Under the pieces are notes generated by a model, which saw nothing but the letters and a program-made list of their open reading frames with translations, made no database searches and was not told where the DNA came from. A DNA stretch of 64,000 bases from the IMG/VR virus record IMGVR_UViG_3300021431_000016, positions 1,906 through 65,905 of that record; one strand, given 5' to 3'. This document shows positions 1-64,000 of this stretch, in pieces. The translations under genes were made by a program, and so were the position numbers. Within the stretch, counting starts at the first letter, position 1, and each line of letters opens with the position of its first letter. Source of the DNA: a virus (taxonomy: Duplodnaviria > Caudoviricetes).

Positions 1-1
1 G

Positions 2-3000
2 AACGGCGGCTTAAAGGCTGGCGAAGACAAATGGATGGGTTTGAGCCAATGGCTTGAGGACAACAAGGGTAAGTCTTTGACCAAGGAAGAAGTTCAGCAG
101 TTCATTGCCGATAACGGCATTGAGATGGAAGAGACCACCTATAGCGAGGCACCTCAATCGTTTGACTCATTAAAACGTGAGTATGACCAATGGCTGCATG
201 ATGAAGGGTTCGACTACGCACAGGAGCAGCTGCGTGGGCGTTTCGGTGACGAAGCCGACATTGCCTTTGATGACCTGGGTGGAGAGTTGGTGATTGCAAA
301 CGAGGAAGCGGCTGCCGCCTTGCTTGGGAGTGACGACATAATCAATCAGACTCGCCTTGACTACACCACCGAGGGATTGGAGAACAAGCGCGAGATAGCG
401 TTTGTGGTGCCTGGCGTGGAGCCGTACCAGGAGAACGACGCGGTGCACTTCGGTCCCGAGAACGAGGGTCGTGCGGTGATGTGGGTGCGTTTTGGCGAGA
501 CGACTGACAAGGACGGCAACCGCGTGCTGGTGATTGACGAGATACAGAGCAATAGGCATCAAGATGCGAGAGAGAAGGGGTATAAGGAAAATCCCTTTGA
601 CAATCAATACAGACTTGCGAAAGAAAGATTTGAGCAATATATTAAATTTTTAGACGAAAAATATGGAGGCAAGGCAACCCCAGAAGATTTAAATCCAGAA
701 GAAAGAGCAAAAGTTTTAGAACTAAGCAGAGAAAAAGGTCGATTAAATAATGCACGCATAGCGCAGAATGAAGAGAATTGGAGAAATAAAAAAGTTCCCT
801 CTGCTCCCTTCGAGAAGAACTGGCACGAGGTGGCTATGAAGCGCATGCTTCGTCTTGCCGCGGAGGAAGGCTTCGACAAGGTGGCATGGACTACAGGCGA
901 GCAGCAGGCCGAGCGTTACGGCATCGGCGGCGTGGTGGAAAGCATCACCAAGGGCAAAACCCGCGGCGAGAACACGCTGGTGTCGGTACAGTACAAGAAC
1001 GGCAAGCATGACAGCTGGGTGGTCGCCACCGACGGCAAAGTGGTGGACGGCGGTATCACCACAGGCGAGAACCTGTCAGACCTTATCGGCAAAGAACTGT
1101 CGGAGAAAGTGATTTCGCTGGACGAGAACGGCTCTATTGAGGGTGACGGTTTGCGCATCGGTGGCGAGGGCATGAAAGGCTTCTACGACCAGATGCTGCC
1201 GAGGTTTATGGACAAGTACGGCAAACGTTGGGGTGTTAAGACTGGCACTGTAGAGCTACCTAACGTAGAAGAAGCAGGAAGAACCATGCACTCGGTAGAC
1301 GTTACTCCCGAGATGAAGGAGAGCGTAATGCAGGGTCAGCCGTTGTTCCGTCAGAAAGAGCCTATGGGCGAGCGTGGTGTAAAGAAGGTCACAGTGGTTA
1401 GCGAGCCTGAATACCGTGAAGGCACGGACTACTTCGGCAGGCCTATGACGCACAGGGTAAGACCTGGTCAATACAAGGTAGAAGGTTACGACGACATTTT
1501 CAACAGCGTTGAGGAAGTCGCAGACTTCATGCGAAAGAAAAATCCAGACTATTGTGTATACATTGATGAGGACGGCAACATCGGTTACGAGACATGGAGT
1601 AATATTCTTCCCGAGGGGATGAAGCCCAACACTTACGCAAAGATATTAGCGTCAAACGGTGGTAAGCTGAGCTCTGCCATGAGGAAGCGAATTGAGCGTT
1701 ATACACAACGCGAGATGCAACAGGCAAGGGTTCGCGCCGAGGAAATCACCAAAGAGTTAGGTCTTGATGTGGAGTTCCACGATGATCCAAGCGAGTTCAC
1801 TGGTCGCAAAGCAAAGGCAAAAGGGTGGTATGACCCAAAGACTGGTAAGATTCACATTGTGATGGGCAACCACAGCGGCGTGAGCGACGTGATGGCCACC
1901 ATGCTTCATGAGGGCGTAGCACATCACGGCTTGCGTAAACTCTTTGGAGAAGACTTCGACACATTCCTCGACAACGTTCACAACAATGTAAGTGAAGATA
2001 TTCGCACAGATATAAACGACAGGATAGAGAAGATGCGTACTGCCGACGAGAAGAACAACGTGACACGCAGCGACGATTACTACCGTCGTGCCGCCACCGA
2101 GGAATATCTTGCCGACCTTGCAGAAGATGGGCTCTATAATGGTGAGAAGAACACAGGATATGCCTCAAGGGCTTGGCAGTGGATAAAAGAGAACTTCATC
2201 AACATGCTTCGTAAAGCAGGCATCAACATTGAGTTGAGTGATGATGAACTGCGCTATATCCTGTGGAGTTCTCATAAGAATTTGCGTCGTGGTGCCGAGG
2301 CAATGGCCGAGGACGCAGTAATGCGTGAAAAGGCAGGCATCAAGGATTATGTAGAGGACGGCGAGCCTGTGAGGACTGTTGCAGAAAACAATGTGCGGTA
2401 TGGTGACGAGGAAGCTATGCGCAAGCAGCAGGAATCCAAGAATTTCAAGGATTGGTTCGGTGATTGGGAGAACGACCCAGAGCATTCAAGCAAGGTGGTT
2501 GACAAGGATGGTAGACCGTTGATTATGTCGCACAACACCAGCAACGAGTTCTACACCTTTGACCGAGAGAGAATAGGCACAGGGCAAGGACAAGCATATC
2601 TTGGCGTAGGATTCAATTTCTCACGCACAGGAAATGGCGTATACGGCAACAACGAGATGAAAGTCTATCTTGATGCCCGCAATCCACTTGAGAGCGACGG
2701 GCATAAACTGACGCGCCGTGATGTAGAGAGCGTTCTTCGCCAATTAGACGAAGGACAATCAGACACCATTGCCGCAGAGTTCGCAGGCGAGTATGCCCCT
2801 TATGGCTCTGCCGAATACAACAGGGCCTTGAGGAAAGCAGTGCAGAATCTTATGGATAATGATGACTTGGGCATAGTAGGTTCAATAAGTGTTGTCGCTG
2901 GCACGGCAAGAGCCAATGATATCATTGATGCTTTCAAGAAATTAGGTTTTGACTCAACCATTGAGAAAGACAATGACGGCAGAATTATGAATGCGGTGGT

Positions 3001-6000
3001 TTTCGACACCACCCAAATCAAGTCAGCCACCGACAACAACGGCGACTTCTCACGGGAGAATCCTGATATTCGTTTCCGTGACGGTGAGGAAGAAGCTACT
3101 CCTGCCAATGACTTGGCGGCGCGTTTGCGTGAGAGGATGCGTGAGCGCATGGAGCGTGCGAGGGCGGCGGCTGGCGGTGCGGAGCCTCCTGTAGAACCCC
3201 CTACTCCACCGGCACCTGCCACTCCAGAGCCTGCGCCCGAACTACCACCGACAGGTTATGACCGCCCAATGACTCCTATAGAGATGGCACAGGAGGCGGC
3301 GATAAAGGCAGTCGCTGACACCAAGGCCAACCTTGAGCAGCGCAACACGGCGAGACGTGAGCTTGACGCCTCGTTGAAGAATCTCCACAAGGCAATGCGT
3401 TTGCAGAAGGAATACGACAGGGCTACAGTAGAGAACGTGGTCACACTTGCAAAGATGATGGTCAAGAGTGGATTGATAGACCGCAGATACATCAGCAACC
3501 TCACCCCATTGTTCACTAAGTTGAAGGATGCGACAGGGAAGGAAGACCTCACGTCGACCGTCAACGGCATCATGGACGTGATGCTCAAGAGCCAGGAGCG
3601 CAGCATACGTAACGAGCTCGCCAAGTTGATGAAAGTCACAGGGACAAAGGTCGATGAAAACGGCGTTGTGAAGCAGGCGGGTCTTGATATTAGGGGTCAG
3701 CATACCATGCAAGAATTGTCTGAATATATGAACAAGGGCAGTAAGATTATCGACAAACGCATTGAGAGGCTTGAGGAGATGAGGAGTCGTATCCCTGAAG
3801 ATTCCACCGACAGGCTGAATGAGATTGACGATAAAATACTTGGGTGTCAGCTTGCAAAGCAATATTCGGAGATAGAAGAGACCCATGGTGTGAACATTAG
3901 CGAGGCAGAGGGCGACCTTGATTTTTTAAAGGAGAGGTATAAGTCTGGTGAAATGGGTATAAAAGAATATACCGAGCAGAAGCACGCCCTTGAGAATCTC
4001 ATTCGTAGCTACCGAATGTCGCAGGTTGATGCCTTATGGAACCAAATTAAAGCGATTCATTGGGTTATCACAGACAGCAAGGAAGATTCAAGGAATTGGA
4101 TAGAGCAGCAGAAAGAACACAAGGGAGAGATTCTTCATGATGCGTATAGTGATATGCAGGGTGTTCCATCTTACACACAGGGAGACAACACCAAAATGCA
4201 GGAGATTGCGAATAGCGCCCTGCCTAAGTTCTTCTCGTCTTCGTTGTTTACTCTACAGACAATGCTCAAGAGCCTCGGCAACAAGCATGCTCTGGGCGAA
4301 GGATACAGCTACAACCGCTTCTTCCGCGGCTGGATGGAGAACCGTGATGCGGAGATAACGGAGTATCGTGACGACATGAAAACTCTAAACGCAAAGGCTA
4401 GGGAGTTGACAGGGCACAGCTACTTCGGCATCTACAACATGATACAGAAACTTCCTAAAATGACCGTTGACTATTACGATGGTGGAGAGATGCGCCCACA
4501 TGACTTAGACCAGGGACAACTTGGTTACGCCTATATGGTCAATAAGATGGAAGACGGCGCGGCAGCGTTGCGTAATATGGGAATCACAGAGGAGAAGATG
4601 CAGGAGATAGCGAATTTCCTTGACCCGAACCTCAAGAGGTTCTATGATTGGTTGCAAGACGATTTCCTTGCAGGCAAGTGGGACGGCATGAATGAAGTTC
4701 ACAAAAGGCTGTTCGGCGCTGATATGGACCGTGTAGAGAACTACATACCATTAATACGAGACAGGGAAGCTGGCATTCAAAAGGTAGACATCTCACAAGA
4801 GGGCGAGACACCGTTGCAGTCAACTGTTGTAGGAAGCGTCATTCAGCGCGTTCACAGCAATCTTGGAGTCGACCTTAAGCACAGTAATGCTATTGATGTA
4901 GTGGCAAATCACTTGTTAGAGGCGACCCATTGGAAACATTTCTCTGAGTGGAAGCGTGACTCAAACACACTGCTTAGTGACACAAAATTCCGTAACAAGG
5001 TAAAGAACAGCACTACCATTTACGGAAGTGGCAAAATCTTGTGGGAGAGACTTAATCAGGTGTTCCAGATAGCAGGCGGCGATTATAAGCCAAGCGCGAA
5101 ATCGTCAAGCATAGATAAGGCTATTGTTGATATGGCGCGCACCGTCAATACGGCGAAAGTTAGTTTACGTGTGTTTACGGCGACCAAGCAGTTGCTCTCT
5201 CTGCCTGTATTCGCAACGGAGTGTAATCCCGCCATATTGATGAAGAACCTTGCGTTCCTATTGTCGCCGAACAAGACTAGTGGAGACGCAACGCAGAACA
5301 GTTTCGTCTGGTGTATAGAGAACCTTCCTCAGTTCCGTGAGCGTTGGGTGAGCCGAATAGCAGGAGAGACTCGCCTTGAGAACGGCGATTTAGGATGGGG
5401 TTACTCACGTCAGAAAGTCCTTGAGGCGGCAGCGCGCGTCGGTCTTACGCCAAATGCGTTCATTGACGCTTGCACTGTTGCCGCTGGCGCCAAGAGCATC
5501 TACGAGAAACGTTTTGCTCAGTACAAGAAAGACGGATTCAGCGAGGAGAAGGCAGACCACAAGGCAAAGATAGATGCCGAGATTGCTTTCAACGAGAGTC
5601 AGCAGTCGAGCGAGAAAGCCTTTGTGTCGCCTATACAAGTAGACCGAACAGCAGTTGCTTTAGGCCTGTCTACTTTCCGTAATGCGTCTATGGGCTATGA
5701 ACGCAAGTTTGTAGATTCCATAAAAACATTCCGGCACCTCACTGACCATAAGGAAACGGTAGAGTTTATGAAGAAGCAATTGGTGCGTGAAGGCCTCACG
5801 GAGACACAGGCCAAGGATGCAGCAGAGCGCATGTATCGACGTGCATTATGGCGCAGCACCTTGAACTTTCTGATGTTTGGTTTCGGCGCACAGATGGCGT
5901 GGAACGTGGGTGGCAAGCTTCCATATCTTATCTTTGGTGACGACGACGAGGAGAAGAAGAAAATTGTGAACGAGGCTGCCGTACATGCAGGTATCGGTGG

Positions 6001-7300
6001 ATGGGTAGAAGGTCTGCCTACAGGCGACATGCTCAGCGAGGGAATGACGAATTGGGCTATGAACCTCATGGAAAGCGGCAATCCGTTTGGGGGGAAGAGT
6101 TTCTTTGAGTTTGACCCGGACCTGCTCACGGTGACGAGTGATGCCGTAAAGGTTACTAAATATCTTGAGGGGAAGAACCCGTTAAAGGGTGCGACTGCGT
6201 TTGTAAACCTCTTGGGGCAGATTTATACCGGCGTGAATCCAGAGACATTCACGGACGCAGGAGTAGCAATCTATGATGCTTGCAATGGCGACCCCAAGGT
6301 GGGGAATGAGGCGCTGATGTGTGTACTCCGTATCATGCAGTGCCCACAGTCACAGCTTGACCAGATGTATATCGACGAGCTGAAGATGTCGGCGCGTGAG
6401 GCGCAAAAACTCACTCCCGAAGAAGTTGCTCGCCGCTATGCGTATTACAAGGCGCACAAGGACACTCCTTACATGTGGTGGATGTATAACCAGGACAAGA
6501 AAGATGAGATAGTGAAGAAGTACGAAGGTGACTTCAACAAGAAACTCAACGAGGATGTGAAAAAGGCTGGCGGCACCCCCGAGGACTATCACGACCTGAT
6601 GGAAAGTTCTACCACCAACAAGGAACACGACAAGTACAAGAGCAAGGAGATAGACGCCCTTTCGGAGCAAGGCCCCGAAGCATTGATGAAGGCGTGGGAG
6701 AAGGAACGCAACAAAGGCGCTGCCGCCGACTACAAGTATATGAAGTCGTTGATGACGAGATACCAGAAAGACGTGTACGGCAAGGGCAAGACCCCCGACG
6801 ATGCAGACGAAGCAGAACTCTATCAAGAGACACATGGCGAGGACATTAAAGAACAGGCTCAGAAGATAGGCCGTGACCTGGGTTTCGGTGCCCAGGACTC
6901 CTACTTCCAGCTGTCGCACTACAAGGCACAGCACACGTCGGCGAAAGACCCTGTGATGAAGGAATTCAAGGGCACTGATGCGGAATTCAAATACTCCAAA
7001 GACGGCAAGTTTTACAAGATGGAGGATTATAACTATAAAGTGCCTGTCAAAGACCCAGCGAAGCGCGCGAAAGCCTTGAAGGTCATAAAAGGCCACAAAG
7101 AAGAGCTTCGGCGCAACTATCGAAACGGTTGGCGCATGGCAAAGATTAAGGCCCTGTACAAGGACATCGAAGCCGAGTCGCTGAAGAAAGAGCGCGACTA
7201 TGACAAGATGAAGGCCCATTTCGCTGAGATCATCCAGATTCTTGAAGATGAGCGCAAGGACGCTGCCGAGTGGGAGAAGAAGCACCCAGCCAAGAAATGA
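2..7300 (+). CDS. Giant polyvalent virion/ejection protein, 5'-truncated (zincin metallopeptidase, ADP-ribosyltransferase-like domain, long helical C-terminal region)
   Basis: Frame is open from base 2 (NGGLKAGEDKW precedes the ORF-track Met), so the true start is upstream of the window. HEGVAH(H) zinc motif at about 1907-1927 with downstream EEYLA. ART-like block (FKDWFG..MSHNT..GFNFS..YLDARNP..GFDS..VVFDTTQIKS..NNGDF) at about 2430-3075. Pro-rich linker at about 3170-3260. Confidence 0.8.
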   Translation, partial: NGGLKAGEDKWMGLSQWLEDNKGKSLTKEEVQQFIADNGIEMEETTYSEAPQSFDSLKREYDQWLHDEGFDYAQEQLRGRFGDEADIAFDDLGGELVIANEEAAAALLGSDDIINQTRLDYTTEGLENKREIAFVVPGVEPYQENDAVHFGPENEGRAVMWVRFGETTDKDGNRVLVIDEIQSNRHQDAREKGYKENPFDNQYRLAKERFEQYIKFLDEKYGGKATPEDLNPEERAKVLELSREKGRLNNARIAQNEENWRNKKVPSAPFEKNWHEVAMKRMLRLAAEEGFDKVAWTTGEQQAERYGIGGVVESITKGKTRGENTLVSVQYKNGKHDSWVVATDGKVVDGGITTGENLSDLIGKELSEKVISLDENGSIEGDGLRIGGEGMKGFYDQMLPRFMDKYGKRWGVKTGTVELPNVEEAGRTMHSVDVTPEMKESVMQGQPLFRQKEPMGERGVKKVTVVSEPEYREGTDYFGRPMTHRVRPGQYKVEGYDDIFNSVEEVADFMRKKNPDYCVYIDEDGNIGYETWSNILPEGMKPNTYAKILASNGGKLSSAMRKRIERYTQREMQQARVRAEEITKELGLDVEFHDDPSEFTGRKAKAKGWYDPKTGKIHIVMGNHSGVSDVMATMLHEGVAHHGLRKLFGEDFDTFLDNVHNNVSEDIRTDINDRIEKMRTADEKNNVTRSDDYYRRAATEEYLADLAEDGLYNGEKNTGYASRAWQWIKENFINMLRKAGINIELSDDELRYILWSSHKNLRRGAEAMAEDAVMREKAGIKDYVEDGEPVRTVAENNVRYGDEEAMRKQQESKNFKDWFGDWENDPEHSSKVVDKDGRPLIMSHNTSNEFYTFDRERIGTGQGQAYLGVGFNFSRTGNGVYGNNEMKVYLDARNPLESDGHKLTRRDVESVLRQLDEGQSDTIAAEFAGEYAPYGSAEYNRALRKAVQNLMDNDDLGIVGSISVVAGTARANDIIDAFKKLGFDSTIEKDNDGRIMNAVVFDTTQIKSATDNNGDFSRENPDIRFRDGEEEATPANDLAARLRERMRERMERARAAAGGAEPPVEPPTPPAPATPEPAPELPPTGYDRPMTPIEMAQEAAIKAVADTKANLEQRNTARRELDASLKNLHKAMRLQKEYDRATVENVVTLAKMMVKSGLIDRRYISNLTPLFTKLKDATGKEDLTSTVNGIMDVMLKSQERSIRNELAKLMKVTGTKVDENGVVKQAGLDIRGQHTMQELSEYMNKGSKIIDKRIERLEEMRSRIPEDSTDRLNEIDDKILGCQLAKQYSEIEETHGVNISEAEGDLDFLKERYKSGEMGIKEYTEQKHALENLIRSYRMSQVDALWNQIKAIHWVITDSKEDSRNWIEQQKEHKGEILHDAYSDMQGVPSYTQGDNTKMQEIANSALPKFFSSSLFTLQTMLKSLGNKHALGEGYSYNRFFRGWMENRDAEITEYRDDMKTLNAKARELTGHSYFGIYNMIQKLPKMTVDYYDGGEMRPHDLDQGQLGYAYMVNKMEDGAAALRNMGITEEKMQEIANFLDPNLKRFYDWLQDDFLAGKWDGMNEVHKRLFGADMDRVENYIPLIRDREAGIQKVDISQEGETPLQSTVVGSVIQRVHSNLGVDLKHSNAIDVVANHLLEATHWKHFSEWKRDSNTLLSDTKFRNKVKNSTTIYGSGKILWERLNQVFQIAGGDYKPSAKSSSIDKAIVDMARTVNTAKVSLRVFTATKQLLSLPVFATECNPAILMKNLAFLLSPNKTSGDATQNSFVWCIENLPQFRERWVSRIAGETRLENGDLGWGYSRQKVLEAAARVGLTPNAFIDACTVAAGAKSIYEKRFAQYKKDGFSEEKADHKAKIDAEIAFNESQQSSEKAFVSPIQVDRTAVALGLSTFRNASMGYERKFVDSIKTFRHLTDHKETVEFMKKQLVREGLTETQAKDAAERMYRRALWRSTLNFLMFGFGAQMAWNVGGKLPYLIFGDDDEEKKKIVNEAAVHAGIGGWVEGLPTGDMLSEGMTNWAMNLMESGNPFGGKSFFEFDPDLLTVTSDAVKVTKYLEGKNPLKGATAFVNLLGQIYTGVNPETFTDAGVAIYDACNGDPKVGNEALMCVLRIMQCPQSQLDQMYIDELKMSAREAQKLTPEEVARRYAYYKAHKDTPYMWWMYNQDKKDEIVKKYEGDFNKKLNEDVKKAGGTPEDYHDLMESSTTNKEHDKYKSKEIDALSEQGPEALMKAWEKERNKGAAADYKYMKSLMTRYQKDVYGKGKTPDDADEAELYQETHGEDIKEQAQKIGRDLGFGAQDSYFQLSHYKAQHTSAKDPVMKEFKGTDAEFKYSKDGKFYKMEDYNYKVPVKDPAKRAKALKVIKGHKEELRRNYRNGWRMAKIKALYKDIEAESLKKERDYDKMKAHFAEIIQILEDERKDAAEWEKKHPAKK

Positions 7301-7328
7301 CATATTGATTCAACTGGCGCATAGATGC

Positions 7329-7368
7329 GAGAGGGACTGTCCGTCACGGATGGCCCCTCTCTTTCTTT
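7329..7368. terminator. Hairpin between convergent genes, probable bidirectional terminator
   Basis: GAGAGGGACTGTCCG-tca-CGGATGGCCCCTCTC followed by TTTCTTT. Confidence 0.6.
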
Positions 7369-7402
7369 ACAAACTAAAATCAAATGCTTATGAGTAAAAG
7401 AA

Positions 7403-9619
7403 TCAGAATGTAGCCTCGTTCGGCCTGTACTTTTGTGTGAATCGGCTGCTTGACTTGAACTCGTCACCTGTTATTCCTCGTGGCAGAGGCATCGTCTGCG
7501 AGATGTAGAGACCTATGGCGCGTGCCATCAGGCGGTCGTCGTGGTATCCCTCTGCCGCTTCGAGAGTGCCCTTCTCGTTGCGCTGGTACACACGGTACTC
7601 CATAAGAGCCTCTTCCTCGCGCTCGGTGTAGAGCCGGTCGTCAATCATCGTTATCAGGTTGTCGATGATAAGCGCCTTGGTATGGACATTCGTCTGGAAT
7701 CCCCACATCTTGCGGCGTGTCTTCTTTATCTTGTCGGGCGTAGACTGTCGGGCGTACATGTTCTTGTAGGTGCGTCCTATCTGCTCAAGGATAAAGGCGC
7801 TGTGGTCGCCTTCGGTGTCCATATCCTTCGTCTCATAGGTGTTGGACTCCACGACAAGCAGCGCATTGTTGTAGAAGGCGGCAATCTGCGCCATCTTCCA
7901 TGCTAGCCTGTCGTGTCGGCAATGGCCGTGCCACTCTGCGACCACCACGTCGCCCTCTCCCTCGGTGCGCCACCACCTGTCAAGGACAAGGATAACGGAG
8001 TAGTCGGCACGTTCGCTCCTGCCGCCGACGTCGGTAGCGACTATGTATCGGTTGCTCGCCCGGAACGAGGTGTCGGGCATCTCCCATATTCTGAGGTTCC
8101 CCGACTTGTCGTCAACGAAGCGCAGTTTCTTCAGTGCGTTCTTGCCACTCGGTTCCTGCCCTGCCACCTCGCCGACCCATTTAGCCGGCATGCAGGATTG
8201 GCGCAGAAGCTCCACCTTGTCACGGTCGAAGACGTTCTGTCCGCTGTGAGCGAATGCCTCGTCATCATCGGAAGGGTACTCCGAAGCCATCGCGTCGTGA
8301 GAACGGTAGGTGCGCCGTTTCTCTATGTACCAATGGATAGCCTCGAGCGAGGCGCCTTTCTTCCACAGTCCGTAGAGATAGATTCCACACTCCTCACGCA
8401 CCGATTTGTAGGTAGACTGCTCACGGTTCACAAAGAGGTCGTAGGCGAACTCCTCGCGCTTCTCATCGTTCTCGAACGGCATGGAGTATAGTTCAATCTC
8501 GTACCATGGGACAAATACCGGGACACGCTTGCTACGTCCGTTCTTCGCGTCGAGCCATTCATGGTGGAACAGGTTATTCTCGCCTTTCGCCGTAGACTCC
8601 ATTACGTCCATAGTGAGAGGCACCTCAAGGATAGAAGAAGACACTGCCTGTATCACGTCCTCGGGCGTCTTGCCCTCGGTCTGCCGCCACAGGCCCACCT
8701 CGGAGAAATGTGCCAGGGCGATGTCGGCACCACGTACCGACTCAGGCGACTGCATGGAGCCGATTGAGATGACAGTGTCTCTCGCCTGCTGCTTGTTCTG
8801 CGTGATGGTTACCTCGGTGCGGGAGCCGCCGTAAGGGGTGAGCTGCAAGGCCGGGGAAGGCTCCCTTCCGAGCAGGGACGGTGGGTATTTCTTCAGCATG
8901 CGTGAATACATGGAGCGGATATTCATCGCGCTTGAGGACTGATGCGCCACGATGGCGCTGTTGAGACCTTCGCGGTGTACAAGCTGAATCCACGCCATAT
9001 ACATCTGCACAAGTGTAGAGCCGCCCCACTGTCGCGCTTTAAGGATAATCATTCGTATAGGCTTCTCGTTAAGGCGCATGTCCTCAAGTTTCTCAAGCGT
9101 CTTGCGCTGAGGCCTGTTGAGCACGAACTTCATGTCGGCGCCGAGGTTGGCGGTGCTTGCGTCCTGTTTGCGCTTGATAGTCACGAACGATGCCGCCCAG
9201 AAGCAGAAATCCTCCTTGATGCGCACCTCTATCAGTTGGCGCATGACGCGCTGTCGGTTCTCGCTGTTGTCCTCAATCTTGTTCTTCTTGAGGAACTTCT
9301 TTATCGAGCCACACTCCTCAAGAACCTTTATCAGTTTCACGTCACGGAGTTTCATGGGCAGATACCACTCGAGTTCCTTTATCTTGAACATGAAACGCTC
9401 AAGCGGCGCTCCATGTCCCGATATGGGGTCGAACGGCTCCTTGAGTACGGCGAGACGCCTCTCGTTCTCCTCAAGCATCTCTTCCACGCATTTCTTCCTT
9501 TTCTGCTTGATGAGATGCCCCATGGACTTCGACGCAGATTCTCGTTTCCTCACTTCAACGTCCTCGCGCCCCTTGGCGACAATCTCCAGCCATTGTTCTC
9601 TTGTCGGGTGTTTTCTCAT
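7403..9619 (-). CDS. terL: Terminase large subunit
   Basis: LKARQWGGST Walker A-like motif, ESTAKG coupling motif, C-terminal RNase H-like nuclease (ATDVGG, VVESN, HDDRLMA). Confidence 0.9.
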   Translation of the reverse strand: MRKHPTREQWLEIVAKGREDVEVRKRESASKSMGHLIKQKRKKCVEEMLEENERRLAVLKEPFDPISGHGAPLERFMFKIKELEWYLPMKLRDVKLIKVLEECGSIKKFLKKNKIEDNSENRQRVMRQLIEVRIKEDFCFWAASFVTIKRKQDASTANLGADMKFVLNRPQRKTLEKLEDMRLNEKPIRMIILKARQWGGSTLVQMYMAWIQLVHREGLNSAIVAHQSSSAMNIRSMYSRMLKKYPPSLLGREPSPALQLTPYGGSRTEVTITQNKQQARDTVISIGSMQSPESVRGADIALAHFSEVGLWRQTEGKTPEDVIQAVSSSILEVPLTMDVMESTAKGENNLFHHEWLDAKNGRSKRVPVFVPWYEIELYSMPFENDEKREEFAYDLFVNREQSTYKSVREECGIYLYGLWKKGASLEAIHWYIEKRRTYRSHDAMASEYPSDDDEAFAHSGQNVFDRDKVELLRQSCMPAKWVGEVAGQEPSGKNALKKLRFVDDKSGNLRIWEMPDTSFRASNRYIVATDVGGRSERADYSVILVLDRWWRTEGEGDVVVAEWHGHCRHDRLAWKMAQIAAFYNNALLVVESNTYETKDMDTEGDHSAFILEQIGRTYKNMYARQSTPDKIKKTRRKMWGFQTNVHTKALIIDNLITMIDDRLYTEREEEALMEYRVYQRNEKGTLEAAEGYHDDRLMARAIGLYISQTMPLPRGITGDEFKSSSRFTQKYRPNEATF

Positions 9620-9996
9620 CTCCTCTTTCTCTTCTTAATGGTCCTGTAGATGATGTCACGCGCCGCCGAGAGCGAGAGGAAGAAAGACGGCGCAGGGCCT
9701 TCCACCACGTCACGCACCCTGCTGTTGGAGAAATCTCCGTCGCAGAGTTCTATTATGGTGTCAATCTTCCTTATCTGCATAGTGTGCTCGTTCCCCTTGT
9801 CGCCCCACTCGCCATTGAGCCGCGCCTTGATAAAGCGCATGGCGTTCTGTGGCGTTATCCAGAAGCGTGAACACGGCGATGAGGCCGCGGAAGATATAAC
9901 ATCTCTCGCGAGCCGTCCTCCACCCAGCATAGCCAGGAAGACAGACGTCAGTTCCTCATTCCGTTGCGCGGCGAGTTCGCCGACAGATTCATCCAT
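9616..9996 (-). CDS. Hypothetical protein upstream of terL (start re-set to MDESVGE)
   Basis: Overlaps the terL start by 4 nt, basic C-terminus, minus-strand TATTTTTG promoter at 10023-10030. Confidence 0.6.
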   Translation of the reverse strand: MDESVGELAAQRNEELTSVFLAMLGGGRLARDVISSAASSPCSRFWITPQNAMRFIKARLNGEWGDKGNEHTMQIRKIDTIIELCDGDFSNSRVRDVVEGPAPSFFLSLSAARDIIYRTIKKRKRR

Positions 9997-10039
9997 AAAT
10001 TTAATCCCGCAAAATATTTTCGCAAAAATACATAATAAA

Positions 10040-10083
10040 TTCGTTGGTTGCAAGGATTTCGGGGATAAAAATCTATAAATTTG
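10040..10083 (+). promoter_or_regulatory. Late promoter, copy 1 (TTCGTTGGTTGCA-N23-TAAATTTG)
   Basis: 13-bp motif at 10040-10052, Bacteroidetes -7 element at 10076-10083; identical layout at three other loci. Confidence 0.8.
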
Positions 10084-10122
10084 CACAGAATAGAAAAAAA
10101 TTTGTACATAGAATAGATTTGT

Positions 10123-10917
10123 ATGGCAACAGAAGAAAAAGACAACAAGCCTTTAGAGGCCACTGAGGAGCAGCAGACTCCCGTCACGAGCAGCCGCCAG
10201 GCGTTCGTGGACCGCATAAAGACCCGCCATCCGGAGCTCGACGACAGCGATGAGGAAGGGTTCTATAGCGCCGTCAACGCCGACTACGATGAGGACGATG
10301 AAGGGCGTGAGGAACTAAAGCGCTACAAGGAAGACGATGAGCGCCTGCGTGACATTTTCCAGAATGACCCACGCATGGCTAACATCTTCTTGGGTATGGC
10401 ACGTGGAGAGAACGTCTTGGAGTATCTCATTGACAACTTCGGTCAGGACTTCCTTGACGCCATTAACAATCCCGAGAACGAGGAAGCGCGCCAGCGCATC
10501 GCCGAGAAACAGAAGCAGTGGGTAGAGAAGCAGGCCGCCTCACGCGACCTCGAGCGCCAGGCCAGCGAGAACCTCGACAAGGCATTAGACGCGTTTGACG
10601 CAGTGGCCGAGGAGACTGGAGCCACCGATGAGGACAAGGAAGATGCCTTCAAGAAGTTCACCGAGTTCCAGCAGCGCGCCATCGTCAATGATATTGATGA
10701 GGACATGTGGAGGCTGTTCTTTAACGGAGTGACCCATGATGCAGATGTAGAGCAGGCAGGCATTGAGGGTGAAGTGCGTGGACGCAACGCGAAGATACGC
10801 GAGCGCCTGCGTGGCGAGAGCGAGAAGAACCCAATGGATATGGGTGGCGCGACAACGCGCAATGAGGCCCCCCGCCGTGCCAGCAGCATCTTTGACCTCG
10901 CGGCAGAAGCGAAATAA
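10123..10917 (+). CDS. Probable capsid scaffolding protein
   Basis: Very acidic, helical/coiled-coil, directly upstream of the putative capsid gene. Confidence 0.6.
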   Translation: MATEEKDNKPLEATEEQQTPVTSSRQAFVDRIKTRHPELDDSDEEGFYSAVNADYDEDDEGREELKRYKEDDERLRDIFQNDPRMANIFLGMARGENVLEYLIDNFGQDFLDAINNPENEEARQRIAEKQKQWVEKQAASRDLERQASENLDKALDAFDAVAEETGATDEDKEDAFKKFTEFQQRAIVNDIDEDMWRLFFNGVTHDADVEQAGIEGEVRGRNAKIRERLRGESEKNPMDMGGATTRNEAPRRASSIFDLAAEAK

Positions 10918-10949
10918 ACTGATTATAAACTTTAAATTTGTGAATAGAA

Positions 10950-12536
10950 ATGGCAGTGACAAACATTAAAGAGAGCGGCGCTGATGTAGCAAAAGTTGCA
11001 GGCGTCGACACTCAAGTACAAGGAGACCTCGATACCTCTAAGGGTTCAGCAGGTCTTGATTCTCAGGTTCCCGGCCAGCCAGCGACCGTCAGCGGTCTGG
11101 CAAGTGCCACAGGCGGAATTGGCTCAGGCAATTTCGTACAGCCCGACCTCGATGAGGAGCTTTTTAAGTTTCAATCGGACGACACCCCTCTGATGCAGTT
11201 GATGCTCAAGGCAAAGAAGGTGAAGGTTAAGTCGCCCGAGGTGAAGCACTACATGATTGACGAGCCCGCGTACTACGTTACCACTTCGACTGCTTTCACC
11301 GCAGCCGCAACCGTACAGGGCGTTCTTCCATTGGTGACCAACGACCAGCAGATTCCACGCCCCTTCACCACTCTTTTGGTTAACGGCGTAGACGGTTACG
11401 ATGAGAGCGGCACCCAGACCCCTGGCAAGCCCCTCATGCTTTTCGTTGTAGACCATGACGCAAGCACCGGCAACCCCATTGTGCGTGCCATCAACGGCAC
11501 CAAGGCTAACGCCAGCGACGAGTTCTGCGGCATTCCTGCTATCCCAGCAGGCACCAAGTGCACCATCCTCGGCAACGCCCTGTATGAGACCCAGAAGGAG
11601 GTTGATCCCGACCTCATCGTTCCCCAACCAAGTCTGATTTACCTTCAGAAGCGTGGTATGAACCAAGTGGTAAGCGACTACTTCGATGCTCAGAAGAAGG
11701 AGATTCCTTTCACCAAGAGCGTTATCGCAGAGGCCGCCATCGCCAACTTCAAGACCCGCGGCAACCGTACCCTTTGGGCAAGCCGTCAAGGCAAATTCAA
11801 ACTCAACGTTCCCAAGATGGGATTGCAGTATGTATATTCTACCGAGGGCGTGCGTTGGCAGTTCAAGCGCGAGTTGCAGCATAGCGGCGCATGGACCGTG
11901 GAGAAGCTCATCGCACTCGCCAAGATGTTCTTCACAGGCGAGGATGTGCCCAAGACAGGTATCGTATTGGCAGGTAAGAACTTCCTCGAGGGTATCCAGT
12001 GCATCGACTACTCGAAGCACCCAGAGATTCAAATCTCTACCGCTATCAACCCTGTAGGTTGGGAGGTGACCCGAATCCATACCGTTTTCGGCAACTTCGA
12101 CATCAAGCGCGAGCCCACCCTTGACCGCCTTGGCTGGAGCAATTCGGCTGGCATCTTCGGTGAGGACCGCCTCGTTCACTACACCTACTCGGCAGAACAT
12201 TCGTTCAACGACCGAGTGGACGGCGAGGAAGCCACCCGCACCGGCATCCTTATTTGGGATGCTTTGGCACTCAAGGGCTCTTGCCACATCTGGGTAGACG
12301 GTGAGGAAGGCAATGAGAGCGGCAACACAGGCGCCGTCACCTTCGAGTTCTGGGACAACAGCAAAGACCCCAGCGACGCAGGCGATGTAACTGATGGCGT
12401 AGCATACTACTTCCTTGAGAACACCGTGCTTGACAGCACCAACGATGTCACCGCAGAGGCAGGCAGCATTTGGGTTGCTTCCGTAAGTGGCAGCACCGTG
12501 ACATGGAAAGAGTACAACGGTCTGCTCAACGCGTAA
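10950..12536 (+). CDS. Probable major capsid protein
   Basis: 528 aa after the scaffold, low-complexity N-terminal arm, motifs typical of HK97-fold capsids (NQVVSDY..QK, EGVRWQ, IHTVFGNF), strong codon bias. Confidence 0.7.
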   Translation: MAVTNIKESGADVAKVAGVDTQVQGDLDTSKGSAGLDSQVPGQPATVSGLASATGGIGSGNFVQPDLDEELFKFQSDDTPLMQLMLKAKKVKVKSPEVKHYMIDEPAYYVTTSTAFTAAATVQGVLPLVTNDQQIPRPFTTLLVNGVDGYDESGTQTPGKPLMLFVVDHDASTGNPIVRAINGTKANASDEFCGIPAIPAGTKCTILGNALYETQKEVDPDLIVPQPSLIYLQKRGMNQVVSDYFDAQKKEIPFTKSVIAEAAIANFKTRGNRTLWASRQGKFKLNVPKMGLQYVYSTEGVRWQFKRELQHSGAWTVEKLIALAKMFFTGEDVPKTGIVLAGKNFLEGIQCIDYSKHPEIQISTAINPVGWEVTRIHTVFGNFDIKREPTLDRLGWSNSAGIFGEDRLVHYTYSAEHSFNDRVDGEEATRTGILIWDALALKGSCHIWVDGEEGNESGNTGAVTFEFWDNSKDPSDAGDVTDGVAYYFLENTVLDSTNDVTAEAGSIWVASVSGSTVTWKEYNGLLNA

Positions 12537-12638
12537 GAGAATAGAAACGGAGATTAATTAATCTTTGTCTTTAGAATGAGAGGCGGACGGTCGCGCACCG
12601 CACCGCCTCTTGTGATAAAGGCGAAAAACAAAGACAAG

Positions 12639-13094
12639 ATGAAGAACCAATTCAAGAAGACATACGGAGTATCGGGGCTTATAGACTGGCAGGCGCAAAT
12701 CAAGGCCGGCAAGGCAAGCCTCATCGTGACATTCACAGGTGGCGGATTGACAAGTTACGGCGTGACCCCCGCCCAATACACCACCGAGAACATCCTGTTC
12801 CAGAAGATTATCGAGAACAGCAAGGAGTTCAAGAAAGGAAAGATTAAGCTGTTGCGCACCATCCCGTTGAACCCAACGGCAGACGTGAACGCCAACACCG
12901 TCACCGACCTTGCAGACGTTCGCAAGGTGGTGCCCAAAGAGAATCTTCGTGCGATAGAGGGAGTTCAGAACTGTTCTGACGCGCGCATCTGGCTCAAAGA
13001 GCACAAGAATGTGAGTGTGGTGGGCAAGAGCAAGCAGGAGATTGTAGAGATTGCAGCCGCCAACGGTGTGTCATTCCCTAACCTCATGAAGTGA
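12639..13094 (+). CDS. Hypothetical virion-module protein (start at MKNQFKK)
   Basis: In operon after the capsid gene; C-terminal helix-extension-helix-like segment (KSKQEIVEIAAANGVSF). Confidence 0.6.
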   Translation: MKNQFKKTYGVSGLIDWQAQIKAGKASLIVTFTGGGLTSYGVTPAQYTTENILFQKIIENSKEFKKGKIKLLRTIPLNPTADVNANTVTDLADVRKVVPKENLRAIEGVQNCSDARIWLKEHKNVSVVGKSKQEIVEIAAANGVSFPNLMK

Positions 13095-13789
13095 TGAAAA
13101 TTGCTGTCGCCGACATAGTAAGACAGGTGCGCGTAATCCTCGACCAGAATCAGGAAGAGAACAGCATCATCTCCGCCGAGGACAACACCCTTGAGCTTGA
13201 CGTGGTTATCCGCCAGAAGATTATCCACGCTGCGAGGTTACTCTTAGAGACCAGCGACGTGAGCGTGATAGACTGCGGAAAGTCTTCGACCCTCACGCTG
13301 GAAGAGATAGAGGGCGTCGGGTGGGGTGAGCTTTCGGCTTGGAAAGCTACCCTGCCGAGCGACTATCTGCGCCTGCTGACGCTCAAGATGAGTGACTGGA
13401 AACGGGGAGCGCATGGGACAATACCAGTGGAGAGTGCTGAATACTCGCAGTTGCAGAGCTCATCCATAGGCATCACAGGAAATCCCATACGTCCTGTCGT
13501 TGCGGAAGGCCAGCATATAGGCACAGTTAACAATGCGTTGACGGAGTGGCGCGAGCTGGAGATATACACCAGTGCTACAGGCGAATGTGACGAGTTTAGA
13601 TATTGTCCCATCCCCAAACCGTATACGGAGGGAAATGTGGATTATCTTGACTTTCCCGAGAAGCTGTACCGCCACCTGCTGTACCAGGCAGGTTCGCTTG
13701 TCGCGGCGACATACAAGGACAGCGCATTGGCGCAGCTATTGATGAACATGGTCTATGAAGGAGAACCCGAAAGCAAAGACGAGCAATGA
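13091..13789 (+). CDS. Putative head-tail connector protein
   Basis: Overlapping start/stop in the structural operon; C-terminal YRHLLYQAGSLV helix typical of adaptors. Confidence 0.5.
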   Translation: MMKIAVADIVRQVRVILDQNQEENSIISAEDNTLELDVVIRQKIIHAARLLLETSDVSVIDCGKSSTLTLEEIEGVGWGELSAWKATLPSDYLRLLTLKMSDWKRGAHGTIPVESAEYSQLQSSSIGITGNPIRPVVAEGQHIGTVNNALTEWRELEIYTSATGECDEFRYCPIPKPYTEGNVDYLDFPEKLYRHLLYQAGSLVAATYKDSALAQLLMNMVYEGEPESKDEQ

Positions 13790-14190
13790 GAGTGACGATT
13801 TCAAGGAGCGAGATAGAGAAGGCGGCGATTCAGCTAAGCGAGTACATCGGCGAAAAAAGCGGGGCCTACGAGCAGGTGCGCGCAATCACCTACGACCGCC
13901 CGCTGTTGGACGGCTGGATAGCGCAGGCCATGACAGAGATTGGCGACCTTCTCGACCGCGTTACAAAGTTCGTGTATCGTGACGGCGACCACATGAGCAT
14001 AGAGCTCAAGGAGACCGTCACAAGACCACAAGAGGTGGAAGCATTGATGGTGCGCTACGCCAAGTACAGCGTTGTCGCCCACTGGCTGAACCTCGTACTA
14101 CCACAGGCTGCGGCGACCTATGAGGCCGACCGCCAGAGAGAATTGACAGAGTTAGTGAATTTAGCATATTATCGTAAAATGCCAAAATGA
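13786..14190 (+). CDS. Putative helical adaptor protein (paralogue of 45885-46457)
   Basis: Translationally coupled; visible similarity to the post-portal gene. Confidence 0.5.
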   Translation: MRVTISRSEIEKAAIQLSEYIGEKSGAYEQVRAITYDRPLLDGWIAQAMTEIGDLLDRVTKFVYRDGDHMSIELKETVTRPQEVEALMVRYAKYSVVAHWLNLVLPQAAATYEADRQRELTELVNLAYYRKMPK

Positions 14191-15878
14191 GCAGAACAAG
14201 AGTAAATTACAAATCAGACTTGCCGCCTGTAGCGGTTAAGTTTAAAATAAACGGCAGTGTGGTTGATGTCCCTAGCCATGATTTCGTTATCCGCTTCTTT
14301 GTGGACGGTGCGCCAGGCACAAGTTTTGAGTGCGCCCATAAGGGGGATGAGTATATCAACTGCGCCAAGACTGCTGACGACACCTTAACGTGCTACATCA
14401 ACAATCATAAGTTTGGGTGTGGGCGTTTGTGTTGTGAGTTCATAGACCTTTCGGCAGACAGCAGATACGAAGACAAGGTTCTTAAAACCGTCACTCCCTC
14501 TGCTCTTGATGTCGTTCTTGTGGAAGGGGCAGGCGACTCCAACGTTGAGGTGCTTAATATCATTTTCGGTTATGAGATTAACGAGATTGCAGAAATAACA
14601 GCAGTAGAAAGCTCGGAGGATGGCGGCAACAATGTAATCACTATCACACAGACTAACGGCGAAGAGTTTTCTTTCAACGTAAAAAACGGCACAAAGGGTT
14701 CAACAGGCGAAATGGGGCCAGAAGGACCTCAAGGACCAACAGGGCCTCAAGGACTAACAGGGCCTCAAGGACCAAAAGGCGACAGCGGTGTCCACCTCGG
14801 CGATGTGGTTCTCGTCAACAACCTCTCAGAAGGTGGAGAGGAGTCAGCCCTAAGTGCCGAAATGGGCATTGCCATTCGTGACATTATTGAACAAATCTTC
14901 AATGCTCTGGGAGAATATTCCTTTCCAAACGGCAAACCAACCATTGATTGGACAGGTGGTTTTGTCTCAATAAATCTTAACCTTTCCGACTTTACAAGCA
15001 GCAATATGAGCGACACGACCAAAAGGGGAGACGCATACACAACAACATTAACCCCCGCTCATAGCAGCAACCTTTATGTTAATGAGGTTGTCATTATGAT
15101 GGGAGATGAGGATATAACCGCCACCGCATACAATGAAAGCACTGGAGTTGTGAGTATCGCAGAAGTGACTGGCGCAATAGAGATAACCGCATCGCAGGAA
15201 ACTTATGTGCAGGATGGGCTTGTGCTGCATCTTGACGGAAAGAATAGAGGTGGCACGGCTGGGCATTGGGTTTCACTTGTTGACTACAATGGGGCACCAA
15301 TAGACTTCACCCTCACAGATTGCGATGAGACGCATGATGACTATGTAGCATTCAATGGGACAACCTCGAAAGGTGTTGGCAGTGTAAGTCTGCTTGATGT
15401 GTCAGCGGAAAGCGGGACAATTGAGGCAGCATATAACGGAGGTGAGTTGAACTCCAATCAGTTTGGCATTATGTACAACGCACTTGGCTCTAATAAGCGA
15501 ATATGTCTTGCATCGTGGAATCAAAATAGTGATGCAAACAACAACCTAATTGTGATATGTGCAGCATCTTCTAACACCTCATACGTTCCTTCAGACATAG
15601 GCGCAAAGTTTTCTAAGGCATCTATCACAAGTGGTGGTGTTATAAGTTGTTCTAAAGGCAACTTTAAAATAAACCAACAAAGTCAACTGTCCTATGCTGA
15701 CGCCTACCAAACAACTGACAGTGAATCTATGTTGTCATTGTTTTGGCGAAAACTATCATCAAGCGAAAGATTCTTCAAAGGCAACCTGCAATCATTGAGG
15801 GTATACAATCGCATCTTAACTAATGCAGAGAGAGCGCAAAATTATCGTGTTGATTCTATACGATTTAATCTTACATAA
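14187..15878 (+). CDS. Tail fibre / receptor-binding protein with collagen repeat, Ig-like and LamG-like domains
   Basis: About 11 G-X-Y triplets at about 14690-14790; VNNLSEGGEESALSAEMG hinge; C-terminal YVQDGLVLHLDG...LRVYNRILT motif of LamG/ConA domains. Confidence 0.75.
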   Translation: MSRTRVNYKSDLPPVAVKFKINGSVVDVPSHDFVIRFFVDGAPGTSFECAHKGDEYINCAKTADDTLTCYINNHKFGCGRLCCEFIDLSADSRYEDKVLKTVTPSALDVVLVEGAGDSNVEVLNIIFGYEINEIAEITAVESSEDGGNNVITITQTNGEEFSFNVKNGTKGSTGEMGPEGPQGPTGPQGLTGPQGPKGDSGVHLGDVVLVNNLSEGGEESALSAEMGIAIRDIIEQIFNALGEYSFPNGKPTIDWTGGFVSINLNLSDFTSSNMSDTTKRGDAYTTTLTPAHSSNLYVNEVVIMMGDEDITATAYNESTGVVSIAEVTGAIEITASQETYVQDGLVLHLDGKNRGGTAGHWVSLVDYNGAPIDFTLTDCDETHDDYVAFNGTTSKGVGSVSLLDVSAESGTIEAAYNGGELNSNQFGIMYNALGSNKRICLASWNQNSDANNNLIVICAASSNTSYVPSDIGAKFSKASITSGGVISCSKGNFKINQQSQLSYADAYQTTDSESMLSLFWRKLSSSERFFKGNLQSLRVYNRILTNAERAQNYRVDSIRFNLT

Positions 15879-15880
15879 TT

Positions 15881-16867
15881 ATGTCAATCCAAACACTGTA
15901 CAAAACCGACAAGGGCAATGATTTTATTGCTAAATTGAATACAAATTTTGCCGATATAGGCAATCTTGCTTTTAGTGACAATGATTGCAGAGCAAGATTC
16001 ATTCAAGAGATGAACAAAAAAGCGCAATTATTGGGGATGTTTAACACGACATTCTATGACCCTGCTGGAAATCAACCAGCAACATTGTATTTACCGAACT
16101 ACCAACAGCAATATCCGCAAATGTTTTTGAGTGAGAATGCCAACACCATGTCGGCAATTGATGCGCTTAAAATGTTGCTATTTGCAAGTGGGATTAGGCA
16201 AATCAATAGTGCGTGGTCATTGGCTACATACACACTTAACTATACCAATGGAGAAACTGAAAAAACTGCAACAATTACATCCTCTGTTATGGGCAAAAGT
16301 GATGCACTTGCAACAAGTTATCAAATATTGGGAGGCAAGACTGGTTCAATGCTTTTTGCCCCTCTTAATGCAAAAACACTTGTTGTGGTTGCTCGTTCAA
16401 TTGCAACGGGTAAAATATTCATCTGTGCTGATTTCAGCACTTCTACTACAGCTATAAGGGACAATGTTAAAAGCATACTTGATGCCGCAGATAACAATAC
16501 TGCTGCGCCACAATATTCACAAGGTGCTTATTGTGTCGGTGAATTGCCAGCCATCACACCATCGTTATATTGCAGAACTGACATCCCTCTTATATATACA
16601 TTCAATAGCGAAAATGTTTCTTATCCTGCGTCTGTCACCAAGATAATGACTGCAATCTTGCTATGTGAAAGCAACCTTGACCTTGAGAAAAAAATCGCTG
16701 TCAAAGAGAGTGACCGACAGCCACCGACTGGCACAAACTTTGTCGCTGGTGACACTTTGCGCTTGCGTGAATACTTGCAATGTATGCTAATGGAGAGCAG
16801 CAACACAAGCGCACAAGTAATTGCGAGGTATGTGGGAAATATCCTGCTTAACAGAGATAACTTTTAA
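15881..16867 (+). CDS. Circularly permuted serine DD-carboxypeptidase / penicillin-binding-protein-fold protein (peptidase S11-like)
   Basis: Contains PASVTK (SxxK), SSN (SxN), GGKTG and FIQEMNKKAQLLGMFNTTF, but in the order MN..KTG..SxxK..SxN. Confidence 0.8.
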   Translation: MSIQTLYKTDKGNDFIAKLNTNFADIGNLAFSDNDCRARFIQEMNKKAQLLGMFNTTFYDPAGNQPATLYLPNYQQQYPQMFLSENANTMSAIDALKMLLFASGIRQINSAWSLATYTLNYTNGETEKTATITSSVMGKSDALATSYQILGGKTGSMLFAPLNAKTLVVVARSIATGKIFICADFSTSTTAIRDNVKSILDAADNNTAAPQYSQGAYCVGELPAITPSLYCRTDIPLIYTFNSENVSYPASVTKIMTAILLCESNLDLEKKIAVKESDRQPPTGTNFVAGDTLRLREYLQCMLMESSNTSAQVIARYVGNILLNRDNF

Positions 16868-16950
16868 ATTGCCCAGGGAGTGACTTGCGGATAGAATACA
16901 TGAGCGACAACATAAGAACTATGGAAAGATTAACGAGATAGAGGCGCAGT

Positions 16951-16978
16951 AAAAAAAGAGGCGACCTCTGTCGCCTCT
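16951..16978 (-). terminator. Intrinsic terminator
   Basis: AGAGGCGAC-ctct-GTCGCCTCT with an A7 tract on the left, i.e. a U-tract on the minus strand. Confidence 0.7.
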
Positions 16979-17122
16979 ACCCACAATGGGGATTTAAAAG
17001 TCCCCTACTAAAATAAATCTTAATTACCACAAAAAGATTCTCCCAGATGGAAGCGTAGGGGACGTAATATCCTTAACCTTCCAAGTGGGAGATTATTGTA
17101 TAATCGCATATCTTTTTGTGGT
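16951..17122 (-). ncRNA. Candidate structured ncRNA with long hairpin and potential pseudoknot
   Basis: Minus-strand TACCTTTG promoter (17126-17133), 14-bp and 6+7-bp nested inverted repeats, 9-nt loop complementarity, intrinsic terminator at 16951-16978. Confidence 0.6.
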
Positions 17123-17146
17123 ATGCAAAGGTAATAATAAAATACT

Positions 17147-17380
17147 ATGCTTGCAATAGATTTGGTAAGATTTTGTGGTGAGATGCTGAAACGTCTTTCA
17201 GATTGTGACATATTGCTCGACGATTACAAACGAGTGGGAATGTGTGACGAGTACTGCAAACTGATTGACGAGGGACATAAAAAGGAATATGCCATTGCTG
17301 TGGTGACTGAGAAGTATAAGGTTAGTGAAAGCACTTTGAGACGAGCGTTGAAGCGGTTGTGCCGACCTGTCACGACGTGA
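17147..17380 (+). CDS. Small protein with C-terminal HTH-like segment
   Basis: KKEYAIAVVTEKYKVSESTLRRALKRL resembles an HTH recognition pattern. Confidence 0.55.
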   Translation: MLAIDLVRFCGEMLKRLSDCDILLDDYKRVGMCDEYCKLIDEGHKKEYAIAVVTEKYKVSESTLRRALKRLCRPVTT

Positions 17381-17425
17381 AAGATTAATAAGAAGGAAAT
17401 AATTGCGAAGTCATTTTGGAGTGGC

Positions 17426-17433
17426 TAACTTTG
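17426..17433 (+). promoter_or_regulatory. Host-type -7 promoter element for the 17503-20352 cassette
   Basis: TAACTTTG, without the late 13-bp motif upstream. Confidence 0.6.
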
Positions 17434-17502
17434 CGGTACCTTAAATCGCGATAAAAGGAATAACGAAAACAATCTTTATTAACTCTTAAATCTACTACAA
17501 CA

Positions 17503-18417
17503 ATGGCAGATACAAAAGTATTTAGCTTCCCAGACAACGGGAACAACGGCGGTCTCTTCGGCGGCAATGGTGGCTGGGGCGGCGGCATACTCGGTTTCCT
17601 GCTGGGCTTGATGTTCGGCAACGGTGGCTGGGGCGGTTTCGGCGGCTTTGGCGGCGGCAACAATGGTGCAGGATTCCTCGCCAACCAGATGAACAACGAC
17701 AACGGCCGTGACCTCTTGATGCAGGCAATCACATCACAAGGCGAGCAGAGCCGCCAGGCAATCTCGACCTTGAGCACCATGCTCGGCCAAGACTTCAACT
17801 TGGTTAACTCAAGCATTCAGACCATCGGCACAGCGGTCAACAACATCGCCAACCAGCAAGGCATGAACGCATTGCAGGTTATCAACGCAATCCAGAGCGG
17901 CAACGCATCGCTCTCGAGCCAGTTGTGCCAGTGCTGCTGCAACATGCAGGCTACCGTGAACAACGGCTTCGGTGATGTGCAAAGAGCTATTGCCGACAAG
18001 GCGGCAGCAGATCAGCTCGGCACATGCCAGCAGACCTATGCTCTCACCGACACGATGAACCGCAACAACCAGAGCATCCTCGACAAGCTCGCCTCGATGG
18101 AGACAAGAGCCCTCCAGGATAAGCTCGAAGCGGCCCGTGAGAAGAACACCCAACTCAGCGGTGAGATTTCGCAGCTCAACCAGAACCAGTACATCGCCGG
18201 TGTGGTAGGTCAGTCAATGGCTCCCCTCAATGCGCAGCTCGCCGCCTTGAACAAGGAGGTTGACGACATCAAGTGCAAGCTGCCCAACACCGTGAACGTT
18301 GAATACCCCAACCTTGTGGCCGTGAACGCCACCCCCTACGTCAATGGAGGCTTCTATGGCAACAGTGGCTACAACTACTACGGCGGCAACGGCTTCGGCG
18401 GTGGTATCGTGTTTTGA
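17503..18417 (+). CDS. Gly-rich membrane-anchored coiled-coil protein of unknown function
   Basis: Gly/Asn-rich N-terminus with hydrophobic ILGFLLGLMF, Gln/Asn coiled coil, LCQCCC motif, aromatic/Gly tail. Confidence 0.8.
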   Translation: MADTKVFSFPDNGNNGGLFGGNGGWGGGILGFLLGLMFGNGGWGGFGGFGGGNNGAGFLANQMNNDNGRDLLMQAITSQGEQSRQAISTLSTMLGQDFNLVNSSIQTIGTAVNNIANQQGMNALQVINAIQSGNASLSSQLCQCCCNMQATVNNGFGDVQRAIADKAAADQLGTCQQTYALTDTMNRNNQSILDKLASMETRALQDKLEAAREKNTQLSGEISQLNQNQYIAGVVGQSMAPLNAQLAALNKEVDDIKCKLPNTVNVEYPNLVAVNATPYVNGGFYGNSGYNYYGGNGFGGGIVF

Positions 18418-18442
18418 TTAAAGCATAGAAGGAGGATAGGAT

Positions 18443-18778
18443 ATGGCATGCTTTAACAACATCACCACCAACGCTGGCGGTATTCCCTACCTCAGCGTGG
18501 GCAACGTTACCGTAGGCACCGATGCAGTTGACCTGGCACTCGGTTTCCGCCGCATCGCTCCAGTGGGCTATATGACAATCCGTCTTGCCACTGCGATTCC
18601 CGCGGACACCACTACCACATTGCCAGTGACATTGACCCTCAACGGCACAACGAGGAATCTGACATTGTATGACGGCACCCAGGCCACCGTGGCCGACCTT
18701 ATCGGCGGTGGTGTGTTCACCGTCTTCAACGACCGCTTCAACGGTGTGCTGCAAGTGGTGTCACTAACAGCAGCGTAA
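18443..18778 (+). CDS. Hypothetical beta-rich protein
   Basis: Clean ORF in the cassette, Thr/Val-rich alternating pattern. Confidence 0.7.
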   Translation: MACFNNITTNAGGIPYLSVGNVTVGTDAVDLALGFRRIAPVGYMTIRLATAIPADTTTTLPVTLTLNGTTRNLTLYDGTQATVADLIGGGVFTVFNDRFNGVLQVVSLTAA

Positions 18779-18807
18779 CGGATTAATCAACTTTAAATTT
18801 AAAAACC

Positions 18808-19281
18808 ATGTTTCAGAATCTAAGACCAGGCAATATTTTCTATATCGTTGAGAGAGACAAAGTGCCCACAGTGAAGACCGGGCAAGTGTTGAAGACAAGC
18901 AGCCCGATGCCAGTGTACGGCAGCGGCTACCAGCCGCAGTATGAGATGACGGTGCGCGCCAAAGTGGGCGACAACGAGGGTGATTTCGCCCATCTGCCAG
19001 CCAGTGGCGACACCCATGACTACGGCAACATGATAGTAGCCAGCAACCGTGAGGCATTACTCGGCGTAATCGACAATATCGAGCAGGTGGCAGACGGTGA
19101 GTTGAGCCGCACCGAGCAGAACAAAGCCACTAAGGCGGCGTGCGTGGAGATAAGGAAGAGCCTTAACCCCAGCTATGCCAAGGAGCAGGAGCGCGACGAG
19201 GCCATCAGCAACCTGAGCGGACGCCTCGACGGGATAGAGAACTCAATGGCCGAGGTACTGAAACTCTTAAACAAGAAATAA
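18808..19281 (+). CDS. Hypothetical protein (N-terminal beta domain, C-terminal coiled coil)
   Basis: Clean ORF with AT-rich leader. Confidence 0.7.
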   Translation: MFQNLRPGNIFYIVERDKVPTVKTGQVLKTSSPMPVYGSGYQPQYEMTVRAKVGDNEGDFAHLPASGDTHDYGNMIVASNREALLGVIDNIEQVADGELSRTEQNKATKAACVEIRKSLNPSYAKEQERDEAISNLSGRLDGIENSMAEVLKLLNKK

Positions 19282-19285
19282 CATT

Positions 19286-19534
19286 ATGGCATACGTTTTA
19301 GAATTTCGTGACGAGCAGGAGCTTGACAACGTGATGGAGAAGATGCACAAGGCGAAGAAGGCCGTGTGCGAGGCTATGGAGGCCATGGAGCAGGCCGACG
19401 GCGGCAACACCATGAGTGAGCGCGGCATGTACCGCAACGGTATGAGTTACCGCAGAGGCGGTGGCCGTTACCGCGAGGCATACCGTGACGGCAACGACAT
19501 GGAAGGCCGCGGAGAGGGACGCTACAGTTATTAA
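19286..19534 (+). CDS. Small hypothetical protein with Arg/Gly/Tyr-rich tail
   Basis: Helical N-terminus, then RGMYRNGMSYRRGGGRYR. Confidence 0.7.
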   Translation: MAYVLEFRDEQELDNVMEKMHKAKKAVCEAMEAMEQADGGNTMSERGMYRNGMSYRRGGGRYREAYRDGNDMEGRGEGRYSY

Positions 19535-19585
19535 TAACCCAAGGGGTGGGTGTGTCGCCTGCCCCTTTCAATTTCTTGAAATACT

Positions 19586-19981
19586 ATGGACATGACACAA
19601 TATGACAAGAAACCCGAGGCGATGATCAACTACCTGCGCTACAACGGCCCTCACTTCTCGAAGAAACTGTGCGAGTTCGCCGTGGGCAAGATGCGCAAGA
19701 AGGAAGGGCGAATCACCCCTTGGAGCAAGGCGGAGGTGGATGACATCCTCAAAAGCGCCAACGTGGAGATAGAGAATGACAACCTTCATGATGCCGTTTT
19801 CGTTGCCAACATGTGCAAGGCCGACTACTACAAGAGCAGCATCGCCGACAAGGAACATGTGGCGAGATACATCAAGGACTACCTCGACGACGAAGACGGA
19901 TATGACGGCATAGCGTTCAACCGCTGGCTCGCTGACTGCGCCCGTAAAGGCGTCGCCATCCCCTGGGGCGACGTGCTATGA
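19586..19981 (+). CDS. Hypothetical helical protein
   Basis: Clean ORF, coupled to the next gene. Confidence 0.7.
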   Translation: MDMTQYDKKPEAMINYLRYNGPHFSKKLCEFAVGKMRKKEGRITPWSKAEVDDILKSANVEIENDNLHDAVFVANMCKADYYKSSIADKEHVARYIKDYLDDEDGYDGIAFNRWLADCARKGVAIPWGDVL

Positions 19982-20352
19982 AGAAGCACTACATTGACAT
20001 AGTGGGGAAGTGGGCTTTTGTCTTCGCCTATGACATCGGTGAGGATGATGTCGACGAGATGGGCGACTGGCTAGAAGCTCTTGGCGCAAGACGCAAGGAG
20101 ATAGAGCACGCCTGTGATGTGATACTCGGGAAGAACAAAGGGTTCACTTACAGCAACCCCGACCTGCGCATGAGCCTGATGTGCGTCGGCAGAGCATCTT
20201 CCATAGACCAGTGGTTTGACAGCATGACTCACGAGGTGGACCATCTGCAATGGGAGATTATGCAGTACTACGACGTTGATCCCGGCACGGAAGAGGCGGC
20301 GTGGCTCCAGGGATACATCGTGAGGATGATAATCAAGGCGATTGCCAGATAG
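19978..20352 (+). CDS. Small putative zincin metallopeptidase
   Basis: THEVDH (HExxH) followed by EEAAWLQG. Confidence 0.55.
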   Translation: MKKHYIDIVGKWAFVFAYDIGEDDVDEMGDWLEALGARRKEIEHACDVILGKNKGFTYSNPDLRMSLMCVGRASSIDQWFDSMTHEVDHLQWEIMQYYDVDPGTEEAAWLQGYIVRMIIKAIAR

Positions 20353-20376
20353 GCAGTCGCTTTTTTTTGTTTGTAG

Positions 20377-20420
20377 TTCGTTGGTTGCAGAATAAGGTTA
20401 TCTGTCAATAACTAAATTTG
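20377..20420 (+). promoter_or_regulatory. Late promoter, copy 2 (lysis operon)
   Basis: TTCGTTGGTTGCA at 20377-20389, N23, TAAATTTG at 20413-20420. Confidence 0.8.
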
Positions 20421-20444
20421 TAGGTTAATAAAAAATCAAGCGAA

Positions 20445-20741
20445 ATGGAAAAGACATACGACACAAACAAAGACGGACATGTCGGTTGGAAAGAGCTGGA
20501 CTTCCGTGATAAAGTTGCATACACGATGGCGATTATCCTCATTGCCAGTGGTATCATCATGGCGTTCTTGTGCTTCTTCCTGACAGGTGACTACAACGTG
20601 ACGGACGGAGTGCTATTCTATTGTAGCGAAGTGTTCGTGACAGGTGGCGCGCTGTTAGGTATAGCCACCTACGTCAAGGGAAAATTTGGAGAGATTAGTA
20701 GTTATATACACAATAAACTTGACCATGATGAGGACTCTTAA
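20445..20741 (+). CDS. Holin candidate
   Basis: 98 aa, two hydrophobic segments, directly before the endolysin. Confidence 0.7.
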   Translation: MEKTYDTNKDGHVGWKELDFRDKVAYTMAIILIASGIIMAFLCFFLTGDYNVTDGVLFYCSEVFVTGGALLGIATYVKGKFGEISSYIHNKLDHDEDS

Positions 20742-21546
20742 GACAGGATGCAATGGTGACGAGGTCAAGACCTTGCAGAAACTTCTTAACAAGGAGGGAT
20801 ATAATCTTGTTGTCGATTCGGACTTTGGCCAAAAGACGCACGATGCTCTTGTAGCATGGCAGAAGGCTCACGGCTTAGTTGCCGACGGCATCGTTGGCCC
20901 CAAGACATGGGCAGCGCTGATGACTGTTGCAAAAAACGCAACAGTCGTTGACCCAAGTGTGATATACATGCCCTTGAAGTCTTGCATCACAAAGACACCG
21001 AACAGGACAATCAGGTACATTGCCATCCACTACACGGCTGGTGCGAGTTCTGCCCCTGGGAGCGCCAAGACCATGAAAGCTGGCTGGGAGAAGGCGAAGC
21101 GTGCCTCTGCCGATTTCGGGGTTGATGACGGTACAATAGTTCAGTTCAATCCTGACCTGAAGGGCTACAGATGCTGGTCGGTCGGTGACAAGAAGAACCC
21201 TTACAGTGGCGGCGGTCAGCTCTACAAGATCGCTACCAACAGTAACACTCTCTCCATTGAGATTTGTTCTAACCTAAGGGCGGGCTTTGACAGGAATGTT
21301 CTCAACCACGGCGGCTGGTATTTCACCGAGGAATCACTTGCAAATGCTGTAAAGTTGACGAAAATTCTCATGAAGAAGTTCAACGTGCCCATTGAGAGAG
21401 TAGTCAGGCATTATGACATCTCTGGCAAGGTGTGCCCATCTGTATTGGGATGGAACAACGCTGCCATCTACACCAAGGACGGCAAGCGCACGGCAGAGAA
21501 GAGCAACAGTTCAGAGTGGGAGAAATTCAAGAACAGGCTTAAATAA
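20725..21546 (+). CDS. Endolysin: peptidoglycan-binding domain plus N-acetylmuramoyl-L-alanine amidase (Amidase_2-like)
   Basis: LKTGCNGDEVKTLQKLL..DGIVGPKTW PG-binding repeat; IAIHYT, SIEIC, RHYDISGKVCP amidase motifs. Confidence 0.9.
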   Translation: MMRTLKTGCNGDEVKTLQKLLNKEGYNLVVDSDFGQKTHDALVAWQKAHGLVADGIVGPKTWAALMTVAKNATVVDPSVIYMPLKSCITKTPNRTIRYIAIHYTAGASSAPGSAKTMKAGWEKAKRASADFGVDDGTIVQFNPDLKGYRCWSVGDKKNPYSGGGQLYKIATNSNTLSIEICSNLRAGFDRNVLNHGGWYFTEESLANAVKLTKILMKKFNVPIERVVRHYDISGKVCPSVLGWNNAAIYTKDGKRTAEKSNSSEWEKFKNRLK

Positions 21547-21618
21547 GATAAGGTGGTCGCACTTGGTCAGCGGGTTTGAGGAATGCGACCGCCCATCTTT
21601 CAACAACACAATGATGAT

Positions 21619-22206
21619 ATGAAGAACGAAAGCGAAAATCTGCGTGGATGTACATCGGTGGGTGTATGTATGCTGCTGATTGTGGTGATATGCCTTCTTT
21701 TGGCTGTGTGCTCTTGCAAGCCGCAGCAGAAAATCGTGGAAGTGGAAAGGCTGGTGCACGACACAACAACCGTGGTGGATACTGTACACGTCAAAGGCAC
21801 CGTCACTCTGCACGACTCAATCTACGTCACGGAGACGGTGACGGAATACGTCAAGGACTCCACACAAACCAACGTGGCATTCAAGTACTACACGTTCGAC
21901 AGCATAGGCAACATATCGAGTCTTCTGGACTACACCTCAAACACACAGCGCGGCACAACGGCTCATACGGCCACGCAGAGCGCTTCAACCAACGTGAGCG
22001 AACAATCCGCCATGCATGAAGAGAAAGGCGCCCACAGCGAAAGCACAGGGCACACAGAGGCATTGCAGTCGAAGGAGCAGGTAAAGCCAGGACTTACAGG
22101 GTGGCAGAAGTTCGTGATGGGGATGGGATACATCTTCATAATTGTCCTGGCACTTGGCCTGATGCTCGGAGGGGCTCTGCTCTACGGCAGATGGAGAAAA
22201 TTGTAA
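21619..22206 (+). CDS. Putative unimolecular spanin
   Basis: N-terminal lipoprotein signal (LLLAVCSC) and C-terminal transmembrane helix, last gene of the lysis cluster. Confidence 0.6.
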   Translation: MKNESENLRGCTSVGVCMLLIVVICLLLAVCSCKPQQKIVEVERLVHDTTTVVDTVHVKGTVTLHDSIYVTETVTEYVKDSTQTNVAFKYYTFDSIGNISSLLDYTSNTQRGTTAHTATQSASTNVSEQSAMHEEKGAHSESTGHTEALQSKEQVKPGLTGWQKFVMGMGYIFIIVLALGLMLGGALLYGRWRKL

Positions 22207-22239
22207 TTGTTCATAAAATAAGTGTTTAATTGAATCGCA

Positions 22240-22268
22240 GCCGTCCCGTTCGTGATGAGCAGGGCGGT
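22240..22268. terminator. Hairpin between spanin and integrase (convergent)
   Basis: GCCGTCC...GGGCGGT stem with inner GTTC-GTGAT-GAGC. Confidence 0.5.
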
Positions 22269-22273
22269 TCCTT

Positions 22274-23368
22274 TCACATCTTCCCTTCGAGGATGTCGAA
22301 CCCCTCGTCGACATCTTTCTGGAGGACTTTTGCGTATATCTGCGTCGTCTTTATGTTGGAGTGGGCGAGCATACGGCTCACGGTCTCAATCCTTATTCCG
22401 CTGGATAGTGCGATGGTGGCGAATGTGTGGCGCCCGACATGCATGGATATATGTTTCTTTAATCCTGTGATTTTCTCAATTTTCCTCAACTCCACATTGG
22501 CGTGTGGGTTGGACAGGATGTTGAGGTTGTAGTCATATTTCTTGAGTATAGCCATCGCTTTTGGAAGAAGGCGCAGCTTGTACATCGAGCCTGTCTTTCT
22601 GCGGCGGTCTATGATGTACGGTTTGCCTTCGGTCATAAAGATGTCGTCCTTGCGAATCTTCACGAGGTCTACATATGCGAGGCCAGTATAGCAGGCGAAG
22701 AGAAAAAGGTCACGCGCCTGCACCTTGCGCCCTGTGAGTTTCACGTTCTCCACCTTCTCGAGTTCTTCCTGTGTAAGATAGCATATCTCCTTCCCCTTGC
22801 CTTTGGGTAGCTCCACCTTTAAGAGAGGGTCATTGGATATGAGGTTCTCTTTCATCGCAAGACGCACATACTTGCTGAACACGGCGTGGTAGTTTCTCAC
22901 AGAAGTAGGCACCATTCCTTCAGAGACCATCTTATCCACGGCCCTCTGTATTTTAGAGTGCGTTAGGTCGGCGAAATCGTTGATGCCGTTCGTGTGGTAT
23001 TTGCGCAACACGTCGAGCTGCGCGTCCTTTGTGGATTGGCGCAGGTTGGACTTCTCGGCGGCGGCTGTTGCCCATTCGTAGAAGTTCGCCTTGTTGTAAG
23101 TAATCGATAGAGAGAACGACGAGAGGTCGAAGCTGTCTTTCTCTATCTGCTGCTGGAGTTGGTTGAGCAGAATGTTCATTGACGAGGATAGCACCTTGTT
23201 AAGCGATGGCGCAGTCTTGCACCCGCTGATGATGCCCTTGGAGAATGTGGCGCCCTCGGGAACCTGGACGCCTGTGGAAAGGTACCGGCGCTTCCCTTCA
23301 TAATATACACAAGCCTCAACCTTACGGTTGTGTTTTCTGTTGTAGATGTAACTGATTTTTGGCAGCAT
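22274..23368 (-). CDS. int: Tyrosine integrase, Bacteroidales type
   Basis: RDLFLFACYTGLAYVD, RRKTG, HVGRHTFAT, MLAHSNIKTTQIYAK catalytic motifs; N-terminal arm-binding domain. Confidence 0.95.
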   Translation of the reverse strand: MLPKISYIYNRKHNRKVEACVYYEGKRRYLSTGVQVPEGATFSKGIISGCKTAPSLNKVLSSSMNILLNQLQQQIEKDSFDLSSFSLSITYNKANFYEWATAAAEKSNLRQSTKDAQLDVLRKYHTNGINDFADLTHSKIQRAVDKMVSEGMVPTSVRNYHAVFSKYVRLAMKENLISNDPLLKVELPKGKGKEICYLTQEELEKVENVKLTGRKVQARDLFLFACYTGLAYVDLVKIRKDDIFMTEGKPYIIDRRRKTGSMYKLRLLPKAMAILKKYDYNLNILSNPHANVELRKIEKITGLKKHISMHVGRHTFATIALSSGIRIETVSRMLAHSNIKTTQIYAKVLQKDVDEGFDILEGKM

Positions 23369-23388
23369 ATTGTATAATTTTTAGATAG

Positions 23389-23648
23389 TGGTAACAAAGA
23401 TTGGTAGCATTTCGGTAGCAAAGATATACTAATAATTTCGTATAATTGCGCATAATTGCGTTAAATAAAGTTAACAGCGAATTTCGCAACTCGCTGATTA
23501 TCAGTTAAACCGTTGTTAATTACCACATTCCTTTCAATACTATTGCAAATAAAAAGAGTAAATTTTTCTGTTGTCGGGGATGTGTGAGGGTCAGCGAGTT
23601 GTGTCATATATATAATAATGTGGTAGCAAAAAAGTAGCATCAGTAGCA
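23389..23648. other. attP-like region with arm-type direct repeats
   Basis: NGGTA(G/A)CA three times at 23389-23420 and NNGTAGCA three times at 23621-23648; inverted CAACTCGCTGA (23487-23497) / TCAGCGAGTTG (23591-23601). Confidence 0.7.
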
Positions 23649-23876
23649 CCATCCGCAGGGTGTGCGCCCCATGCGTTTGGCTTTTTCGAGTGAAACGGCG
23701 ATGACTTCTTTGGAGCATGAGCTGAGCCCTCGGCAGTACCTGTCGCAGTGGTAGCGTTTGGACTGCGGTCCTGTACAGATGTATACCGTGCCGCCTGCCT
23801 GCGGTGTGGATGGTTGTTCACTTGTGCTGAAAGCGCAGCACATGATTGTCGCTAATATTAATAATGTGTGTTTCAT
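23640..23876 (-). CDS. Small secreted Cys/His-rich metal-binding protein
   Basis: Signal-peptide-like N-terminus; VYICTG..KRYH..C..L..C...RTPCGWCY. Confidence 0.7.
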   Translation of the reverse strand: MKHTLLILATIMCCAFSTSEQPSTPQAGGTVYICTGPQSKRYHCDRYCRGLSSCSKEVIAVSLEKAKRMGRTPCGWCY

Positions 23877-23892
23877 AAATTTCCTTATTTAC

Positions 23893-24267
23893 TTAAAAGG
23901 TTTCTTTTATCTCTTCAAGTTCGCCATAATCATCTTCTTTTGCTCGGTCTCTTATATAATGAAGGACTTTAGCGGCATACCTGCCAACATCTTGGGGTGT
24001 CTCGTCCTCAATATACACATCGTCGCCATCTCCATAAATAAATTGTCTCTTTTCTTCAAAATAAAAAGCCATTGTGTCGCAGAAGGCGACAAGAGCTGAG
24101 TCTTTCTTATGAAGTCTTTGCTCAAGGCTGTCAACGGCAGCAAGGACAGCATCTTCTTTGTCGCCTGCTGCACAACCTTTTGCGAAGTAGCCAACACCGA
24201 AATACAAAGCAACTACGAATATTAAGGCCTCAAGCATGCTCTGCCTATCACTTTTGACTTTTCCCAT
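23893..24267 (-). CDS. Hypothetical membrane protein co-transcribed with the repressor
   Basis: N-terminal TM helix ending KGC, overlaps the repressor stop. Confidence 0.65.
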   Translation of the reverse strand: MGKVKSDRQSMLEALIFVVALYFGVGYFAKGCAAGDKEDAVLAAVDSLEQRLHKKDSALVAFCDTMAFYFEEKRQFIYGDGDDVYIEDETPQDVGRYAAKVLHYIRDRAKEDDYGELEEIKETF

Positions 24268-24947
24268 TATAGTATTTGCATGTTGATGATTGCTGTTACG
24301 CGGGCGAAGCCTGTGATGTCACTCATATTTATATAATAAGGTGCGAAGTTCTCGCCTTTGTTGGCGGGGACGCATTTCACATATCCATCCTTTTCGCTCT
24401 CGGCGATGTATTTCACGGTGAAGCCTGAGCGTGTGGCGATGGCGTATCGCTCTCCGTACTCTATAAAGTTCTCGTTCCAGGGGCGCAGGCAGACTATCGC
24501 CCCGTCGTTGATGGAGAGCTCGGGATGCTCGGTGTCGATCATCGAGCGCCCATGGACCTGCACTGCGAAGTCTCCGTCCTTGACTTTGAGGAACGGAAGT
24601 TTCACATCGTCTACTTTCTGGGCACTCATGATAGGCGCACCTTCTCCTTGCAGATAGCCGCCTGTGAAAATCTCCTCGTCGAAGAATGGAAGAGCGTTCT
24701 CATTTTTGTTACCGTTGGTATCAACTATCTCACCGTTCCCATCAAGATAAGGTTCTCCTTCTCCATCTTTCAACCAGTTGTAGTTTACACTGAAGGCGTC
24801 ACTGATTTTCGCCAATGTTCTGTCCGTTATATTTTGTTCTCCCGAAAGCATTTTTCGGAAGTTTGAGGGTGCTATACCTGCCTGATTAGCAAAGGCATTG
24901 GGGTTCATTCGTGCATCCCTGACAAGTCTTTTTAGCCGTTCTTTCAT
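24267..24947 (-). CDS. CI-like repressor (XRE HTH plus S24 peptidase)
   Basis: N-terminal HTH (NAFANQAGIAPSNFRKMLSG); VHGRSM catalytic Ser and TVKY catalytic Lys. Confidence 0.9.
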   Translation of the reverse strand: MKERLKRLVRDARMNPNAFANQAGIAPSNFRKMLSGEQNITDRTLAKISDAFSVNYNWLKDGEGEPYLDGNGEIVDTNGNKNENALPFFDEEIFTGGYLQGEGAPIMSAQKVDDVKLPFLKVKDGDFAVQVHGRSMIDTEHPELSINDGAIVCLRPWNENFIEYGERYAIATRSGFTVKYIAESEKDGYVKCVPANKGENFAPYYINMSDITGFARVTAIINMQIL

Positions 24948-25013
24948 ATCTTTATTAATGTTAAATTATCTTTTATTATCTTTAATTATTTGGAATTATC
25001 TCACGGCAGGTAT

Positions 25014-25021
25014 TAACTTTG
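25014..25021 (+). promoter_or_regulatory. Rightward lytic promoter -7 element
   Basis: TAACTTTG divergent from the repressor gene. Confidence 0.65.
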
Positions 25022-25105
25022 TCACCGAAAGTAACAAGCAAGTGAAAAGATTGTTGTTACCGATTGCGACATTTTGAGTTAAGTTCGCAAAGATAAAAAA
25101 TAAAA

Positions 25106-25315
25106 ATGGAAATAGCAAAAATACATACCGAAAAAGTTTTGAGCCTGCCGAACACGTTGCGCAACATGCCCATTGGCAGAGAGCAGGTGATTCCGAGTCG
25201 CGTGTTCTCGACTGGCAGCATCCGCAAGACGGCGAGCAAGCTCAAGGCAGAGGGCTATCTCTTTGAGGTAAGTTCCAAGGGTATTGTAGACACTTGCGTT
25301 ACAAGGCTGAGATGA
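25106..25315 (+). CDS. Small protein in the Cro position
   Basis: First gene divergent from the repressor, basic. Confidence 0.6.
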   Translation: MEIAKIHTEKVLSLPNTLRNMPIGREQVIPSRVFSTGSIRKTASKLKAEGYLFEVSSKGIVDTCVTRLR

Positions 25316-25545
25316 CACAGGAACAGCAGATACGGCAGCTAACCGCCAAGGTCAACAAGTTGACGGCGATGGTGGAGAAGTTACTCGACGAGCGTGGCCA
25401 GGAGAACAACCTGATGACCGTTACCGAGTTTGCCAAGGCTGTGGGTTGCTCGAAGGGTACGGTTCTTAACCGCATCAAGGCAGGCATCTACGGAGCCGAG
25501 CGCCACGGCAAGCTGTGGTATCTCCCTGCTCCAAGCCGCAAGTAG
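25312..25545 (+). CDS. Excisionase-like HTH protein
   Basis: LMTVTEFAKAVGCSKGTVLNRIKAG..GKLWY pattern. Confidence 0.75.
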   Translation: MTQEQQIRQLTAKVNKLTAMVEKLLDERGQENNLMTVTEFAKAVGCSKGTVLNRIKAGIYGAERHGKLWYLPAPSRK

Positions 25546-25794
25546 TTCATTGACATTGTTGTTATGTGACTGCCCACACTGCACGTTAGGGAAACAGGGC
25601 ATCCTGCCGCAAAGCGGCGGGGGTTGAACCCACAGGCACTGCGTGTAGAGGTAAAAAGGCAGAGGAGCAAAGTCGCTGGTATCTGGTGATCCAGACGAAG
25701 GTACGGTCCCAATTAGCGGTGAAGGGATAATCAAGAAGTTAGGGGTGATTCACGCTTCCCCGAACGGCACGCCAGCGCAAAGGTGAAGACTACT
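25541..25794 (+). ncRNA. Candidate multi-branched structured RNA
   Basis: At least eight mutually nested stems in an ORF-free gap (see findings). Confidence 0.45.
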
Positions 25795-25989
25795 AATCGT
25801 TTCTTCATGATAAATATTGAAAGAGCCGTGGCCCAATGGCTGAAGAGAGGTTTGCCGCCTCCCACGGCTCCAATGTTTGTTTTCTAATTTTAGATTATTT
25901 TTTTAAGTTAAGCACATTAGGATGCACTCATTAATTTTTGTGATTTATTTGCCCCCTTCATCCGTAAGGACCAGGGGGATTTCTCTTAT

Positions 25990-26038
25990 GGTGGCGTAAT
26001 ACTGGACTAAGGTAAGCGGTTCGACTCCGCACGCCGCC
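25990..26038 (+). ncRNA. tRNA-like half element (acceptor stem plus T-arm, no anticodon arm)
   Basis: GGTGGCG/CGCCGCC stem with GCGG-TTCGACT-CCGC arm; only 18 nt between the arms. Confidence 0.6.
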
Positions 26039-26141
26039 GCGATTTATACATCATTATATTACATTCCTTTTTAGTTGTGATGGCCAGTGGTCCGTGAGGA
26101 TAACTGGTCTTCCTTTTGAATACAAATAAATCTATATAATT

Positions 26142-26417
26142 ATGGCAAAGACGTTACAAGTGGCCAAATGGGTGGTGAATATCATCCTCGGCCTGGGCTG
26201 CTGGCTCATCGTCAACGAGGGCAGCAGCATTATCCCGAACCTGGTGGGGCTGGCATGTGCCGCCCTGCTGATAGTAATCAACCGCAAGGCGATGCCTGCG
26301 ACACAAACTAACAACAAAACAGAAAGACATGGAAGAGTTAATCAAAATCCAATCAGAATTAAAGGCACCGAAGAACAAGTACAACTCTTTCGGCAAATAT
26401 TCTTACCGTTCATGTGA
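26142..26417 (+). CDS. Small membrane protein
   Basis: Two hydrophobic helices; the 3' part overlaps erf, so the end is uncertain in function. Confidence 0.5.
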   Translation: MAKTLQVAKWVVNIILGLGCWLIVNEGSSIIPNLVGLACAALLIVINRKAMPATQTNNKTERHGRVNQNPIRIKGTEEQVQLFRQIFLPFM

Positions 26418-26913
26418 GGATATTCTTGAGGCGGTAAAGCCGCTACTGAAGAAACATGGTTGCTACATGACAATTACCGACGACGTATTTGTAGCAGGCG
26501 ACAGGTTCTATATCAGAGCAACTGTATCCCTCGTCAACAAGGATGGCAAGAGCGTGATTGGCGTAGGTTTGGCGCGTGAAGACAAGAGCAAGGCTGGAAT
26601 GAGTGAGTCACAGATAACCGGCACGGCAAGCAGCTATGCGAGGAAGTATGCGCTCAACGGCCTGTTCCTCATCGACGACACCAAGGATGCCGATACCGAC
26701 GAGTATAAGGTAGAGAACGAAGCAAGGGCGAAGAAATCCAAGAAGGACAATTCGGCAATCAGCATCATCTCTCCTCTCACTGCCGCCATCGCCGAGTGCA
26801 ACGCCGCCAAGAACAAAGATGAACTGATGGCAGTGTGGAATAACCACGCCGACCTTCACAGTGACAAAGATTTCATGCTCGCCATGAGCACTAAAAAGAA
26901 GGAGGTAGTATGA
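26329..26913 (+). CDS. erf: ERF-family single-strand annealing protein
   Basis: IQSELKAPK..NSFGKYSYRSCEDILEAVKP..QITGTASSYARKYALNGLF..DDTKDAD. Confidence 0.9.
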   Translation: MEELIKIQSELKAPKNKYNSFGKYSYRSCEDILEAVKPLLKKHGCYMTITDDVFVAGDRFYIRATVSLVNKDGKSVIGVGLAREDKSKAGMSESQITGTASSYARKYALNGLFLIDDTKDADTDEYKVENEARAKKSKKDNSAISIISPLTAAIAECNAAKNKDELMAVWNNHADLHSDKDFMLAMSTKKKEVV

Positions 26914-27842
26914 CAGCACTGAAAGAACCAATAGGCGTTTCCTTCGATGAAACCAACCATGTGTACACATACGAAAAAAAAGGGAACGGCGCCATTCAGG
27001 TCACACAGCTAAGTGGTGTTACTGCTCTGCTTGGTCGTCAGCTTTTCAAGGACAAGTACGATGGCATCAGCAAAGGCATCATGGAGAAAGCTGCCGAGCG
27101 TGGAAACCTTATCCACCGCCAGATAGAGATGTTTGAGACCTTCGGCGGCGACAACCTCGCCCAGGAAGTGGACGCCTACAAGAAGATGAAGGCGAAGAAC
27201 GAGTACGAAACGGTTGCCACCGAGTGGCTTGTGAGCGACAGGGAGCATGTTGCCTCAAGCATCGACGTGGTATTCGAGAAGGACGGCGAGATAATCCTGT
27301 GCGACATCAAGACAACGAGCAAGCTCGACATGGAATATCTGTCATGGCAGCTGTCCATCTACAAGTATCTGCTGCTGCTCGACAACCCTAAAGTGAAGGT
27401 CGGCAAACTCGTCGCCTGTTGGCTTCCTAAAGAGCAGTACGGCAAACCCAAGATGGTAGAGGTGGAAGAGAAACCCGCCATGTGGATAAAGGAACTGATA
27501 GCATGCGACGCCAGGGGTGAGCAATGGCAGATGCCCGAGGACGCCCTTGAGATTCTCAAAGGTCAGGCGCTTGTCGTTCCACAGGAACTCACCGAAGCAA
27601 TCTCACAGGTTCTCATCATGGAGAACATGGCAAAGGCCTGCAAGGAGAGACTGAGGGCACTGATGGAAGAGCACGGCATAACCAAGTGGGAGAACGAGGA
27701 CTTTGTCGCTTCACTCAGTCCAGACACCGAGATGACCACGTTTGACAGCAAGGCGTTCAAGGCCGACAACCCTGAGGAGTACGAGAAGTATCTCAAGACT
27801 TCCACACGCAAAGGGGCGTTCAAGGTCAAGTTAAGAAAGTAA
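26910..27842 (+). CDS. PD-(D/E)XK exonuclease (Cas4/RecB-like)
   Basis: SGVT, RGNLIH, SSIDVV, CDIKTT, WQLSIY motifs; next to erf. Confidence 0.8.
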   Translation: MTALKEPIGVSFDETNHVYTYEKKGNGAIQVTQLSGVTALLGRQLFKDKYDGISKGIMEKAAERGNLIHRQIEMFETFGGDNLAQEVDAYKKMKAKNEYETVATEWLVSDREHVASSIDVVFEKDGEIILCDIKTTSKLDMEYLSWQLSIYKYLLLLDNPKVKVGKLVACWLPKEQYGKPKMVEVEEKPAMWIKELIACDARGEQWQMPEDALEILKGQALVVPQELTEAISQVLIMENMAKACKERLRALMEEHGITKWENEDFVASLSPDTEMTTFDSKAFKADNPEEYEKYLKTSTRKGAFKVKLRK

Positions 27843-27953
27843 ACTCCGTCCCTGTCACGGAGAAAAAGAACTTTTTTCATATTTCGGTTTTGTGAATAAT
27901 AGTGGCGCGGACAGGGCGCGCCTTTTGAATATTAATTTTAAAACTACATAACT

Positions 27954-28367
27954 ATGCAGCAGATTTTATTGCACGGCAATATAGGCCGTGACGCGGAGCT
28001 CGTGACATTCGGTGAGCGCCAGCAAGTGAAGTTCACTCTTGCCTGTACCGAGGGCAAGGGAGAAAAGAAAGTGACAACATGGTATGACGTACTGTCGTAT
28101 GCCACAGCCGTCCAGCCATATCTTTTAAAAGGCAAAGACGTGGTGGTTACGGGGAGGTTGAGTGTGCGCACAAGCCAGGGAAAGGACGGCAAGACCTACA
28201 CCAACCTCAACGTTTATGCCGACGGCTTAGAACTGTGCGGCAGGCGCGACGACAGCCAAACGACTACCGACCCGAAAGTAGAATACCATCCCAACTATGA
28301 GGGTTACAATGGTCCCGCCAACGCACAACCCCAGCCAGTCCCTGAAAACGACGGACTGCCATTTTAA
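27954..28367 (+). CDS. ssb: Single-stranded DNA-binding protein
   Basis: GNIGRDAE, KGKDVVVTGRL, acidic DGLPF tail. Confidence 0.9.
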   Translation: MQQILLHGNIGRDAELVTFGERQQVKFTLACTEGKGEKKVTTWYDVLSYATAVQPYLLKGKDVVVTGRLSVRTSQGKDGKTYTNLNVYADGLELCGRRDDSQTTTDPKVEYHPNYEGYNGPANAQPQPVPENDGLPF

Positions 28368-28443
28368 TTGTTTTTTTATACGTCCCCTGTTGTGCGTCGA
28401 GACAGTTTGCTTGGCGCACAACTTTTCATTTGAGACATGAGAC

Positions 28444-28875
28444 ATGGAACTTATTCTTATGAACACCGCCCAGGGGTTGAAGCCCATGTATGACGAGGAC
28501 TACGACGAGAAGAAGCGGTTGAAGATAGGTCAGGTATACAAGGCGAGGATTGTGGTGCCGAGAAATATTGATCTGCACAGGAAATATTTCTCCATGATTA
28601 GCTGCGCCTGGGACCTGCTAACTGAACGCCAGAGAGAGTTCTTCGGCACAAAGGAGAGTTTCCGCAAGACCTTGCAGGTCGCCGCAGGATATTGCGAGAG
28701 GGTGTTCAACCTTGAGTTGAGGGCATGGGTGGAGGTGCCCAAGAGCATCGCCTTCGACAAGATGAAGGGCGATGAGTTCGATGCTCTGTATAAAGGCGTT
28801 AGAGACGTGCTCTTCAAGGTTTTCTTGAAGCACATCACAATAGAGCAGTTTGAAGAGACTTTGATGAATTATTAG
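28444..28875 (+). CDS. DUF1367/NinB-like protein
   Basis: PRNIDLHRKYF..VPKSIAFDKM..EFDALY. Confidence 0.7.
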   Translation: MELILMNTAQGLKPMYDEDYDEKKRLKIGQVYKARIVVPRNIDLHRKYFSMISCAWDLLTERQREFFGTKESFRKTLQVAAGYCERVFNLELRAWVEVPKSIAFDKMKGDEFDALYKGVRDVLFKVFLKHITIEQFEETLMNY

Positions 28876-28878
28876 ACT

Positions 28879-29163
28879 ATGAGCAAGAGCAAGGATTTCG
28901 ACAACACAGTTCTCGCCATGAGCGAGTGGCTGGACGAGAGGATGGACGCCTACCTTATGCTCCTCACGAAGGACGGGGTAAGCGGCATGATAATGAACGG
29001 CGAATCCGATGATGTGATAGATGCTCTCGCGTCGGGCATGGTGGACCATGAGGAGTTGCGCGCCATCGTCCTCAAGGCTGTGGGCGTTGCCATGCACGAG
29101 ATAGAGGAGCAGCATCACTGCGGCGACGACGTGAACGACATCAACAACTTCAACATGAACTGA
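28879..29163 (+). CDS. Hypothetical acidic protein
   Basis: Clean ORF in operon. Confidence 0.6.
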   Translation: MSKSKDFDNTVLAMSEWLDERMDAYLMLLTKDGVSGMIMNGESDDVIDALASGMVDHEELRAIVLKAVGVAMHEIEEQHHCGDDVNDINNFNMN

Positions 29164-29164
29164 C

Positions 29165-29746
29165 ATGGCAAATAAGTTTTTCGCAAAGAAGGTGTGGATA
29201 GTGCCAGGAAACGAACACAGGTTCCGAAGCGAACACGACGCAAAGTACTACTGTGAGCAGAACGGCATAGACTTCTCCACCGTTGAGAAGTACGACAGCA
29301 TCAAGGAGTACGAGCGTTGGCTGGAGCTACAGGAGCTTGAGCGGCAAGGCAAGATTAGCGAGTTGAAACGACAGGTGGAGTTCGAGTTGACTCCCAAGCA
29401 GTACCGTCGGGAGAAGGTGAGGGAGAAGGAAGTGAAATACTATTATGTCCCTGATGAAAACGGCTTTGGCAACTGGAGATTTAACACTAAGAAGAATGCC
29501 GTAAGTTACACGAAACTTCACAACTTGAGTGCTAAATTAATCTTCTCGCAGACTGTCACCGAACCAGTCTACAAGGACGTGACGATACTCGACCGCTCTG
29601 TCTACACCGCCGACTTCACCTACATCGAGGACGGCGAGTTCATCATCGAAGACTGCAAGAGCGACTACACCAAGAAAGAGGCAGACTATGTGTTGAGGAA
29701 GAAATTCCTCTACTACAAGTACAGGATATTAATTCGTGAGACATGA
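29165..29746 (+). CDS. DUF1064-like PD-(D/E)XK endonuclease
   Basis: DSIKEYERWLEL..ISELKRQVEFEL..YTADFTY..IEDCKS. Confidence 0.75.
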   Translation: MANKFFAKKVWIVPGNEHRFRSEHDAKYYCEQNGIDFSTVEKYDSIKEYERWLELQELERQGKISELKRQVEFELTPKQYRREKVREKEVKYYYVPDENGFGNWRFNTKKNAVSYTKLHNLSAKLIFSQTVTEPVYKDVTILDRSVYTADFTYIEDGEFIIEDCKSDYTKKEADYVLRKKFLYYKYRILIRET

Positions 29747-29955
29747 CACCAGAGCAATTGGAGTTTGAGGTGGCGATGATTATCGCCGACAAAGAGGCAC
29801 AGGGAAAGATGGCGCAGTGCGACATGCTCGAGCTCCACAAGGCTACGGGTGTTGACTGCAGCGAGTTGCTTCCCTTGATGCGCCACCTTGTGAGGGCGGG
29901 CAAGTTTGTTGCCCACATCAGCATCAACAAGATACCGATATTGACGAGACAATGA
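29743..29955 (+). CDS. Small hypothetical (winged-helix-like) protein
   Basis: Coupled ORF. Confidence 0.55.
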   Translation: MTPEQLEFEVAMIIADKEAQGKMAQCDMLELHKATGVDCSELLPLMRHLVRAGKFVAHISINKIPILTRQ

Positions 29956-30809
29956 AAGAGACCATATTAGGCATAGAACAGAAGCGCGCCGTTGAGTTAG
30001 GACTCGACGTGACAGACGTGGTGCTTCTCGACGTGATAGGACACAAGCTCGCCAGCGAGAGCACCGAGAAACAGGAGATAGAAGGGCGCCAATATGTATG
30101 GGTGTGCTATCAGTCTATCATCGAGTGGCTCCCTATCCTTGGGCTCAAAAAGCGCGCTCTTGCATTACGCCTCGACAAGCTTGTTGGCAAGGGCATTTTG
30201 AAGAAATTCGTAGCCAAAGAAAAAGGCAATTTCACCTTCTTTGCCCTATGCGATCTCAATGACATACCTATGCCATCAGAATTGCAAAGGGTATGTAATG
30301 CCAATGACAAACCTATGTCAACGAAATTGCATACAAAGAGTAACCGAGATAAAGTAACCGAGATAAGAGAGAAAGAAAAAGATATAACTAAAGTTATATC
30401 CAAAAAGAAAGAAACCACAACGGCGGATTTCAACAACGAGATAGAGGTGTTCAAGAATTATGTTGACAGCGACCAGGAGTTCGCCTACAGCCTGCGGCAC
30501 TACCACATCAAGAGCGTCAGTAAGCTCGTCGAGAAATTCAAGCTGCACATCCTCAACAACGGACTTGTCGGCGACTTTATGAGCAACGGCTACCAGCGCA
30601 ACAAAGGATGGATGCTGCGTGTAATACCCAAACTTGACGTGAGCGACATTACAGGTGTGACACTCGGTAAAGGAGAATACCTCAAAGACGGACGGCGCTG
30701 GTATCTCAACCGCAACGGCAAAGAGATTGAGGTGCCGATGGACGCCCCACCAAGACGGCAAGGCACTATCTGGTACAAAGAGCAGGGTCGCTGGGGACCT
30801 GATATTTAG
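29952..30809 (+). CDS. Putative replication initiator (N-terminal winged helix)
   Basis: YVWVCYQSIIEWLPIL..RALALRLDKLVGKGIL wHTH; located before the helicase. Confidence 0.65.
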   Translation: MKETILGIEQKRAVELGLDVTDVVLLDVIGHKLASESTEKQEIEGRQYVWVCYQSIIEWLPILGLKKRALALRLDKLVGKGILKKFVAKEKGNFTFFALCDLNDIPMPSELQRVCNANDKPMSTKLHTKSNRDKVTEIREKEKDITKVISKKKETTTADFNNEIEVFKNYVDSDQEFAYSLRHYHIKSVSKLVEKFKLHILNNGLVGDFMSNGYQRNKGWMLRVIPKLDVSDITGVTLGKGEYLKDGRRWYLNRNGKEIEVPMDAPPRRQGTIWYKEQGRWGPDI

Positions 30810-30834
30810 AGTTATCAGTTTTGAGTTATGAGTT

Positions 30835-33800
30835 ATGAGTTGTCAGAATGACATGGAGAAAAGAAAAGAGACATTTGAGGAATATGGCATAAAGATTCCT
30901 TACAGACGGCGCAACGGAAATGTGAAGTGCGTCTGTCCCAACTGCAAGACATCGGGGCGCTCGCATCCCGAGGACAGGAGCCTGAGTGTGAATCTCGACA
31001 CAGGGCTGTGGCACTGCCACTACTGCGGATGGAGCGGAGCCCTGAAAGGCTATGAGGGACGTCGCCCAGAGAGGAGAAGAAACTACAACAAGCCCAAGCC
31101 CCTTGAGGAGCACGGCCTGAGCCAGAAGCTCATCAACTATTGCTCGTTAAGAGGCATATCCCTTGATACTCTCAAGGCAATGCACATCGCCGAGGGGCTG
31201 GAGTTCATGCCACAGGCGAACAAGGAGATGAACACTGTGCAGTTCCCCTACTTTCTTGAGGGCGAGCTGATCAACATCAAATACCGAACAGGCGACAAGA
31301 AGTTCAAGATGTGTGCAGGTGCTGAGCTCATTCCCTACAACATCGACGGTATCAAAGACAAAGACACGGCCGTGATAGTTGAAGGAGAGTGGGACGCGCT
31401 GAGCTTCATAGAGGCAGGCATCGACAACGTGGTGAGCGTTCCCAACGGCGCCAATGCAAACCTTGAGTGGCTGGACGATTTCCTGGAGGGGTGGTTCGAT
31501 GATAAGCAGACAATCTACATTGCCGTCGACAACGACGAGAAGGGCTTACTGCTGAGAGAGGAGCTTGTGCGTCGCTTCGGCGCAGAGCGGTGCATGGTTG
31601 TGGAGTGGTCGCAGGGCTGCAAGGACGCCAACGACCAGTTGAAGGAGTTCGGCAAGGAATCCCTGCGCAACTGTCTCACAGGCGCCCATGAAGTGAAGGT
31701 GGGCGGCATCTATTCCCTTTCCGACTACGAGAGCGAGCTTGACGCCATGTGGCGTCACGGCCTGCGGCGCGGCAAGACCATCGGCCATGAGAATTTTGAT
31801 AAGCTCGTGAGCTTCGAGACGAAGCGTCTTATGGTAGTTACAGGTGTGCCAGGCTGCCTTGACGGTGACAGCGCAGTGCTTATGTCTGACGGCACCACAA
31901 AGCCTATACGCGACGTTCAAGTCGGCGATGATGTTATGGCACTTGATAAAGACTATCGTCTCGTTACGCGCCCTGTAGTGACGAAATGGGACAGCGGAGA
32001 GAAGATGTGCTACAAGCTCACAACAAACAAGGGGCGCACGTTGATTGCCACAGGCGACCACAAGATACTTTCCTTTGACGGCATGAAGCCATTGAAAGAG
32101 TTGAAGGTGGGAGAGTTTGTCGGTTCGGCTGGTAATTATGACCCGTTTTATGGGAGCTATCTCACCGAAGACATGCTTAGACTTGTGGCGATATGGATAG
32201 CAGAAGGCAACAAGAGCCAGAACACCTACATCGTGAGCAACGGCAACCCTAAAATCGTTGAGCTGATGCAGGAAATCTGCGAGAGGAACTGCCTCAATTT
32301 CCACCACGGCGCAAAATATGAGTACATCATATCTACTCGCAAGCCATTGAAGTGTGACCGCAAGAGATATATTAGCTCCATGTCATACTATTTCAGGCAG
32401 AAGCTCGGCGTAGATACAGAGGCCTCTATCAAGATGGCCTCCGAGAAGTATGAGAAGAAGATGGCCGAGGGGTTAAGTGCTTTTAATCCTATGGAGATTA
32501 TAAAGCGCTTGGGGTTCAAAGGCTCAACCACAAACTCCTTGTTTGTGCCAGATGAGATAAAGAGGATGCCCAATGACAGTGTGGCCCTGTTCTTGAATGT
32601 GCTGTTCTCCTGTGACGGGTGTATCAGCACACAAGGCATTGAGTACAGCAGTAACAGCCAGCATCTGTGCCGCGACATTCAAGACATGCTCGCAAGGTTC
32701 GGTATCAATGCAACAATACACCATAAGAGCGTGAAGTATAATGGCACAACAAGAGACCATTATGTCCTTAATGTTTATCACTACTCTGGCGTTTTTGACT
32801 TTGCCATAAAGATTGGGCTTGTGGGACATACGGAGAAGCTGAAACGTTATCTGCAAGAACATTGTGAGGCATACAGAGGAGATTATCTCCCTGCTTCATG
32901 TAAGGATTTGCTGCCTCATGGCGACAAGTACTACAAGGAGGCCCTCGGCTTCACAATCGGCAAGAACTCTACCGACAAGAAAAGAGTGAGCAGAAAGAAG
33001 ATTGTCGAGATAGCAAGGCTCGAATGTATGACGGACTTGTTTTACAAGACGACAGGCTCCTGTATGTGGGAACAGGTCAAGAGCATTGAGGTTGTAGGCA
33101 TGCGACACACTTACGATATTCAAGTGGCAATAGACCATAACTTTGTGAGTAACAATATGTTAGTAAAAAATAGCGGGAAGTCGGAATTCATCGACGAGAT
33201 GGTGGTGAGGCTCAACGTTCGCTACGGTTGGAAGGCGGCGTTCTTCTCGCCCGAGAACCTCCCGATGAAGTATCATGCAAGCAAGATAATCGAGAAACTT
33301 ACAGGTAAGAAGTTCAGCGAGAACACGATGTCGGCTGTGGAGTATGAGGCCGCCAAGCACTACTACGCCTCGAACTTCAAGCACATATTGCCTGAAGAGA
33401 AATATACACTTGAAGCGATATTAGACAAGGCGAAATTCCTTGTACGCCGAAACGGCATAAAGGTCCTTGTGATAGACCCATACAACCGCATCGAGAGCGA
33501 CATAGGCACACAGAGCGAGACGAACTACATCTCCAAGATACTAGACCAGCTGACGAACTTCGCGCAGCGTAACGACGTGCTTGTGTGCCTCATGGCGCAC
33601 CCCCGCAAGATCAACAGGAGCGAGAACGCTGATGGCATACCAACGTTCTACGATATCAACGGCTCGGCGAACTTTTACAACAAGGCTGACTTTGGTCTGA
33701 TAGTGCACCGCAACCGCGACGAGGGCTATACCCTTGTGAGGGTGGCGAAAGTGAAGTTCCGACACCTGGGAGAGAACGGTGACGCCCTGTTCAAGTACAA

Positions 33801-33972
33801 CACCGAGAACGGCCGCTACACTCCATTTGTGGAGGGCCAACCGTGCGTGTTTGACAACAGGAGCTATATCATGGATGGAGAAAGCGCGCCCCATGTGCAA
33901 CATGAGACGGCGCCACCAGAGAGTAACTATAATTTTTTAAGTGACGTGGGCGATGGATATTGCCCATTCTGA
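30835..33972 (+). CDS. Primase-helicase (T7 gp4/Twinkle-like) interrupted by an intein
   Basis: Zn ribbon (CPNC..CHYC), TOPRIM (EGEWDA, DNDEKG, CKDAND), split Walker A GVPG|SGKS, VIDPYN, AHPRK, KVKFRHLG. Confidence 0.92.
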   Translation: MSCQNDMEKRKETFEEYGIKIPYRRRNGNVKCVCPNCKTSGRSHPEDRSLSVNLDTGLWHCHYCGWSGALKGYEGRRPERRRNYNKPKPLEEHGLSQKLINYCSLRGISLDTLKAMHIAEGLEFMPQANKEMNTVQFPYFLEGELINIKYRTGDKKFKMCAGAELIPYNIDGIKDKDTAVIVEGEWDALSFIEAGIDNVVSVPNGANANLEWLDDFLEGWFDDKQTIYIAVDNDEKGLLLREELVRRFGAERCMVVEWSQGCKDANDQLKEFGKESLRNCLTGAHEVKVGGIYSLSDYESELDAMWRHGLRRGKTIGHENFDKLVSFETKRLMVVTGVPGCLDGDSAVLMSDGTTKPIRDVQVGDDVMALDKDYRLVTRPVVTKWDSGEKMCYKLTTNKGRTLIATGDHKILSFDGMKPLKELKVGEFVGSAGNYDPFYGSYLTEDMLRLVAIWIAEGNKSQNTYIVSNGNPKIVELMQEICERNCLNFHHGAKYEYIISTRKPLKCDRKRYISSMSYYFRQKLGVDTEASIKMASEKYEKKMAEGLSAFNPMEIIKRLGFKGSTTNSLFVPDEIKRMPNDSVALFLNVLFSCDGCISTQGIEYSSNSQHLCRDIQDMLARFGINATIHHKSVKYNGTTRDHYVLNVYHYSGVFDFAIKIGLVGHTEKLKRYLQEHCEAYRGDYLPASCKDLLPHGDKYYKEALGFTIGKNSTDKKRVSRKKIVEIARLECMTDLFYKTTGSCMWEQVKSIEVVGMRHTYDIQVAIDHNFVSNNMLVKNSGKSEFIDEMVVRLNVRYGWKAAFFSPENLPMKYHASKIIEKLTGKKFSENTMSAVEYEAAKHYYASNFKHILPEEKYTLEAILDKAKFLVRRNGIKVLVIDPYNRIESDIGTQSETNYISKILDQLTNFAQRNDVLVCLMAHPRKINRSENADGIPTFYDINGSANFYNKADFGLIVHRNRDEGYTLVRVAKVKFRHLGENGDALFKYNTENGRYTPFVEGQPCVFDNRSYIMDGESAPHVQHETAPPESNYNFLSDVGDGYCPF
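31855..33171 (+). mobile_element. Intein (439 aa) with LAGLIDADG homing endonuclease
   Basis: Starts CLDGD after PG, has TGDHKIL block B, LAGLIDADG-like IWIAEG and LFSCDG, ends YDIQV..HNFVSNNMLVKN before the Ser +1. Confidence 0.9.
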
Positions 33973-34027
33973 TAATTTACGCCGCGGTGCGGCGCACTAC
34001 AAGACACGACAAAAGAAAAGATATATT

Positions 34028-34327
34028 ATGGCGACATTGAGAGAGAACATGCTCAACAGGGAGTTGAGCGGTGACACGGCGAGGCTGTGGTACAACGAGG
34101 ACATGACGAGGCGCACCGGCACGATGCAGCTGCGCCTGAGCGAGGAATATCAGGCACAGGAGACCTTTGAGGCTTCCCTGCAAGCAGGCTGGGAGCCAGT
34201 GCGAGCCGATGAGATAGGCGTGATGCGTGACTTCGGCAGGTGGCTGGAGTTGAGACACAAAGACGTCCCCGACCGCGACACGCTGCGCCGTGAGTGGTTT
34301 GACTATATTAAGACACGAGAGCGATGA
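34028..34327 (+). CDS. Hypothetical protein
   Basis: Coupled ORF in the rightward operon. Confidence 0.55.
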   Translation: MATLRENMLNRELSGDTARLWYNEDMTRRTGTMQLRLSEEYQAQETFEASLQAGWEPVRADEIGVMRDFGRWLELRHKDVPDRDTLRREWFDYIKTRER

Positions 34328-34548
34328 TTACATTAGACGAACTAAAGACGACAGACGTGTATGGTTGGATGGATGAGCTTGACCACATCATGTGCCAGCC
34401 CAGCTTCAACAGCATGAAATTCTCCCAGCGCGTGGCAGTGCGCCGCATGCGCACCGGCCTTGACTATGTGGCGAGCGGCCTGAGAATGATGCAGGGCGGC
34501 GACTATGAGCCACACAACATAGCGTTGCATAACAGGAGGAGGATATGA
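34324..34548 (+). CDS. Hypothetical protein
   Basis: Coupled ORF (ATGA overlaps at both ends). Confidence 0.55.
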   Translation: MITLDELKTTDVYGWMDELDHIMCQPSFNSMKFSQRVAVRRMRTGLDYVASGLRMMQGGDYEPHNIALHNRRRI

Positions 34549-35147
34549 GAGATTTGTTCAATGACCGAGACAGAGTGATTCCTGTGGTGTGTGAGGTGCT
34601 GGGGAATGTTACCCCGGTTGTGGTGATGGGCAAGAGCCGCAAGTCCAATGCGGTGCTCGCAAGGCAGCTAGTGATGTGGGTGATGAACCAGGTGCTCGGG
34701 TACAGCTCGACACAGGTGGGGCTCGCCATGGGCCGCAACCACGCCACAGTGCTCCATAGCATTGGTGCTGTGAGAGACATGTCCACGAAAACCGTGCGAG
34801 ACTTCTACCACAGGGAGAACAAGGCTCGTGAGACACTGGAGATCAGGTTCGGAGAGAAGGTTCTTGAGAACAGGATAATCGAGCTGCTGCGTGATGCCAG
34901 AGGCGAGTTCGAGGGCGAGTCCTACACCAAGCATGTGGAGGTGGATTACGGCAATGTAAAAGGCACGGCATACGCCGCCATGAGCTGGCACAGCGAGGAG
35001 GATGTGCAGACCTTCGACTGGGGACAGAGCGTGGTCCAGACCGAGCGTGTAGTGGACGGCATCAAGGGACTCGAGGTGGAGTGCTGGGATGCCGATACCG
35101 AGGAAGACATAAAGGTGGACACGGACTACATCTCCCGCCACCTGTGA
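34545..35147 (+). CDS. Protein with DnaA C-terminal-like HTH domain
   Basis: RKSNAVLARQLVMW..YSSTQVGLAMGRNHATVLHS matches the DnaA domain IV signature. Confidence 0.7.
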   Translation: MRDLFNDRDRVIPVVCEVLGNVTPVVVMGKSRKSNAVLARQLVMWVMNQVLGYSSTQVGLAMGRNHATVLHSIGAVRDMSTKTVRDFYHRENKARETLEIRFGEKVLENRIIELLRDARGEFEGESYTKHVEVDYGNVKGTAYAAMSWHSEEDVQTFDWGQSVVQTERVVDGIKGLEVECWDADTEEDIKVDTDYISRHL

Positions 35148-35404
35148 ATATATGAAACGGGCACATGACGGAGAGCGGTTTTTTATAGTTAACACAAATA
35201 TTAATCCGTAGTTAGTAAGATAGTAAAAAGAATGCTCCGTTCTCCCGACCCTTGCTGCCCGCCATGGGCAGACCTCCACTGTGAGGACTGAGCAGAAAGG
35301 CGGTTGTCGAGTGAAAGAGATACTAATTATTAACCCAAAATGATTGAAAACGTTAAGATGGGCGACCGCCTTTTTTAAAAAGACAACCAAAGAGATACAA
35401 AGAT

Positions 35405-35614
35405 ATGGACGAAGAATTAAGAAAAAAAGGCTGGGTATCGATCAAGGAGCAGATGCCGCCCATGGGAGAGGAAGTCGTCGTGATGCGCGTCCATTCCTAT
35501 TGCCATCAGGAGGCGTGGTGGGCGAAATTCAGAAGCGAAGCCGAGGTGTTCGCCAGTGGCGTGACACACTGGGGGAAGATTGAGAACAAGGAGAGAAAGG
35601 AGATTGAGATATGA
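35405..35614 (+). CDS. DUF551-like small protein
   Basis: WVSIKEQMP...VTHW. Confidence 0.65.
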   Translation: MDEELRKKGWVSIKEQMPPMGEEVVVMRVHSYCHQEAWWAKFRSEAEVFASGVTHWGKIENKERKEIEI

Positions 35615-35808
35615 AGACAGTTATAATTGTTCTTTTTATAATAGTTGTAATTTTATTTTTGTTGGCAATGGGGAAACCTCTCAATGAATGGTGTGATAAA
35701 CATATATTTAACAAGGATATTAACAATCCAAAAGTTAAAGAAAAAGTAAATGAAATTGAGAGAAATCTTAAAGAGAAATATTCTCATCTTAAAGAGAAAG
35801 GAGATTGA
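35611..35808 (+). CDS. Small membrane protein
   Basis: N-terminal hydrophobic helix. Confidence 0.6.
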   Translation: MKTVIIVLFIIVVILFLLAMGKPLNEWCDKHIFNKDINNPKVKEKVNEIERNLKEKYSHLKEKGD

Positions 35809-35811
35809 GAT

Positions 35812-36270
35812 ATGACAACAAAACAAAAAGAATTAAGATTTTGTATTGAGTATGTTTGCCCAACCCATCCGTACAATGATGATGGCAGTGTGAACGTAAG
35901 ATATTTTAGAACACTCGGCGAGGAAGAGGCAGAAAATGCTCTTGTCCTCTTGCTTGAATGCGGCTGTAAATTGATTGACCTTTACAGAGGAAATGTGCAA
36001 GACGGCAAACTTGCCGAGTGGATTACTCCCATGATAGTAAGTCCAGATGACTGGTGGAAGGGAGACTACTTTCCTTATAGGAAGTTGGTTGGGAATATAA
36101 GTCTTGCTTTTATGGATTATCTTGACAAAATTAAACCAGACGGCAAAATGTGTTTATCAAACATGGAGTGTGCTGATATTGATAAGGCTTTTTATGAAAT
36201 GGATTGGGCGAAACTATATCGCTATCTTAAAAAATATTCTAAAGATATAAATGATGGAACAGAAGGATAA
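35812..36270 (+). CDS. Hypothetical protein
   Basis: Clean ORF in the accessory array. Confidence 0.6.
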   Translation: MTTKQKELRFCIEYVCPTHPYNDDGSVNVRYFRTLGEEEAENALVLLLECGCKLIDLYRGNVQDGKLAEWITPMIVSPDDWWKGDYFPYRKLVGNISLAFMDYLDKIKPDGKMCLSNMECADIDKAFYEMDWAKLYRYLKKYSKDINDGTEG

Positions 36271-36637
36271 AGACTTACTACTTAAAGACCTCTGTGCGAG
36301 GTTAGCGTATGGGGTGAAAGTTAAATGTGACAATTACATAATGAAAGTGCTTGGTGTCCACGCACCAGGGATGACGGTTGATATAACTGACGGCGAACAT
36401 CGGTTTTCGGCTGTAAGGATTGAAGAGGTCAAACCCTACCTTCGCCCAATGAGTTCTCAAACTAGCGAAGAAAGGGAAGAACTTAACAACATCCTTGAAT
36501 ATCAATATTACTCAGATGACAGTTGTATGTGTGAAGCAAGTGACTGGCTCAACGCCCATCACTTTGACTATCGAGGCCTCATTGAGAAAGGCCTTGCTAT
36601 TGAAGTAACAGAAGAAAATAACCCTTATAAAGGTTGA
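36251..36637 (+). CDS. Hypothetical phage protein (LLKDLCARL..KPYLRPMSS type)
   Basis: Clean ORF in the accessory array. Confidence 0.65.
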   Translation: MMEQKDKDLLLKDLCARLAYGVKVKCDNYIMKVLGVHAPGMTVDITDGEHRFSAVRIEEVKPYLRPMSSQTSEEREELNNILEYQYYSDDSCMCEASDWLNAHHFDYRGLIEKGLAIEVTEENNPYKG

Positions 36638-36640
36638 GTA

Positions 36641-36862
36641 ATGAAAACTCCAAGATGTACCAAATGTAAGTGGTTTAGACGTTCCAAAGCAAGAGTAAGA
36701 ATTTATGACCACGGAAACGGAATTAGAATGGAGGCACCCAGCCCTATAGAACTGCTTGGGACATATTACTGTAAGAACAGGTGGTGGAACTACCCATCAC
36801 AATCCTATTTCAAGAACAATGACGTTTGCGAAGATTTTGAATTTAAAACAAATAAAGATTGA
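36641..36862 (+). CDS. Small Cys-containing protein
   Basis: CTKC, YYC and VCEDF. Confidence 0.55.
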   Translation: MKTPRCTKCKWFRRSKARVRIYDHGNGIRMEAPSPIELLGTYYCKNRWWNYPSQSYFKNNDVCEDFEFKTNKD

Positions 36863-36866
36863 GATT

Positions 36867-37043
36867 ATGAGAGGAACGGAATATAAACACGTTTATACCC
36901 TACGAAATAAGGACACAGGCAACTACTTGTTAACTTATTGGGCAAGTAGTCAAAAGCATAAGGCTTTGTTTTCTACTCGCAAGAAAGCAGAAGATGCAGT
37001 TAAACGGATTGGTGATACAAACATTGAAATTGTTGAACTATGA
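36867..37043 (+). CDS. Small hypothetical protein
   Basis: ATG with A-rich leader. Confidence 0.5.
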   Translation: MRGTEYKHVYTLRNKDTGNYLLTYWASSQKHKALFSTRKKAEDAVKRIGDTNIEIVEL

Positions 37044-37083
37044 AATAATATTGGAGTTACACGAACAAAAACTAATATAAATC

Positions 37084-37494
37084 ATGGATTACAAAGAAAA
37101 ATATGAACAGGCTCTTGAAAGAGCAAAGAAATTATATGAGCAAGGCACTATAACTGAAAGTCTTGGTTATGTGTTTCCCGAACTCCAAGAGAGTAAGGAT
37201 GAGAGGATAAGAAACTTTCTTATTGATTTCATCAAGATATGCACTTGGACTGAGAAGAAAGACCAAGGTTGGCCATCAAGAGAAGATTGTCTTGCTTGGC
37301 TTGAAAAGCAAAGTGAGAAGAAACCTGCCGAGGATGCTAAGGCCCTTGATGCAGATAAGGTGATTGAGTGGTTGAAAATTACAATAAATGAGAGGGCAGA
37401 AAATTATGGTGTATATAACGAAACTCGTTTAATCCTGTCTTATAATTCTATTGAAGACCTTATTAATGATTTTAAGGAAGATTTCGGATTATGA
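37084..37494 (+). CDS. Hypothetical phage protein (MDYKEKYEQALERAK type)
   Basis: Clean ORF in the accessory array. Confidence 0.65.
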   Translation: MDYKEKYEQALERAKKLYEQGTITESLGYVFPELQESKDERIRNFLIDFIKICTWTEKKDQGWPSREDCLAWLEKQSEKKPAEDAKALDADKVIEWLKITINERAENYGVYNETRLILSYNSIEDLINDFKEDFGL

Positions 37495-37868
37495 CACTTG
37501 ACGATTTTCTAAAACTGGTAAAGAATTATTCCAAAAGTTTACCAATGGAAATGGTACTGTCTGACTTAATGTTTAAAGGTAAGTTGGACACCAACACCAT
37601 TCTATTGAGCTACACTGGTGCTCTTGAAAAAGAGCGACATATCCTTAACAGCCGCTTTAATGAGGCTGCTATTAATCTCACCCAAATTCTCAGCGGTAAT
37701 TTCAAAAAGAAAGAGCAGAAGGAAGATGTCTATAAAAGGGCAATCCACACTTATAATCTTAATAAGTCCATTGTTCCACATATCCATGACACTAAATATG
37801 GATACACGGAAGAAGATGAGAAGAAGTGGGATGAGTTTTGTGAAACAATATACGGAGTAAAGTTATGA
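37491..37868 (+). CDS. Hypothetical protein
   Basis: Coupled ORF. Confidence 0.6.
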   Translation: MTLDDFLKLVKNYSKSLPMEMVLSDLMFKGKLDTNTILLSYTGALEKERHILNSRFNEAAINLTQILSGNFKKKEQKEDVYKRAIHTYNLNKSIVPHIHDTKYGYTEEDEKKWDEFCETIYGVKL

Positions 37869-38260
37869 CACGAGAAGAATTTATTGGCTGGTGTGAGGAA
37901 AGATTTGCCCTCACCAAGAATGACATTTACGACCTTGGACAGTTATATAACGAGGTGACAAAACCTCACTGGATAAGTGTTGAGGATGAGTTGCCACCCA
38001 CAAGCGACAAAGACGATGAGTCGGATGATTATCTCATTGTAGATAGTGATGGAGATAAGAAAGTAGGGTATTACAACAAAATGGATGAACTTTGGTTTTC
38101 TTATGATGGCTATATATTGGATGTTACCCACTGGATGCCGTTGCCACAAGCACCATTAGTCACTGATTTAAACAAAAAAGATTTGCCACCATTGGGTCAT
38201 CAAGAAGGCAATATACTTGTAGAAAAGAAAGGAGGCGAAAATGAACAAAAAGATAGCTGA
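37865..38260 (+). CDS. DUF551-like protein
   Basis: HWISVEDELP...VTHWMPLP. Confidence 0.7.
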   Translation: MTREEFIGWCEERFALTKNDIYDLGQLYNEVTKPHWISVEDELPPTSDKDDESDDYLIVDSDGDKKVGYYNKMDELWFSYDGYILDVTHWMPLPQAPLVTDLNKKDLPPLGHQEGNILVEKKGGENEQKDS

Positions 38261-38534
38261 GATAAGTATAGACCTCTACCAAAGGGGTCTGCTCGCAAGA
38301 TGCGAGGAGCTTGAGATGGAGGCGATGTGCTCAAGCGGAGAGGAGCTGATGGACTTCCTGAATAATGTGCAATGTGCTGTCGACCCCGATGTTATATTCA
38401 AGCTCTCAGAAAAAGGAGAGGCTGTTGCGAAAGCCCTTAGAGAGAACCCTGAGTTGACTTTTGAGGAGGCTTGCTCCATTGCCGACAAAGTGAAGAAAGG
38501 AGGCGAGGTTAGAGCAACTCAAAAAACAATTTGA
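38241..38534 (+). CDS. Hypothetical protein
   Basis: ORF in the array. Confidence 0.55.
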   Translation: MNKKIAEISIDLYQRGLLARCEELEMEAMCSSGEELMDFLNNVQCAVDPDVIFKLSEKGEAVAKALRENPELTFEEACSIADKVKKGGEVRATQKTI

Positions 38535-38540
38535 AGAGCT

Positions 38541-38906
38541 ATGACACAGGAAAGATACAACGAACTTAACGAGGAGTATAAGAATCTCCCCGACACAGAC
38601 GAGGCGTTTGACGAGTGGCGCGAGTCGCTCGGCAAGGAATACGACGAGTGGAACGACTTGGACGTTGAACTTGAGAACTATATAGACTTGAAGATTTTTG
38701 AGTATCATGTTAATATTATAATGGGGCTTGCCGCGATCTATGGTTTTGACGCGAAGAAGATAGACCCGCTCCTGAAAGACGGCGATTTCTTGCGCTTCGC
38801 CCACACGATATTCATTGCAGGCAGTCTTCACATCAAACCAGAAGAATACCACCAGAGAGAAGGGTGGATAGCGGATTTTTTTGAAACGAAAGGAGAGAAA
38901 GAATGA
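38541..38906 (+). CDS. Hypothetical acidic protein
   Basis: ORF in the array. Confidence 0.55.
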   Translation: MTQERYNELNEEYKNLPDTDEAFDEWRESLGKEYDEWNDLDVELENYIDLKIFEYHVNIIMGLAAIYGFDAKKIDPLLKDGDFLRFAHTIFIAGSLHIKPEEYHQREGWIADFFETKGEKE

Positions 38907-39002
38907 CAGCACTATATTGTTTATTGGCATTTGGCGCGGGTTTCTTCTTTGGAATCTTCGCCATTGCTTTAATAGTCTTCTGTGGAGACAAGGAGAGGAG
39001 AG

Positions 39003-39242
39003 ATGGGAAATAAACCAAAGCAGTATGTTGCCCAAGACTTTAATGGTGAATGGGTAAAAGGATGGTACGTAGAGCTCCATATTGCCAACACCGATGACCA
39101 CGACAGGCTGATAGGCTATAAGACTGTGCCGAGTATATTTAACGACGAAGCCGGGGAGCGCACGAAAGGGAGCTACTGGCGCACTATTATACCCAGCACA
39201 TTGAGAGAAGTGCCACAGCAGAAAAGGTTGTTTGAGGAATGA
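39003..39242 (+). CDS. YopX-like small protein
   Basis: GEWVKGWYV..IIPSTL resembles the YopX N-terminal pattern. Confidence 0.45.
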   Translation: MGNKPKQYVAQDFNGEWVKGWYVELHIANTDDHDRLIGYKTVPSIFNDEAGERTKGSYWRTIIPSTLREVPQQKRLFEE

Positions 39243-39820
39243 AGGGCAAGAAGACGGAGCTTTCCGATGAGCAGCGGCGGTGGCTGATGGAGCACTTTGC
39301 CGACACGAAGAATGAGGACTGCGCACGGCGCTGCGGATGCTCCCCACGGACAATCGTGCGCCTTGCCAAGAGCATGGGCCTTGCCAAGAGCCGAGAGTTC
39401 ATGGTGGCGTCGCGGCGCAAAGGACAGGAGTTGGCGGCAATTATGAACCGGGGCGAGGGCAACCGTGGCAAGGAGAACCTGCTGAGACATGGGCCTCGGT
39501 ACCAGTTCCAGAAAGGCATCACATCGCTCCAGCGCATCGGTGAGGAACGAGAACGGGAGCGTGTGAGGAAAGCCCACGAGACGCGCAACAAGACCATAGC
39601 GAGCGAGCGTGTGCGCATCAAGTGGGGCTTCGAGCAGAAGACACGGCTGCGGCTGGTGCGCCAGCCCAAGCAATGGATTTCTTACCGCAACACGATGAAG
39701 CGGCGGGGCTACATCGCCAGCCGTGGATCAAGAGAGATTTACTATAACGAGACCACCAACCGCTCCGCTGCCGTGGAAAACAACGCCACGAAGGCGGGGC
39801 TGATAATTAAAGCACTATGA
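39239..39820 (+). CDS. Basic HTH-containing protein
   Basis: KNEDCARRCGCSPRTIVRLAKSMGL HTH; RYQFQKG minor-groove-like motif. Confidence 0.6.
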   Translation: MKGKKTELSDEQRRWLMEHFADTKNEDCARRCGCSPRTIVRLAKSMGLAKSREFMVASRRKGQELAAIMNRGEGNRGKENLLRHGPRYQFQKGITSLQRIGEERERERVRKAHETRNKTIASERVRIKWGFEQKTRLRLVRQPKQWISYRNTMKRRGYIASRGSREIYYNETTNRSAAVENNATKAGLIIKAL

Positions 39821-40131
39821 GCAAGAGGATTAAAATAGAACATGTCGTTGTACATTGCAAGAAAGTACCGACAATAAGAGACAGAAGCAATGAAGCAGAG
39901 GCGCATGCTATTGTGTTCACGGAACGGCACTACTACCTTTTCGGCTTGTTGCACCGTGATATAAGATATAGCTATACTGCATCAGGTAAAAAAGAGGTTT
40001 TCCATGAGCCGACGAATAGAGCGGAATTTATGTGGAGCCTCACCTATTGGTCCATGAATTATGACGAGGCAAAAGCTCACTTTATTGATTGTGAGAAAAG
40101 TGAATGTGAAACAAAATATTATGAGCTATGA
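39817..40131 (+). CDS. Hypothetical protein
   Basis: Coupled ORF. Confidence 0.5.
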   Translation: MSKRIKIEHVVVHCKKVPTIRDRSNEAEAHAIVFTERHYYLFGLLHRDIRYSYTASGKKEVFHEPTNRAEFMWSLTYWSMNYDEAKAHFIDCEKSECETKYYEL

Positions 40132-41462
40132 GCAGAGAGGAAGACAAATATAACTTCCGCATTGAGACAGAGCATTGCCCTGAGTTTGACGATGCTCTAA
40201 AATGGAAGGGAAACGCCTCACACATAGAGAGCATAAGACAACAAGCGGCAATGCGACATTTAGGGTGTCTGCTTGTGCTGCCTGACGCAGAAATAGGCTC
40301 TAAGGTTCTACAAGAGTGGGAAAGATATGACGGCGTAATAGAATATCAAGAAGAGAAAATAATAACCACAAATCCAATTTTTAAAGCTATGAGAGATGAT
40401 GCATTCAAGATAGCCATAGACGACAGTTCGCCTGTGACTATACAAGACTGGCTTGACTACATCAACGCCAGTAAGTATGACGGCTACATCAAGGAGTTCA
40501 AGACACGGACTGGCGCAATTTACTGCGACACGGAAGACCAATTGGAATACCTTTATGTGGGTGACTACGGTAAGGAGAACAACATCAAAGCAGACTTCCT
40601 TGGGTTTACCAACGAGATAAATTCTGTACCGCACCATGAGGTGGACTTGGCAGAGAAAATGGTTGTGACAATCTCCACGCAGAAAGGTTGCCCCATGAAC
40701 TGTATGTTCTGTGGCTGCCCCAAGGTCCCATTTAGCGGCAACGCATCGTTGGGAGAGCTTGCGGAGGAGGTGGCGAGAGCCATTCAATTCAGCGGCTGCA
40801 AGTACACCAAGCGGTTCAATCTGCACTTGGCACGAATGGGAGAGCCATCATTGAACGCAAAGAACGTGCTTTATTTTCTTAAACACGGATTGAGAAAGAT
40901 GGTTGACAGCATGATGAAAGCCGACACTATCCATCCAGTGTTCACCACCATGTGTCCTAAGATGAGGAAAGAGGCGTTGCGCAACATCCTTGTGGAGTTC
41001 TGCAACATCAAGAACGAGGACTACGACGGAGAGGCAGGGTTGCAGTTGTCTATTAACTCCACCGATGAGAAGCAGAGGAACGAATTGTTCAGAGGCAACT
41101 CAATGTCGCTAGAAGACATTTCGGAGATAGCGAGGCAACTCCCCTTGGCGAAAGGCAGGAAATACACGCTGAACTTCCCTATCACGGACAAGACAATCCT
41201 TGACCCAAAAGAGTTGAGCAGACTTTTTGAGAAAGAGAAATTCATCGTGAAGATTACTCCCATACATGAGACCAACGAGGCAAACGCCAATGGTCTAAGC
41301 ACGGAAGAAGGCTATTACAAGTATGACGTGTACCGAAAGTTTGAGCAGCCTTTATTGGAAGAAGGTTGGGAAGTAATAGTATTCGTTCCGTCAAAGGAAG
41401 AAGATGAAGACCGCATCACTTGCGGCAATGCGTTGTTAAGTTTTAATCAAGATTGGCTATGA
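40128..41462 (+). CDS. Radical SAM enzyme, RlmN/Cfr-like, with an extra N-terminal region
   Basis: ISTQKGCPMNCMFC (CxxxCxxC), RMGEP, LQLSINS, C-terminal RITCGN. Confidence 0.8.
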   Translation: MSREEDKYNFRIETEHCPEFDDALKWKGNASHIESIRQQAAMRHLGCLLVLPDAEIGSKVLQEWERYDGVIEYQEEKIITTNPIFKAMRDDAFKIAIDDSSPVTIQDWLDYINASKYDGYIKEFKTRTGAIYCDTEDQLEYLYVGDYGKENNIKADFLGFTNEINSVPHHEVDLAEKMVVTISTQKGCPMNCMFCGCPKVPFSGNASLGELAEEVARAIQFSGCKYTKRFNLHLARMGEPSLNAKNVLYFLKHGLRKMVDSMMKADTIHPVFTTMCPKMRKEALRNILVEFCNIKNEDYDGEAGLQLSINSTDEKQRNELFRGNSMSLEDISEIARQLPLAKGRKYTLNFPITDKTILDPKELSRLFEKEKFIVKITPIHETNEANANGLSTEEGYYKYDVYRKFEQPLLEEGWEVIVFVPSKEEDEDRITCGNALLSFNQDWL

Positions 41463-41761
41463 GCAGAGAGACGGTATTTAAGGAAGGCGCATGGATTGGA
41501 GGCTATGAGTACTCCGACGAGCGCACACTGAAAGAGGACATCGCGAAGAAAGAGAACGATGTGCTGTGGTACAAGGAGAAGCTGCTGGCCCTTGCGATGG
41601 CGACACCGAAGGACATCACGCCCGACGGTGACGACCCGCTGGAGCATGTGAAGCTGACTTTCGATGAGCTGTGGGATGAGCTTCAAGATGAGCTGTTCCG
41701 CTTGAGTGATATGTACTTGATTGAGATGAACAAAGAACACATTGACAATGGAGAGGATTAG
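41459..41761 (+). CDS. Hypothetical acidic protein
   Basis: Coupled ORF. Confidence 0.55.
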   Translation: MSRETVFKEGAWIGGYEYSDERTLKEDIAKKENDVLWYKEKLLALAMATPKDITPDGDDPLEHVKLTFDELWDELQDELFRLSDMYLIEMNKEHIDNGED

Positions 41762-42260
41762 CCCCTATATGGTTGTAGACCTCGCCAAGATTGGCGAGAT
41801 AGAGAGTGAGATTAAGGAGCTGACGACGATACGCAACAACATGCCGCGTGAGGTGTGGCCGCACATCGAGGAAAAACTTGCCGACAAGAGAGAAGAGCTG
41901 AAAGTTGTGAAAGCCGATGCCCTGCGGAGACAGCAGGCGGCCAAGCGTGCTATGGTGAAGGCTATCCTGGTGTGCGACTATATCACCGATGTTGCGGAGG
42001 AGTTTGCCGACGCGTCGAAGAAGATGACCTACTCGGGCACTGCCGGTGACACCTTCCGTGACATGGTTAAGGCCTGCTCGGACCGCCACGAGATTTGCAT
42101 GCGTGAGTGGAACGAGATTGTGCAGTGCATCGACAGCAAGGGCCGCAAGGTGAGCGACATGTACATTGAGTGGTATGATGAGTTCCGCGAGGAGATAGAC
42201 CCCATAGTGGACAAGTTTATTGAGAAGATCAGGAACACGAAAGGATGGGGAAGGATATAG
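41748..42260 (+). CDS. Hypothetical coiled-coil protein
   Basis: Coupled ORF. Confidence 0.55.
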   Translation: MERISPYMVVDLAKIGEIESEIKELTTIRNNMPREVWPHIEEKLADKREELKVVKADALRRQQAAKRAMVKAILVCDYITDVAEEFADASKKMTYSGTAGDTFRDMVKACSDRHEICMREWNEIVQCIDSKGRKVSDMYIEWYDEFREEIDPIVDKFIEKIRNTKGWGRI

Positions 42261-43237
42261 GGCTGATAGATGTGGACGGCAACAACACACAGAAGAAATG
42301 GGGAGCCACGGTGTTCCCCAATTTAGCACTTGCTAAACTCTCACGTCACCACAAAGAGAGAGGTGACCATGTAGAGTGGTACACGCCGTTCAGCCATTAC
42401 GACATTGTTTACATGGCGAAGGTGTTCACCTTCACTCCCGACTATGGTTATATGACAACCAATGCCGATAAGGTTGTAAAAGGAGGAACTGGCTACGATA
42501 TTCACAGCAGGCTACCTGATGATGTGGATAGGTTGCAGCCCGACTACTCGATATATCCAAGCATAGACAAGGACACCGCTTATGGTTTTCTCACTCGTGG
42601 TTGTCCCAACAAGTGCTTCTGGTGTGTTGTGCCGAAAAAAGAGGGTGTAGTAAAACCTTATATGGACGTGGACGAAATTGCCATTGAGGGGCGAAAGAAC
42701 CTTGTGCTGATGGATAATAATATCCTCGGTGCCGGTGACTATGCGCTTGAGCAATTCGCCAAGATCATAGAGCGTGGCTACCGTGTAGATTTCAACCAGG
42801 CACTTGATGCTCGTCTGGTGGACGAGACGAATGCCGAATTGTTGGCAAAGATGAAATGGATAAACCGCATACGTTTCGGTTGCGACACCCACAAGCAGAT
42901 TGAGGATTGCGAGAGAGCTATCTCGCTTCTCAACGAGCACGGCTACAAGGGAGAAATTTTCCTCTACACCATGATTGGTGGCAGTAACGGATTTGACGAG
43001 TGTTTTGAGCGCATAAACTACTGGCGAGGACGCATGTTAGAGGAAAGGGCGAGGCACGGCAATGTGATGTATGCTTACGCCCAGCCTTACCGAGACCCCG
43101 CCAAAAGCCATCACGAGATACCGATGTGGCAGAAAGACATGGCGCGATGGTGCAACAAGCGGATGATATTCACAACTACTGAGTTCAGAGATTTCTCACC
43201 CCGCAAAGGTTTCCGATGCGAGGAGTATTTTCAATAA
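42245..43237 (+). CDS. Radical SAM enzyme (phage type)
   Basis: LTRGCPNKCFWC (CxxxCxxC), LMDNNIL, DFNQALDAR; N-terminal PNLALAKL..GGTG domain. Confidence 0.85.
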   Translation: MGKDIGLIDVDGNNTQKKWGATVFPNLALAKLSRHHKERGDHVEWYTPFSHYDIVYMAKVFTFTPDYGYMTTNADKVVKGGTGYDIHSRLPDDVDRLQPDYSIYPSIDKDTAYGFLTRGCPNKCFWCVVPKKEGVVKPYMDVDEIAIEGRKNLVLMDNNILGAGDYALEQFAKIIERGYRVDFNQALDARLVDETNAELLAKMKWINRIRFGCDTHKQIEDCERAISLLNEHGYKGEIFLYTMIGGSNGFDECFERINYWRGRMLEERARHGNVMYAYAQPYRDPAKSHHEIPMWQKDMARWCNKRMIFTTTEFRDFSPRKGFRCEEYFQ

Positions 43238-43264
43238 CATTTTAAACGTTTAAATTTTTATTTT

Positions 43265-43726
43265 ATGTTGACATTTTTGACTATTGTAATGGCGGTGGTT
43301 ATCGCCGTCAACGTGTGGCTGATGATTAGCGCAACCAAACGAGAGAAACAACGCAGGAAACTCCTGCAAGAGAGGATGGATGAGTTTGACGAGACCATCG
43401 GAGAACTGACTAACAACCTGGGCAGAGCCAAGGAGCGAGTAAGAGAGGGTCAAAGCCTGCTCGCCTCAATGAAGAAGGACTACCAGAGGCTGCTCGCCGA
43501 GCATGAGGACCTGAAGCTTAGCTACCAGAGGGCGGTGAAAGAGCGTGACGATGTGAAGGAAAAATATAGCGCTCTGCTCATCAAGCGCGCGGATCTGCTT
43601 GCCGAGATTGAGCGGTTGAAAGAAAATCCTGTGGATGGCGGCGAGCCGACTGTGCATGACCAGCCCAGCGAGCCAGCGGGCAAGCCGCTAAAGCCAAAGA
43701 AGGCTACCAGGAAAGTGAGGAAGTGA
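43265..43726 (+). CDS. Membrane-anchored coiled-coil protein
   Basis: N-terminal TM helix, long heptad region, basic tail. Confidence 0.65.
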   Translation: MLTFLTIVMAVVIAVNVWLMISATKREKQRRKLLQERMDEFDETIGELTNNLGRAKERVREGQSLLASMKKDYQRLLAEHEDLKLSYQRAVKERDDVKEKYSALLIKRADLLAEIERLKENPVDGGEPTVHDQPSEPAGKPLKPKKATRKVRK

Positions 43727-43756
43727 AAGTGCTATTCATCACGGTTTTGATTTTTT

Positions 43757-43791
43757 AAAGGGCGACGCCTGAGAAGGTGCCGCCCTTTTTT
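43757..43791 (+). terminator. Intrinsic terminator ending the middle operon
   Basis: AAAGGGCG..CCT-GAGA-AGG..CGCCCTTTTTT. Confidence 0.7.
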
Positions 43792-43803
43792 GTTTGGTAT
43801 AAG

Positions 43804-43847
43804 TTCGTTGGTTGCAAGCAAGTTGTGGCGCTTGTGTGTTAACTTTG
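43804..43847 (+). promoter_or_regulatory. Late promoter, copy 3 (portal operon)
   Basis: TTCGTTGGTTGCA at 43804-43816, N23, TAACTTTG at 43840-43847. Confidence 0.8.
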
Positions 43848-43869
43848 CGGAAATAGAATCTGTACAGAG

Positions 43870-45888
43870 ATGAATACTAAGAGCAAGATTATACCCAAAC
43901 ATCGGCTGGTGTCGGGGCGTGGCGAGCGTAAGCGCCTTGACAGCGTGCGGTGGATAAAGGACCGCAACAGAGCCGAGGACGTGCTGTATCAGGCGAAGCT
44001 GTGCTGGGACGCCCTTGAGGGCTTCCGCCGTGAGCGTGAGCGTTGCCTGCGCTACACCTACGGCGACCAATGGGGCGACAAGATAATGCGCGACAACGAG
44101 TGCATCAGCGAGAAGGAGGAGATAATGAAGCGCGGCGATGTGCCGCTGACGAACAACCTCATCAGACGACTGGTGCGCACAGTGGTGGGTGTGTACCGCA
44201 ACCAGAACAAGATACCCGCCTGCACGGCGGTAGACCGTGACGAACAGTCGCTTGGCGACATGATGAGTGTTGCGCTCCAGGTGAACTGGAAGAACAACGT
44301 CAAGAAAGAGCTCGACGCACGGGGCTTCGAGGAGTACCTCATCAGCGGTTTCGCCTGCCAGAAGGAGCTGTGGGGCTGGCGCAAGGACAGATGGGATGCC
44401 TGGACACGGCAGCCCAACCCCAACAACATATTCTTTGATGCCGCCGCCACCGACCACCGCGGCTGGGACCTGAGCATGATAGGCGAGATGCACGACCTGA
44501 CGTTCAAGCAGGTGTGCAGCTATTTTGCCCACAGCGGGCGCGACTTCGACAAGCTGAGCGCCATCTACGCCAGCCAACGTGACGCGGAGTATTTTCAGAC
44601 CTACGTGGAGCGCGGCAAGGAGCGCAACGAACAGCGCAACCTTGACTTCTTCCTGCCTTATGACAGGAGCCTGTGCCGTGTGATAGAGGTGTGGAGCAAG
44701 GAGACCAAAGCGCGCTACCGTTGCCATGACTGGCTGACAGGCGAGCTGTTCAAGATAGAGCTCAAGGACAAGGCGAAATATGAGGCCATCAACGCCGAGC
44801 GCATAGTGGAAGGCCTCGCCAACGGCATGACAGAGGAAGACATTCCGCTGATTGACATGGAGTGGATGGTGGATGACTTCTGGTACTACCGCTTCATGAG
44901 CCCCGGTGGTGACATCCTCGACGAGGGCGAGAGCGACTTTGACCACGGCGAGCATCCTTACTCGCTCAAGCTCTACCCATTCATCAACGGCGAGATACAC
45001 AGCTTTGTGAGCGACGTGATAGACCAGCAGAGATATGTAAACCGCCTCATCTCGCTTAACGACAAGCTGATACAGTCGAGCGCGAAAGGTGTTCTACTCT
45101 ACCCCATGAGCATGCTGCCACCGGGCAAGAGCATCGAGGATGTGCAGCGCGAATGGACCCGCCCCGACAGTGTGATGTTCTATGACGACTCGGCGATGAC
45201 AGGAGCGCGACCCGAGCAGATTGCCAACAAGCTGACACGTATCGGCACTGAAGAGCTGCTTCAGCTTGAGATTGGGCTGATGGAGGAGATTACGGGCGTG
45301 AACGGCGCGCTGCAAGGCAAGCCGGGTTTCAGCGGGCAGAGCGCAGCGCTCTACGCCCAGCAGACACAGAACTCCACGGCGTCCATCATGGACCTGCTGG
45401 AGAGCTACGATGCCTTCATCATCGATGGGGCGAGCAAGAAGGTGAGCAATATCCAGCAGTACTATGATGAGAAGAAGAAACTCAGCATTGTTGGGCGTCG
45501 CTACGCAATCACCTATGACCCAGAGCTTGTGGGCGGTGTGACCTACGACCTGAACATCACGGAGAACGCCGAGAGTCCCGCCATACGTCAAATCAACAAC
45601 GAGATGATGCTGCAGTTGTTCCAGATGGGCGCCATCAACGTGATGCAGCTGCTCGAATTTGGCAATTTCCCATTCAGCGACCGACTCCTTGAGGCATTGA
45701 AGGCCGACCAGGAGCGAATAGCGCAGGGGCAGGCGCCACAGGGCATCCCCGACGAGGTGCAGCAGCAGATAGCGCAGAGCGGCAACCAGGCCGCGGTACG
45801 GCAGGCCCAATGGGCTATCATGAACCCCGAGAGAGCCGCCTGGCAGAAGGCGCGGGCAGAACAAGGACTTCAAAACGCAATGGCATGA
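43870..45888 (+). CDS. Portal protein (P22/podovirus-like)
   Basis: 672 aa; YTYGDQW, PLTNNLIR, IDQQRYVN, EEITGVN..LQG..SG motifs; Gln-rich C-terminus. Confidence 0.85.
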   Translation: MNTKSKIIPKHRLVSGRGERKRLDSVRWIKDRNRAEDVLYQAKLCWDALEGFRRERERCLRYTYGDQWGDKIMRDNECISEKEEIMKRGDVPLTNNLIRRLVRTVVGVYRNQNKIPACTAVDRDEQSLGDMMSVALQVNWKNNVKKELDARGFEEYLISGFACQKELWGWRKDRWDAWTRQPNPNNIFFDAAATDHRGWDLSMIGEMHDLTFKQVCSYFAHSGRDFDKLSAIYASQRDAEYFQTYVERGKERNEQRNLDFFLPYDRSLCRVIEVWSKETKARYRCHDWLTGELFKIELKDKAKYEAINAERIVEGLANGMTEEDIPLIDMEWMVDDFWYYRFMSPGGDILDEGESDFDHGEHPYSLKLYPFINGEIHSFVSDVIDQQRYVNRLISLNDKLIQSSAKGVLLYPMSMLPPGKSIEDVQREWTRPDSVMFYDDSAMTGARPEQIANKLTRIGTEELLQLEIGLMEEITGVNGALQGKPGFSGQSAALYAQQTQNSTASIMDLLESYDAFIIDGASKKVSNIQQYYDEKKKLSIVGRRYAITYDPELVGGVTYDLNITENAESPAIRQINNEMMLQLFQMGAINVMQLLEFGNFPFSDRLLEALKADQERIAQGQAPQGIPDEVQQQIAQSGNQAAVRQAQWAIMNPERAAWQKARAEQGLQNAMA

Positions 45889-46457
45889 GAAAGATAACGG
45901 TAAAACTGAGTGAGCCTGTGCTGCTGAAGCAATTAGCGAAAACAGCGTACACTATAGGCGAGAATATGGGCGATGACGAGGCGAAGATGCGCCATTTCAT
46001 CCAAGGGGCAACGGATGAGGGGCACCTTGACATCATCCTCGACAGGATGGACGAGGCCTGGGCCGATATCCTCAACACATTGAGCGCCTACACGATAGAG
46101 AACCCACGCTTTCCCTGTGGTGCGCAAGAGGCATGCTGCTGCACGAACTGGAAGACAGGCAGCGAGCAGGAGAACAGCAACGAGGACGAGAATGTGCGCT
46201 ATGAGGTGACGCTATGGTTCCCGAACAACACGTTCCCCGACCTGGGCAACCAGCTCGTGACGCTGATGGGGCGCTACCTGGTGCTCAACGGTAAGGCAGA
46301 GTGGCAGGCCATCACGAGGCAGACGCACAGCATAGGGCGTGGCTACGGCCAGGACTACACCATCAGCGAAGCGAGAGCGGCGAAGCTGCTTCACCAGATA
46401 AAGGTGACTGCGAATATGAGAACAACCAACGCGAGGCTGAAAGGCTTCCAATACTGA
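45885..46457 (+). CDS. Putative head-tail adaptor
   Basis: Coupled to the portal; similar to 13786-14190. Confidence 0.5.
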   Translation: MRKITVKLSEPVLLKQLAKTAYTIGENMGDDEAKMRHFIQGATDEGHLDIILDRMDEAWADILNTLSAYTIENPRFPCGAQEACCCTNWKTGSEQENSNEDENVRYEVTLWFPNNTFPDLGNQLVTLMGRYLVLNGKAEWQAITRQTHSIGRGYGQDYTISEARAAKLLHQIKVTANMRTTNARLKGFQY

Positions 46458-46462
46458 ATACT

Positions 46463-46699
46463 ATGGCGAAGAATAAGGACAAGAACTTACAGAAGGAGAT
46501 TGCGGACCTGATAGATTGGGACGACTTCCGCGACAACATAAAGAAGATAGACAACCCTATCTCGAAAGTTAATGTGTACCTCGGCATACTCCCATATGTG
46601 CTTCCAAAGCTGCAAAGTGTGTCACAGGACATCACCACCACGCAGAAGGACGCCATGGGACAGTTGCTTGAATCGTTGAGCGCGATAGATAAAGACTGA
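46463..46699 (+). CDS. Small protein, possible terminase small subunit
   Basis: ILPYVLPKLQSV motif followed by a short helical tail; position in a late operon. Confidence 0.4.
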   Translation: MAKNKDKNLQKEIADLIDWDDFRDNIKKIDNPISKVNVYLGILPYVLPKLQSVSQDITTTQKDAMGQLLESLSAIDKD

Positions 46700-46703
46700 T
46701 GTC

Positions 46704-49700
46704 ATGAAGAAGGATATAGCATTCGGTGGTGTGACCCGCATCCCTGGGGGAGCGTTGAGCAGCGACGGTGACCTGATGACCGCCGTTGATGTGTGCAATG
46801 ACGGCATGGGCCTTGAGATGCTTGAGAAACCAGAGCTGCTGTTTGGGCTCGAGGACGGCGAGGAACTGCTGTGCGTGCATGACCCCGAGGGAGACGAGAA
46901 GCACTACATCACGCAGATGGTGGTGGCAGGCGGGGATGCCCCCGCCGAGGAAGATGGCGACAGCTCTGGAGGGGCATCGGTGGAGCCCGACACTCCTGAA
47001 GAGACAGTGCCGGTGAGTGATGACCCCGCAGAAATCATAGACCCATATATAGAGCCTGTGGTGCCATCGGGCGACCCTGCTGGACAAGACGAGGAGAGCG
47101 CCTCGGCCGACGTGGTCCCATACCAGCCACCTTCGGGTGACGAGCTCGTGGTGATCGAGACCGTGATAGCGGGGGAAACGACACGCCACATAGACAACGG
47201 CGGCACTGTGGTGAACCCTCCAGGAGGTGGCGGCGGCACGGTAGACCCACCAGAGGAGTCAGGCGTGTTCCTGATTTTCCGTGACAAGGACGGCAACATG
47301 AAGCAGCACATAGACATCACGGCGTATGGTAAAGTGACGGCGGTGCAGCCCATGGGCAACACCCTCGTGTGCAACCATGCCGGCACCGCAGAGAATGCCG
47401 CAGCGGTGCGCTACTACCTGTTCAAGCTTGACAAGGGCCTGTACTCTCCCCTGGGGAGCGCTCCCCCTATGGTAGACATCAGGTTCGGGTTGCAGAGCAC
47501 CTGGGAGTACTACCCGAAGACCAAGAGCACGTTTGACGGCTCGGAGTACAAGACATATGGTGGCGTGAGCATTGACAGATGGTTCTATACCGACACCGTG
47601 CCGGTGTGGTGGGCCAGAAAAGCGTCGGAGGCCTATGTGCCGCCCTATGACCTTGCGGTAAACGCCACGCACGGCAGCGATGACTCGGGTTATCACTACA
47701 ACGCGAGTGAAGAGGAGGTGACATCCACCACCCGCCGCATGGAGCACTTCCAGACGACCTACAGCGTGGAAGGTGTGGTGAGCCCCGACAACAAGACCGA
47801 CGTGGCGGGTGCGAAGATAGATTGGACAACAAGGGTGCTGGGCAGCTACAACAAGTTCATCGCCGAGCAGCACAAGGAGAACAAGTTCGTGTTCCCCTTC
47901 TATGTGCGCTATGCCTACGAGCTTTATGACGGAAGCCTGATAATGCACTCCTACCCTGTGCTGATGATTCCCAACTCAAGAGGCCCCATCTTCGCCCTCG
48001 ATGGGCGGTATGGGCTATTTGCCGACATGAATGACAACAACCAAACATACGAGAAAGTGCGCCTGTACTTCAGGGGCCGCACCTACGGCTTCGCCAGCAC
48101 ACTGATGCACAAAATAGCGGCGCTGACGACCGAAGAGCAGGAGCGCCTTGAGAACTGGAAAGACCTGATAAGGGGCATCGCAATATATGTCACTCCACCC
48201 ATCTACAACTACAACCAGGGCGGACAGGTGCTTGGCTGGCACTCGATGCACTCGGCCGACCCCGCCAACAATAACGAAGACCCCTGGGAGAAGCACTACA
48301 CCGTGGGGAAGGTGGTGGATGCCAACGGCACCCGCCTGACCTCGGGCGAGACGAAGATGGACTACGCCTTCGCCCACTGGCTCACCAATGACACCTTCGT
48401 GCCGTGGGACAGCACCTCACAGCACAAGGCCCCAGGCTACTGCATGACGGTGCCGATGAAGGAAGACAAAGAGGTGCTGGAGTTGCATGAGAGTGCTGGG
48501 CAATTCTTCAAACTCGCGGAGATAGAATATGACAAACTCATAGAGATGACCCGCAACGGCACCACTGACGGCAAAGTGGAGATAGGCAAGCGGAAGCTAA
48601 TGTCCATCGCCAGTCAGGACCAGATGCAGGATGACAATGGGAGCCACGACACGAAGAGCGCAGAGGTGCTGTATGGCTACAACAGGCGGCTGAACATGGC
48701 TGGCGTGGAAAAGGTGCTGCACTCACCAATAGCCCTGGAGAGCCAGTGGGCTCACGACTATAACCTCGACAACCACGGCAAGATGTATCAGGAGATAGTG
48801 AGTGTGGCGAATGGCGGCCGAACCGCGACGCTGCGCACCACCGGCAACAACATGGCGGTGTCATCGCCAAAATACCTGTTCTACCCCAACACCTATGCCC
48901 GCGAGATAGTGCTGGTGAAGGACGGCACCACACTGAAATACAGGTTCAAGCTCAAGGAGCACAAGGCGCTTAACGGCATGTTCTGGTTGGGCGACTTCAT
49001 GAACAGTGCAGACTGCATCAACGACAGCCTGCTGACAGGAAGCGCGGCGGCGGCGATAGACGTGAGTGGCGGCGAGGAGAATAAGAGCGTGGACGAGAGC
49101 AACAAGATATACACGAGCGAGACCGACAACCCCTTCGTGATACCCTTCGGGAACATCAACATTGCGGGCGGTGGTGAGGTGCGTGCCCTGTGCAGCGCAA
49201 CGCAGGCGATGAGCCAGGGGCAGTTCGGCCAGCACCCGCTTTACTGCTTCACGAGCGAAGGAGTATGGGCTCTAACGGTGAACGACACAGGCGGCTGGGC
49301 AACGATACAGCCTGTGACAAGAGACGTTATCAGTGAGCAGACAAAGCCCCTGTCGCTTGACAGCACCGTGGTTTTCCTCACTGAACGAGGCCTGCTTCAA
49401 CTCGCAGGCTCGGACGTGAAGGTGCTCAGTGACGTGCTGCAAAACGCTGACCCGCTCACAGGACTGAATAAATTGACGGCACTGTGTGACGCGACAGGCA
49501 ACGAGGGCCTGCTCGGCATCGCCACGGCACTCGCAGAGGGCAAGTTTGGCGAAAAGGCATGGCTCGGCTACGATTACGACAACGCGCGCATATATGTCAC
49601 TCCATGGGACGACGGCAAGACCTACGGCACCCACGGAAGCTGGGTGTATAACCTCAAGAGCGGACTGTGGACGCAGGCGAGCACCACAATAGACCGACAA

Positions 49701-50099
49701 GTGCCTACATATCCCGAGCTTGAGACGCAGAGTGACGGCAAAGTGGTGAGAATAAGCGTAGACAGGGCCGTACAGGGCAATTTGCGCGAGAAAGGCCTGG
49801 TTATATCACGCCCGATTAAACTCGCTGATATGGGGCTTTTAAAGCGTTGGCGCGAGATTGCTGTGAGAGGCCGCTTCAAACCTTATTCAACCGCTGTGCA
49901 GGTGGCGTTGTGGGGTACTCGTGACTGGATTGATCTTGCCCTTGTGGCGAGCTCGACACGCAACAGGCTGACGCGCTGGAGCGGGAGTCCCTACTTTGGC
50001 CACTCGGTGGGCCTATTCCTCACGCGCCCAGACTACGCCATGCAGGTGGCGGGGATGGACGTGGAGGTGGACGCAGAACACGACAACAAACTACGATAA
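46704..50099 (+). CDS. Tail nozzle / stabilisation protein candidate (beta-propeller-like)
   Basis: 1131 aa beta-rich protein in the portal operon; IYTSETDNPF, FGQHPLYCFTSEGVWAL, VVFLTERGL motifs typical of short-tail nozzle proteins. Confidence 0.65.
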   Translation: MKKDIAFGGVTRIPGGALSSDGDLMTAVDVCNDGMGLEMLEKPELLFGLEDGEELLCVHDPEGDEKHYITQMVVAGGDAPAEEDGDSSGGASVEPDTPEETVPVSDDPAEIIDPYIEPVVPSGDPAGQDEESASADVVPYQPPSGDELVVIETVIAGETTRHIDNGGTVVNPPGGGGGTVDPPEESGVFLIFRDKDGNMKQHIDITAYGKVTAVQPMGNTLVCNHAGTAENAAAVRYYLFKLDKGLYSPLGSAPPMVDIRFGLQSTWEYYPKTKSTFDGSEYKTYGGVSIDRWFYTDTVPVWWARKASEAYVPPYDLAVNATHGSDDSGYHYNASEEEVTSTTRRMEHFQTTYSVEGVVSPDNKTDVAGAKIDWTTRVLGSYNKFIAEQHKENKFVFPFYVRYAYELYDGSLIMHSYPVLMIPNSRGPIFALDGRYGLFADMNDNNQTYEKVRLYFRGRTYGFASTLMHKIAALTTEEQERLENWKDLIRGIAIYVTPPIYNYNQGGQVLGWHSMHSADPANNNEDPWEKHYTVGKVVDANGTRLTSGETKMDYAFAHWLTNDTFVPWDSTSQHKAPGYCMTVPMKEDKEVLELHESAGQFFKLAEIEYDKLIEMTRNGTTDGKVEIGKRKLMSIASQDQMQDDNGSHDTKSAEVLYGYNRRLNMAGVEKVLHSPIALESQWAHDYNLDNHGKMYQEIVSVANGGRTATLRTTGNNMAVSSPKYLFYPNTYAREIVLVKDGTTLKYRFKLKEHKALNGMFWLGDFMNSADCINDSLLTGSAAAAIDVSGGEENKSVDESNKIYTSETDNPFVIPFGNINIAGGGEVRALCSATQAMSQGQFGQHPLYCFTSEGVWALTVNDTGGWATIQPVTRDVISEQTKPLSLDSTVVFLTERGLLQLAGSDVKVLSDVLQNADPLTGLNKLTALCDATGNEGLLGIATALAEGKFGEKAWLGYDYDNARIYVTPWDDGKTYGTHGSWVYNLKSGLWTQASTTIDRQVPTYPELETQSDGKVVRISVDRAVQGNLREKGLVISRPIKLADMGLLKRWREIAVRGRFKPYSTAVQVALWGTRDWIDLALVASSTRNRLTRWSGSPYFGHSVGLFLTRPDYAMQVAGMDVEVDAEHDNKLR

Positions 50100-50166
50100 C
50101 AGTTGCATATTAGTTCTTTAACCAAAAAAGAAAGGAGGCTTTGATTCTACACATTTTTTGGAGGCG

Positions 50167-50199
50167 CGGCGGGGCTTGTGAAAGTGCCGCCGTTTTTTT
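50167..50199 (+). terminator. Intrinsic terminator of the portal operon
   Basis: CGGCGG..CTT-GTGA-AAG..CCGCCG followed by T7. Confidence 0.75.
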
Positions 50200-50227
50200 G
50201 TTTATTGGGAAGAAATGTATACCTTTG
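50197..50227 (+). promoter_or_regulatory. Consensus Bacteroidetes promoter with no downstream ORF
   Basis: TTTG (50197-50200), 19 nt, TACCTTTG (50220-50227). Confidence 0.7.
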
Positions 50228-50230
50228 TAG

Positions 50231-50297
50231 TGTAATTTTTAGATAGTGCCCCGGTTGGGCACAAAAAAAGGACGACCTGTGAAGGCCGTCCTTTCTT
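50231..50297 (+). ncRNA. Candidate ~65-nt trans-acting antisense sRNA
   Basis: Begins just after the promoter with TGTAATTTTTAGATAG, then a GTGCCC/GGGCAC hairpin, then a terminator hairpin. Confidence 0.55.
50263..50297. terminator. Bidirectional terminator closing the leftward operon
   Basis: A7-GGACG..CCT-GTGA-AGG..CGTCC-TTTCTT. Confidence 0.75.
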
Positions 50298-50308
50298 ATG
50301 GGCAGATG

Positions 50309-50527
50309 TCATTTCCATTTGACCGACAACCGGCATCCAAGTCCGTCAACGATGCGGACAATGTTCTCAAGTGACACGTTGCCGCCGTTCTCAAGCCGCA
50401 GCACTGATGGGTGGCTCATCCCTGCCTTTTCGGCGAGTTTGCGGGCGCCCCACCCTTTTTGCTGGCGTCGCTCTCGTATGAGCGCGCCGAACTCTTCCAT
50501 TGCTTTCTTTATTTCCTCTTCGTTCAT
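50309..50527 (-). CDS. XRE-family HTH protein (Aca-like position)
   Basis: LIRERRQQKGWGARKLAEKAGMSHPSVLRLENG. Confidence 0.85.
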   Translation of the reverse strand: MNEEEIKKAMEEFGALIRERRQQKGWGARKLAEKAGMSHPSVLRLENGGNVSLENIVRIVDGLGCRLSVKWK

Positions 50528-50892
50528 GGGATAATTATTTTTGCGCCGAGCGCGTTAAGTAACTTGTTTGCCACATCAATAGTGGGCGAGAAGCGCCCTG
50601 CTTCGATGTTGACGACTGTTGACTTGCTGACCCCTGCGAGTTCAGCGAGTTGTCTCACGGTGTAGCCTTTGGCGCGCCTGTGCTGTGCTATCTCATTGCC
50701 GATGCGCACCCTTGTTCGGTAAGGCTCGTCAAGCACGATGTCGTAGAGCGGGGTGATAGAGCCTACCTGTAAGTAGGCGTTGTTCTGTTCGTCCACCCAC
50801 ACGGCCTTACCGTAAGACGATGTGGGGTGTTCGGTAGTGGAGTGGACTTTGATTTCCTCTCCTGTGGATTTGATGATTAGTGTTGCTGTCAT
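50524..50892 (-). CDS. Two-domain protein with C-terminal XRE HTH
   Basis: IAQHRRAKGYTVRQLAELAGVSKSTVVNIEAG; N-terminal TTEHPTSSYGKAVWVD domain. Confidence 0.8.
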   Translation of the reverse strand: MTATLIIKSTGEEIKVHSTTEHPTSSYGKAVWVDEQNNAYLQVGSITPLYDIVLDEPYRTRVRIGNEIAQHRRAKGYTVRQLAELAGVSKSTVVNIEAGRFSPTIDVANKLLNALGAKIIIP

Positions 50893-51365
50893 AGTAATGT
50901 CAAATCTTCGCTAAAACATATAGTAAGTTCGCCGTTAGGAGTTTCGTAGATTGCATCAATATTATACTTGTCTGCATCGGCAAGGTCAAGTTTGACTGCG
51001 GCATTGGTATAGTCTCTTGCGGGTATCAGGCCGTAGGACTTGATAGTTTGCGCCACATCTTCGATACATGGCTCTTCTTCACAGATGAATGGGTCGCCGT
51101 TGTAGGTTGCTATACTATTGTAAACCTTTTGTTTAAGACTAACGAAGATAGCTTCATCTAAATACTCCTCAAGGATTTCGGCGTGACGGCGGTTTGCTTC
51201 ATATGCCTTGTTTCCTGTTATCTCTCCCTCGCTGTTGACGTGGAACGTCTCGCCGTATTCTTCCATAGTCTGCTCAAGAGCATCTTGCACCATGTTGTTG
51301 AGTTCGTCTAACAGGTCGTTCTCTCTTGCCTTTTGCTCAAGGCGAATGTAATCGGTTGTGTACAT
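50889..51365 (-). CDS. Acidic hypothetical protein
   Basis: Clean ORF with A-rich leader. Confidence 0.65.
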   Translation of the reverse strand: MYTTDYIRLEQKARENDLLDELNNMVQDALEQTMEEYGETFHVNSEGEITGNKAYEANRRHAEILEEYLDEAIFVSLKQKVYNSIATYNGDPFICEEEPCIEDVAQTIKSYGLIPARDYTNAAVKLDLADADKYNIDAIYETPNGELTICFSEDLTLL

Positions 51366-51377
51366 AGTTGTAAATGT

Positions 51378-51674
51378 TTAGAGTGTTCTACGATAGGTGT
51401 TGATGTCAATGTAGCGAATGCCTGTACGGCGCGTTTTGCGGTAGTTGTAGTCCATGAACTTGCCTTGGCTATGGGCATACCAACCAAAGCGACTTGCGCC
51501 CCTGTCGGTAGCGTGTTTCAAGAGCAGCTGCCTTGTATATCTGGGCATTTCAACCACCTCAAAGACATGGATGCAATAGTTGCCTTCGTTGAGGTCGCGG
51601 AAATACTTGCTCTTGTTACCTCTTACTTTGATTGGGAAATCTTTCCCAAGTGGATAAATCTCAAAAGTTGTCAT
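51378..51674 (-). CDS. Hypothetical protein
   Basis: ORF preceded by GGGGCAA hairpin copy A. Confidence 0.65.
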   Translation of the reverse strand: MTTFEIYPLGKDFPIKVRGNKSKYFRDLNEGNYCIHVFEVVEMPRYTRQLLLKHATDRGASRFGWYAHSQGKFMDYNYRKTRRTGIRYIDINTYRRTL

Positions 51675-51814
51675 AGTTCTGTTGCGGAATTTAGCGAGTT
51701 GCCCCCTCGCGAATTTGTTTGCAAAGATAGTGAAAGTTTTGAATGTACCAAAAGATTGGTACGGAAATTTTGTAGAGTGGGACAGGCTCGCCCTGTCCTT
51801 GCGCAGTCGTTAGA

Positions 51815-52018
51815 TTAGTGAATGAAATAAAGCCAATAGCCATCAATGTTGATTGTTTGGTCGTTGAGTGCATCGCTTAACTCCTCAAGGGTTAAAACTT
51901 GTGTCTCGTGTTCCTCGCCTCTCATAGCAAGTCCGTACAATTCGTACTCGTTCATTCGGTCAAGATTGTACCTGTCGTACTTGTCAATGTCGAATAATAA
52001 TGCTTTTGCCGCTTTCAT
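51815..52018 (-). CDS. Small acidic hypothetical protein
   Basis: ORF with TATCTAAAAATTACA leader. Confidence 0.65.
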   Translation of the reverse strand: MKAAKALLFDIDKYDRYNLDRMNEYELYGLAMRGEEHETQVLTLEELSDALNDQTINIDGYWLYFIH

Positions 52019-52064
52019 AATGTTGTAATTTTTAGATAAATAATTAAGTTGATTAACTCATTGT

Positions 52065-52108
52065 GGGGAGTGTTGGTATCGCTCCAACTGCGGTCATTCC
52101 TACTCCCC
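52065..52108 (-). ncRNA. tRNA-like half element E1
   Basis: GGGGAGT/ACTCCCC stem stacked on GTTGG-AGCGATA-CCAAC, 3' ACAA. Confidence 0.55.
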
Positions 52109-52115
52109 TGTGCCG

Positions 52116-53387
52116 TTATGCCACGGCTTTCAACAAGTGCATGTTGTCGTTGCACAGGGCAACAATCTCGTTGTGCTTGTCGGTATACTTGTTGCACACG
52201 CCACGCGACTGCATGACTTTGTAATGCTTGGTGTCAATCTCAATGGTCTCAAGACGCGCCCCTGTGTGCTTGTCGCGGGCAAACAATATGAGGGTGTCGG
52301 CCTCTTTGTAGTACTCGTTCGCGAAGACGCAATGGTGCATGTGCTTGCCCTCAAGGCGTATGTCCTCAACAGACTGGGCGACCTTAATCTCAATGTCCTC
52401 GTTGCCGAAATAGACAGAGAGGTATTTCTCATGCAACTTGCGGTAAATCTCTTCGTACCGCTTTGCCTTTTCTTTGTCGGCCTTTTCCTTTAACTTCGCC
52501 TTTGCTCGCTCCAAGCGGGCAGTTGTGCGCGTGTGCGCCTGTGACAGGTCGGACGGGCAGACGTAATGGGCGTTGTGGGTGTCAAGTCCTAACGCCTCTA
52601 AGTCGCGGATGTAGTCGCACCACTCATCGGCATTCTGCACGATGTAGTTGTTGCGGTTGCAGATGCGCACCGCATGAAGCGGTATGTCACTGCGGTATCC
52701 TCGGACGTGCCTTGCTACCAATGAGTGTTGCCCTGTCTTGAGGAGTTCCTCGGTGATGGGGTCGGTGAGCAGATGGGTGTAAAGCGACACAGGCGATGCG
52801 CCAATGTCCTTGCGGGTCGCTCCCTTGGTTCTAAGCACAGGGAGCAATGACTCCCATCGGTTGTACTGCGAGTAGATGTCATACTTGCCCCAACTCCTTG
52901 TATAGGGCGCGGGGTCGTGCTTGATGCTCATGGGAACTGAAAACACCCAAATATCGTAATACCATGAGTGCATATTGACAGGGCGCGCCATGATGGTGCG
53001 TTGCCCCTTTTCGTTTATCCACACCTGTACCGCCTCGTTGACTTGGTATTGTGTGGGTTTGCCCTTGCGGGCGGTGCGCCACACAACGAAATGGCGTGCC
53101 ACTTGATAACCTCTAAACGTGGTGTGGATGGTGGCGTAGTCCTTGCGGTCTTCGGTCGTGTAACGCGCGCTCTTGATGGTGTCAAACTGGCGCCCGCAAT
53201 GTGGACACGTTGTTGCCCCTGTCTCCATCACTCCACCACAGGACACACACCATTGTTGGTGCTTGGTGTGGTAGGCGGTGGCGGGGTTGGCGTTTCTCTT
53301 TAGTGCTCGCTCCTGTGTCTGTGTCAGGGCGGGCAAAAGAGGTGACAAGCTCGCCACTTCTTTCTCTGTTCTTGTCCTTGGTCTCAT
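52116..53387 (-). CDS. PcfJ-like protein
   Basis: Zn ribbon CVSC..CPHC; C-terminal EGKHMHHCV..Y..LILFAR..RLETIEI..QSRG..N. Confidence 0.85.
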   Translation of the reverse strand: MRPRTRTEKEVASLSPLLPALTQTQERALKRNANPATAYHTKHQQWCVSCGGVMETGATTCPHCGRQFDTIKSARYTTEDRKDYATIHTTFRGYQVARHFVVWRTARKGKPTQYQVNEAVQVWINEKGQRTIMARPVNMHSWYYDIWVFSVPMSIKHDPAPYTRSWGKYDIYSQYNRWESLLPVLRTKGATRKDIGASPVSLYTHLLTDPITEELLKTGQHSLVARHVRGYRSDIPLHAVRICNRNNYIVQNADEWCDYIRDLEALGLDTHNAHYVCPSDLSQAHTRTTARLERAKAKLKEKADKEKAKRYEEIYRKLHEKYLSVYFGNEDIEIKVAQSVEDIRLEGKHMHHCVFANEYYKEADTLILFARDKHTGARLETIEIDTKHYKVMQSRGVCNKYTDKHNEIVALCNDNMHLLKAVA

Positions 53388-53394
53388 GGCGCAA

Positions 53395-53871
53395 TCAACT
53401 GAATGGGTCAAACTCTGCGAAATCGGCAAATAAGTCCATTTGCTTGCTCTCTACAGGCTTTTTCGCCTTTGGTTGGGTTGTCGCCTTGGTGGGGGCAGCA
53501 GGCTTCGTTACAACGGCTTTCTTGGGCGCGGGTTGTGCCTTGGGCGCGGTCTTCTTGGGTTGCGCCTTGGCGGTCTTGTTGGTGTCCTCGGGTTTCTCCA
53601 ACTTGGTGTTAACGATGGTGCGCACATTCTTTACCTCTTTGAGGTCTTCCTGTGGCAACTCGGTTGCCTCGTAGTAGGTAACCGCCATGCCAAAAATCTC
53701 TGAGTCATCAAAACCGATGCGGTCGGTTTTGCGTACTTGGTTGAGGATGTAATAGCAACACTCCTCAACTGATTTGTCGGGGTTGTGGTACTTGAGAGCA
53801 AACTGCTCATCGTGCTTTGCGAGCGCGTCAAGATAGGCGCGGATTGCGATTTGGAAAATGTCATCTGTCAT
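53395..53871 (-). CDS. PcfK-like protein (family recalled to include the Cas9 inhibitor AcrIIA9)
   Basis: FQIAIRAYLD..DEQF..K..KSVEECCYYILNQV..GFDDSEIFGMAVTYY; Lys/Pro tail, QMDLF end; adjacent to pcfJ-like gene. Confidence 0.8.
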   Translation of the reverse strand: MTDDIFQIAIRAYLDALAKHDEQFALKYHNPDKSVEECCYYILNQVRKTDRIGFDDSEIFGMAVTYYEATELPQEDLKEVKNVRTIVNTKLEKPEDTNKTAKAQPKKTAPKAQPAPKKAVVTKPAAPTKATTQPKAKKPVESKQMDLFADFAEFDPFS

Positions 53872-53929
53872 AATGGTTCTACGGAATTTTAGGTGTTGCC
53901 CCCACCTCTATAGTTAGAAAAATAATTGT

Positions 53930-53974
53930 GGGTGCGGGAGTCGCGAACTCCCTGTCGGCTGAACCGAAGCACCC
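53930..53974 (-). ncRNA. tRNA-like half element E2
   Basis: GGGTGC/GCACCC stem, TCGG/CCGA arm, GGGAG-TTCGCGA-CTCCC arm, 3' ACAA. Confidence 0.55.
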
Positions 53975-53980
53975 TGCGCC

Positions 53981-54217
53981 CTAAAGGGCAATAGTGAGTT
54001 GTGTTGGCTCGTTGGTTAACAACGGCGCGAAATCAAAAAGCCAACCACGGAGCAGCACGCCTGTAGTGCCGTGCGCTATGTGGTTCTTGATGTAAGCGGT
54101 ATCGCGCTTGCTCGGTCGCTTGCCGTTCTCCCACAGGGCGAAACACAAGCGGTAAATGTCGGTATCACGCAACGTGTCAAGGCTCGGCACGTTGTCAGAA
54201 TATTGAACTACTCTCAT
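53981..54217 (-). CDS. Hypothetical protein (start re-set to MRVVQY)
   Basis: ATG 11 nt after the upstream stop. Confidence 0.55.
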   Translation of the reverse strand: MRVVQYSDNVPSLDTLRDTDIYRLCFALWENGKRPSKRDTAYIKNHIAHGTTGVLLRGWLFDFAPLLTNEPTQLTIAL

Positions 54218-54228
54218 AGCGGTAAGGA

Positions 54229-54585
54229 TTATGCGCCAAAACCTAACGCGGTTGCTACCTCTTTGCCCCTCTTCTTGCTGAAAATCCAGCCTGCGCCACA
54301 TTTTAGTTTGGGGTTGAATCGGCCACCCAATTTCTTGAGTTGCGCTTTGTGTGCCTTGGTGTCGCCCACGATGGCGAAAGCCTTTTCGCTATAGTCCACG
54401 AAGCGAAGCACAGGCTTCTCGGTGGTACGTTGCGCCGTCTCGGTCTCGGCGTGGAGATCTCCACCCTCGCCCCCGTCCTCGGTGGCTACAGGGGTGGCGT
54501 GGTCGCTTAAACGCGCCTTGCCTGTCTCCTTTAACTCGGTAAATAACCCCTCTACATTGACCTTTTGAATCGTTGCTTTACTCAT
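54229..54585 (-). CDS. Protein with VDYSEKAFA..GDTK..LGGRFN domain (seen in polyvalent and leading-region proteins)
   Basis: C-terminal motif VDYSEKAFAIVGDTKAHKAQLKKLGGRFNPKLKCGAGWIFS. Confidence 0.7.
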   Translation of the reverse strand: MSKATIQKVNVEGLFTELKETGKARLSDHATPVATEDGGEGGDLHAETETAQRTTEKPVLRFVDYSEKAFAIVGDTKAHKAQLKKLGGRFNPKLKCGAGWIFSKKRGKEVATALGFGA

Positions 54586-54708
54586 AGTTCGTTTGCAGAA
54601 TTTTTCGTGTTGCCCCCACGTTTAAAAGTTATTGCTACCCTCGCCCTGTGTGTAGGGCGAGACGCTCACGGCTTAAAGCCTGTTTTACATCGCCGTGACG
54701 ATGAAGGG

Positions 54709-54930
54709 TTAATCTTCAATTGCGATAGGCGAATCCTCTGCACCACACATTTTTGCACCATCTGCAAGTTTTTGTATCTCATCAATAGTCGTTTTATACA
54801 ATACAATAGTGTGGGAAGTATCACAGGTATAACGAACAAAGAACGAGTGGCGTGTAATGGTTAAATACCTTACCATTGCCAAAAAGTCATTGTAATAAGT
54901 GTATTTAACTTGATAGCCTTTTGTTTCCAT
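54709..54930 (-). CDS. Small hypothetical protein
   Basis: A-rich leader; resembles the neighbouring 54942-55163 product. Confidence 0.55.
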   Translation of the reverse strand: METKGYQVKYTYYNDFLAMVRYLTITRHSFFVRYTCDTSHTIVLYKTTIDEIQKLADGAKMCGAEDSPIAIED

Positions 54931-54941
54931 AGTCGTAAATG

Positions 54942-55163
54942 TTAGAATGTTAAGTAATCTGCTTCAACTCTAATAGGGAATTCCGTACCCCACATTTTTG
55001 CGCCCCGTGCGATTTTGTCGGCTTTGGTCTCATCAATGCCATCAATCATTATTCGCTCGGTGTCTCCATCATAGAAGAATGAAATTTGCATAGTAAGTAA
55101 ATGCTTTACTAATGCTCTGCGGTCTTGCATTGAACTCGCAATGAAATAAAATACAATGTCCAT
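54942..55163 (-). CDS. Small hypothetical protein
   Basis: TATCTAAAAAATTACG leader. Confidence 0.55.
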   Translation of the reverse strand: MDIVFYFIASSMQDRRALVKHLLTMQISFFYDGDTERIMIDGIDETKADKIARGAKMWGTEFPIRVEADYLTF

Positions 55164-55212
55164 AATCGTAATTTTTTAGATAGTTATTAATTAGGTTGGT
55201 TGTAATTGAGTT

Positions 55213-55257
55213 GTGGCGGGCGGTGTCGCTCCACCTTACAGGGTCTGCCCTCGCCAC
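55213..55257 (-). ncRNA. tRNA-like half element E3
   Basis: GTGGCG/CGCCAC stem, AGGG/CCCT arm, GGTGG-AGCGACA-CCGCC arm. Confidence 0.55.
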
Positions 55258-55265
55258 ATTGGGGG

Positions 55266-55508
55266 TTATTGTAACTCCTTAACTTTGATATAAAAATGGT
55301 GCGTGTTGCTTTTGGTCTCTATCCTGTAGCAATTTTCCATTTCCTCGCGCCCTTCCTTGAATGTCGGCAATTGCCTGTATTCTTCAATGATTTTGTTATA
55401 GGCTTCTTTGGCTTTCTTTGCGCTGCTATATGCGCCCACAATGGTAGTATATTCGCAACTTACATATTTAGCCAAATGCATCAATATGTGAACTCGTTTT
55501 ATAGCCAT
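55266..55508 (-). CDS. Small hypothetical protein
   Basis: IVGAYSSAKKAKEA pattern common in small phage proteins. Confidence 0.6.
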   Translation of the reverse strand: MAIKRVHILMHLAKYVSCEYTTIVGAYSSAKKAKEAYNKIIEEYRQLPTFKEGREEMENCYRIETKSNTHHFYIKVKELQ

Positions 55509-55511
55509 ATT

Positions 55512-55799
55512 TTAGGGGTTGTTTAATATATTATTATCTACTCGCAGAACTGAATCTACACTATCACAAGCGAACATAAAATCGTCCGTCTCGCTCCATG
55601 CGTCGTCCCAAACAACGTCAAGTTGCTTGGTTGTCATGTTGTAGTAGTCGTAGCCGTTGGCAATACACCACGCCCTGAAGCGAGGTTCAAGCATCTCTAA
55701 CTTTTGGTCGCGGTTGTGGTCTCGTTGGGATTGTATGCCCGCTACTAATGACGGCACACAGGGCGTGAGTAACGCCACAAGTAAAATTAATTTCTTCAT
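55512..55799 (-). CDS. Secreted or periplasmic hypothetical protein
   Basis: MKKLILLVALL signal-peptide-like N-terminus. Confidence 0.65.
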   Translation of the reverse strand: MKKLILLVALLTPCVPSLVAGIQSQRDHNRDQKLEMLEPRFRAWCIANGYDYYNMTTKQLDVVWDDAWSETDDFMFACDSVDSVLRVDNNILNNP

Positions 55800-55852
55800 G
55801 ATTGTAATTTTTAGATATTAATAATATTAGGGGGATTGCTCCCCCTGTGTGG

Positions 55853-56212
55853 TTAGTCCTCGTCTTGCTCTAACTCGTCTAACACTTGAGCTAAGCATTG
55901 ACCCAACAGGTAACAACGTATTGTTACATCACAGGCCTCTGCGCCAATCTTAAGCACGTCTATTTCCCCGCCAAACTCATCGCTTGCCTCTGCAAGTAAA
56001 TCTAAATTGTGGCAAAGATTCTCTTCTGCTTGGTAGGCGCTAAACGTGTAGCTACCACTCGCGTTTCCTGTAACTGAATCACTAACAAACAGGTCGTCAT
56101 AAAGTTCTTGGCATAAGTCCTCTTTGTTGTCGCTTGTAACTTTGATGTCGTTCTCGTTAATGTAGTCGCGAATGTCATTACTAACGGCTTTGTAATAATT
56201 ATATTTACTCAT
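55853..56212 (-). CDS. Highly acidic protein, possible Ocr-like DNA mimic
   Basis: 119 aa with 27 D/E against 7 K/R by hand count; first gene after the early promoter. Confidence 0.55.
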   Translation of the reverse strand: MSKYNYYKAVSNDIRDYINENDIKVTSDNKEDLCQELYDDLFVSDSVTGNASGSYTFSAYQAEENLCHNLDLLAEASDEFGGEIDVLKIGAEACDVTIRCYLLGQCLAQVLDELEQDED

Positions 56213-56270
56213 AATAATTGTGCTGAATTTTAAGTGTTGCCACCACTTTTAAAGTGAATAAAAAAGTAGT

Positions 56271-56317
56271 GGGTGTTGCGGTCTCGCTCCGCTCGTCTGC
56301 CGTTAGCAGATACACCC
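56271..56317 (-). ncRNA. tRNA-like half element E4
   Basis: GGGTGT/ACACCC stem, TCTGC/GCAGA arm, GCGG-AGCGAGA-CCGC arm. Confidence 0.55.
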
Positions 56318-56465
56318 AAAATAATTTGGTTGTCGGTCGGTTGCTTAACAAGCTATGTCCGTTGCCCGCTTAACGACTTATCGGCTGCTCGTGAGCCGTG
56401 CGCTCGAAGCGAAAATCGCCCCCTCATGCTATGTCCAAAAGGCGCATTGCTAAACGATTTCGCTG

Positions 56466-56496
56466 CAAAGTTAGTGGTATTTTCGGTAATACCAAA
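56466..56496 (-). promoter_or_regulatory. Early leftward promoter with an operator-like palindrome in its spacer
   Basis: Minus strand TTTG-19 nt-TAACTTTG; TGGTATT-N6-AATACCA at 56475-56494. Confidence 0.75.
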
Positions 56497-57739
56497 ACTT
56501 TTTGCCAAAAAAATGCACTTTTTTTGAAAAAAATTTTCGCCACCTTATTATAAAAGAAAATGAAAATGACCGAAATGACCAGAATCTAAATGCCAATGCG
56601 CTGTAAACCACCGATTTAATTAAGGAAATTTTTCCGTAATTAGAAAAAATGTTGAAGTGGAAGAAAAATGTGGGGGTGACAACATGGCCAAAACCTTTCT
56701 AGCGGGGTGGGTGTGCAACAAAATTGCCCACGTTTTGTTTGGAATCGTTCCAAATAAGGGGTGTGCCGTACGTTTGACAAATGACCGATTCACAGGTATT
56801 TAAGCACCAAGGAATAATATTTTATGCGCCAAATAGAATAAATTAAGCGCCAAGATAATTAATCACGCGTATAGATCTAGAGATTTAAACGCATAGAAGT
56901 ACAATTATACGCGTATAGATTAATATATATAAGCGCAAATATATTATCATTTAGCGCCGTTCTCGGTGGCAATGCTACCCATTTGCTACCGACCTATCGA
57001 CAGGCGAGGCACAACCGACTAAAGAACAGGTGGTTAAGTGCCGTTATTGCAAATAGTGACCCTATTAACAACCCCATGCGAGGTAATTATTTTGTCGCCG
57101 TCGGCCCTGTGATTTTTTTTGTGGTGCTATCCCCCATCCGCCACCGCCACCGCCACGGCGTGCCGTGATTCCCTGTGGCGCACCGACCCACCGCCAGCCG
57201 TGGCGAGCCGACCCCCGACCACGCACCCACCCCGAGGGCGAGGGCAAGGCGCCGAAAGGAACTCCATATCCTCCGCGCGCGAGGACCCGGCTTTGGCCTC
57301 TTTTGCACTCCCTTACCATTTTTTTGTTCATTGCTTTCAGGGTCGGTCATGGTTACCTATACTTTTTGGGACTCCTGGCATCTCTTGGATTTCCGTGGCG
57401 CATATAAATTTTTGATTAGCGCCGTGCATTTGAGGTAGATTAGGGTACCCATAGATAGTACCCTTTTTACGCGCGTCAGACGAAATTCAGTTTACTGCCG
57501 TTGTGTTCATGTGCGTAGAACGCTCGATTTGCCGTCTCTCGTTCGTTCTGCGGGCATTTCTCCCCTCCGCTGATAACTTCTTCATCTTTGTTCCAAAACT
57601 CGCTTATATCGCCTTATTTGAAGTTTGTTGGATTCAGGTACTTTTTAGGAGTCCCAGAGTCATGGATTATTTCATTGGCGCAAAAAAATAAAAAATCTTC
57701 CTTTCTTTCTTTGGAGTATAGATATATATAAGATTATTT

Positions 57740-57775
57740 GAGTATACTGAGTATACGTAGTATACGAAGTATACG
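57740..57775 (+). repeat. Four tandem AGTATAC units (9-bp period) in an AT-rich tract
   Basis: gAGTATACtgAGTATACgtAGTATACgaAGTATACg. Confidence 0.7.
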
Positions 57776-57887
57776 AGAATAAGATTATATATAGATATAC
57801 TCTTTCTTATATGGTATCTCTAATGAAGTGAGTAATGTATAACCTTTAGGTTATATATTACGAACGTAATGGGTGTGTCATTTTAGT

Positions 57888-57986
57888 GACATACCCTATG
57901 TAACTCCAGTGACATACCTATGCTATTTTGCTTACATACCTATGTCGTTTTATTGACATACCTATGTAAGTGGAGTGACATACCCC
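57888..57986 (+). repeat. Five iteron-like direct repeats at 22-23 bp period
   Basis: (G/T)ACATACC at 57888, 57911, 57933, 57955 and 57977, mostly followed by TATG. Confidence 0.8.
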
Positions 57987-58042
57987 ATTTAGGTAGTATA
58001 GTGGTGTTCCGTTTTTCTTTACGGCGTTATAGTCTTTGAAAG

Positions 58043-58086
58043 TTCGTTGGTTGCAGAAGGTGTGCGGATTATAAATATTACCTTTG
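58043..58086 (+). promoter_or_regulatory. Late promoter, copy 4 (ejection-protein operon)
   Basis: TTCGTTGGTTGCA at 58043-58055, N23, TACCTTTG at 58079-58086. Confidence 0.8.
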
Positions 58087-58115
58087 GCGAGATATTAACT
58101 TGAATAGAAACAGAT

Positions 58116-58634
58116 ATGGGATTATTTTCAGATATAGCTGGTGTCGCTACTGCGGGCATAGGTGCTGGTCTTTCTGCATTAGGCGGTGCTCGTGCTGCTC
58201 GTCAGAAGCGTCGTGAGTTGGCGAAGCGAGAGGCGGACAACAATGCGTGGTATGACCAGAGGTATAACGAGTTGGGCACGGAGCGTGCCGATGCGCAGGC
58301 GGCGTTGAGTGCCATGCGTGCGGCGCAGGCACAGAGGATGAGTTCGGCGCGTGGTGCTTCGGCTGTTATGGGTGCGAGTGCGGGTTCTGTCGTCGCTGAG
58401 AAGAACGCCGCCAACCAGGCGATGGGTCAGACCATCGGGCAGATAAACGCCAACAACGAGAATAACAAGATGGCGATAGAGAACACCTACCTTCAGAAGA
58501 AGGACGACATATCGAACCAGCGTTTGAACATGTACGAGCAGCAGGCGCAGAACCTTGCGCAGGCTGGTTCACAGTTAAGTTCATTGGGCGCAGGCATGAT
58601 GGGCAAGGTCCTGTCTGGCAAAAAAAGCACTTAA
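58116..58634 (+). CDS. Putative DNA pilot / ejection protein
   Basis: MGLFSDIAGVATAGIGAGLSALGG Gly/Ala hydrophobic N-terminus and Gln/Ala coiled coil, typical of podovirus ejection proteins. Confidence 0.65.
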   Translation: MGLFSDIAGVATAGIGAGLSALGGARAARQKRRELAKREADNNAWYDQRYNELGTERADAQAALSAMRAAQAQRMSSARGASAVMGASAGSVVAEKNAANQAMGQTIGQINANNENNKMAIENTYLQKKDDISNQRLNMYEQQAQNLAQAGSQLSSLGAGMMGKVLSGKKST

Positions 58635-58640
58635 TTGATT

Positions 58641-61085
58641 ATGTCACTTGAGCAGAAGAGGAGATACCGTGCTGACGGCACGTTGATAGACGAGAAGGGC
58701 GACCGTTCTGTGGTGGATGACGTCGCCGTCGAGGAGCAGGGCGGGTTATCCGTTCCGAAGAAGAGCATACCTCCCACACGAGAGCAGCAGGCTCGTCCTG
58801 TTGTTCAGCCGCAGGTAGTGCAGGCACCTTCCGTAGATAACACGGCGGTACAGCCCACGCAGGTTGTCGCTCAGCCCCAGCCTGTGAACGTGGCGCCTGT
58901 AGAGACCGCACCGCAGAATGTTGGGGGCGCAACTTTGCCACAGCCACCAGCGCAGGCGAGCGTTCCAGCGGCGTCCGTTGATGGTGGCAGTACCGGGAGC
59001 GCCACACAGGGTGGTGTTGTCCAGGGCGCTGCACCAGAGGTGGCAAGTGATGCCAATGCGTCATCGGTCCCCACACCACAGGCGCAGAACGTAGAGCAGC
59101 AGACGGCCACAACGGAAGAGACACCAAAGGCGCCTCTATTCAAGAGCGACCCTGCGTTGCAGAAGCAGTACGAGACCGAGGTCAACAGCTGGGGGCTCAA
59201 CGGCAACGTCGACATGTACAACCGCCCCATGGTCAGCGGCAGGGATATGCGCAAGATGGGGTGGCGTGACTTTGGCAGTCCAGAGGCACAGGCAAGCACA
59301 GCGACCATCTACACAAGCAGATGGTCGTACAAAGGTGGCGGTAGGAACCATGATTTGGTCGTGACCCCCATTGCTGCTAACGGCAGGGTGCTCAGCCCCG
59401 AGAAACTTGAGGAGTACGTGGACTACCTTATAGCCAACGGCAAGACCCCTGAGGGCATCATAGCTCTCGACAAGAGGAAAGGGAATCTTCTTGTGGGCGT
59501 AGACCTTCCCGAAGACATCGAAGGAAAGATACATCAGGCGCACGAGAAGTACTACCTTGGCGGTGGCCAGCCTGAGAATGGTAAAAATACCACAAGCGCA
59601 GGCGCAACCCAGCCACATGAATACAGTGGGGTAAAGAGTGCTAACGACCTCAACAACCTCAGCGACGAGGCGCTGCAGAAGCTGTACACCGTCAACTCCG
59701 GCAAGGAAGGCTCCAATGCCAGGCTCGTGGCCGACAAGACCGCCGAGATATTGGGTCAGCGTGGGAAGGCTCCACAGGGTGATGTGAGGTTGCAGAGCCC
59801 ATTCGACAACAAGACCTCGATAAACAAGTTGGCGTTAGACCCCAACGCAGGCACAGCGCCAAAACAGACATTACCAGAACAGGAGGAAGAGAAAGAAGAA
59901 GCGACCTCCACCCCATCGGCAGAAGACGTACAGCGTAACATCGACATCCTTGAGCAGCTCATCAACGACAAAGATTCCACAGAGACCGCGAAAAAGGAAG
60001 CGGAGCAGCGTCTTGCCGAGTGGAAGAAGGTTGCTGAGAGTATGCCCCAAAAGACGGCATCGCGGAGCGGGCTGAAGGATGACGACAAGCTCCATGACGG
60101 CATCACTGTGAAGGACTACAAGGAGATGCACAAGGGCTCGTCGAAGGAGACAATCAAGATGATCCTCGACGCGACGAGGGGGCTTGACGGTTACGAAAAC
60201 GACATAAAGGTGCTTGAGGACCTTTACCGGGAGAAAGGCGGTGTCCTTGAGCCACCGAAGAAAGCCGAGGCCCCGGAGGCGAAACTCGAGGACATGCCCA
60301 ACTACAAAGACGCGATAGCCGACAGGGACAAGAAGCAGGCAGAGCTTAATGCCGTCCTCAACAACAAAGGGTCGTACAGGGCTCTAGCTATTGAAGAGCG
60401 TGACAAGTGGAGAAAAGAAGAAGGCCTGACCGAAGAAGACGAGAAGCGCATCGAGAAGCGTCATAGGACCCAGCGCATCATCGCCAACATCGGCGACATC
60501 CTCCAGGGTTTCGCCAATCTCGCAGGCACATGGTATGGCGCAAACAGCTCAAAGCTAACATCCTTGAGTGGTGCAGTGGGCGAGGCGCAGAAAGAGGAGC
60601 GGACAGCACGCGAGAAGCGCAGGGAGAAATTAGAGAAGAACTACCAAGACCTTTTGGCGCAGCTCAAGAAAGACGGTGACACCGACATCGCCCAGCGCGT
60701 CGCCGCGTTGAAGGCCGCCAACGACCGTCTCAACAAGATTTCCGACAACTTCTACACAGAGCAGAACAAGTCGAGAAACAGAAAGAAAGAGCAAGAGCAT
60801 GCCACCGAAGAATACGGAAAGCGACAGACCAAGCTTACTGAAGAGAGCGGCAAGCGCGCCGAGAAGACGACCCAGGAGAGGATAAAGCAGCAGAACAATC
60901 AGGGCAAGATCAAGCAGGCAGAGGTTGCCGCGAGAGGTGCAAACGCTGTCCATTTGGCCAAGGTCAGAGGTGAAGAGCAGAGAAAGACCGCCTCTTACAG
61001 AAAAGCCCTTGGCGGCACAGGTAAAGGCTCAAAGAAAGGCAAGAGTGGCGGCAAGCGCAAGAGCAAAGGCACAGTTCACGGATAA
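58641..61085 (+). CDS. Putative ejection protein 2
   Basis: Pro/Gln/Ala low-complexity N-terminus, small globular insert, IIANIGDILQGFANLAG amphipathic segment, Lys-rich tail. Confidence 0.65.
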   Translation: MSLEQKRRYRADGTLIDEKGDRSVVDDVAVEEQGGLSVPKKSIPPTREQQARPVVQPQVVQAPSVDNTAVQPTQVVAQPQPVNVAPVETAPQNVGGATLPQPPAQASVPAASVDGGSTGSATQGGVVQGAAPEVASDANASSVPTPQAQNVEQQTATTEETPKAPLFKSDPALQKQYETEVNSWGLNGNVDMYNRPMVSGRDMRKMGWRDFGSPEAQASTATIYTSRWSYKGGGRNHDLVVTPIAANGRVLSPEKLEEYVDYLIANGKTPEGIIALDKRKGNLLVGVDLPEDIEGKIHQAHEKYYLGGGQPENGKNTTSAGATQPHEYSGVKSANDLNNLSDEALQKLYTVNSGKEGSNARLVADKTAEILGQRGKAPQGDVRLQSPFDNKTSINKLALDPNAGTAPKQTLPEQEEEKEEATSTPSAEDVQRNIDILEQLINDKDSTETAKKEAEQRLAEWKKVAESMPQKTASRSGLKDDDKLHDGITVKDYKEMHKGSSKETIKMILDATRGLDGYENDIKVLEDLYREKGGVLEPPKKAEAPEAKLEDMPNYKDAIADRDKKQAELNAVLNNKGSYRALAIEERDKWRKEEGLTEEDEKRIEKRHRTQRIIANIGDILQGFANLAGTWYGANSSKLTSLSGAVGEAQKEERTAREKRREKLEKNYQDLLAQLKKDGDTDIAQRVAALKAANDRLNKISDNFYTEQNKSRNRKKEQEHATEEYGKRQTKLTEESGKRAEKTTQERIKQQNNQGKIKQAEVAARGANAVHLAKVRGEEQRKTASYRKALGGTGKGSKKGKSGGKRKSKGTVHG

Positions 61086-61111
61086 GACAACAGCAAAAGA
61101 ATAGAATCAAT

Positions 61112-64000
61112 ATGGCAGACATAGAAAAAATCCAGCAGACAGAGGATTTAGTAGACAAGAAGAAGGCAGATGCCGAGCAGGTGTATAACCAGGCGAATGA
61201 CGTCAGCGGAGACTCATGGGCCGACGAGCTCATGAGTGATGATGTCCGTAAGCAACCCAAGGCACCAAAGAAGGTGCAGTCTGCGCCGAAGGGTACAGGC
61301 GACACATGGGCCGATGCTATGATGTCGGACGACGTGCGTAACGTCAAGCAACCTGTAAATGTGGAGCAGCCTGTTGAGCAGAACACCCCACCTGCCCCTG
61401 TGCAGCAGGTGGAGAATGTCGACAATAACCTGTACAAAGGAGAAGACCTTGGACAGATAACTGTCACTTACGACAAGAGCACCAACAAGCAGAGCACGTC
61501 TGTTGAGCGACCCGCAGCACAGCCGCAGAGCCTCGTCGACTACACCAAAGCTCCAGAGTGGAGAGGCGAGCCAGACTCATGGAGGTACACCAGGACCATC
61601 AAGACCTACGACGAGGGTCACCCCCTCGCCCAGGCGGCACGTCATGCGAAGCAGTATGGCTCCCTCTTGAGTGCGGATGAGTTGTCTGCCGTATATGCAA
61701 ACAAGGATTGGGATGACCTCAACCGTCAGTCACAGGAGCTGATGAGGGACAATCCTTCAAAGCAGAACACCCCGCAGTTCGAGCATGACGCACAACTTCT
61801 CTCGGCAATCCACAATCAGATGGTTGCGCTGGAGTACAACTTCGCCGACAGAAACGACATGTACCGCAACATCGGGCAGAAGAACTACCGGATGTTCCTT
61901 GAGCCGATGCGCAAGGGAAACAAATACACGGAGTTCTATGAGAACCTGTACAACAGCGGCGCGAACCTCAGAAACTCCAATCCCCTGCTCCTGGATCTCC
62001 CCGACAAGGTAGAGGCACAAAAGGCAGCAGACGAGAAGGCTGGCAAGAAAAAGCCCGACAACTACTACTTCAACATGGCGCTCAAGGACAAGGACTTCAA
62101 GGAGCGTTACCATGCGTGGTCGTTCTTCGGTTCCATACAGGACAACATGGGCTGGAACGAGTACAAGAACCTCGGTGCCAAGGTCAGCGACCTGCGTAAA
62201 GAACGCTACAAGGAAGAGTCAGCGAAGCGATTCGCCGAAAGTTCACTGTATGCCCCTGTATCTGCCCTGCTCGACAACAGCGTTGCTCAAGCCGTAATGG
62301 CGGTAGGTAATGCATATGACGTCATTAAAGGTCAGCCGTTGAGAAGTGAATCCGTAAACGATTTGCTTCAGCGCTCCATGAAGTATGCAGGCGAAGGCAA
62401 TAACGTCACCCGTGGCGTGTTGTCCTTCATCCCAGAGGCTGTGTCAATAATGCCTGTGACGGGAGTAGCCGCGACGAAGACCGTCGGCGCATTGTCTAAA
62501 GTCTTCACATTCACACCCCGAGCCATGAAGATAACCACAGGCGGTTTGTCGTTCATGGGCTTTGAGATGGCGAAGTCTGCCCTCGGTTCATGGTCGCAGG
62601 GTAGAGAGATTGACTGGGCAGAGATGGCAGGCAATAGTGCGAAGGGTTTCCTTTTAGGTGCAGGTGGCTCGCTCATCAGCGAAGGTGTTGCAGGCGTCAA
62701 GCCAAACATAAACAGCACAGTTGCCAACTACGCCATACAGGGCGCAGGCAAGGTTGCTGAGACAGGGCTGTTCGCAAGCACCGAGATGGCGATGGCGTAC
62801 CTCGGCAACGATAAGGAAGCCACTTGGACTTCAAGTCTGCTCAACAACGGCGCCCTTATCATAAGCATGGCAATCGGTCATGGCATCGGGAACGGATTTG
62901 GGTTCAAGAGCCGCATCGGCAACGCTACGATAGAGAAAGTCCGCAAGGCGGGGTACAACACCCTTGCCAACGAGATGGCGAAACACACACAGGCTGTGGA
63001 GCGCGGGGCTATGCCCAAGGGATATTCCCAAGCCGCTATAGAGGAGATGCAGTCCATGCAGCAGAACATGGGCAGCAACGGTCTCTCTTGGAGTGACTAT
63101 GCAGAGGTGCTGAAGCCCACTAACTCCAAAATGACCAAGCCTGGCACCAACTCGATAGAGAAAGTTGAAGATGGCAAAGGTTACCGAATCGTCAGTTACG
63201 ACGTGAACGGCGTGGAGATAGAGCGCAGCAAGGTCTATGACGAGTGGGATGTCGACAAAGAGCTCGCCAAGCGTCAGCGTGCGGTTGAGAAGAAGCGCGA
63301 GGAAGCCAACGTCAAGTCCTTCGACCTCATGCGTGACAGCACCATCAAGGCAAAGGCGGCACGTTCCGTAGCAGACAGGATTAACTTTGACGATGGAAAG
63401 TCGGTATACAACGGCGACGGTACCGTGAATGAGGCCTTTGACGGCATTACTGCTGACGATGTTCTCTATGCCTACGAGGTGCTGAGTGAAAAGCCAGCGG
63501 AGCAGCGTAGCAGTGATGAGGCGAGAGTCGTGGCGCTTTTCGACGAAGCCGTAAGAGACTACGGAGCAGAGATGCCCGACAGCAACGCCGTCAAGAAGAC
63601 ACTCTGTGAGCGTTACGGAATTGAAGAGAGTGCCTTTGACGCAGCGTGGAAGGCAGACGCCAAAGACCGAAAGGGTAGAGAGGCAGAAATCTGCGCCACA
63701 TATAACTCTATCATGTCGCGCCCATACGAAGTGGCGTTAAATGGTGGAGAGGCAGGCACGGTCGACGGCCGTCAGGTGTCGATAAAGAGCGCCGTAAAGA
63801 CAGATGCAGAAGGGATGCCGCTTAATCCGAACCAGAGAGTCTACTACGACGACGGCACAGGAGTCAAGGTAACAACGGCCGAGCATGTACTGATGGAGCC
63901 TACAGTGGAAGACCCAGGCACCCTTGGTGACAGGATTGCCAATGAGAATTTGAGAAAGGCGCTTGAGGCGAAGAAAGAGGCGTTGAAGTCTATGTTTGCC
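61112..64000 (+). CDS. Large putative ejection/polyvalent protein, 3'-truncated (absent from the ORF track because no stop falls in the window)
   Basis: ATG at 61112 (MADIEKIQQ), 963 codons to the window end with no stop noticed; Gly/Ala-rich amphipathic region at about 62280-62900. Confidence 0.75.
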   Translation, partial: MADIEKIQQTEDLVDKKKADAEQVYNQANDVSGDSWADELMSDDVRKQPKAPKKVQSAPKGTGDTWADAMMSDDVRNVKQPVNVEQPVEQNTPPAPVQQVENVDNNLYKGEDLGQITVTYDKSTNKQSTSVERPAAQPQSLVDYTKAPEWRGEPDSWRYTRTIKTYDEGHPLAQAARHAKQYGSLLSADELSAVYANKDWDDLNRQSQELMRDNPSKQNTPQFEHDAQLLSAIHNQMVALEYNFADRNDMYRNIGQKNYRMFLEPMRKGNKYTEFYENLYNSGANLRNSNPLLLDLPDKVEAQKAADEKAGKKKPDNYYFNMALKDKDFKERYHAWSFFGSIQDNMGWNEYKNLGAKVSDLRKERYKEESAKRFAESSLYAPVSALLDNSVAQAVMAVGNAYDVIKGQPLRSESVNDLLQRSMKYAGEGNNVTRGVLSFIPEAVSIMPVTGVAATKTVGALSKVFTFTPRAMKITTGGLSFMGFEMAKSALGSWSQGREIDWAEMAGNSAKGFLLGAGGSLISEGVAGVKPNINSTVANYAIQGAGKVAETGLFASTEMAMAYLGNDKEATWTSSLLNNGALIISMAIGHGIGNGFGFKSRIGNATIEKVRKAGYNTLANEMAKHTQAVERGAMPKGYSQAAIEEMQSMQQNMGSNGLSWSDYAEVLKPTNSKMTKPGTNSIEKVEDGKGYRIVSYDVNGVEIERSKVYDEWDVDKELAKRQRAVEKKREEANVKSFDLMRDSTIKAKAARSVADRINFDDGKSVYNGDGTVNEAFDGITADDVLYAYEVLSEKPAEQRSSDEARVVALFDEAVRDYGAEMPDSNAVKKTLCERYGIEESAFDAAWKADAKDRKGREAEICATYNSIMSRPYEVALNGGEAGTVDGRQVSIKSAVKTDAEGMPLNPNQRVYYDDGTGVKVTTAEHVLMEPTVEDPGTLGDRIANENLRKALEAKKEALKSMFA

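Follow-up and report, generated by a model that had tools for sequence, protein, structure and literature searches.

The closest described systems to the element reported here are the 5'-UTR motifs associated with Aca1 and Aca2 in acr-aca operons (Birkholz et al. 2024; Feussner et al., NAR 2026, PMC13551039). Both proteins bind hairpins in the 5'-UTRs of their own operons, the Aca1 motif being a single stem-loop that ends about 20 nt before the start codon, and in both cases the RNA motif is similar to a duplex DNA site and co-evolves with its protein (PMC13551039). Bacteroidota are not mentioned in that work (Feussner et al., NAR 2026, PMC13551039). The locus analysed here lies in a Caudoviricetes genome (IMGVR_UViG_3300021431_000016), of which a stretch of 64,000 nt, the window, was studied.

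A hairpin leader in four copies

A 31-nt module occurs in four copies on the minus strand, each with a covarying stem of 4-5 bp, a GNGGCAA loop and a WAAAUUC tail, and each in front of a gene.

56221..56251, minus strand: leader copy 1, hairpin 56232-56248 (stem 56244-56248 with 56232-56236), loop GTGGCAA, tail AAAATTC; covariance model 44.6 bits
55853-56212, minus strand: gene behind copy 1 (ATG 56212-56210), a 119-aa orphan
54594..54624, minus strand: leader copy 2, hairpin 54606-54620 with a 4-bp stem; covariance model 52 bits
54229-54585, minus strand: gene behind copy 2 (ATG at 54585), a 118-aa orphan
53880..53910, minus strand: leader copy 3, hairpin 53891-53907; covariance model 44.5 bits
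53395-53871 (ATG 53871), then 52116-53387, minus strand: genes behind copy 3, PcfK-like and PcfJ-like
51683..51713, minus strand: leader copy 4, hairpin 51694-51710, canonical and directly behind a promoter; covariance model 41.6 bits
51378-51674, minus strand: gene behind copy 4 (ATG at 51674), 98 aa

A preliminary description of this DNA had reported four minus-strand hairpins with a conserved loop, compensatory stem changes and a fixed distance to the start codon, and all four were recovered with these properties. The loop is 7 nt long in every copy (GGGGCAA in three, GTGGCAA in one), and the (A/T)AAATTC tail is followed by an ATG 19, 20, 19 and 19 nt past the stem in copies 1, 2, 3 and 4, respectively. 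The compensatory changes reported there are all present: every loop is closed by G-C, the second pair can be A-U or U-A, and the fourth varies among C-G, G-C and A-U. Window and whole genome (65.9 kb) each contain the 17-nt pattern GGCAA-N5-WAAATTC exactly four times, on the minus strand in every case and within 4.6 kb, the chance expectation being about 0.02 on a rough estimate; four copies are far beyond chance. A covariance model search returned these four copies alone, at 42-52 bits, with the next match at 12 bits, and the module is absent from the late and structural genes of the phage. It matches no Rfam family (none in Rfam 15 overlaps the hairpins at E-values up to 10, even in searches of 161-281 nt) and no paper that we found.

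The covariation extends well beyond this phage. Among 54 distinct copies from many genomes, a set pre-filtered for at least three stem pairs, the second stem pair is C-G in 28, U-A in 25, A-U in one and unpaired in none, a covariation score reached by 0 of 500 shuffles, and the loop is 7 nt long in 53. The hairpins are thermodynamically weak, with fold z-scores that are not significant, and the hairpin of copy 1 is missing from its predicted minimum-energy fold; such weak stems fit a protein-stabilised site. Selection on a single-stranded structure, as had been claimed, is borne out by the covarying stem, the asymmetry of the conserved loop and the invariable use of the sense strand, and the data speak for a leader in the RNA, linked to the start codon, and against a site in the DNA.

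Mobile elements, promoters and regulators around the module

Viral contigs, together with genomes of Bacteroidota, Ignavibacteria and Balneolales, yielded about 70 further copies, all with the stem. The carriers are unrelated phages, prophages and a small Flavobacterium plasmid, where the module heads a two-gene unit; loop and tail are invariant among them and across orders from Bacteroidales to Ignavibacteriales. By count, the ATG stands 11-13 nt past the UUC in 67 of 69 further copies, despite differing spacer sequence. The module is shared by many Bacteroidota phages, prophages and plasmids, and host chromosomes scarcely carry it (three strong matches in 151 Bacteroidaceae genomes). The genes that it leads are diverse orphans, 8 of the 10 tested having no Pfam family, and the only domain matches among this cargo are PcfK, PcfJ and one free-standing MutS domain I; we regard the cargo as candidate anti-defence genes.

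The module usually follows a promoter. Of the 69 other copies, 56 have a TAnnTT[TC]G box 9-39 nt (median 20) upstream, 46 of these with a -33 TTG as well, and the usual promoter is of host type, TTTG..TAnnTTTG, with an inverted-repeat operator over the -33 box. At most loci there are palindromes of up to 10+10 nt that end 12-20 nt before the -7 box. The distance from promoter to module varies fourfold, and 6-30 nt of leader stand 5' of the hairpin. The DNA operators differ between module operons and do not track the stems; identical stems occur with different operators. In this phage such a promoter precedes copy 4 only, and the three other copies are preceded by RNA elements.

51722..51762, minus strand: host-type promoter of copy 4, TTTG (51749-51752), 19 nt, TATCTTTG (51722-51729), the layout seen in the 56 of 69 other copies
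51745-51762, minus strand: likely operator of copy 4, a perfect 7+7 inverted repeat over the -33 box
56466..56496, minus strand: leftward early promoter, TTTG, 19 nt, TAACTTTG, with an inverted repeat (56476-56493) between the boxes
56271..56317, minus strand: tRNA-like three-way element upstream of copy 1, with a 4-bp stem and 7-nt loop on which the outer stem stacks
54633..54703, minus strand: predicted pistol self-cleaving ribozyme between two early genes (Rfam RF02679)
53930..53974, minus strand: tRNA-like three-way element upstream of copy 3

The pistol match is full-length (model positions 1-68) and scores 68.1 bits against a gathering score of 34.5. Cleavage is predicted between G54638 and U54637, the GU linker standing at 54638/54637, and copy 2 starts 17 nt after this site. 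Copies 1 and 3 each begin 22 nt past their tRNA-like element, and no promoter box is found within 85 nt upstream of copy 1. Since copy 2 stands behind the ribozyme and copies 1 and 3 behind the tRNA-like elements, these three lie inside an operon, the leftward early promoter of which is separated from the first tRNA-like element by a leader of about 140 nt. The element at 56271-56317 has neither an Rfam nor an ARAGORN match and that at 53930-53974 has no Rfam match; both are presumed to be RNA processing sites. No terminators in the operon stand out beyond chance. Elsewhere, too, the module occurs inside operons with no nearby promoter (loci L133 and L043), and the ribozyme is missing from most natural copies. 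In many late genes of the phage the -7 box and the ATG are only about 9-12 nt apart, and the host thus appears to cope well with very short leaders.

Downstream of copy 4 the gene order is the 98-aa gene, a 158-aa gene and two genes for XRE helix-turn-helix (HTH) proteins.

50524..50892, minus strand: 122-aa protein with a C-terminal XRE HTH (Pfam HTH_3, 9e-13), a candidate trans-acting partner
50309..50527, minus strand: 72-aa XRE HTH, the last gene of the operon (Pfam HTH_3, 2e-11), a weaker member of the same HTH family

Two other viral contigs (L059 and L093) have a hairpin-led first gene whose product is about 50% identical to the 98-aa protein, and the 122-aa protein shares 34-48% identity with operon HTHs at more than 40 hairpin loci. 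An XRE HTH gene lies on the same strand within 2.5 kb at 32 of the 37 hairpin loci with enough sequence; at other loci it is divergent or about 4 kb away, and at some the hairpin-led gene is the HTH itself. Searching from the HTH side, we found the module 75-1350 nt upstream in 23 of 37 close relatives. Together with the membership of the phage's own 50524-50892 protein in this family, the 32 of 37 loci make the analogy to Aca2, drawn in the preliminary description, an apt one. The phage regulator supposed there, if taken as private to this phage, does not agree with a loop and tail that are invariant in unrelated elements phylum-wide while the operators differ.

The HTHs of module loci are only 30-45% identical to each other. 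A profile search of PDB chains with this family gave C.BclI, SinR, HipB, HigA and C.AhdI as the best matches, placing it nearest to restriction-modification controller proteins, SinR and HipB, and no chain named Aca is among the 60 matches listed of 71. The co-occurrence of module and HTH could reflect plain common descent of the platform. Two further observations are counterpoints to an HTH partner: loop and tail are invariant despite widely differing operators and HTHs of such low mutual identity, and the conserved bases lie in the loop, not in a duplex. Given an invariant loop and tail and differing DNA operators, a host-encoded partner is equally open.

A putative leader operator and its alternatives

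We tentatively favour, at somewhat below even chances, the hairpins being a cis-acting RNA leader operator at translation initiation, with the operon's own HTH as the likeliest partner. The module has a 4-5 bp stem of free sequence, the GNGGCAA loop and a single-stranded WAAAUUCYGCA tail, with the start codon 7-9 nt further on. It is part of a platform that is common in Bacteroidota mobile elements and runs from an inverted-repeat operator over the -33 box through a host promoter and the leader to one to several small orphans and a small XRE HTH autoregulator, the arrangement of acr-aca operons (anti-defence plus regulator). The module would act on the mRNA, at translation initiation of the downstream cistron, through a protein that sits on loop and tail, at about -41 to -12, and governs access of the 30S subunit. 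By the precedent of Aca2 and Aca1, this protein would most likely be the operon's own HTH, a partner that is plausible by analogy. In this phage the module has been multiplied, with one copy at the promoter of the HTH sub-operon and three within the long upstream early operon; as each of these three stands behind an RNA-processing element, we propose four translation units under one control. The motif, covariation, spacing, genomic company and distribution are observed, whereas an effect on translation, its sign and the partner involved are inferred.

It is possible, but on the unlikely side, that the module is instead directed at the host, the hairpin and tail recruiting or positioning the Bacteroidota 30S subunit, S1 or another conserved factor, or insulating the ribosome-binding region against RNA further upstream. 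It would then be a portable start signal where ribosomes ignore Shine-Dalgarno sequences, and an element-encoded protein would be unnecessary. Invariance of loop and tail from Bacteroidales to Ignavibacteriales fits a phylum-conserved partner, and the fixed ATG spacing, the variety of unrelated genes that the module fronts, its promoterless operon-internal sites (copies 1-3; L133 and L043) and the resemblance of the ribozyme and hairpin pair to the synthetic RiboJ insulator all speak for it, as does the lack of Shine-Dalgarno use in Bacteroidia (PMC6847099, PMC7797042). However, host chromosomes do not use the module (the three strong matches in 151 genomes), late and structural phage genes are without it, it is nearly confined to operons with one HTH family, no conserved complementarity of 16S rRNA to the module was found, and an invariant loop would be superfluous for a pure insulator. 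We consider it doubtful that the module is a phylum-wide Shine-Dalgarno substitute on mobile elements, read directly by the Bacteroidota ribosome or a universal host factor, with this phage as a natural 'RiboJ' array in which pistol and tRNA-like elements cut the long early transcript into units, each headed by this portable signal for translation.

A role in RNA processing or stability appears improbable. The hairpin would guide a host endoribonuclease to the AU-rich tail, or protect the message, to give a short leader of defined length. Enzymes of the RNase E type prefer RN↓WUU, which the tail fits as AA↓AUU, short late-gene leaders appear to work, and the module adjoins other processing elements; but the invariant loop is left unexplained, and the 6-30 nt of leader that precede the hairpin are atypical for 5' stabilisers.

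We think it very improbable that the module serves processive antitermination, as a site like nut (boxB) or put at which RNA polymerase is modified on its way out of an early promoter. Its place shortly downstream of early promoters and its recurrence behind every RNA cleavage element, where the polymerase would lose a tethered complex, would suit such a site, but the fixed ATG spacing would have no role, the loop has 7 nt instead of a GNRA-like pentaloop, the operon's terminators are not beyond chance, and the module also precedes a two-gene unit on a small plasmid. Apart from the tail, no boxA-like element is conserved up- or downstream, and a Flavobacterium rrn leader contains nothing similar.

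A DNA-level signal (a hairpin promoter of N4 or ssDNA type, a sigma-54-like promoter or a second operator) is hardly credible: GGCAAC and CTGCA faintly resemble -24 and -12 boxes and the tail takes the position of the late-gene -7 box, but the covariation and the asymmetric conserved loop do not suit a dimer operator, the module occurs on plasmids and prophages, a canonical promoter stands just upstream of most copies, and the invariant C of the TTC never drifts toward the TTTG consensus. The large ORFs hold no phage RNA polymerase domain. A sigma-54 promoter was rejected on spacing, the GG-to-GC separation being 16 nt in every copy and 10 being required.

Translation start without Shine-Dalgarno sequences in Bacteroidota and the timing of early and anti-defence genes in their phages and plasmids are both poorly understood. 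Being only 31 nt long, with sharp sequence rules and a range from gut Bacteroides phages to environmental Flavobacterium plasmids, the element offers an easy experimental handle. Binding by the operon HTH would extend Aca-style dual control of DNA and RNA to a new phylum and a new HTH family, and the module could then mark, through guilt by association, hundreds of unknown candidate anti-defence genes. Should a host factor bind it, the module would represent a new way of recruiting ribosomes and would supply Bacteroides engineering with a ready-made expression part. The phage also provides a clean natural setting for the pistol ribozyme, a class whose role is still open, between two cistrons and just upstream of a leader that is probably regulated.

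Comparison with known systems

The promoters of the N4 virion RNA polymerase and the ssDNA promoters of plasmids are, like the module, hairpins with covarying stems near early-gene starts. They work as DNA elements ahead of +1 and depend on a dedicated polymerase or on a long fold that mimics a promoter. The comparison with ssDNA promoters, raised in the preliminary description, fails on anatomy; here a host promoter lies upstream and the element itself is transcribed. The parallel with lambda N and boxB, raised there too, breaks down in the same manner. Both are short hairpins of early transcripts with a purine-rich conserved loop and a free stem, but the boxB loop is GNRA-like and 5 nt long, boxA accompanies it and its distance to a start codon is not fixed, whereas the module has a 7-nt loop, no boxA partner and a fixed start-codon relation.

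RiboJ is a synthetic insulator in which a self-cleaving ribozyme and a hairpin precede the ribosome-binding site, and copy 2 repeats this order, with the pistol ribozyme, 17 nt, the hairpin, a leader of fixed length and the ATG. The likeness is a design analogy only, as most natural copies are without the ribozyme and the loop is constrained in sequence. In the operators of the MS2 and PP7 coat proteins and the T4 RegA sites, hairpins include or abut the start codon of one phage gene. These resemble the module in being small hairpins near a start codon with a sequence-specific loop, and there the bound protein blocks initiation; the module, in contrast, ends 19-20 nt upstream and is common to unrelated genes and elements.

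Like this locus, acr-aca operons have a promoter overlain by an inverted-repeat DNA site, a hairpin just past the transcription start, small variable cargo and a terminal HTH autoregulator, and the Aca1 motif is likewise one short stem-loop whose stem covaries and which stops about 20 nt short of the first start codon. Copy 4 has the acr-aca position between transcription start and first ATG, whereas copies 1-3 are internal. The host phylum differs, and the HTH is no recognisable member of a named Aca family by its PDB matches (60 listed of 71). Unlike in the Aca motifs, the conserved bases are in the 7-nt loop and the single-stranded tail and not in the stem, the module gives no sign of co-variation with operator or protein, and it is repeated four times, three of the repeats being operon-internal behind RNA-processing elements.

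The hairpin leaders of the window and their covariation

Re-reading of the sequence placed the four minus-strand hairpins of the preliminary description at the positions claimed for them, with loops, tails and ATG distances as reported. Each hairpin forms, with its tail, a leader module of about 31 nt upstream of an ATG, and the copies are numbered as follows.

56232-56248, minus strand: hairpin of copy 1
54606-54620, minus strand: hairpin of copy 2
53891-53907, minus strand: hairpin of copy 3
51694-51710, minus strand: hairpin of copy 4

The pattern GGCAA-N5-WAAATTC occurs four times in the whole genome, all at these hairpins, and a covariance model built on the motif scored the four copies at 42-52 bits and nothing else in the window above 12. 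The stem changes among them are indeed compensatory, as had been proposed, with a second pair of A-U or U-A, a fourth pair of C-G, G-C or A-U, and a loop-closing pair that is always G-C. Fold energies of the hairpins were not better than those of shuffles, the ~200-nt leader 5' of copy 1 showed no significant fold, and Rfam 15 has no family at the hairpins.

The consensus of ~70 copies from all sources starts with WAGAA and continues with a 4-pair stem (5 pairs in some copies), the loop GNGGCAA, WAAAUUCYGCA, 7-9 variable nucleotides and AUG. Among 54 distinct copies the closing pair is G-C in every one; the second pair is C-G in 28, U-A in 25 and A-U in 1, with no mismatches; the third is G-C in 50, C-G in 3 and G-U in 1; and the fourth is A-U in 29, C-G in 10, G-U in 4 and G-C in 2, with 9 unpaired, while the fifth position is paired in just 21. 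Neither the covariation score nor the percentage of paired cells of the real copies was reached in any of 500 shuffles, and sliding the partner column by 1-3 positions destroyed the signal. These 54 copies had been kept only if they had at least 3 stem pairs, so that the clean split of the unfiltered scans described below is the fairer argument for structure. The loop variants found (GUGGCAA, GCGGCAA, GGGGUAA and one 6-nt loop) indicate that only loop position 2 is free. A putative pseudoknot between a GC of the loop and a GC of the tail is a weak candidate, with 2-3 pairs at most and variants that are uninformative.

Distribution and position relative to the start codon

The module is not confined to this phage and was found in other viral contigs and in genomes of Bacteroidota, Ignavibacteria and Balneolales. 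Viral contigs were scanned with a pattern that fixed the loop and tail and nothing else; this gave 95 matches, ~29 of which also have 4-5 consecutive stem pairs (~2 expected by chance), and in each of these ~29 an ATG 7-9 nt after TGCA opens a complete small ORF. The prokaryotic scan, with one genome per species, gave 84 matches that split cleanly. Stem and ATG are present in 40 (41 including one truncated by the locus end), all from Bacteroidota, Ignavibacteria or Balneolales, including Bacteroides, Prevotella, Parabacteroides, Flavobacterium, Algoriphagus, Chitinophagales and Saprospiraceae; the remaining matches are ascribed to chance because they have no stem and come mostly from other phyla. 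The covariance model found only 3 strong copies in 151 Bacteroidaceae genomes, so the module is sporadic and carried by mobile DNA rather than by core host genes. A blastn search of one 38-nt copy against GenBank phages and PLSDB plasmids returned no match, a full-text literature search with five exact motif variants returned no paper, and a 2026 survey of RNA motifs linked to Aca proteins, the anti-CRISPR-associated HTH autoregulators of acr-aca operons, makes no mention of Bacteroidota (PMC13551039).

A -7 promoter box lies 9-39 nt (median 20) 5' of the stem in 56 of 69 distinct contexts, 46 of which also have a -33 TTG, and these boxes place the hairpin within the 5' UTR. In 67 of 69 copies the ATG follows UUC at a distance of 11-13 nt, with unrelated spacer sequences. 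A promoter distance that varies and an ATG distance that is fixed point to translation initiation, rather than transcription, as the probable site of action of the hairpin. The ribosomes of Bacteroidia dispense with Shine-Dalgarno pairing (PMC6847099, PMC7797042), thus the RNA that the 30S subunit needs to be open lies from about -20 onwards; the module spans about -41 to -12 relative to the start codon.

A need for a nearby 5' end was rejected, since the copies in two comparison loci (L133 and L043) are internal, directly after a stop codon, and have no processing element. An invariant loop would be superfluous in a plain 5' stabiliser, and other genomes have copies directly after a stop codon. 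A boxB site, to which the hairpins had been compared, would have a loop of 5 nt and a boxA partner and would show no set distance to the ATG, and no boxA-like similarity to an rrn leader was found. A hairpin promoter, also considered earlier, would need its own polymerase, none of which was found among the large proteins of the phage, and a host promoter already lies upstream. A dimer operator is at odds with the asymmetric loop and covarying arms, and a sigma-54 promoter with a spacing of 16 nt, not the required 10.

The early block of the phage

The 65.9-kb viral genome, of which the window represents bases 1906-65905, bears direct terminal repeats and encodes an integrase, a CI-like repressor and T7-like internal virion proteins. 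Its sole DNA match, a weak one, is to a Bacteroides phage, the runs listed for its sample are gut metatranscriptomes, and Bacteroidetes-type promoters (TTTG, ~19 nt, TAnnTTTG) are seen throughout the window. The primase-helicase (Toprim and DnaB-like; 30835-33972, plus strand) is split by an intein with a LAGLIDADG endonuclease domain. A 2421-aa polyvalent protein (35-7300, plus strand) has an ART-PolyVal ADP-ribosyltransferase domain and, with the genes of PcfK (53395-53871) and PcfJ (52116-53387), makes up a gene set typical of conjugative elements. In several late or structural genes (e.g. starts 10950, 18808, 43265 and 20445) the -7 box is only ~9-12 nt 5' of the ATG, which implies very short leaders, and strong GGAGG-like sequences, unusual for a Bacteroidota host, occur at a few other genes (26910, 34545, 18443, 35611 and 35812).

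The hairpins sit within a leftward block of small genes (50309-56212, minus strand), with the following further elements.

56466-56496, minus strand: leftward early promoter
54633-54703, minus strand: pistol ribozyme
56271-56317, 55213-55257, 53930-53974 and 52065-52108, minus strand: tRNA-like elements between cistrons
55802-55816, 52023-52037 and 23372-23386, minus strand: second class of leader (ATCTAAAAATTACAA; ATG 2-6 nt further on), heading other early genes and int
50230-50244: site grouped with the second leader class

Only copy 4 has the canonical setting in the window, with a perfect 7+7 palindrome over TTTG, 19 nt, TATCTTTG, 11 nt and the hairpin, followed by genes of 98 aa and 158 aa and then two HTH genes. 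The 98-aa protein is ~50% identical to the product of the hairpin-led first gene in two other contigs. No promoter box was found within 85 nt of copies 1-3. Copy 2 begins 17 nt past the predicted cleavage site, between G54638 and U54637, of the pistol ribozyme, which is full-length (68 bits) and lies between two early genes; this position gives the pistol class a plain biological setting, the punctuation of mRNA between cistrons. No ribozyme was found beside the module in 12 other viral loci, only two c4-2 RNAs, so the ribozyme link is special to this phage. The c4-2 antisense RNA family matches lie in two related viral loci.

L012:1593-1669: c4-2 match
L028:4787-4863: c4-2 match

Copies 1 and 3 each begin 22 nt after a tRNA-like three-way element. 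These elements have an outer stem of 6-7 bp stacked on a stem of 4-5 bp with a 7-nt NNCGNNN loop, are followed 3' by A and then C-rich or A-rich sequence, and precede the next leader by ~22-35 nt. Related elements that share the AGCGACA loop are present in other viral contigs, which have HTH operons of the same type.

L199:667-708: tRNA-like relative
L205:1483-1525: tRNA-like relative
L211:246-288: tRNA-like relative

The elements look like RNase P or RNase Z processing sites; Rfam has no family at them and ARAGORN found no tRNA. A fifth tRNA-like element (25990-26038, plus strand) lies downstream of the repressor region and combines a textbook T-arm (GGTTCGACTCC) with an acceptor-like stem of 7 bp; instead of a processing signal it might be a tRNA fragment tied to the attachment site. 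The ribozyme and the tRNA-like elements of the early block thus seem to divide the long early transcript into units, four starting with the hairpin leader and three others with ATCTAAAAATTACAA, and a gene that has neither leader overlaps or abuts the one before it. On the plus strand (~50220-50297) the reverse complement of ATCTAAAAATTACAA directly follows a TACCTTTG box and is itself followed by a terminator, an arrangement that supports a small RNA, encoded at 50228-50297, that would be antisense to the ATCTAAAAATTACAA leaders and target them.

Operon company and proposed control of the module

Over the -33 boxes lie inverted repeats, as long as 10+10 nt and different from one element to another, and the hairpin-led genes are diverse small orphans. 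Of the 37 loci whose downstream sequence extends for 2.5 kb or more, 32 have a same-strand XRE HTH gene (~70-80 aa) after the module, usually as the second or third gene; elsewhere it is divergent or ~4 kb away. The operon HTHs form one coherent family. In the reverse test, 23 of 37 viral loci chosen by HTH alone have the module 75-1350 nt upstream, and in the others the operon start was out of range; a narrower alignment was used for this search, the broad HTH alignment being too diverse. This near-obligate tie to one HTH family argues for a functional link between module and HTH, and the layout of operator, strong promoter, hairpin leader, variable small genes and HTH is, in our analysis, that of acr-aca operons.

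A large subgroup of loci carries a 132-aa protein paired with an HTH. The protein falls into >900 sequence clusters and has no annotation and no Pfam family.

L114:1643-2316 and ~20 other genome loci: 132-aa protein and 80-88-aa XRE HTH, the HTH always next

The hairpin leader and an operator of the GTGCAATATATTGCAC type always come before its gene, and an identity of 80-100% across distant Bacteroidota marks the unit as a widely travelling module. On a Flavobacterium plasmid the pair lies between a Rep3 gene and an Eco47II restriction-modification system, upstream of the latter. The hairpin-led first gene of a Prevotella contig (L143:1849-2118) encodes a free-standing 90-aa MutS domain I, possibly a mimic or decoy protein. 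In another locus (L228) the rarely seen loop GTGGCAA matches exactly the inner half-site of the contig's own operator (TTGCCAC, taken as its reverse complement). In general the GGCAA of the loop is similar to the conserved core of the operators, which is the -33 TTTGC in reverse complement; this may be a hint of half-site mimicry, or else coincidence.

Our preferred reading is that the module would work as Aca control does on RNA. There, Aca2 occupies two hairpins of its own 5' UTR and blocks ribosome binding, Aca1 binds a single stem-loop just after the transcription start that ends ~20 nt before the start codon, and similar motifs are found in Aca10 and Aca12 operons (PMC13551039). However, the loop and tail never change, whereas the operators do and the HTHs are only 30-45% identical, and the conserved bases are in the loop, not in a duplex able to mimic DNA. 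Binding by a phylum-conserved partner, the ribosome or another host factor, would explain this invariance better, although it leaves unexplained that neither the genes of the hosts nor the late genes of the phage make use of the module. Complementarity of loop and tail to 16S rRNA (one Flavobacterium, one Bacteroides) amounted to only 6-8-nt matches in differing places, which, being scattered and non-conserved, were rejected as evidence. We rate the module as a leader hairpin that belongs to mobile-element operons under HTH autoregulation, in a phylum and with a sequence logic that are both new, and here unusually repeated and ribozyme-punctuated; among documented systems it comes closest to the RNA arm of Aca control, whose geometry and operon logic it matches.
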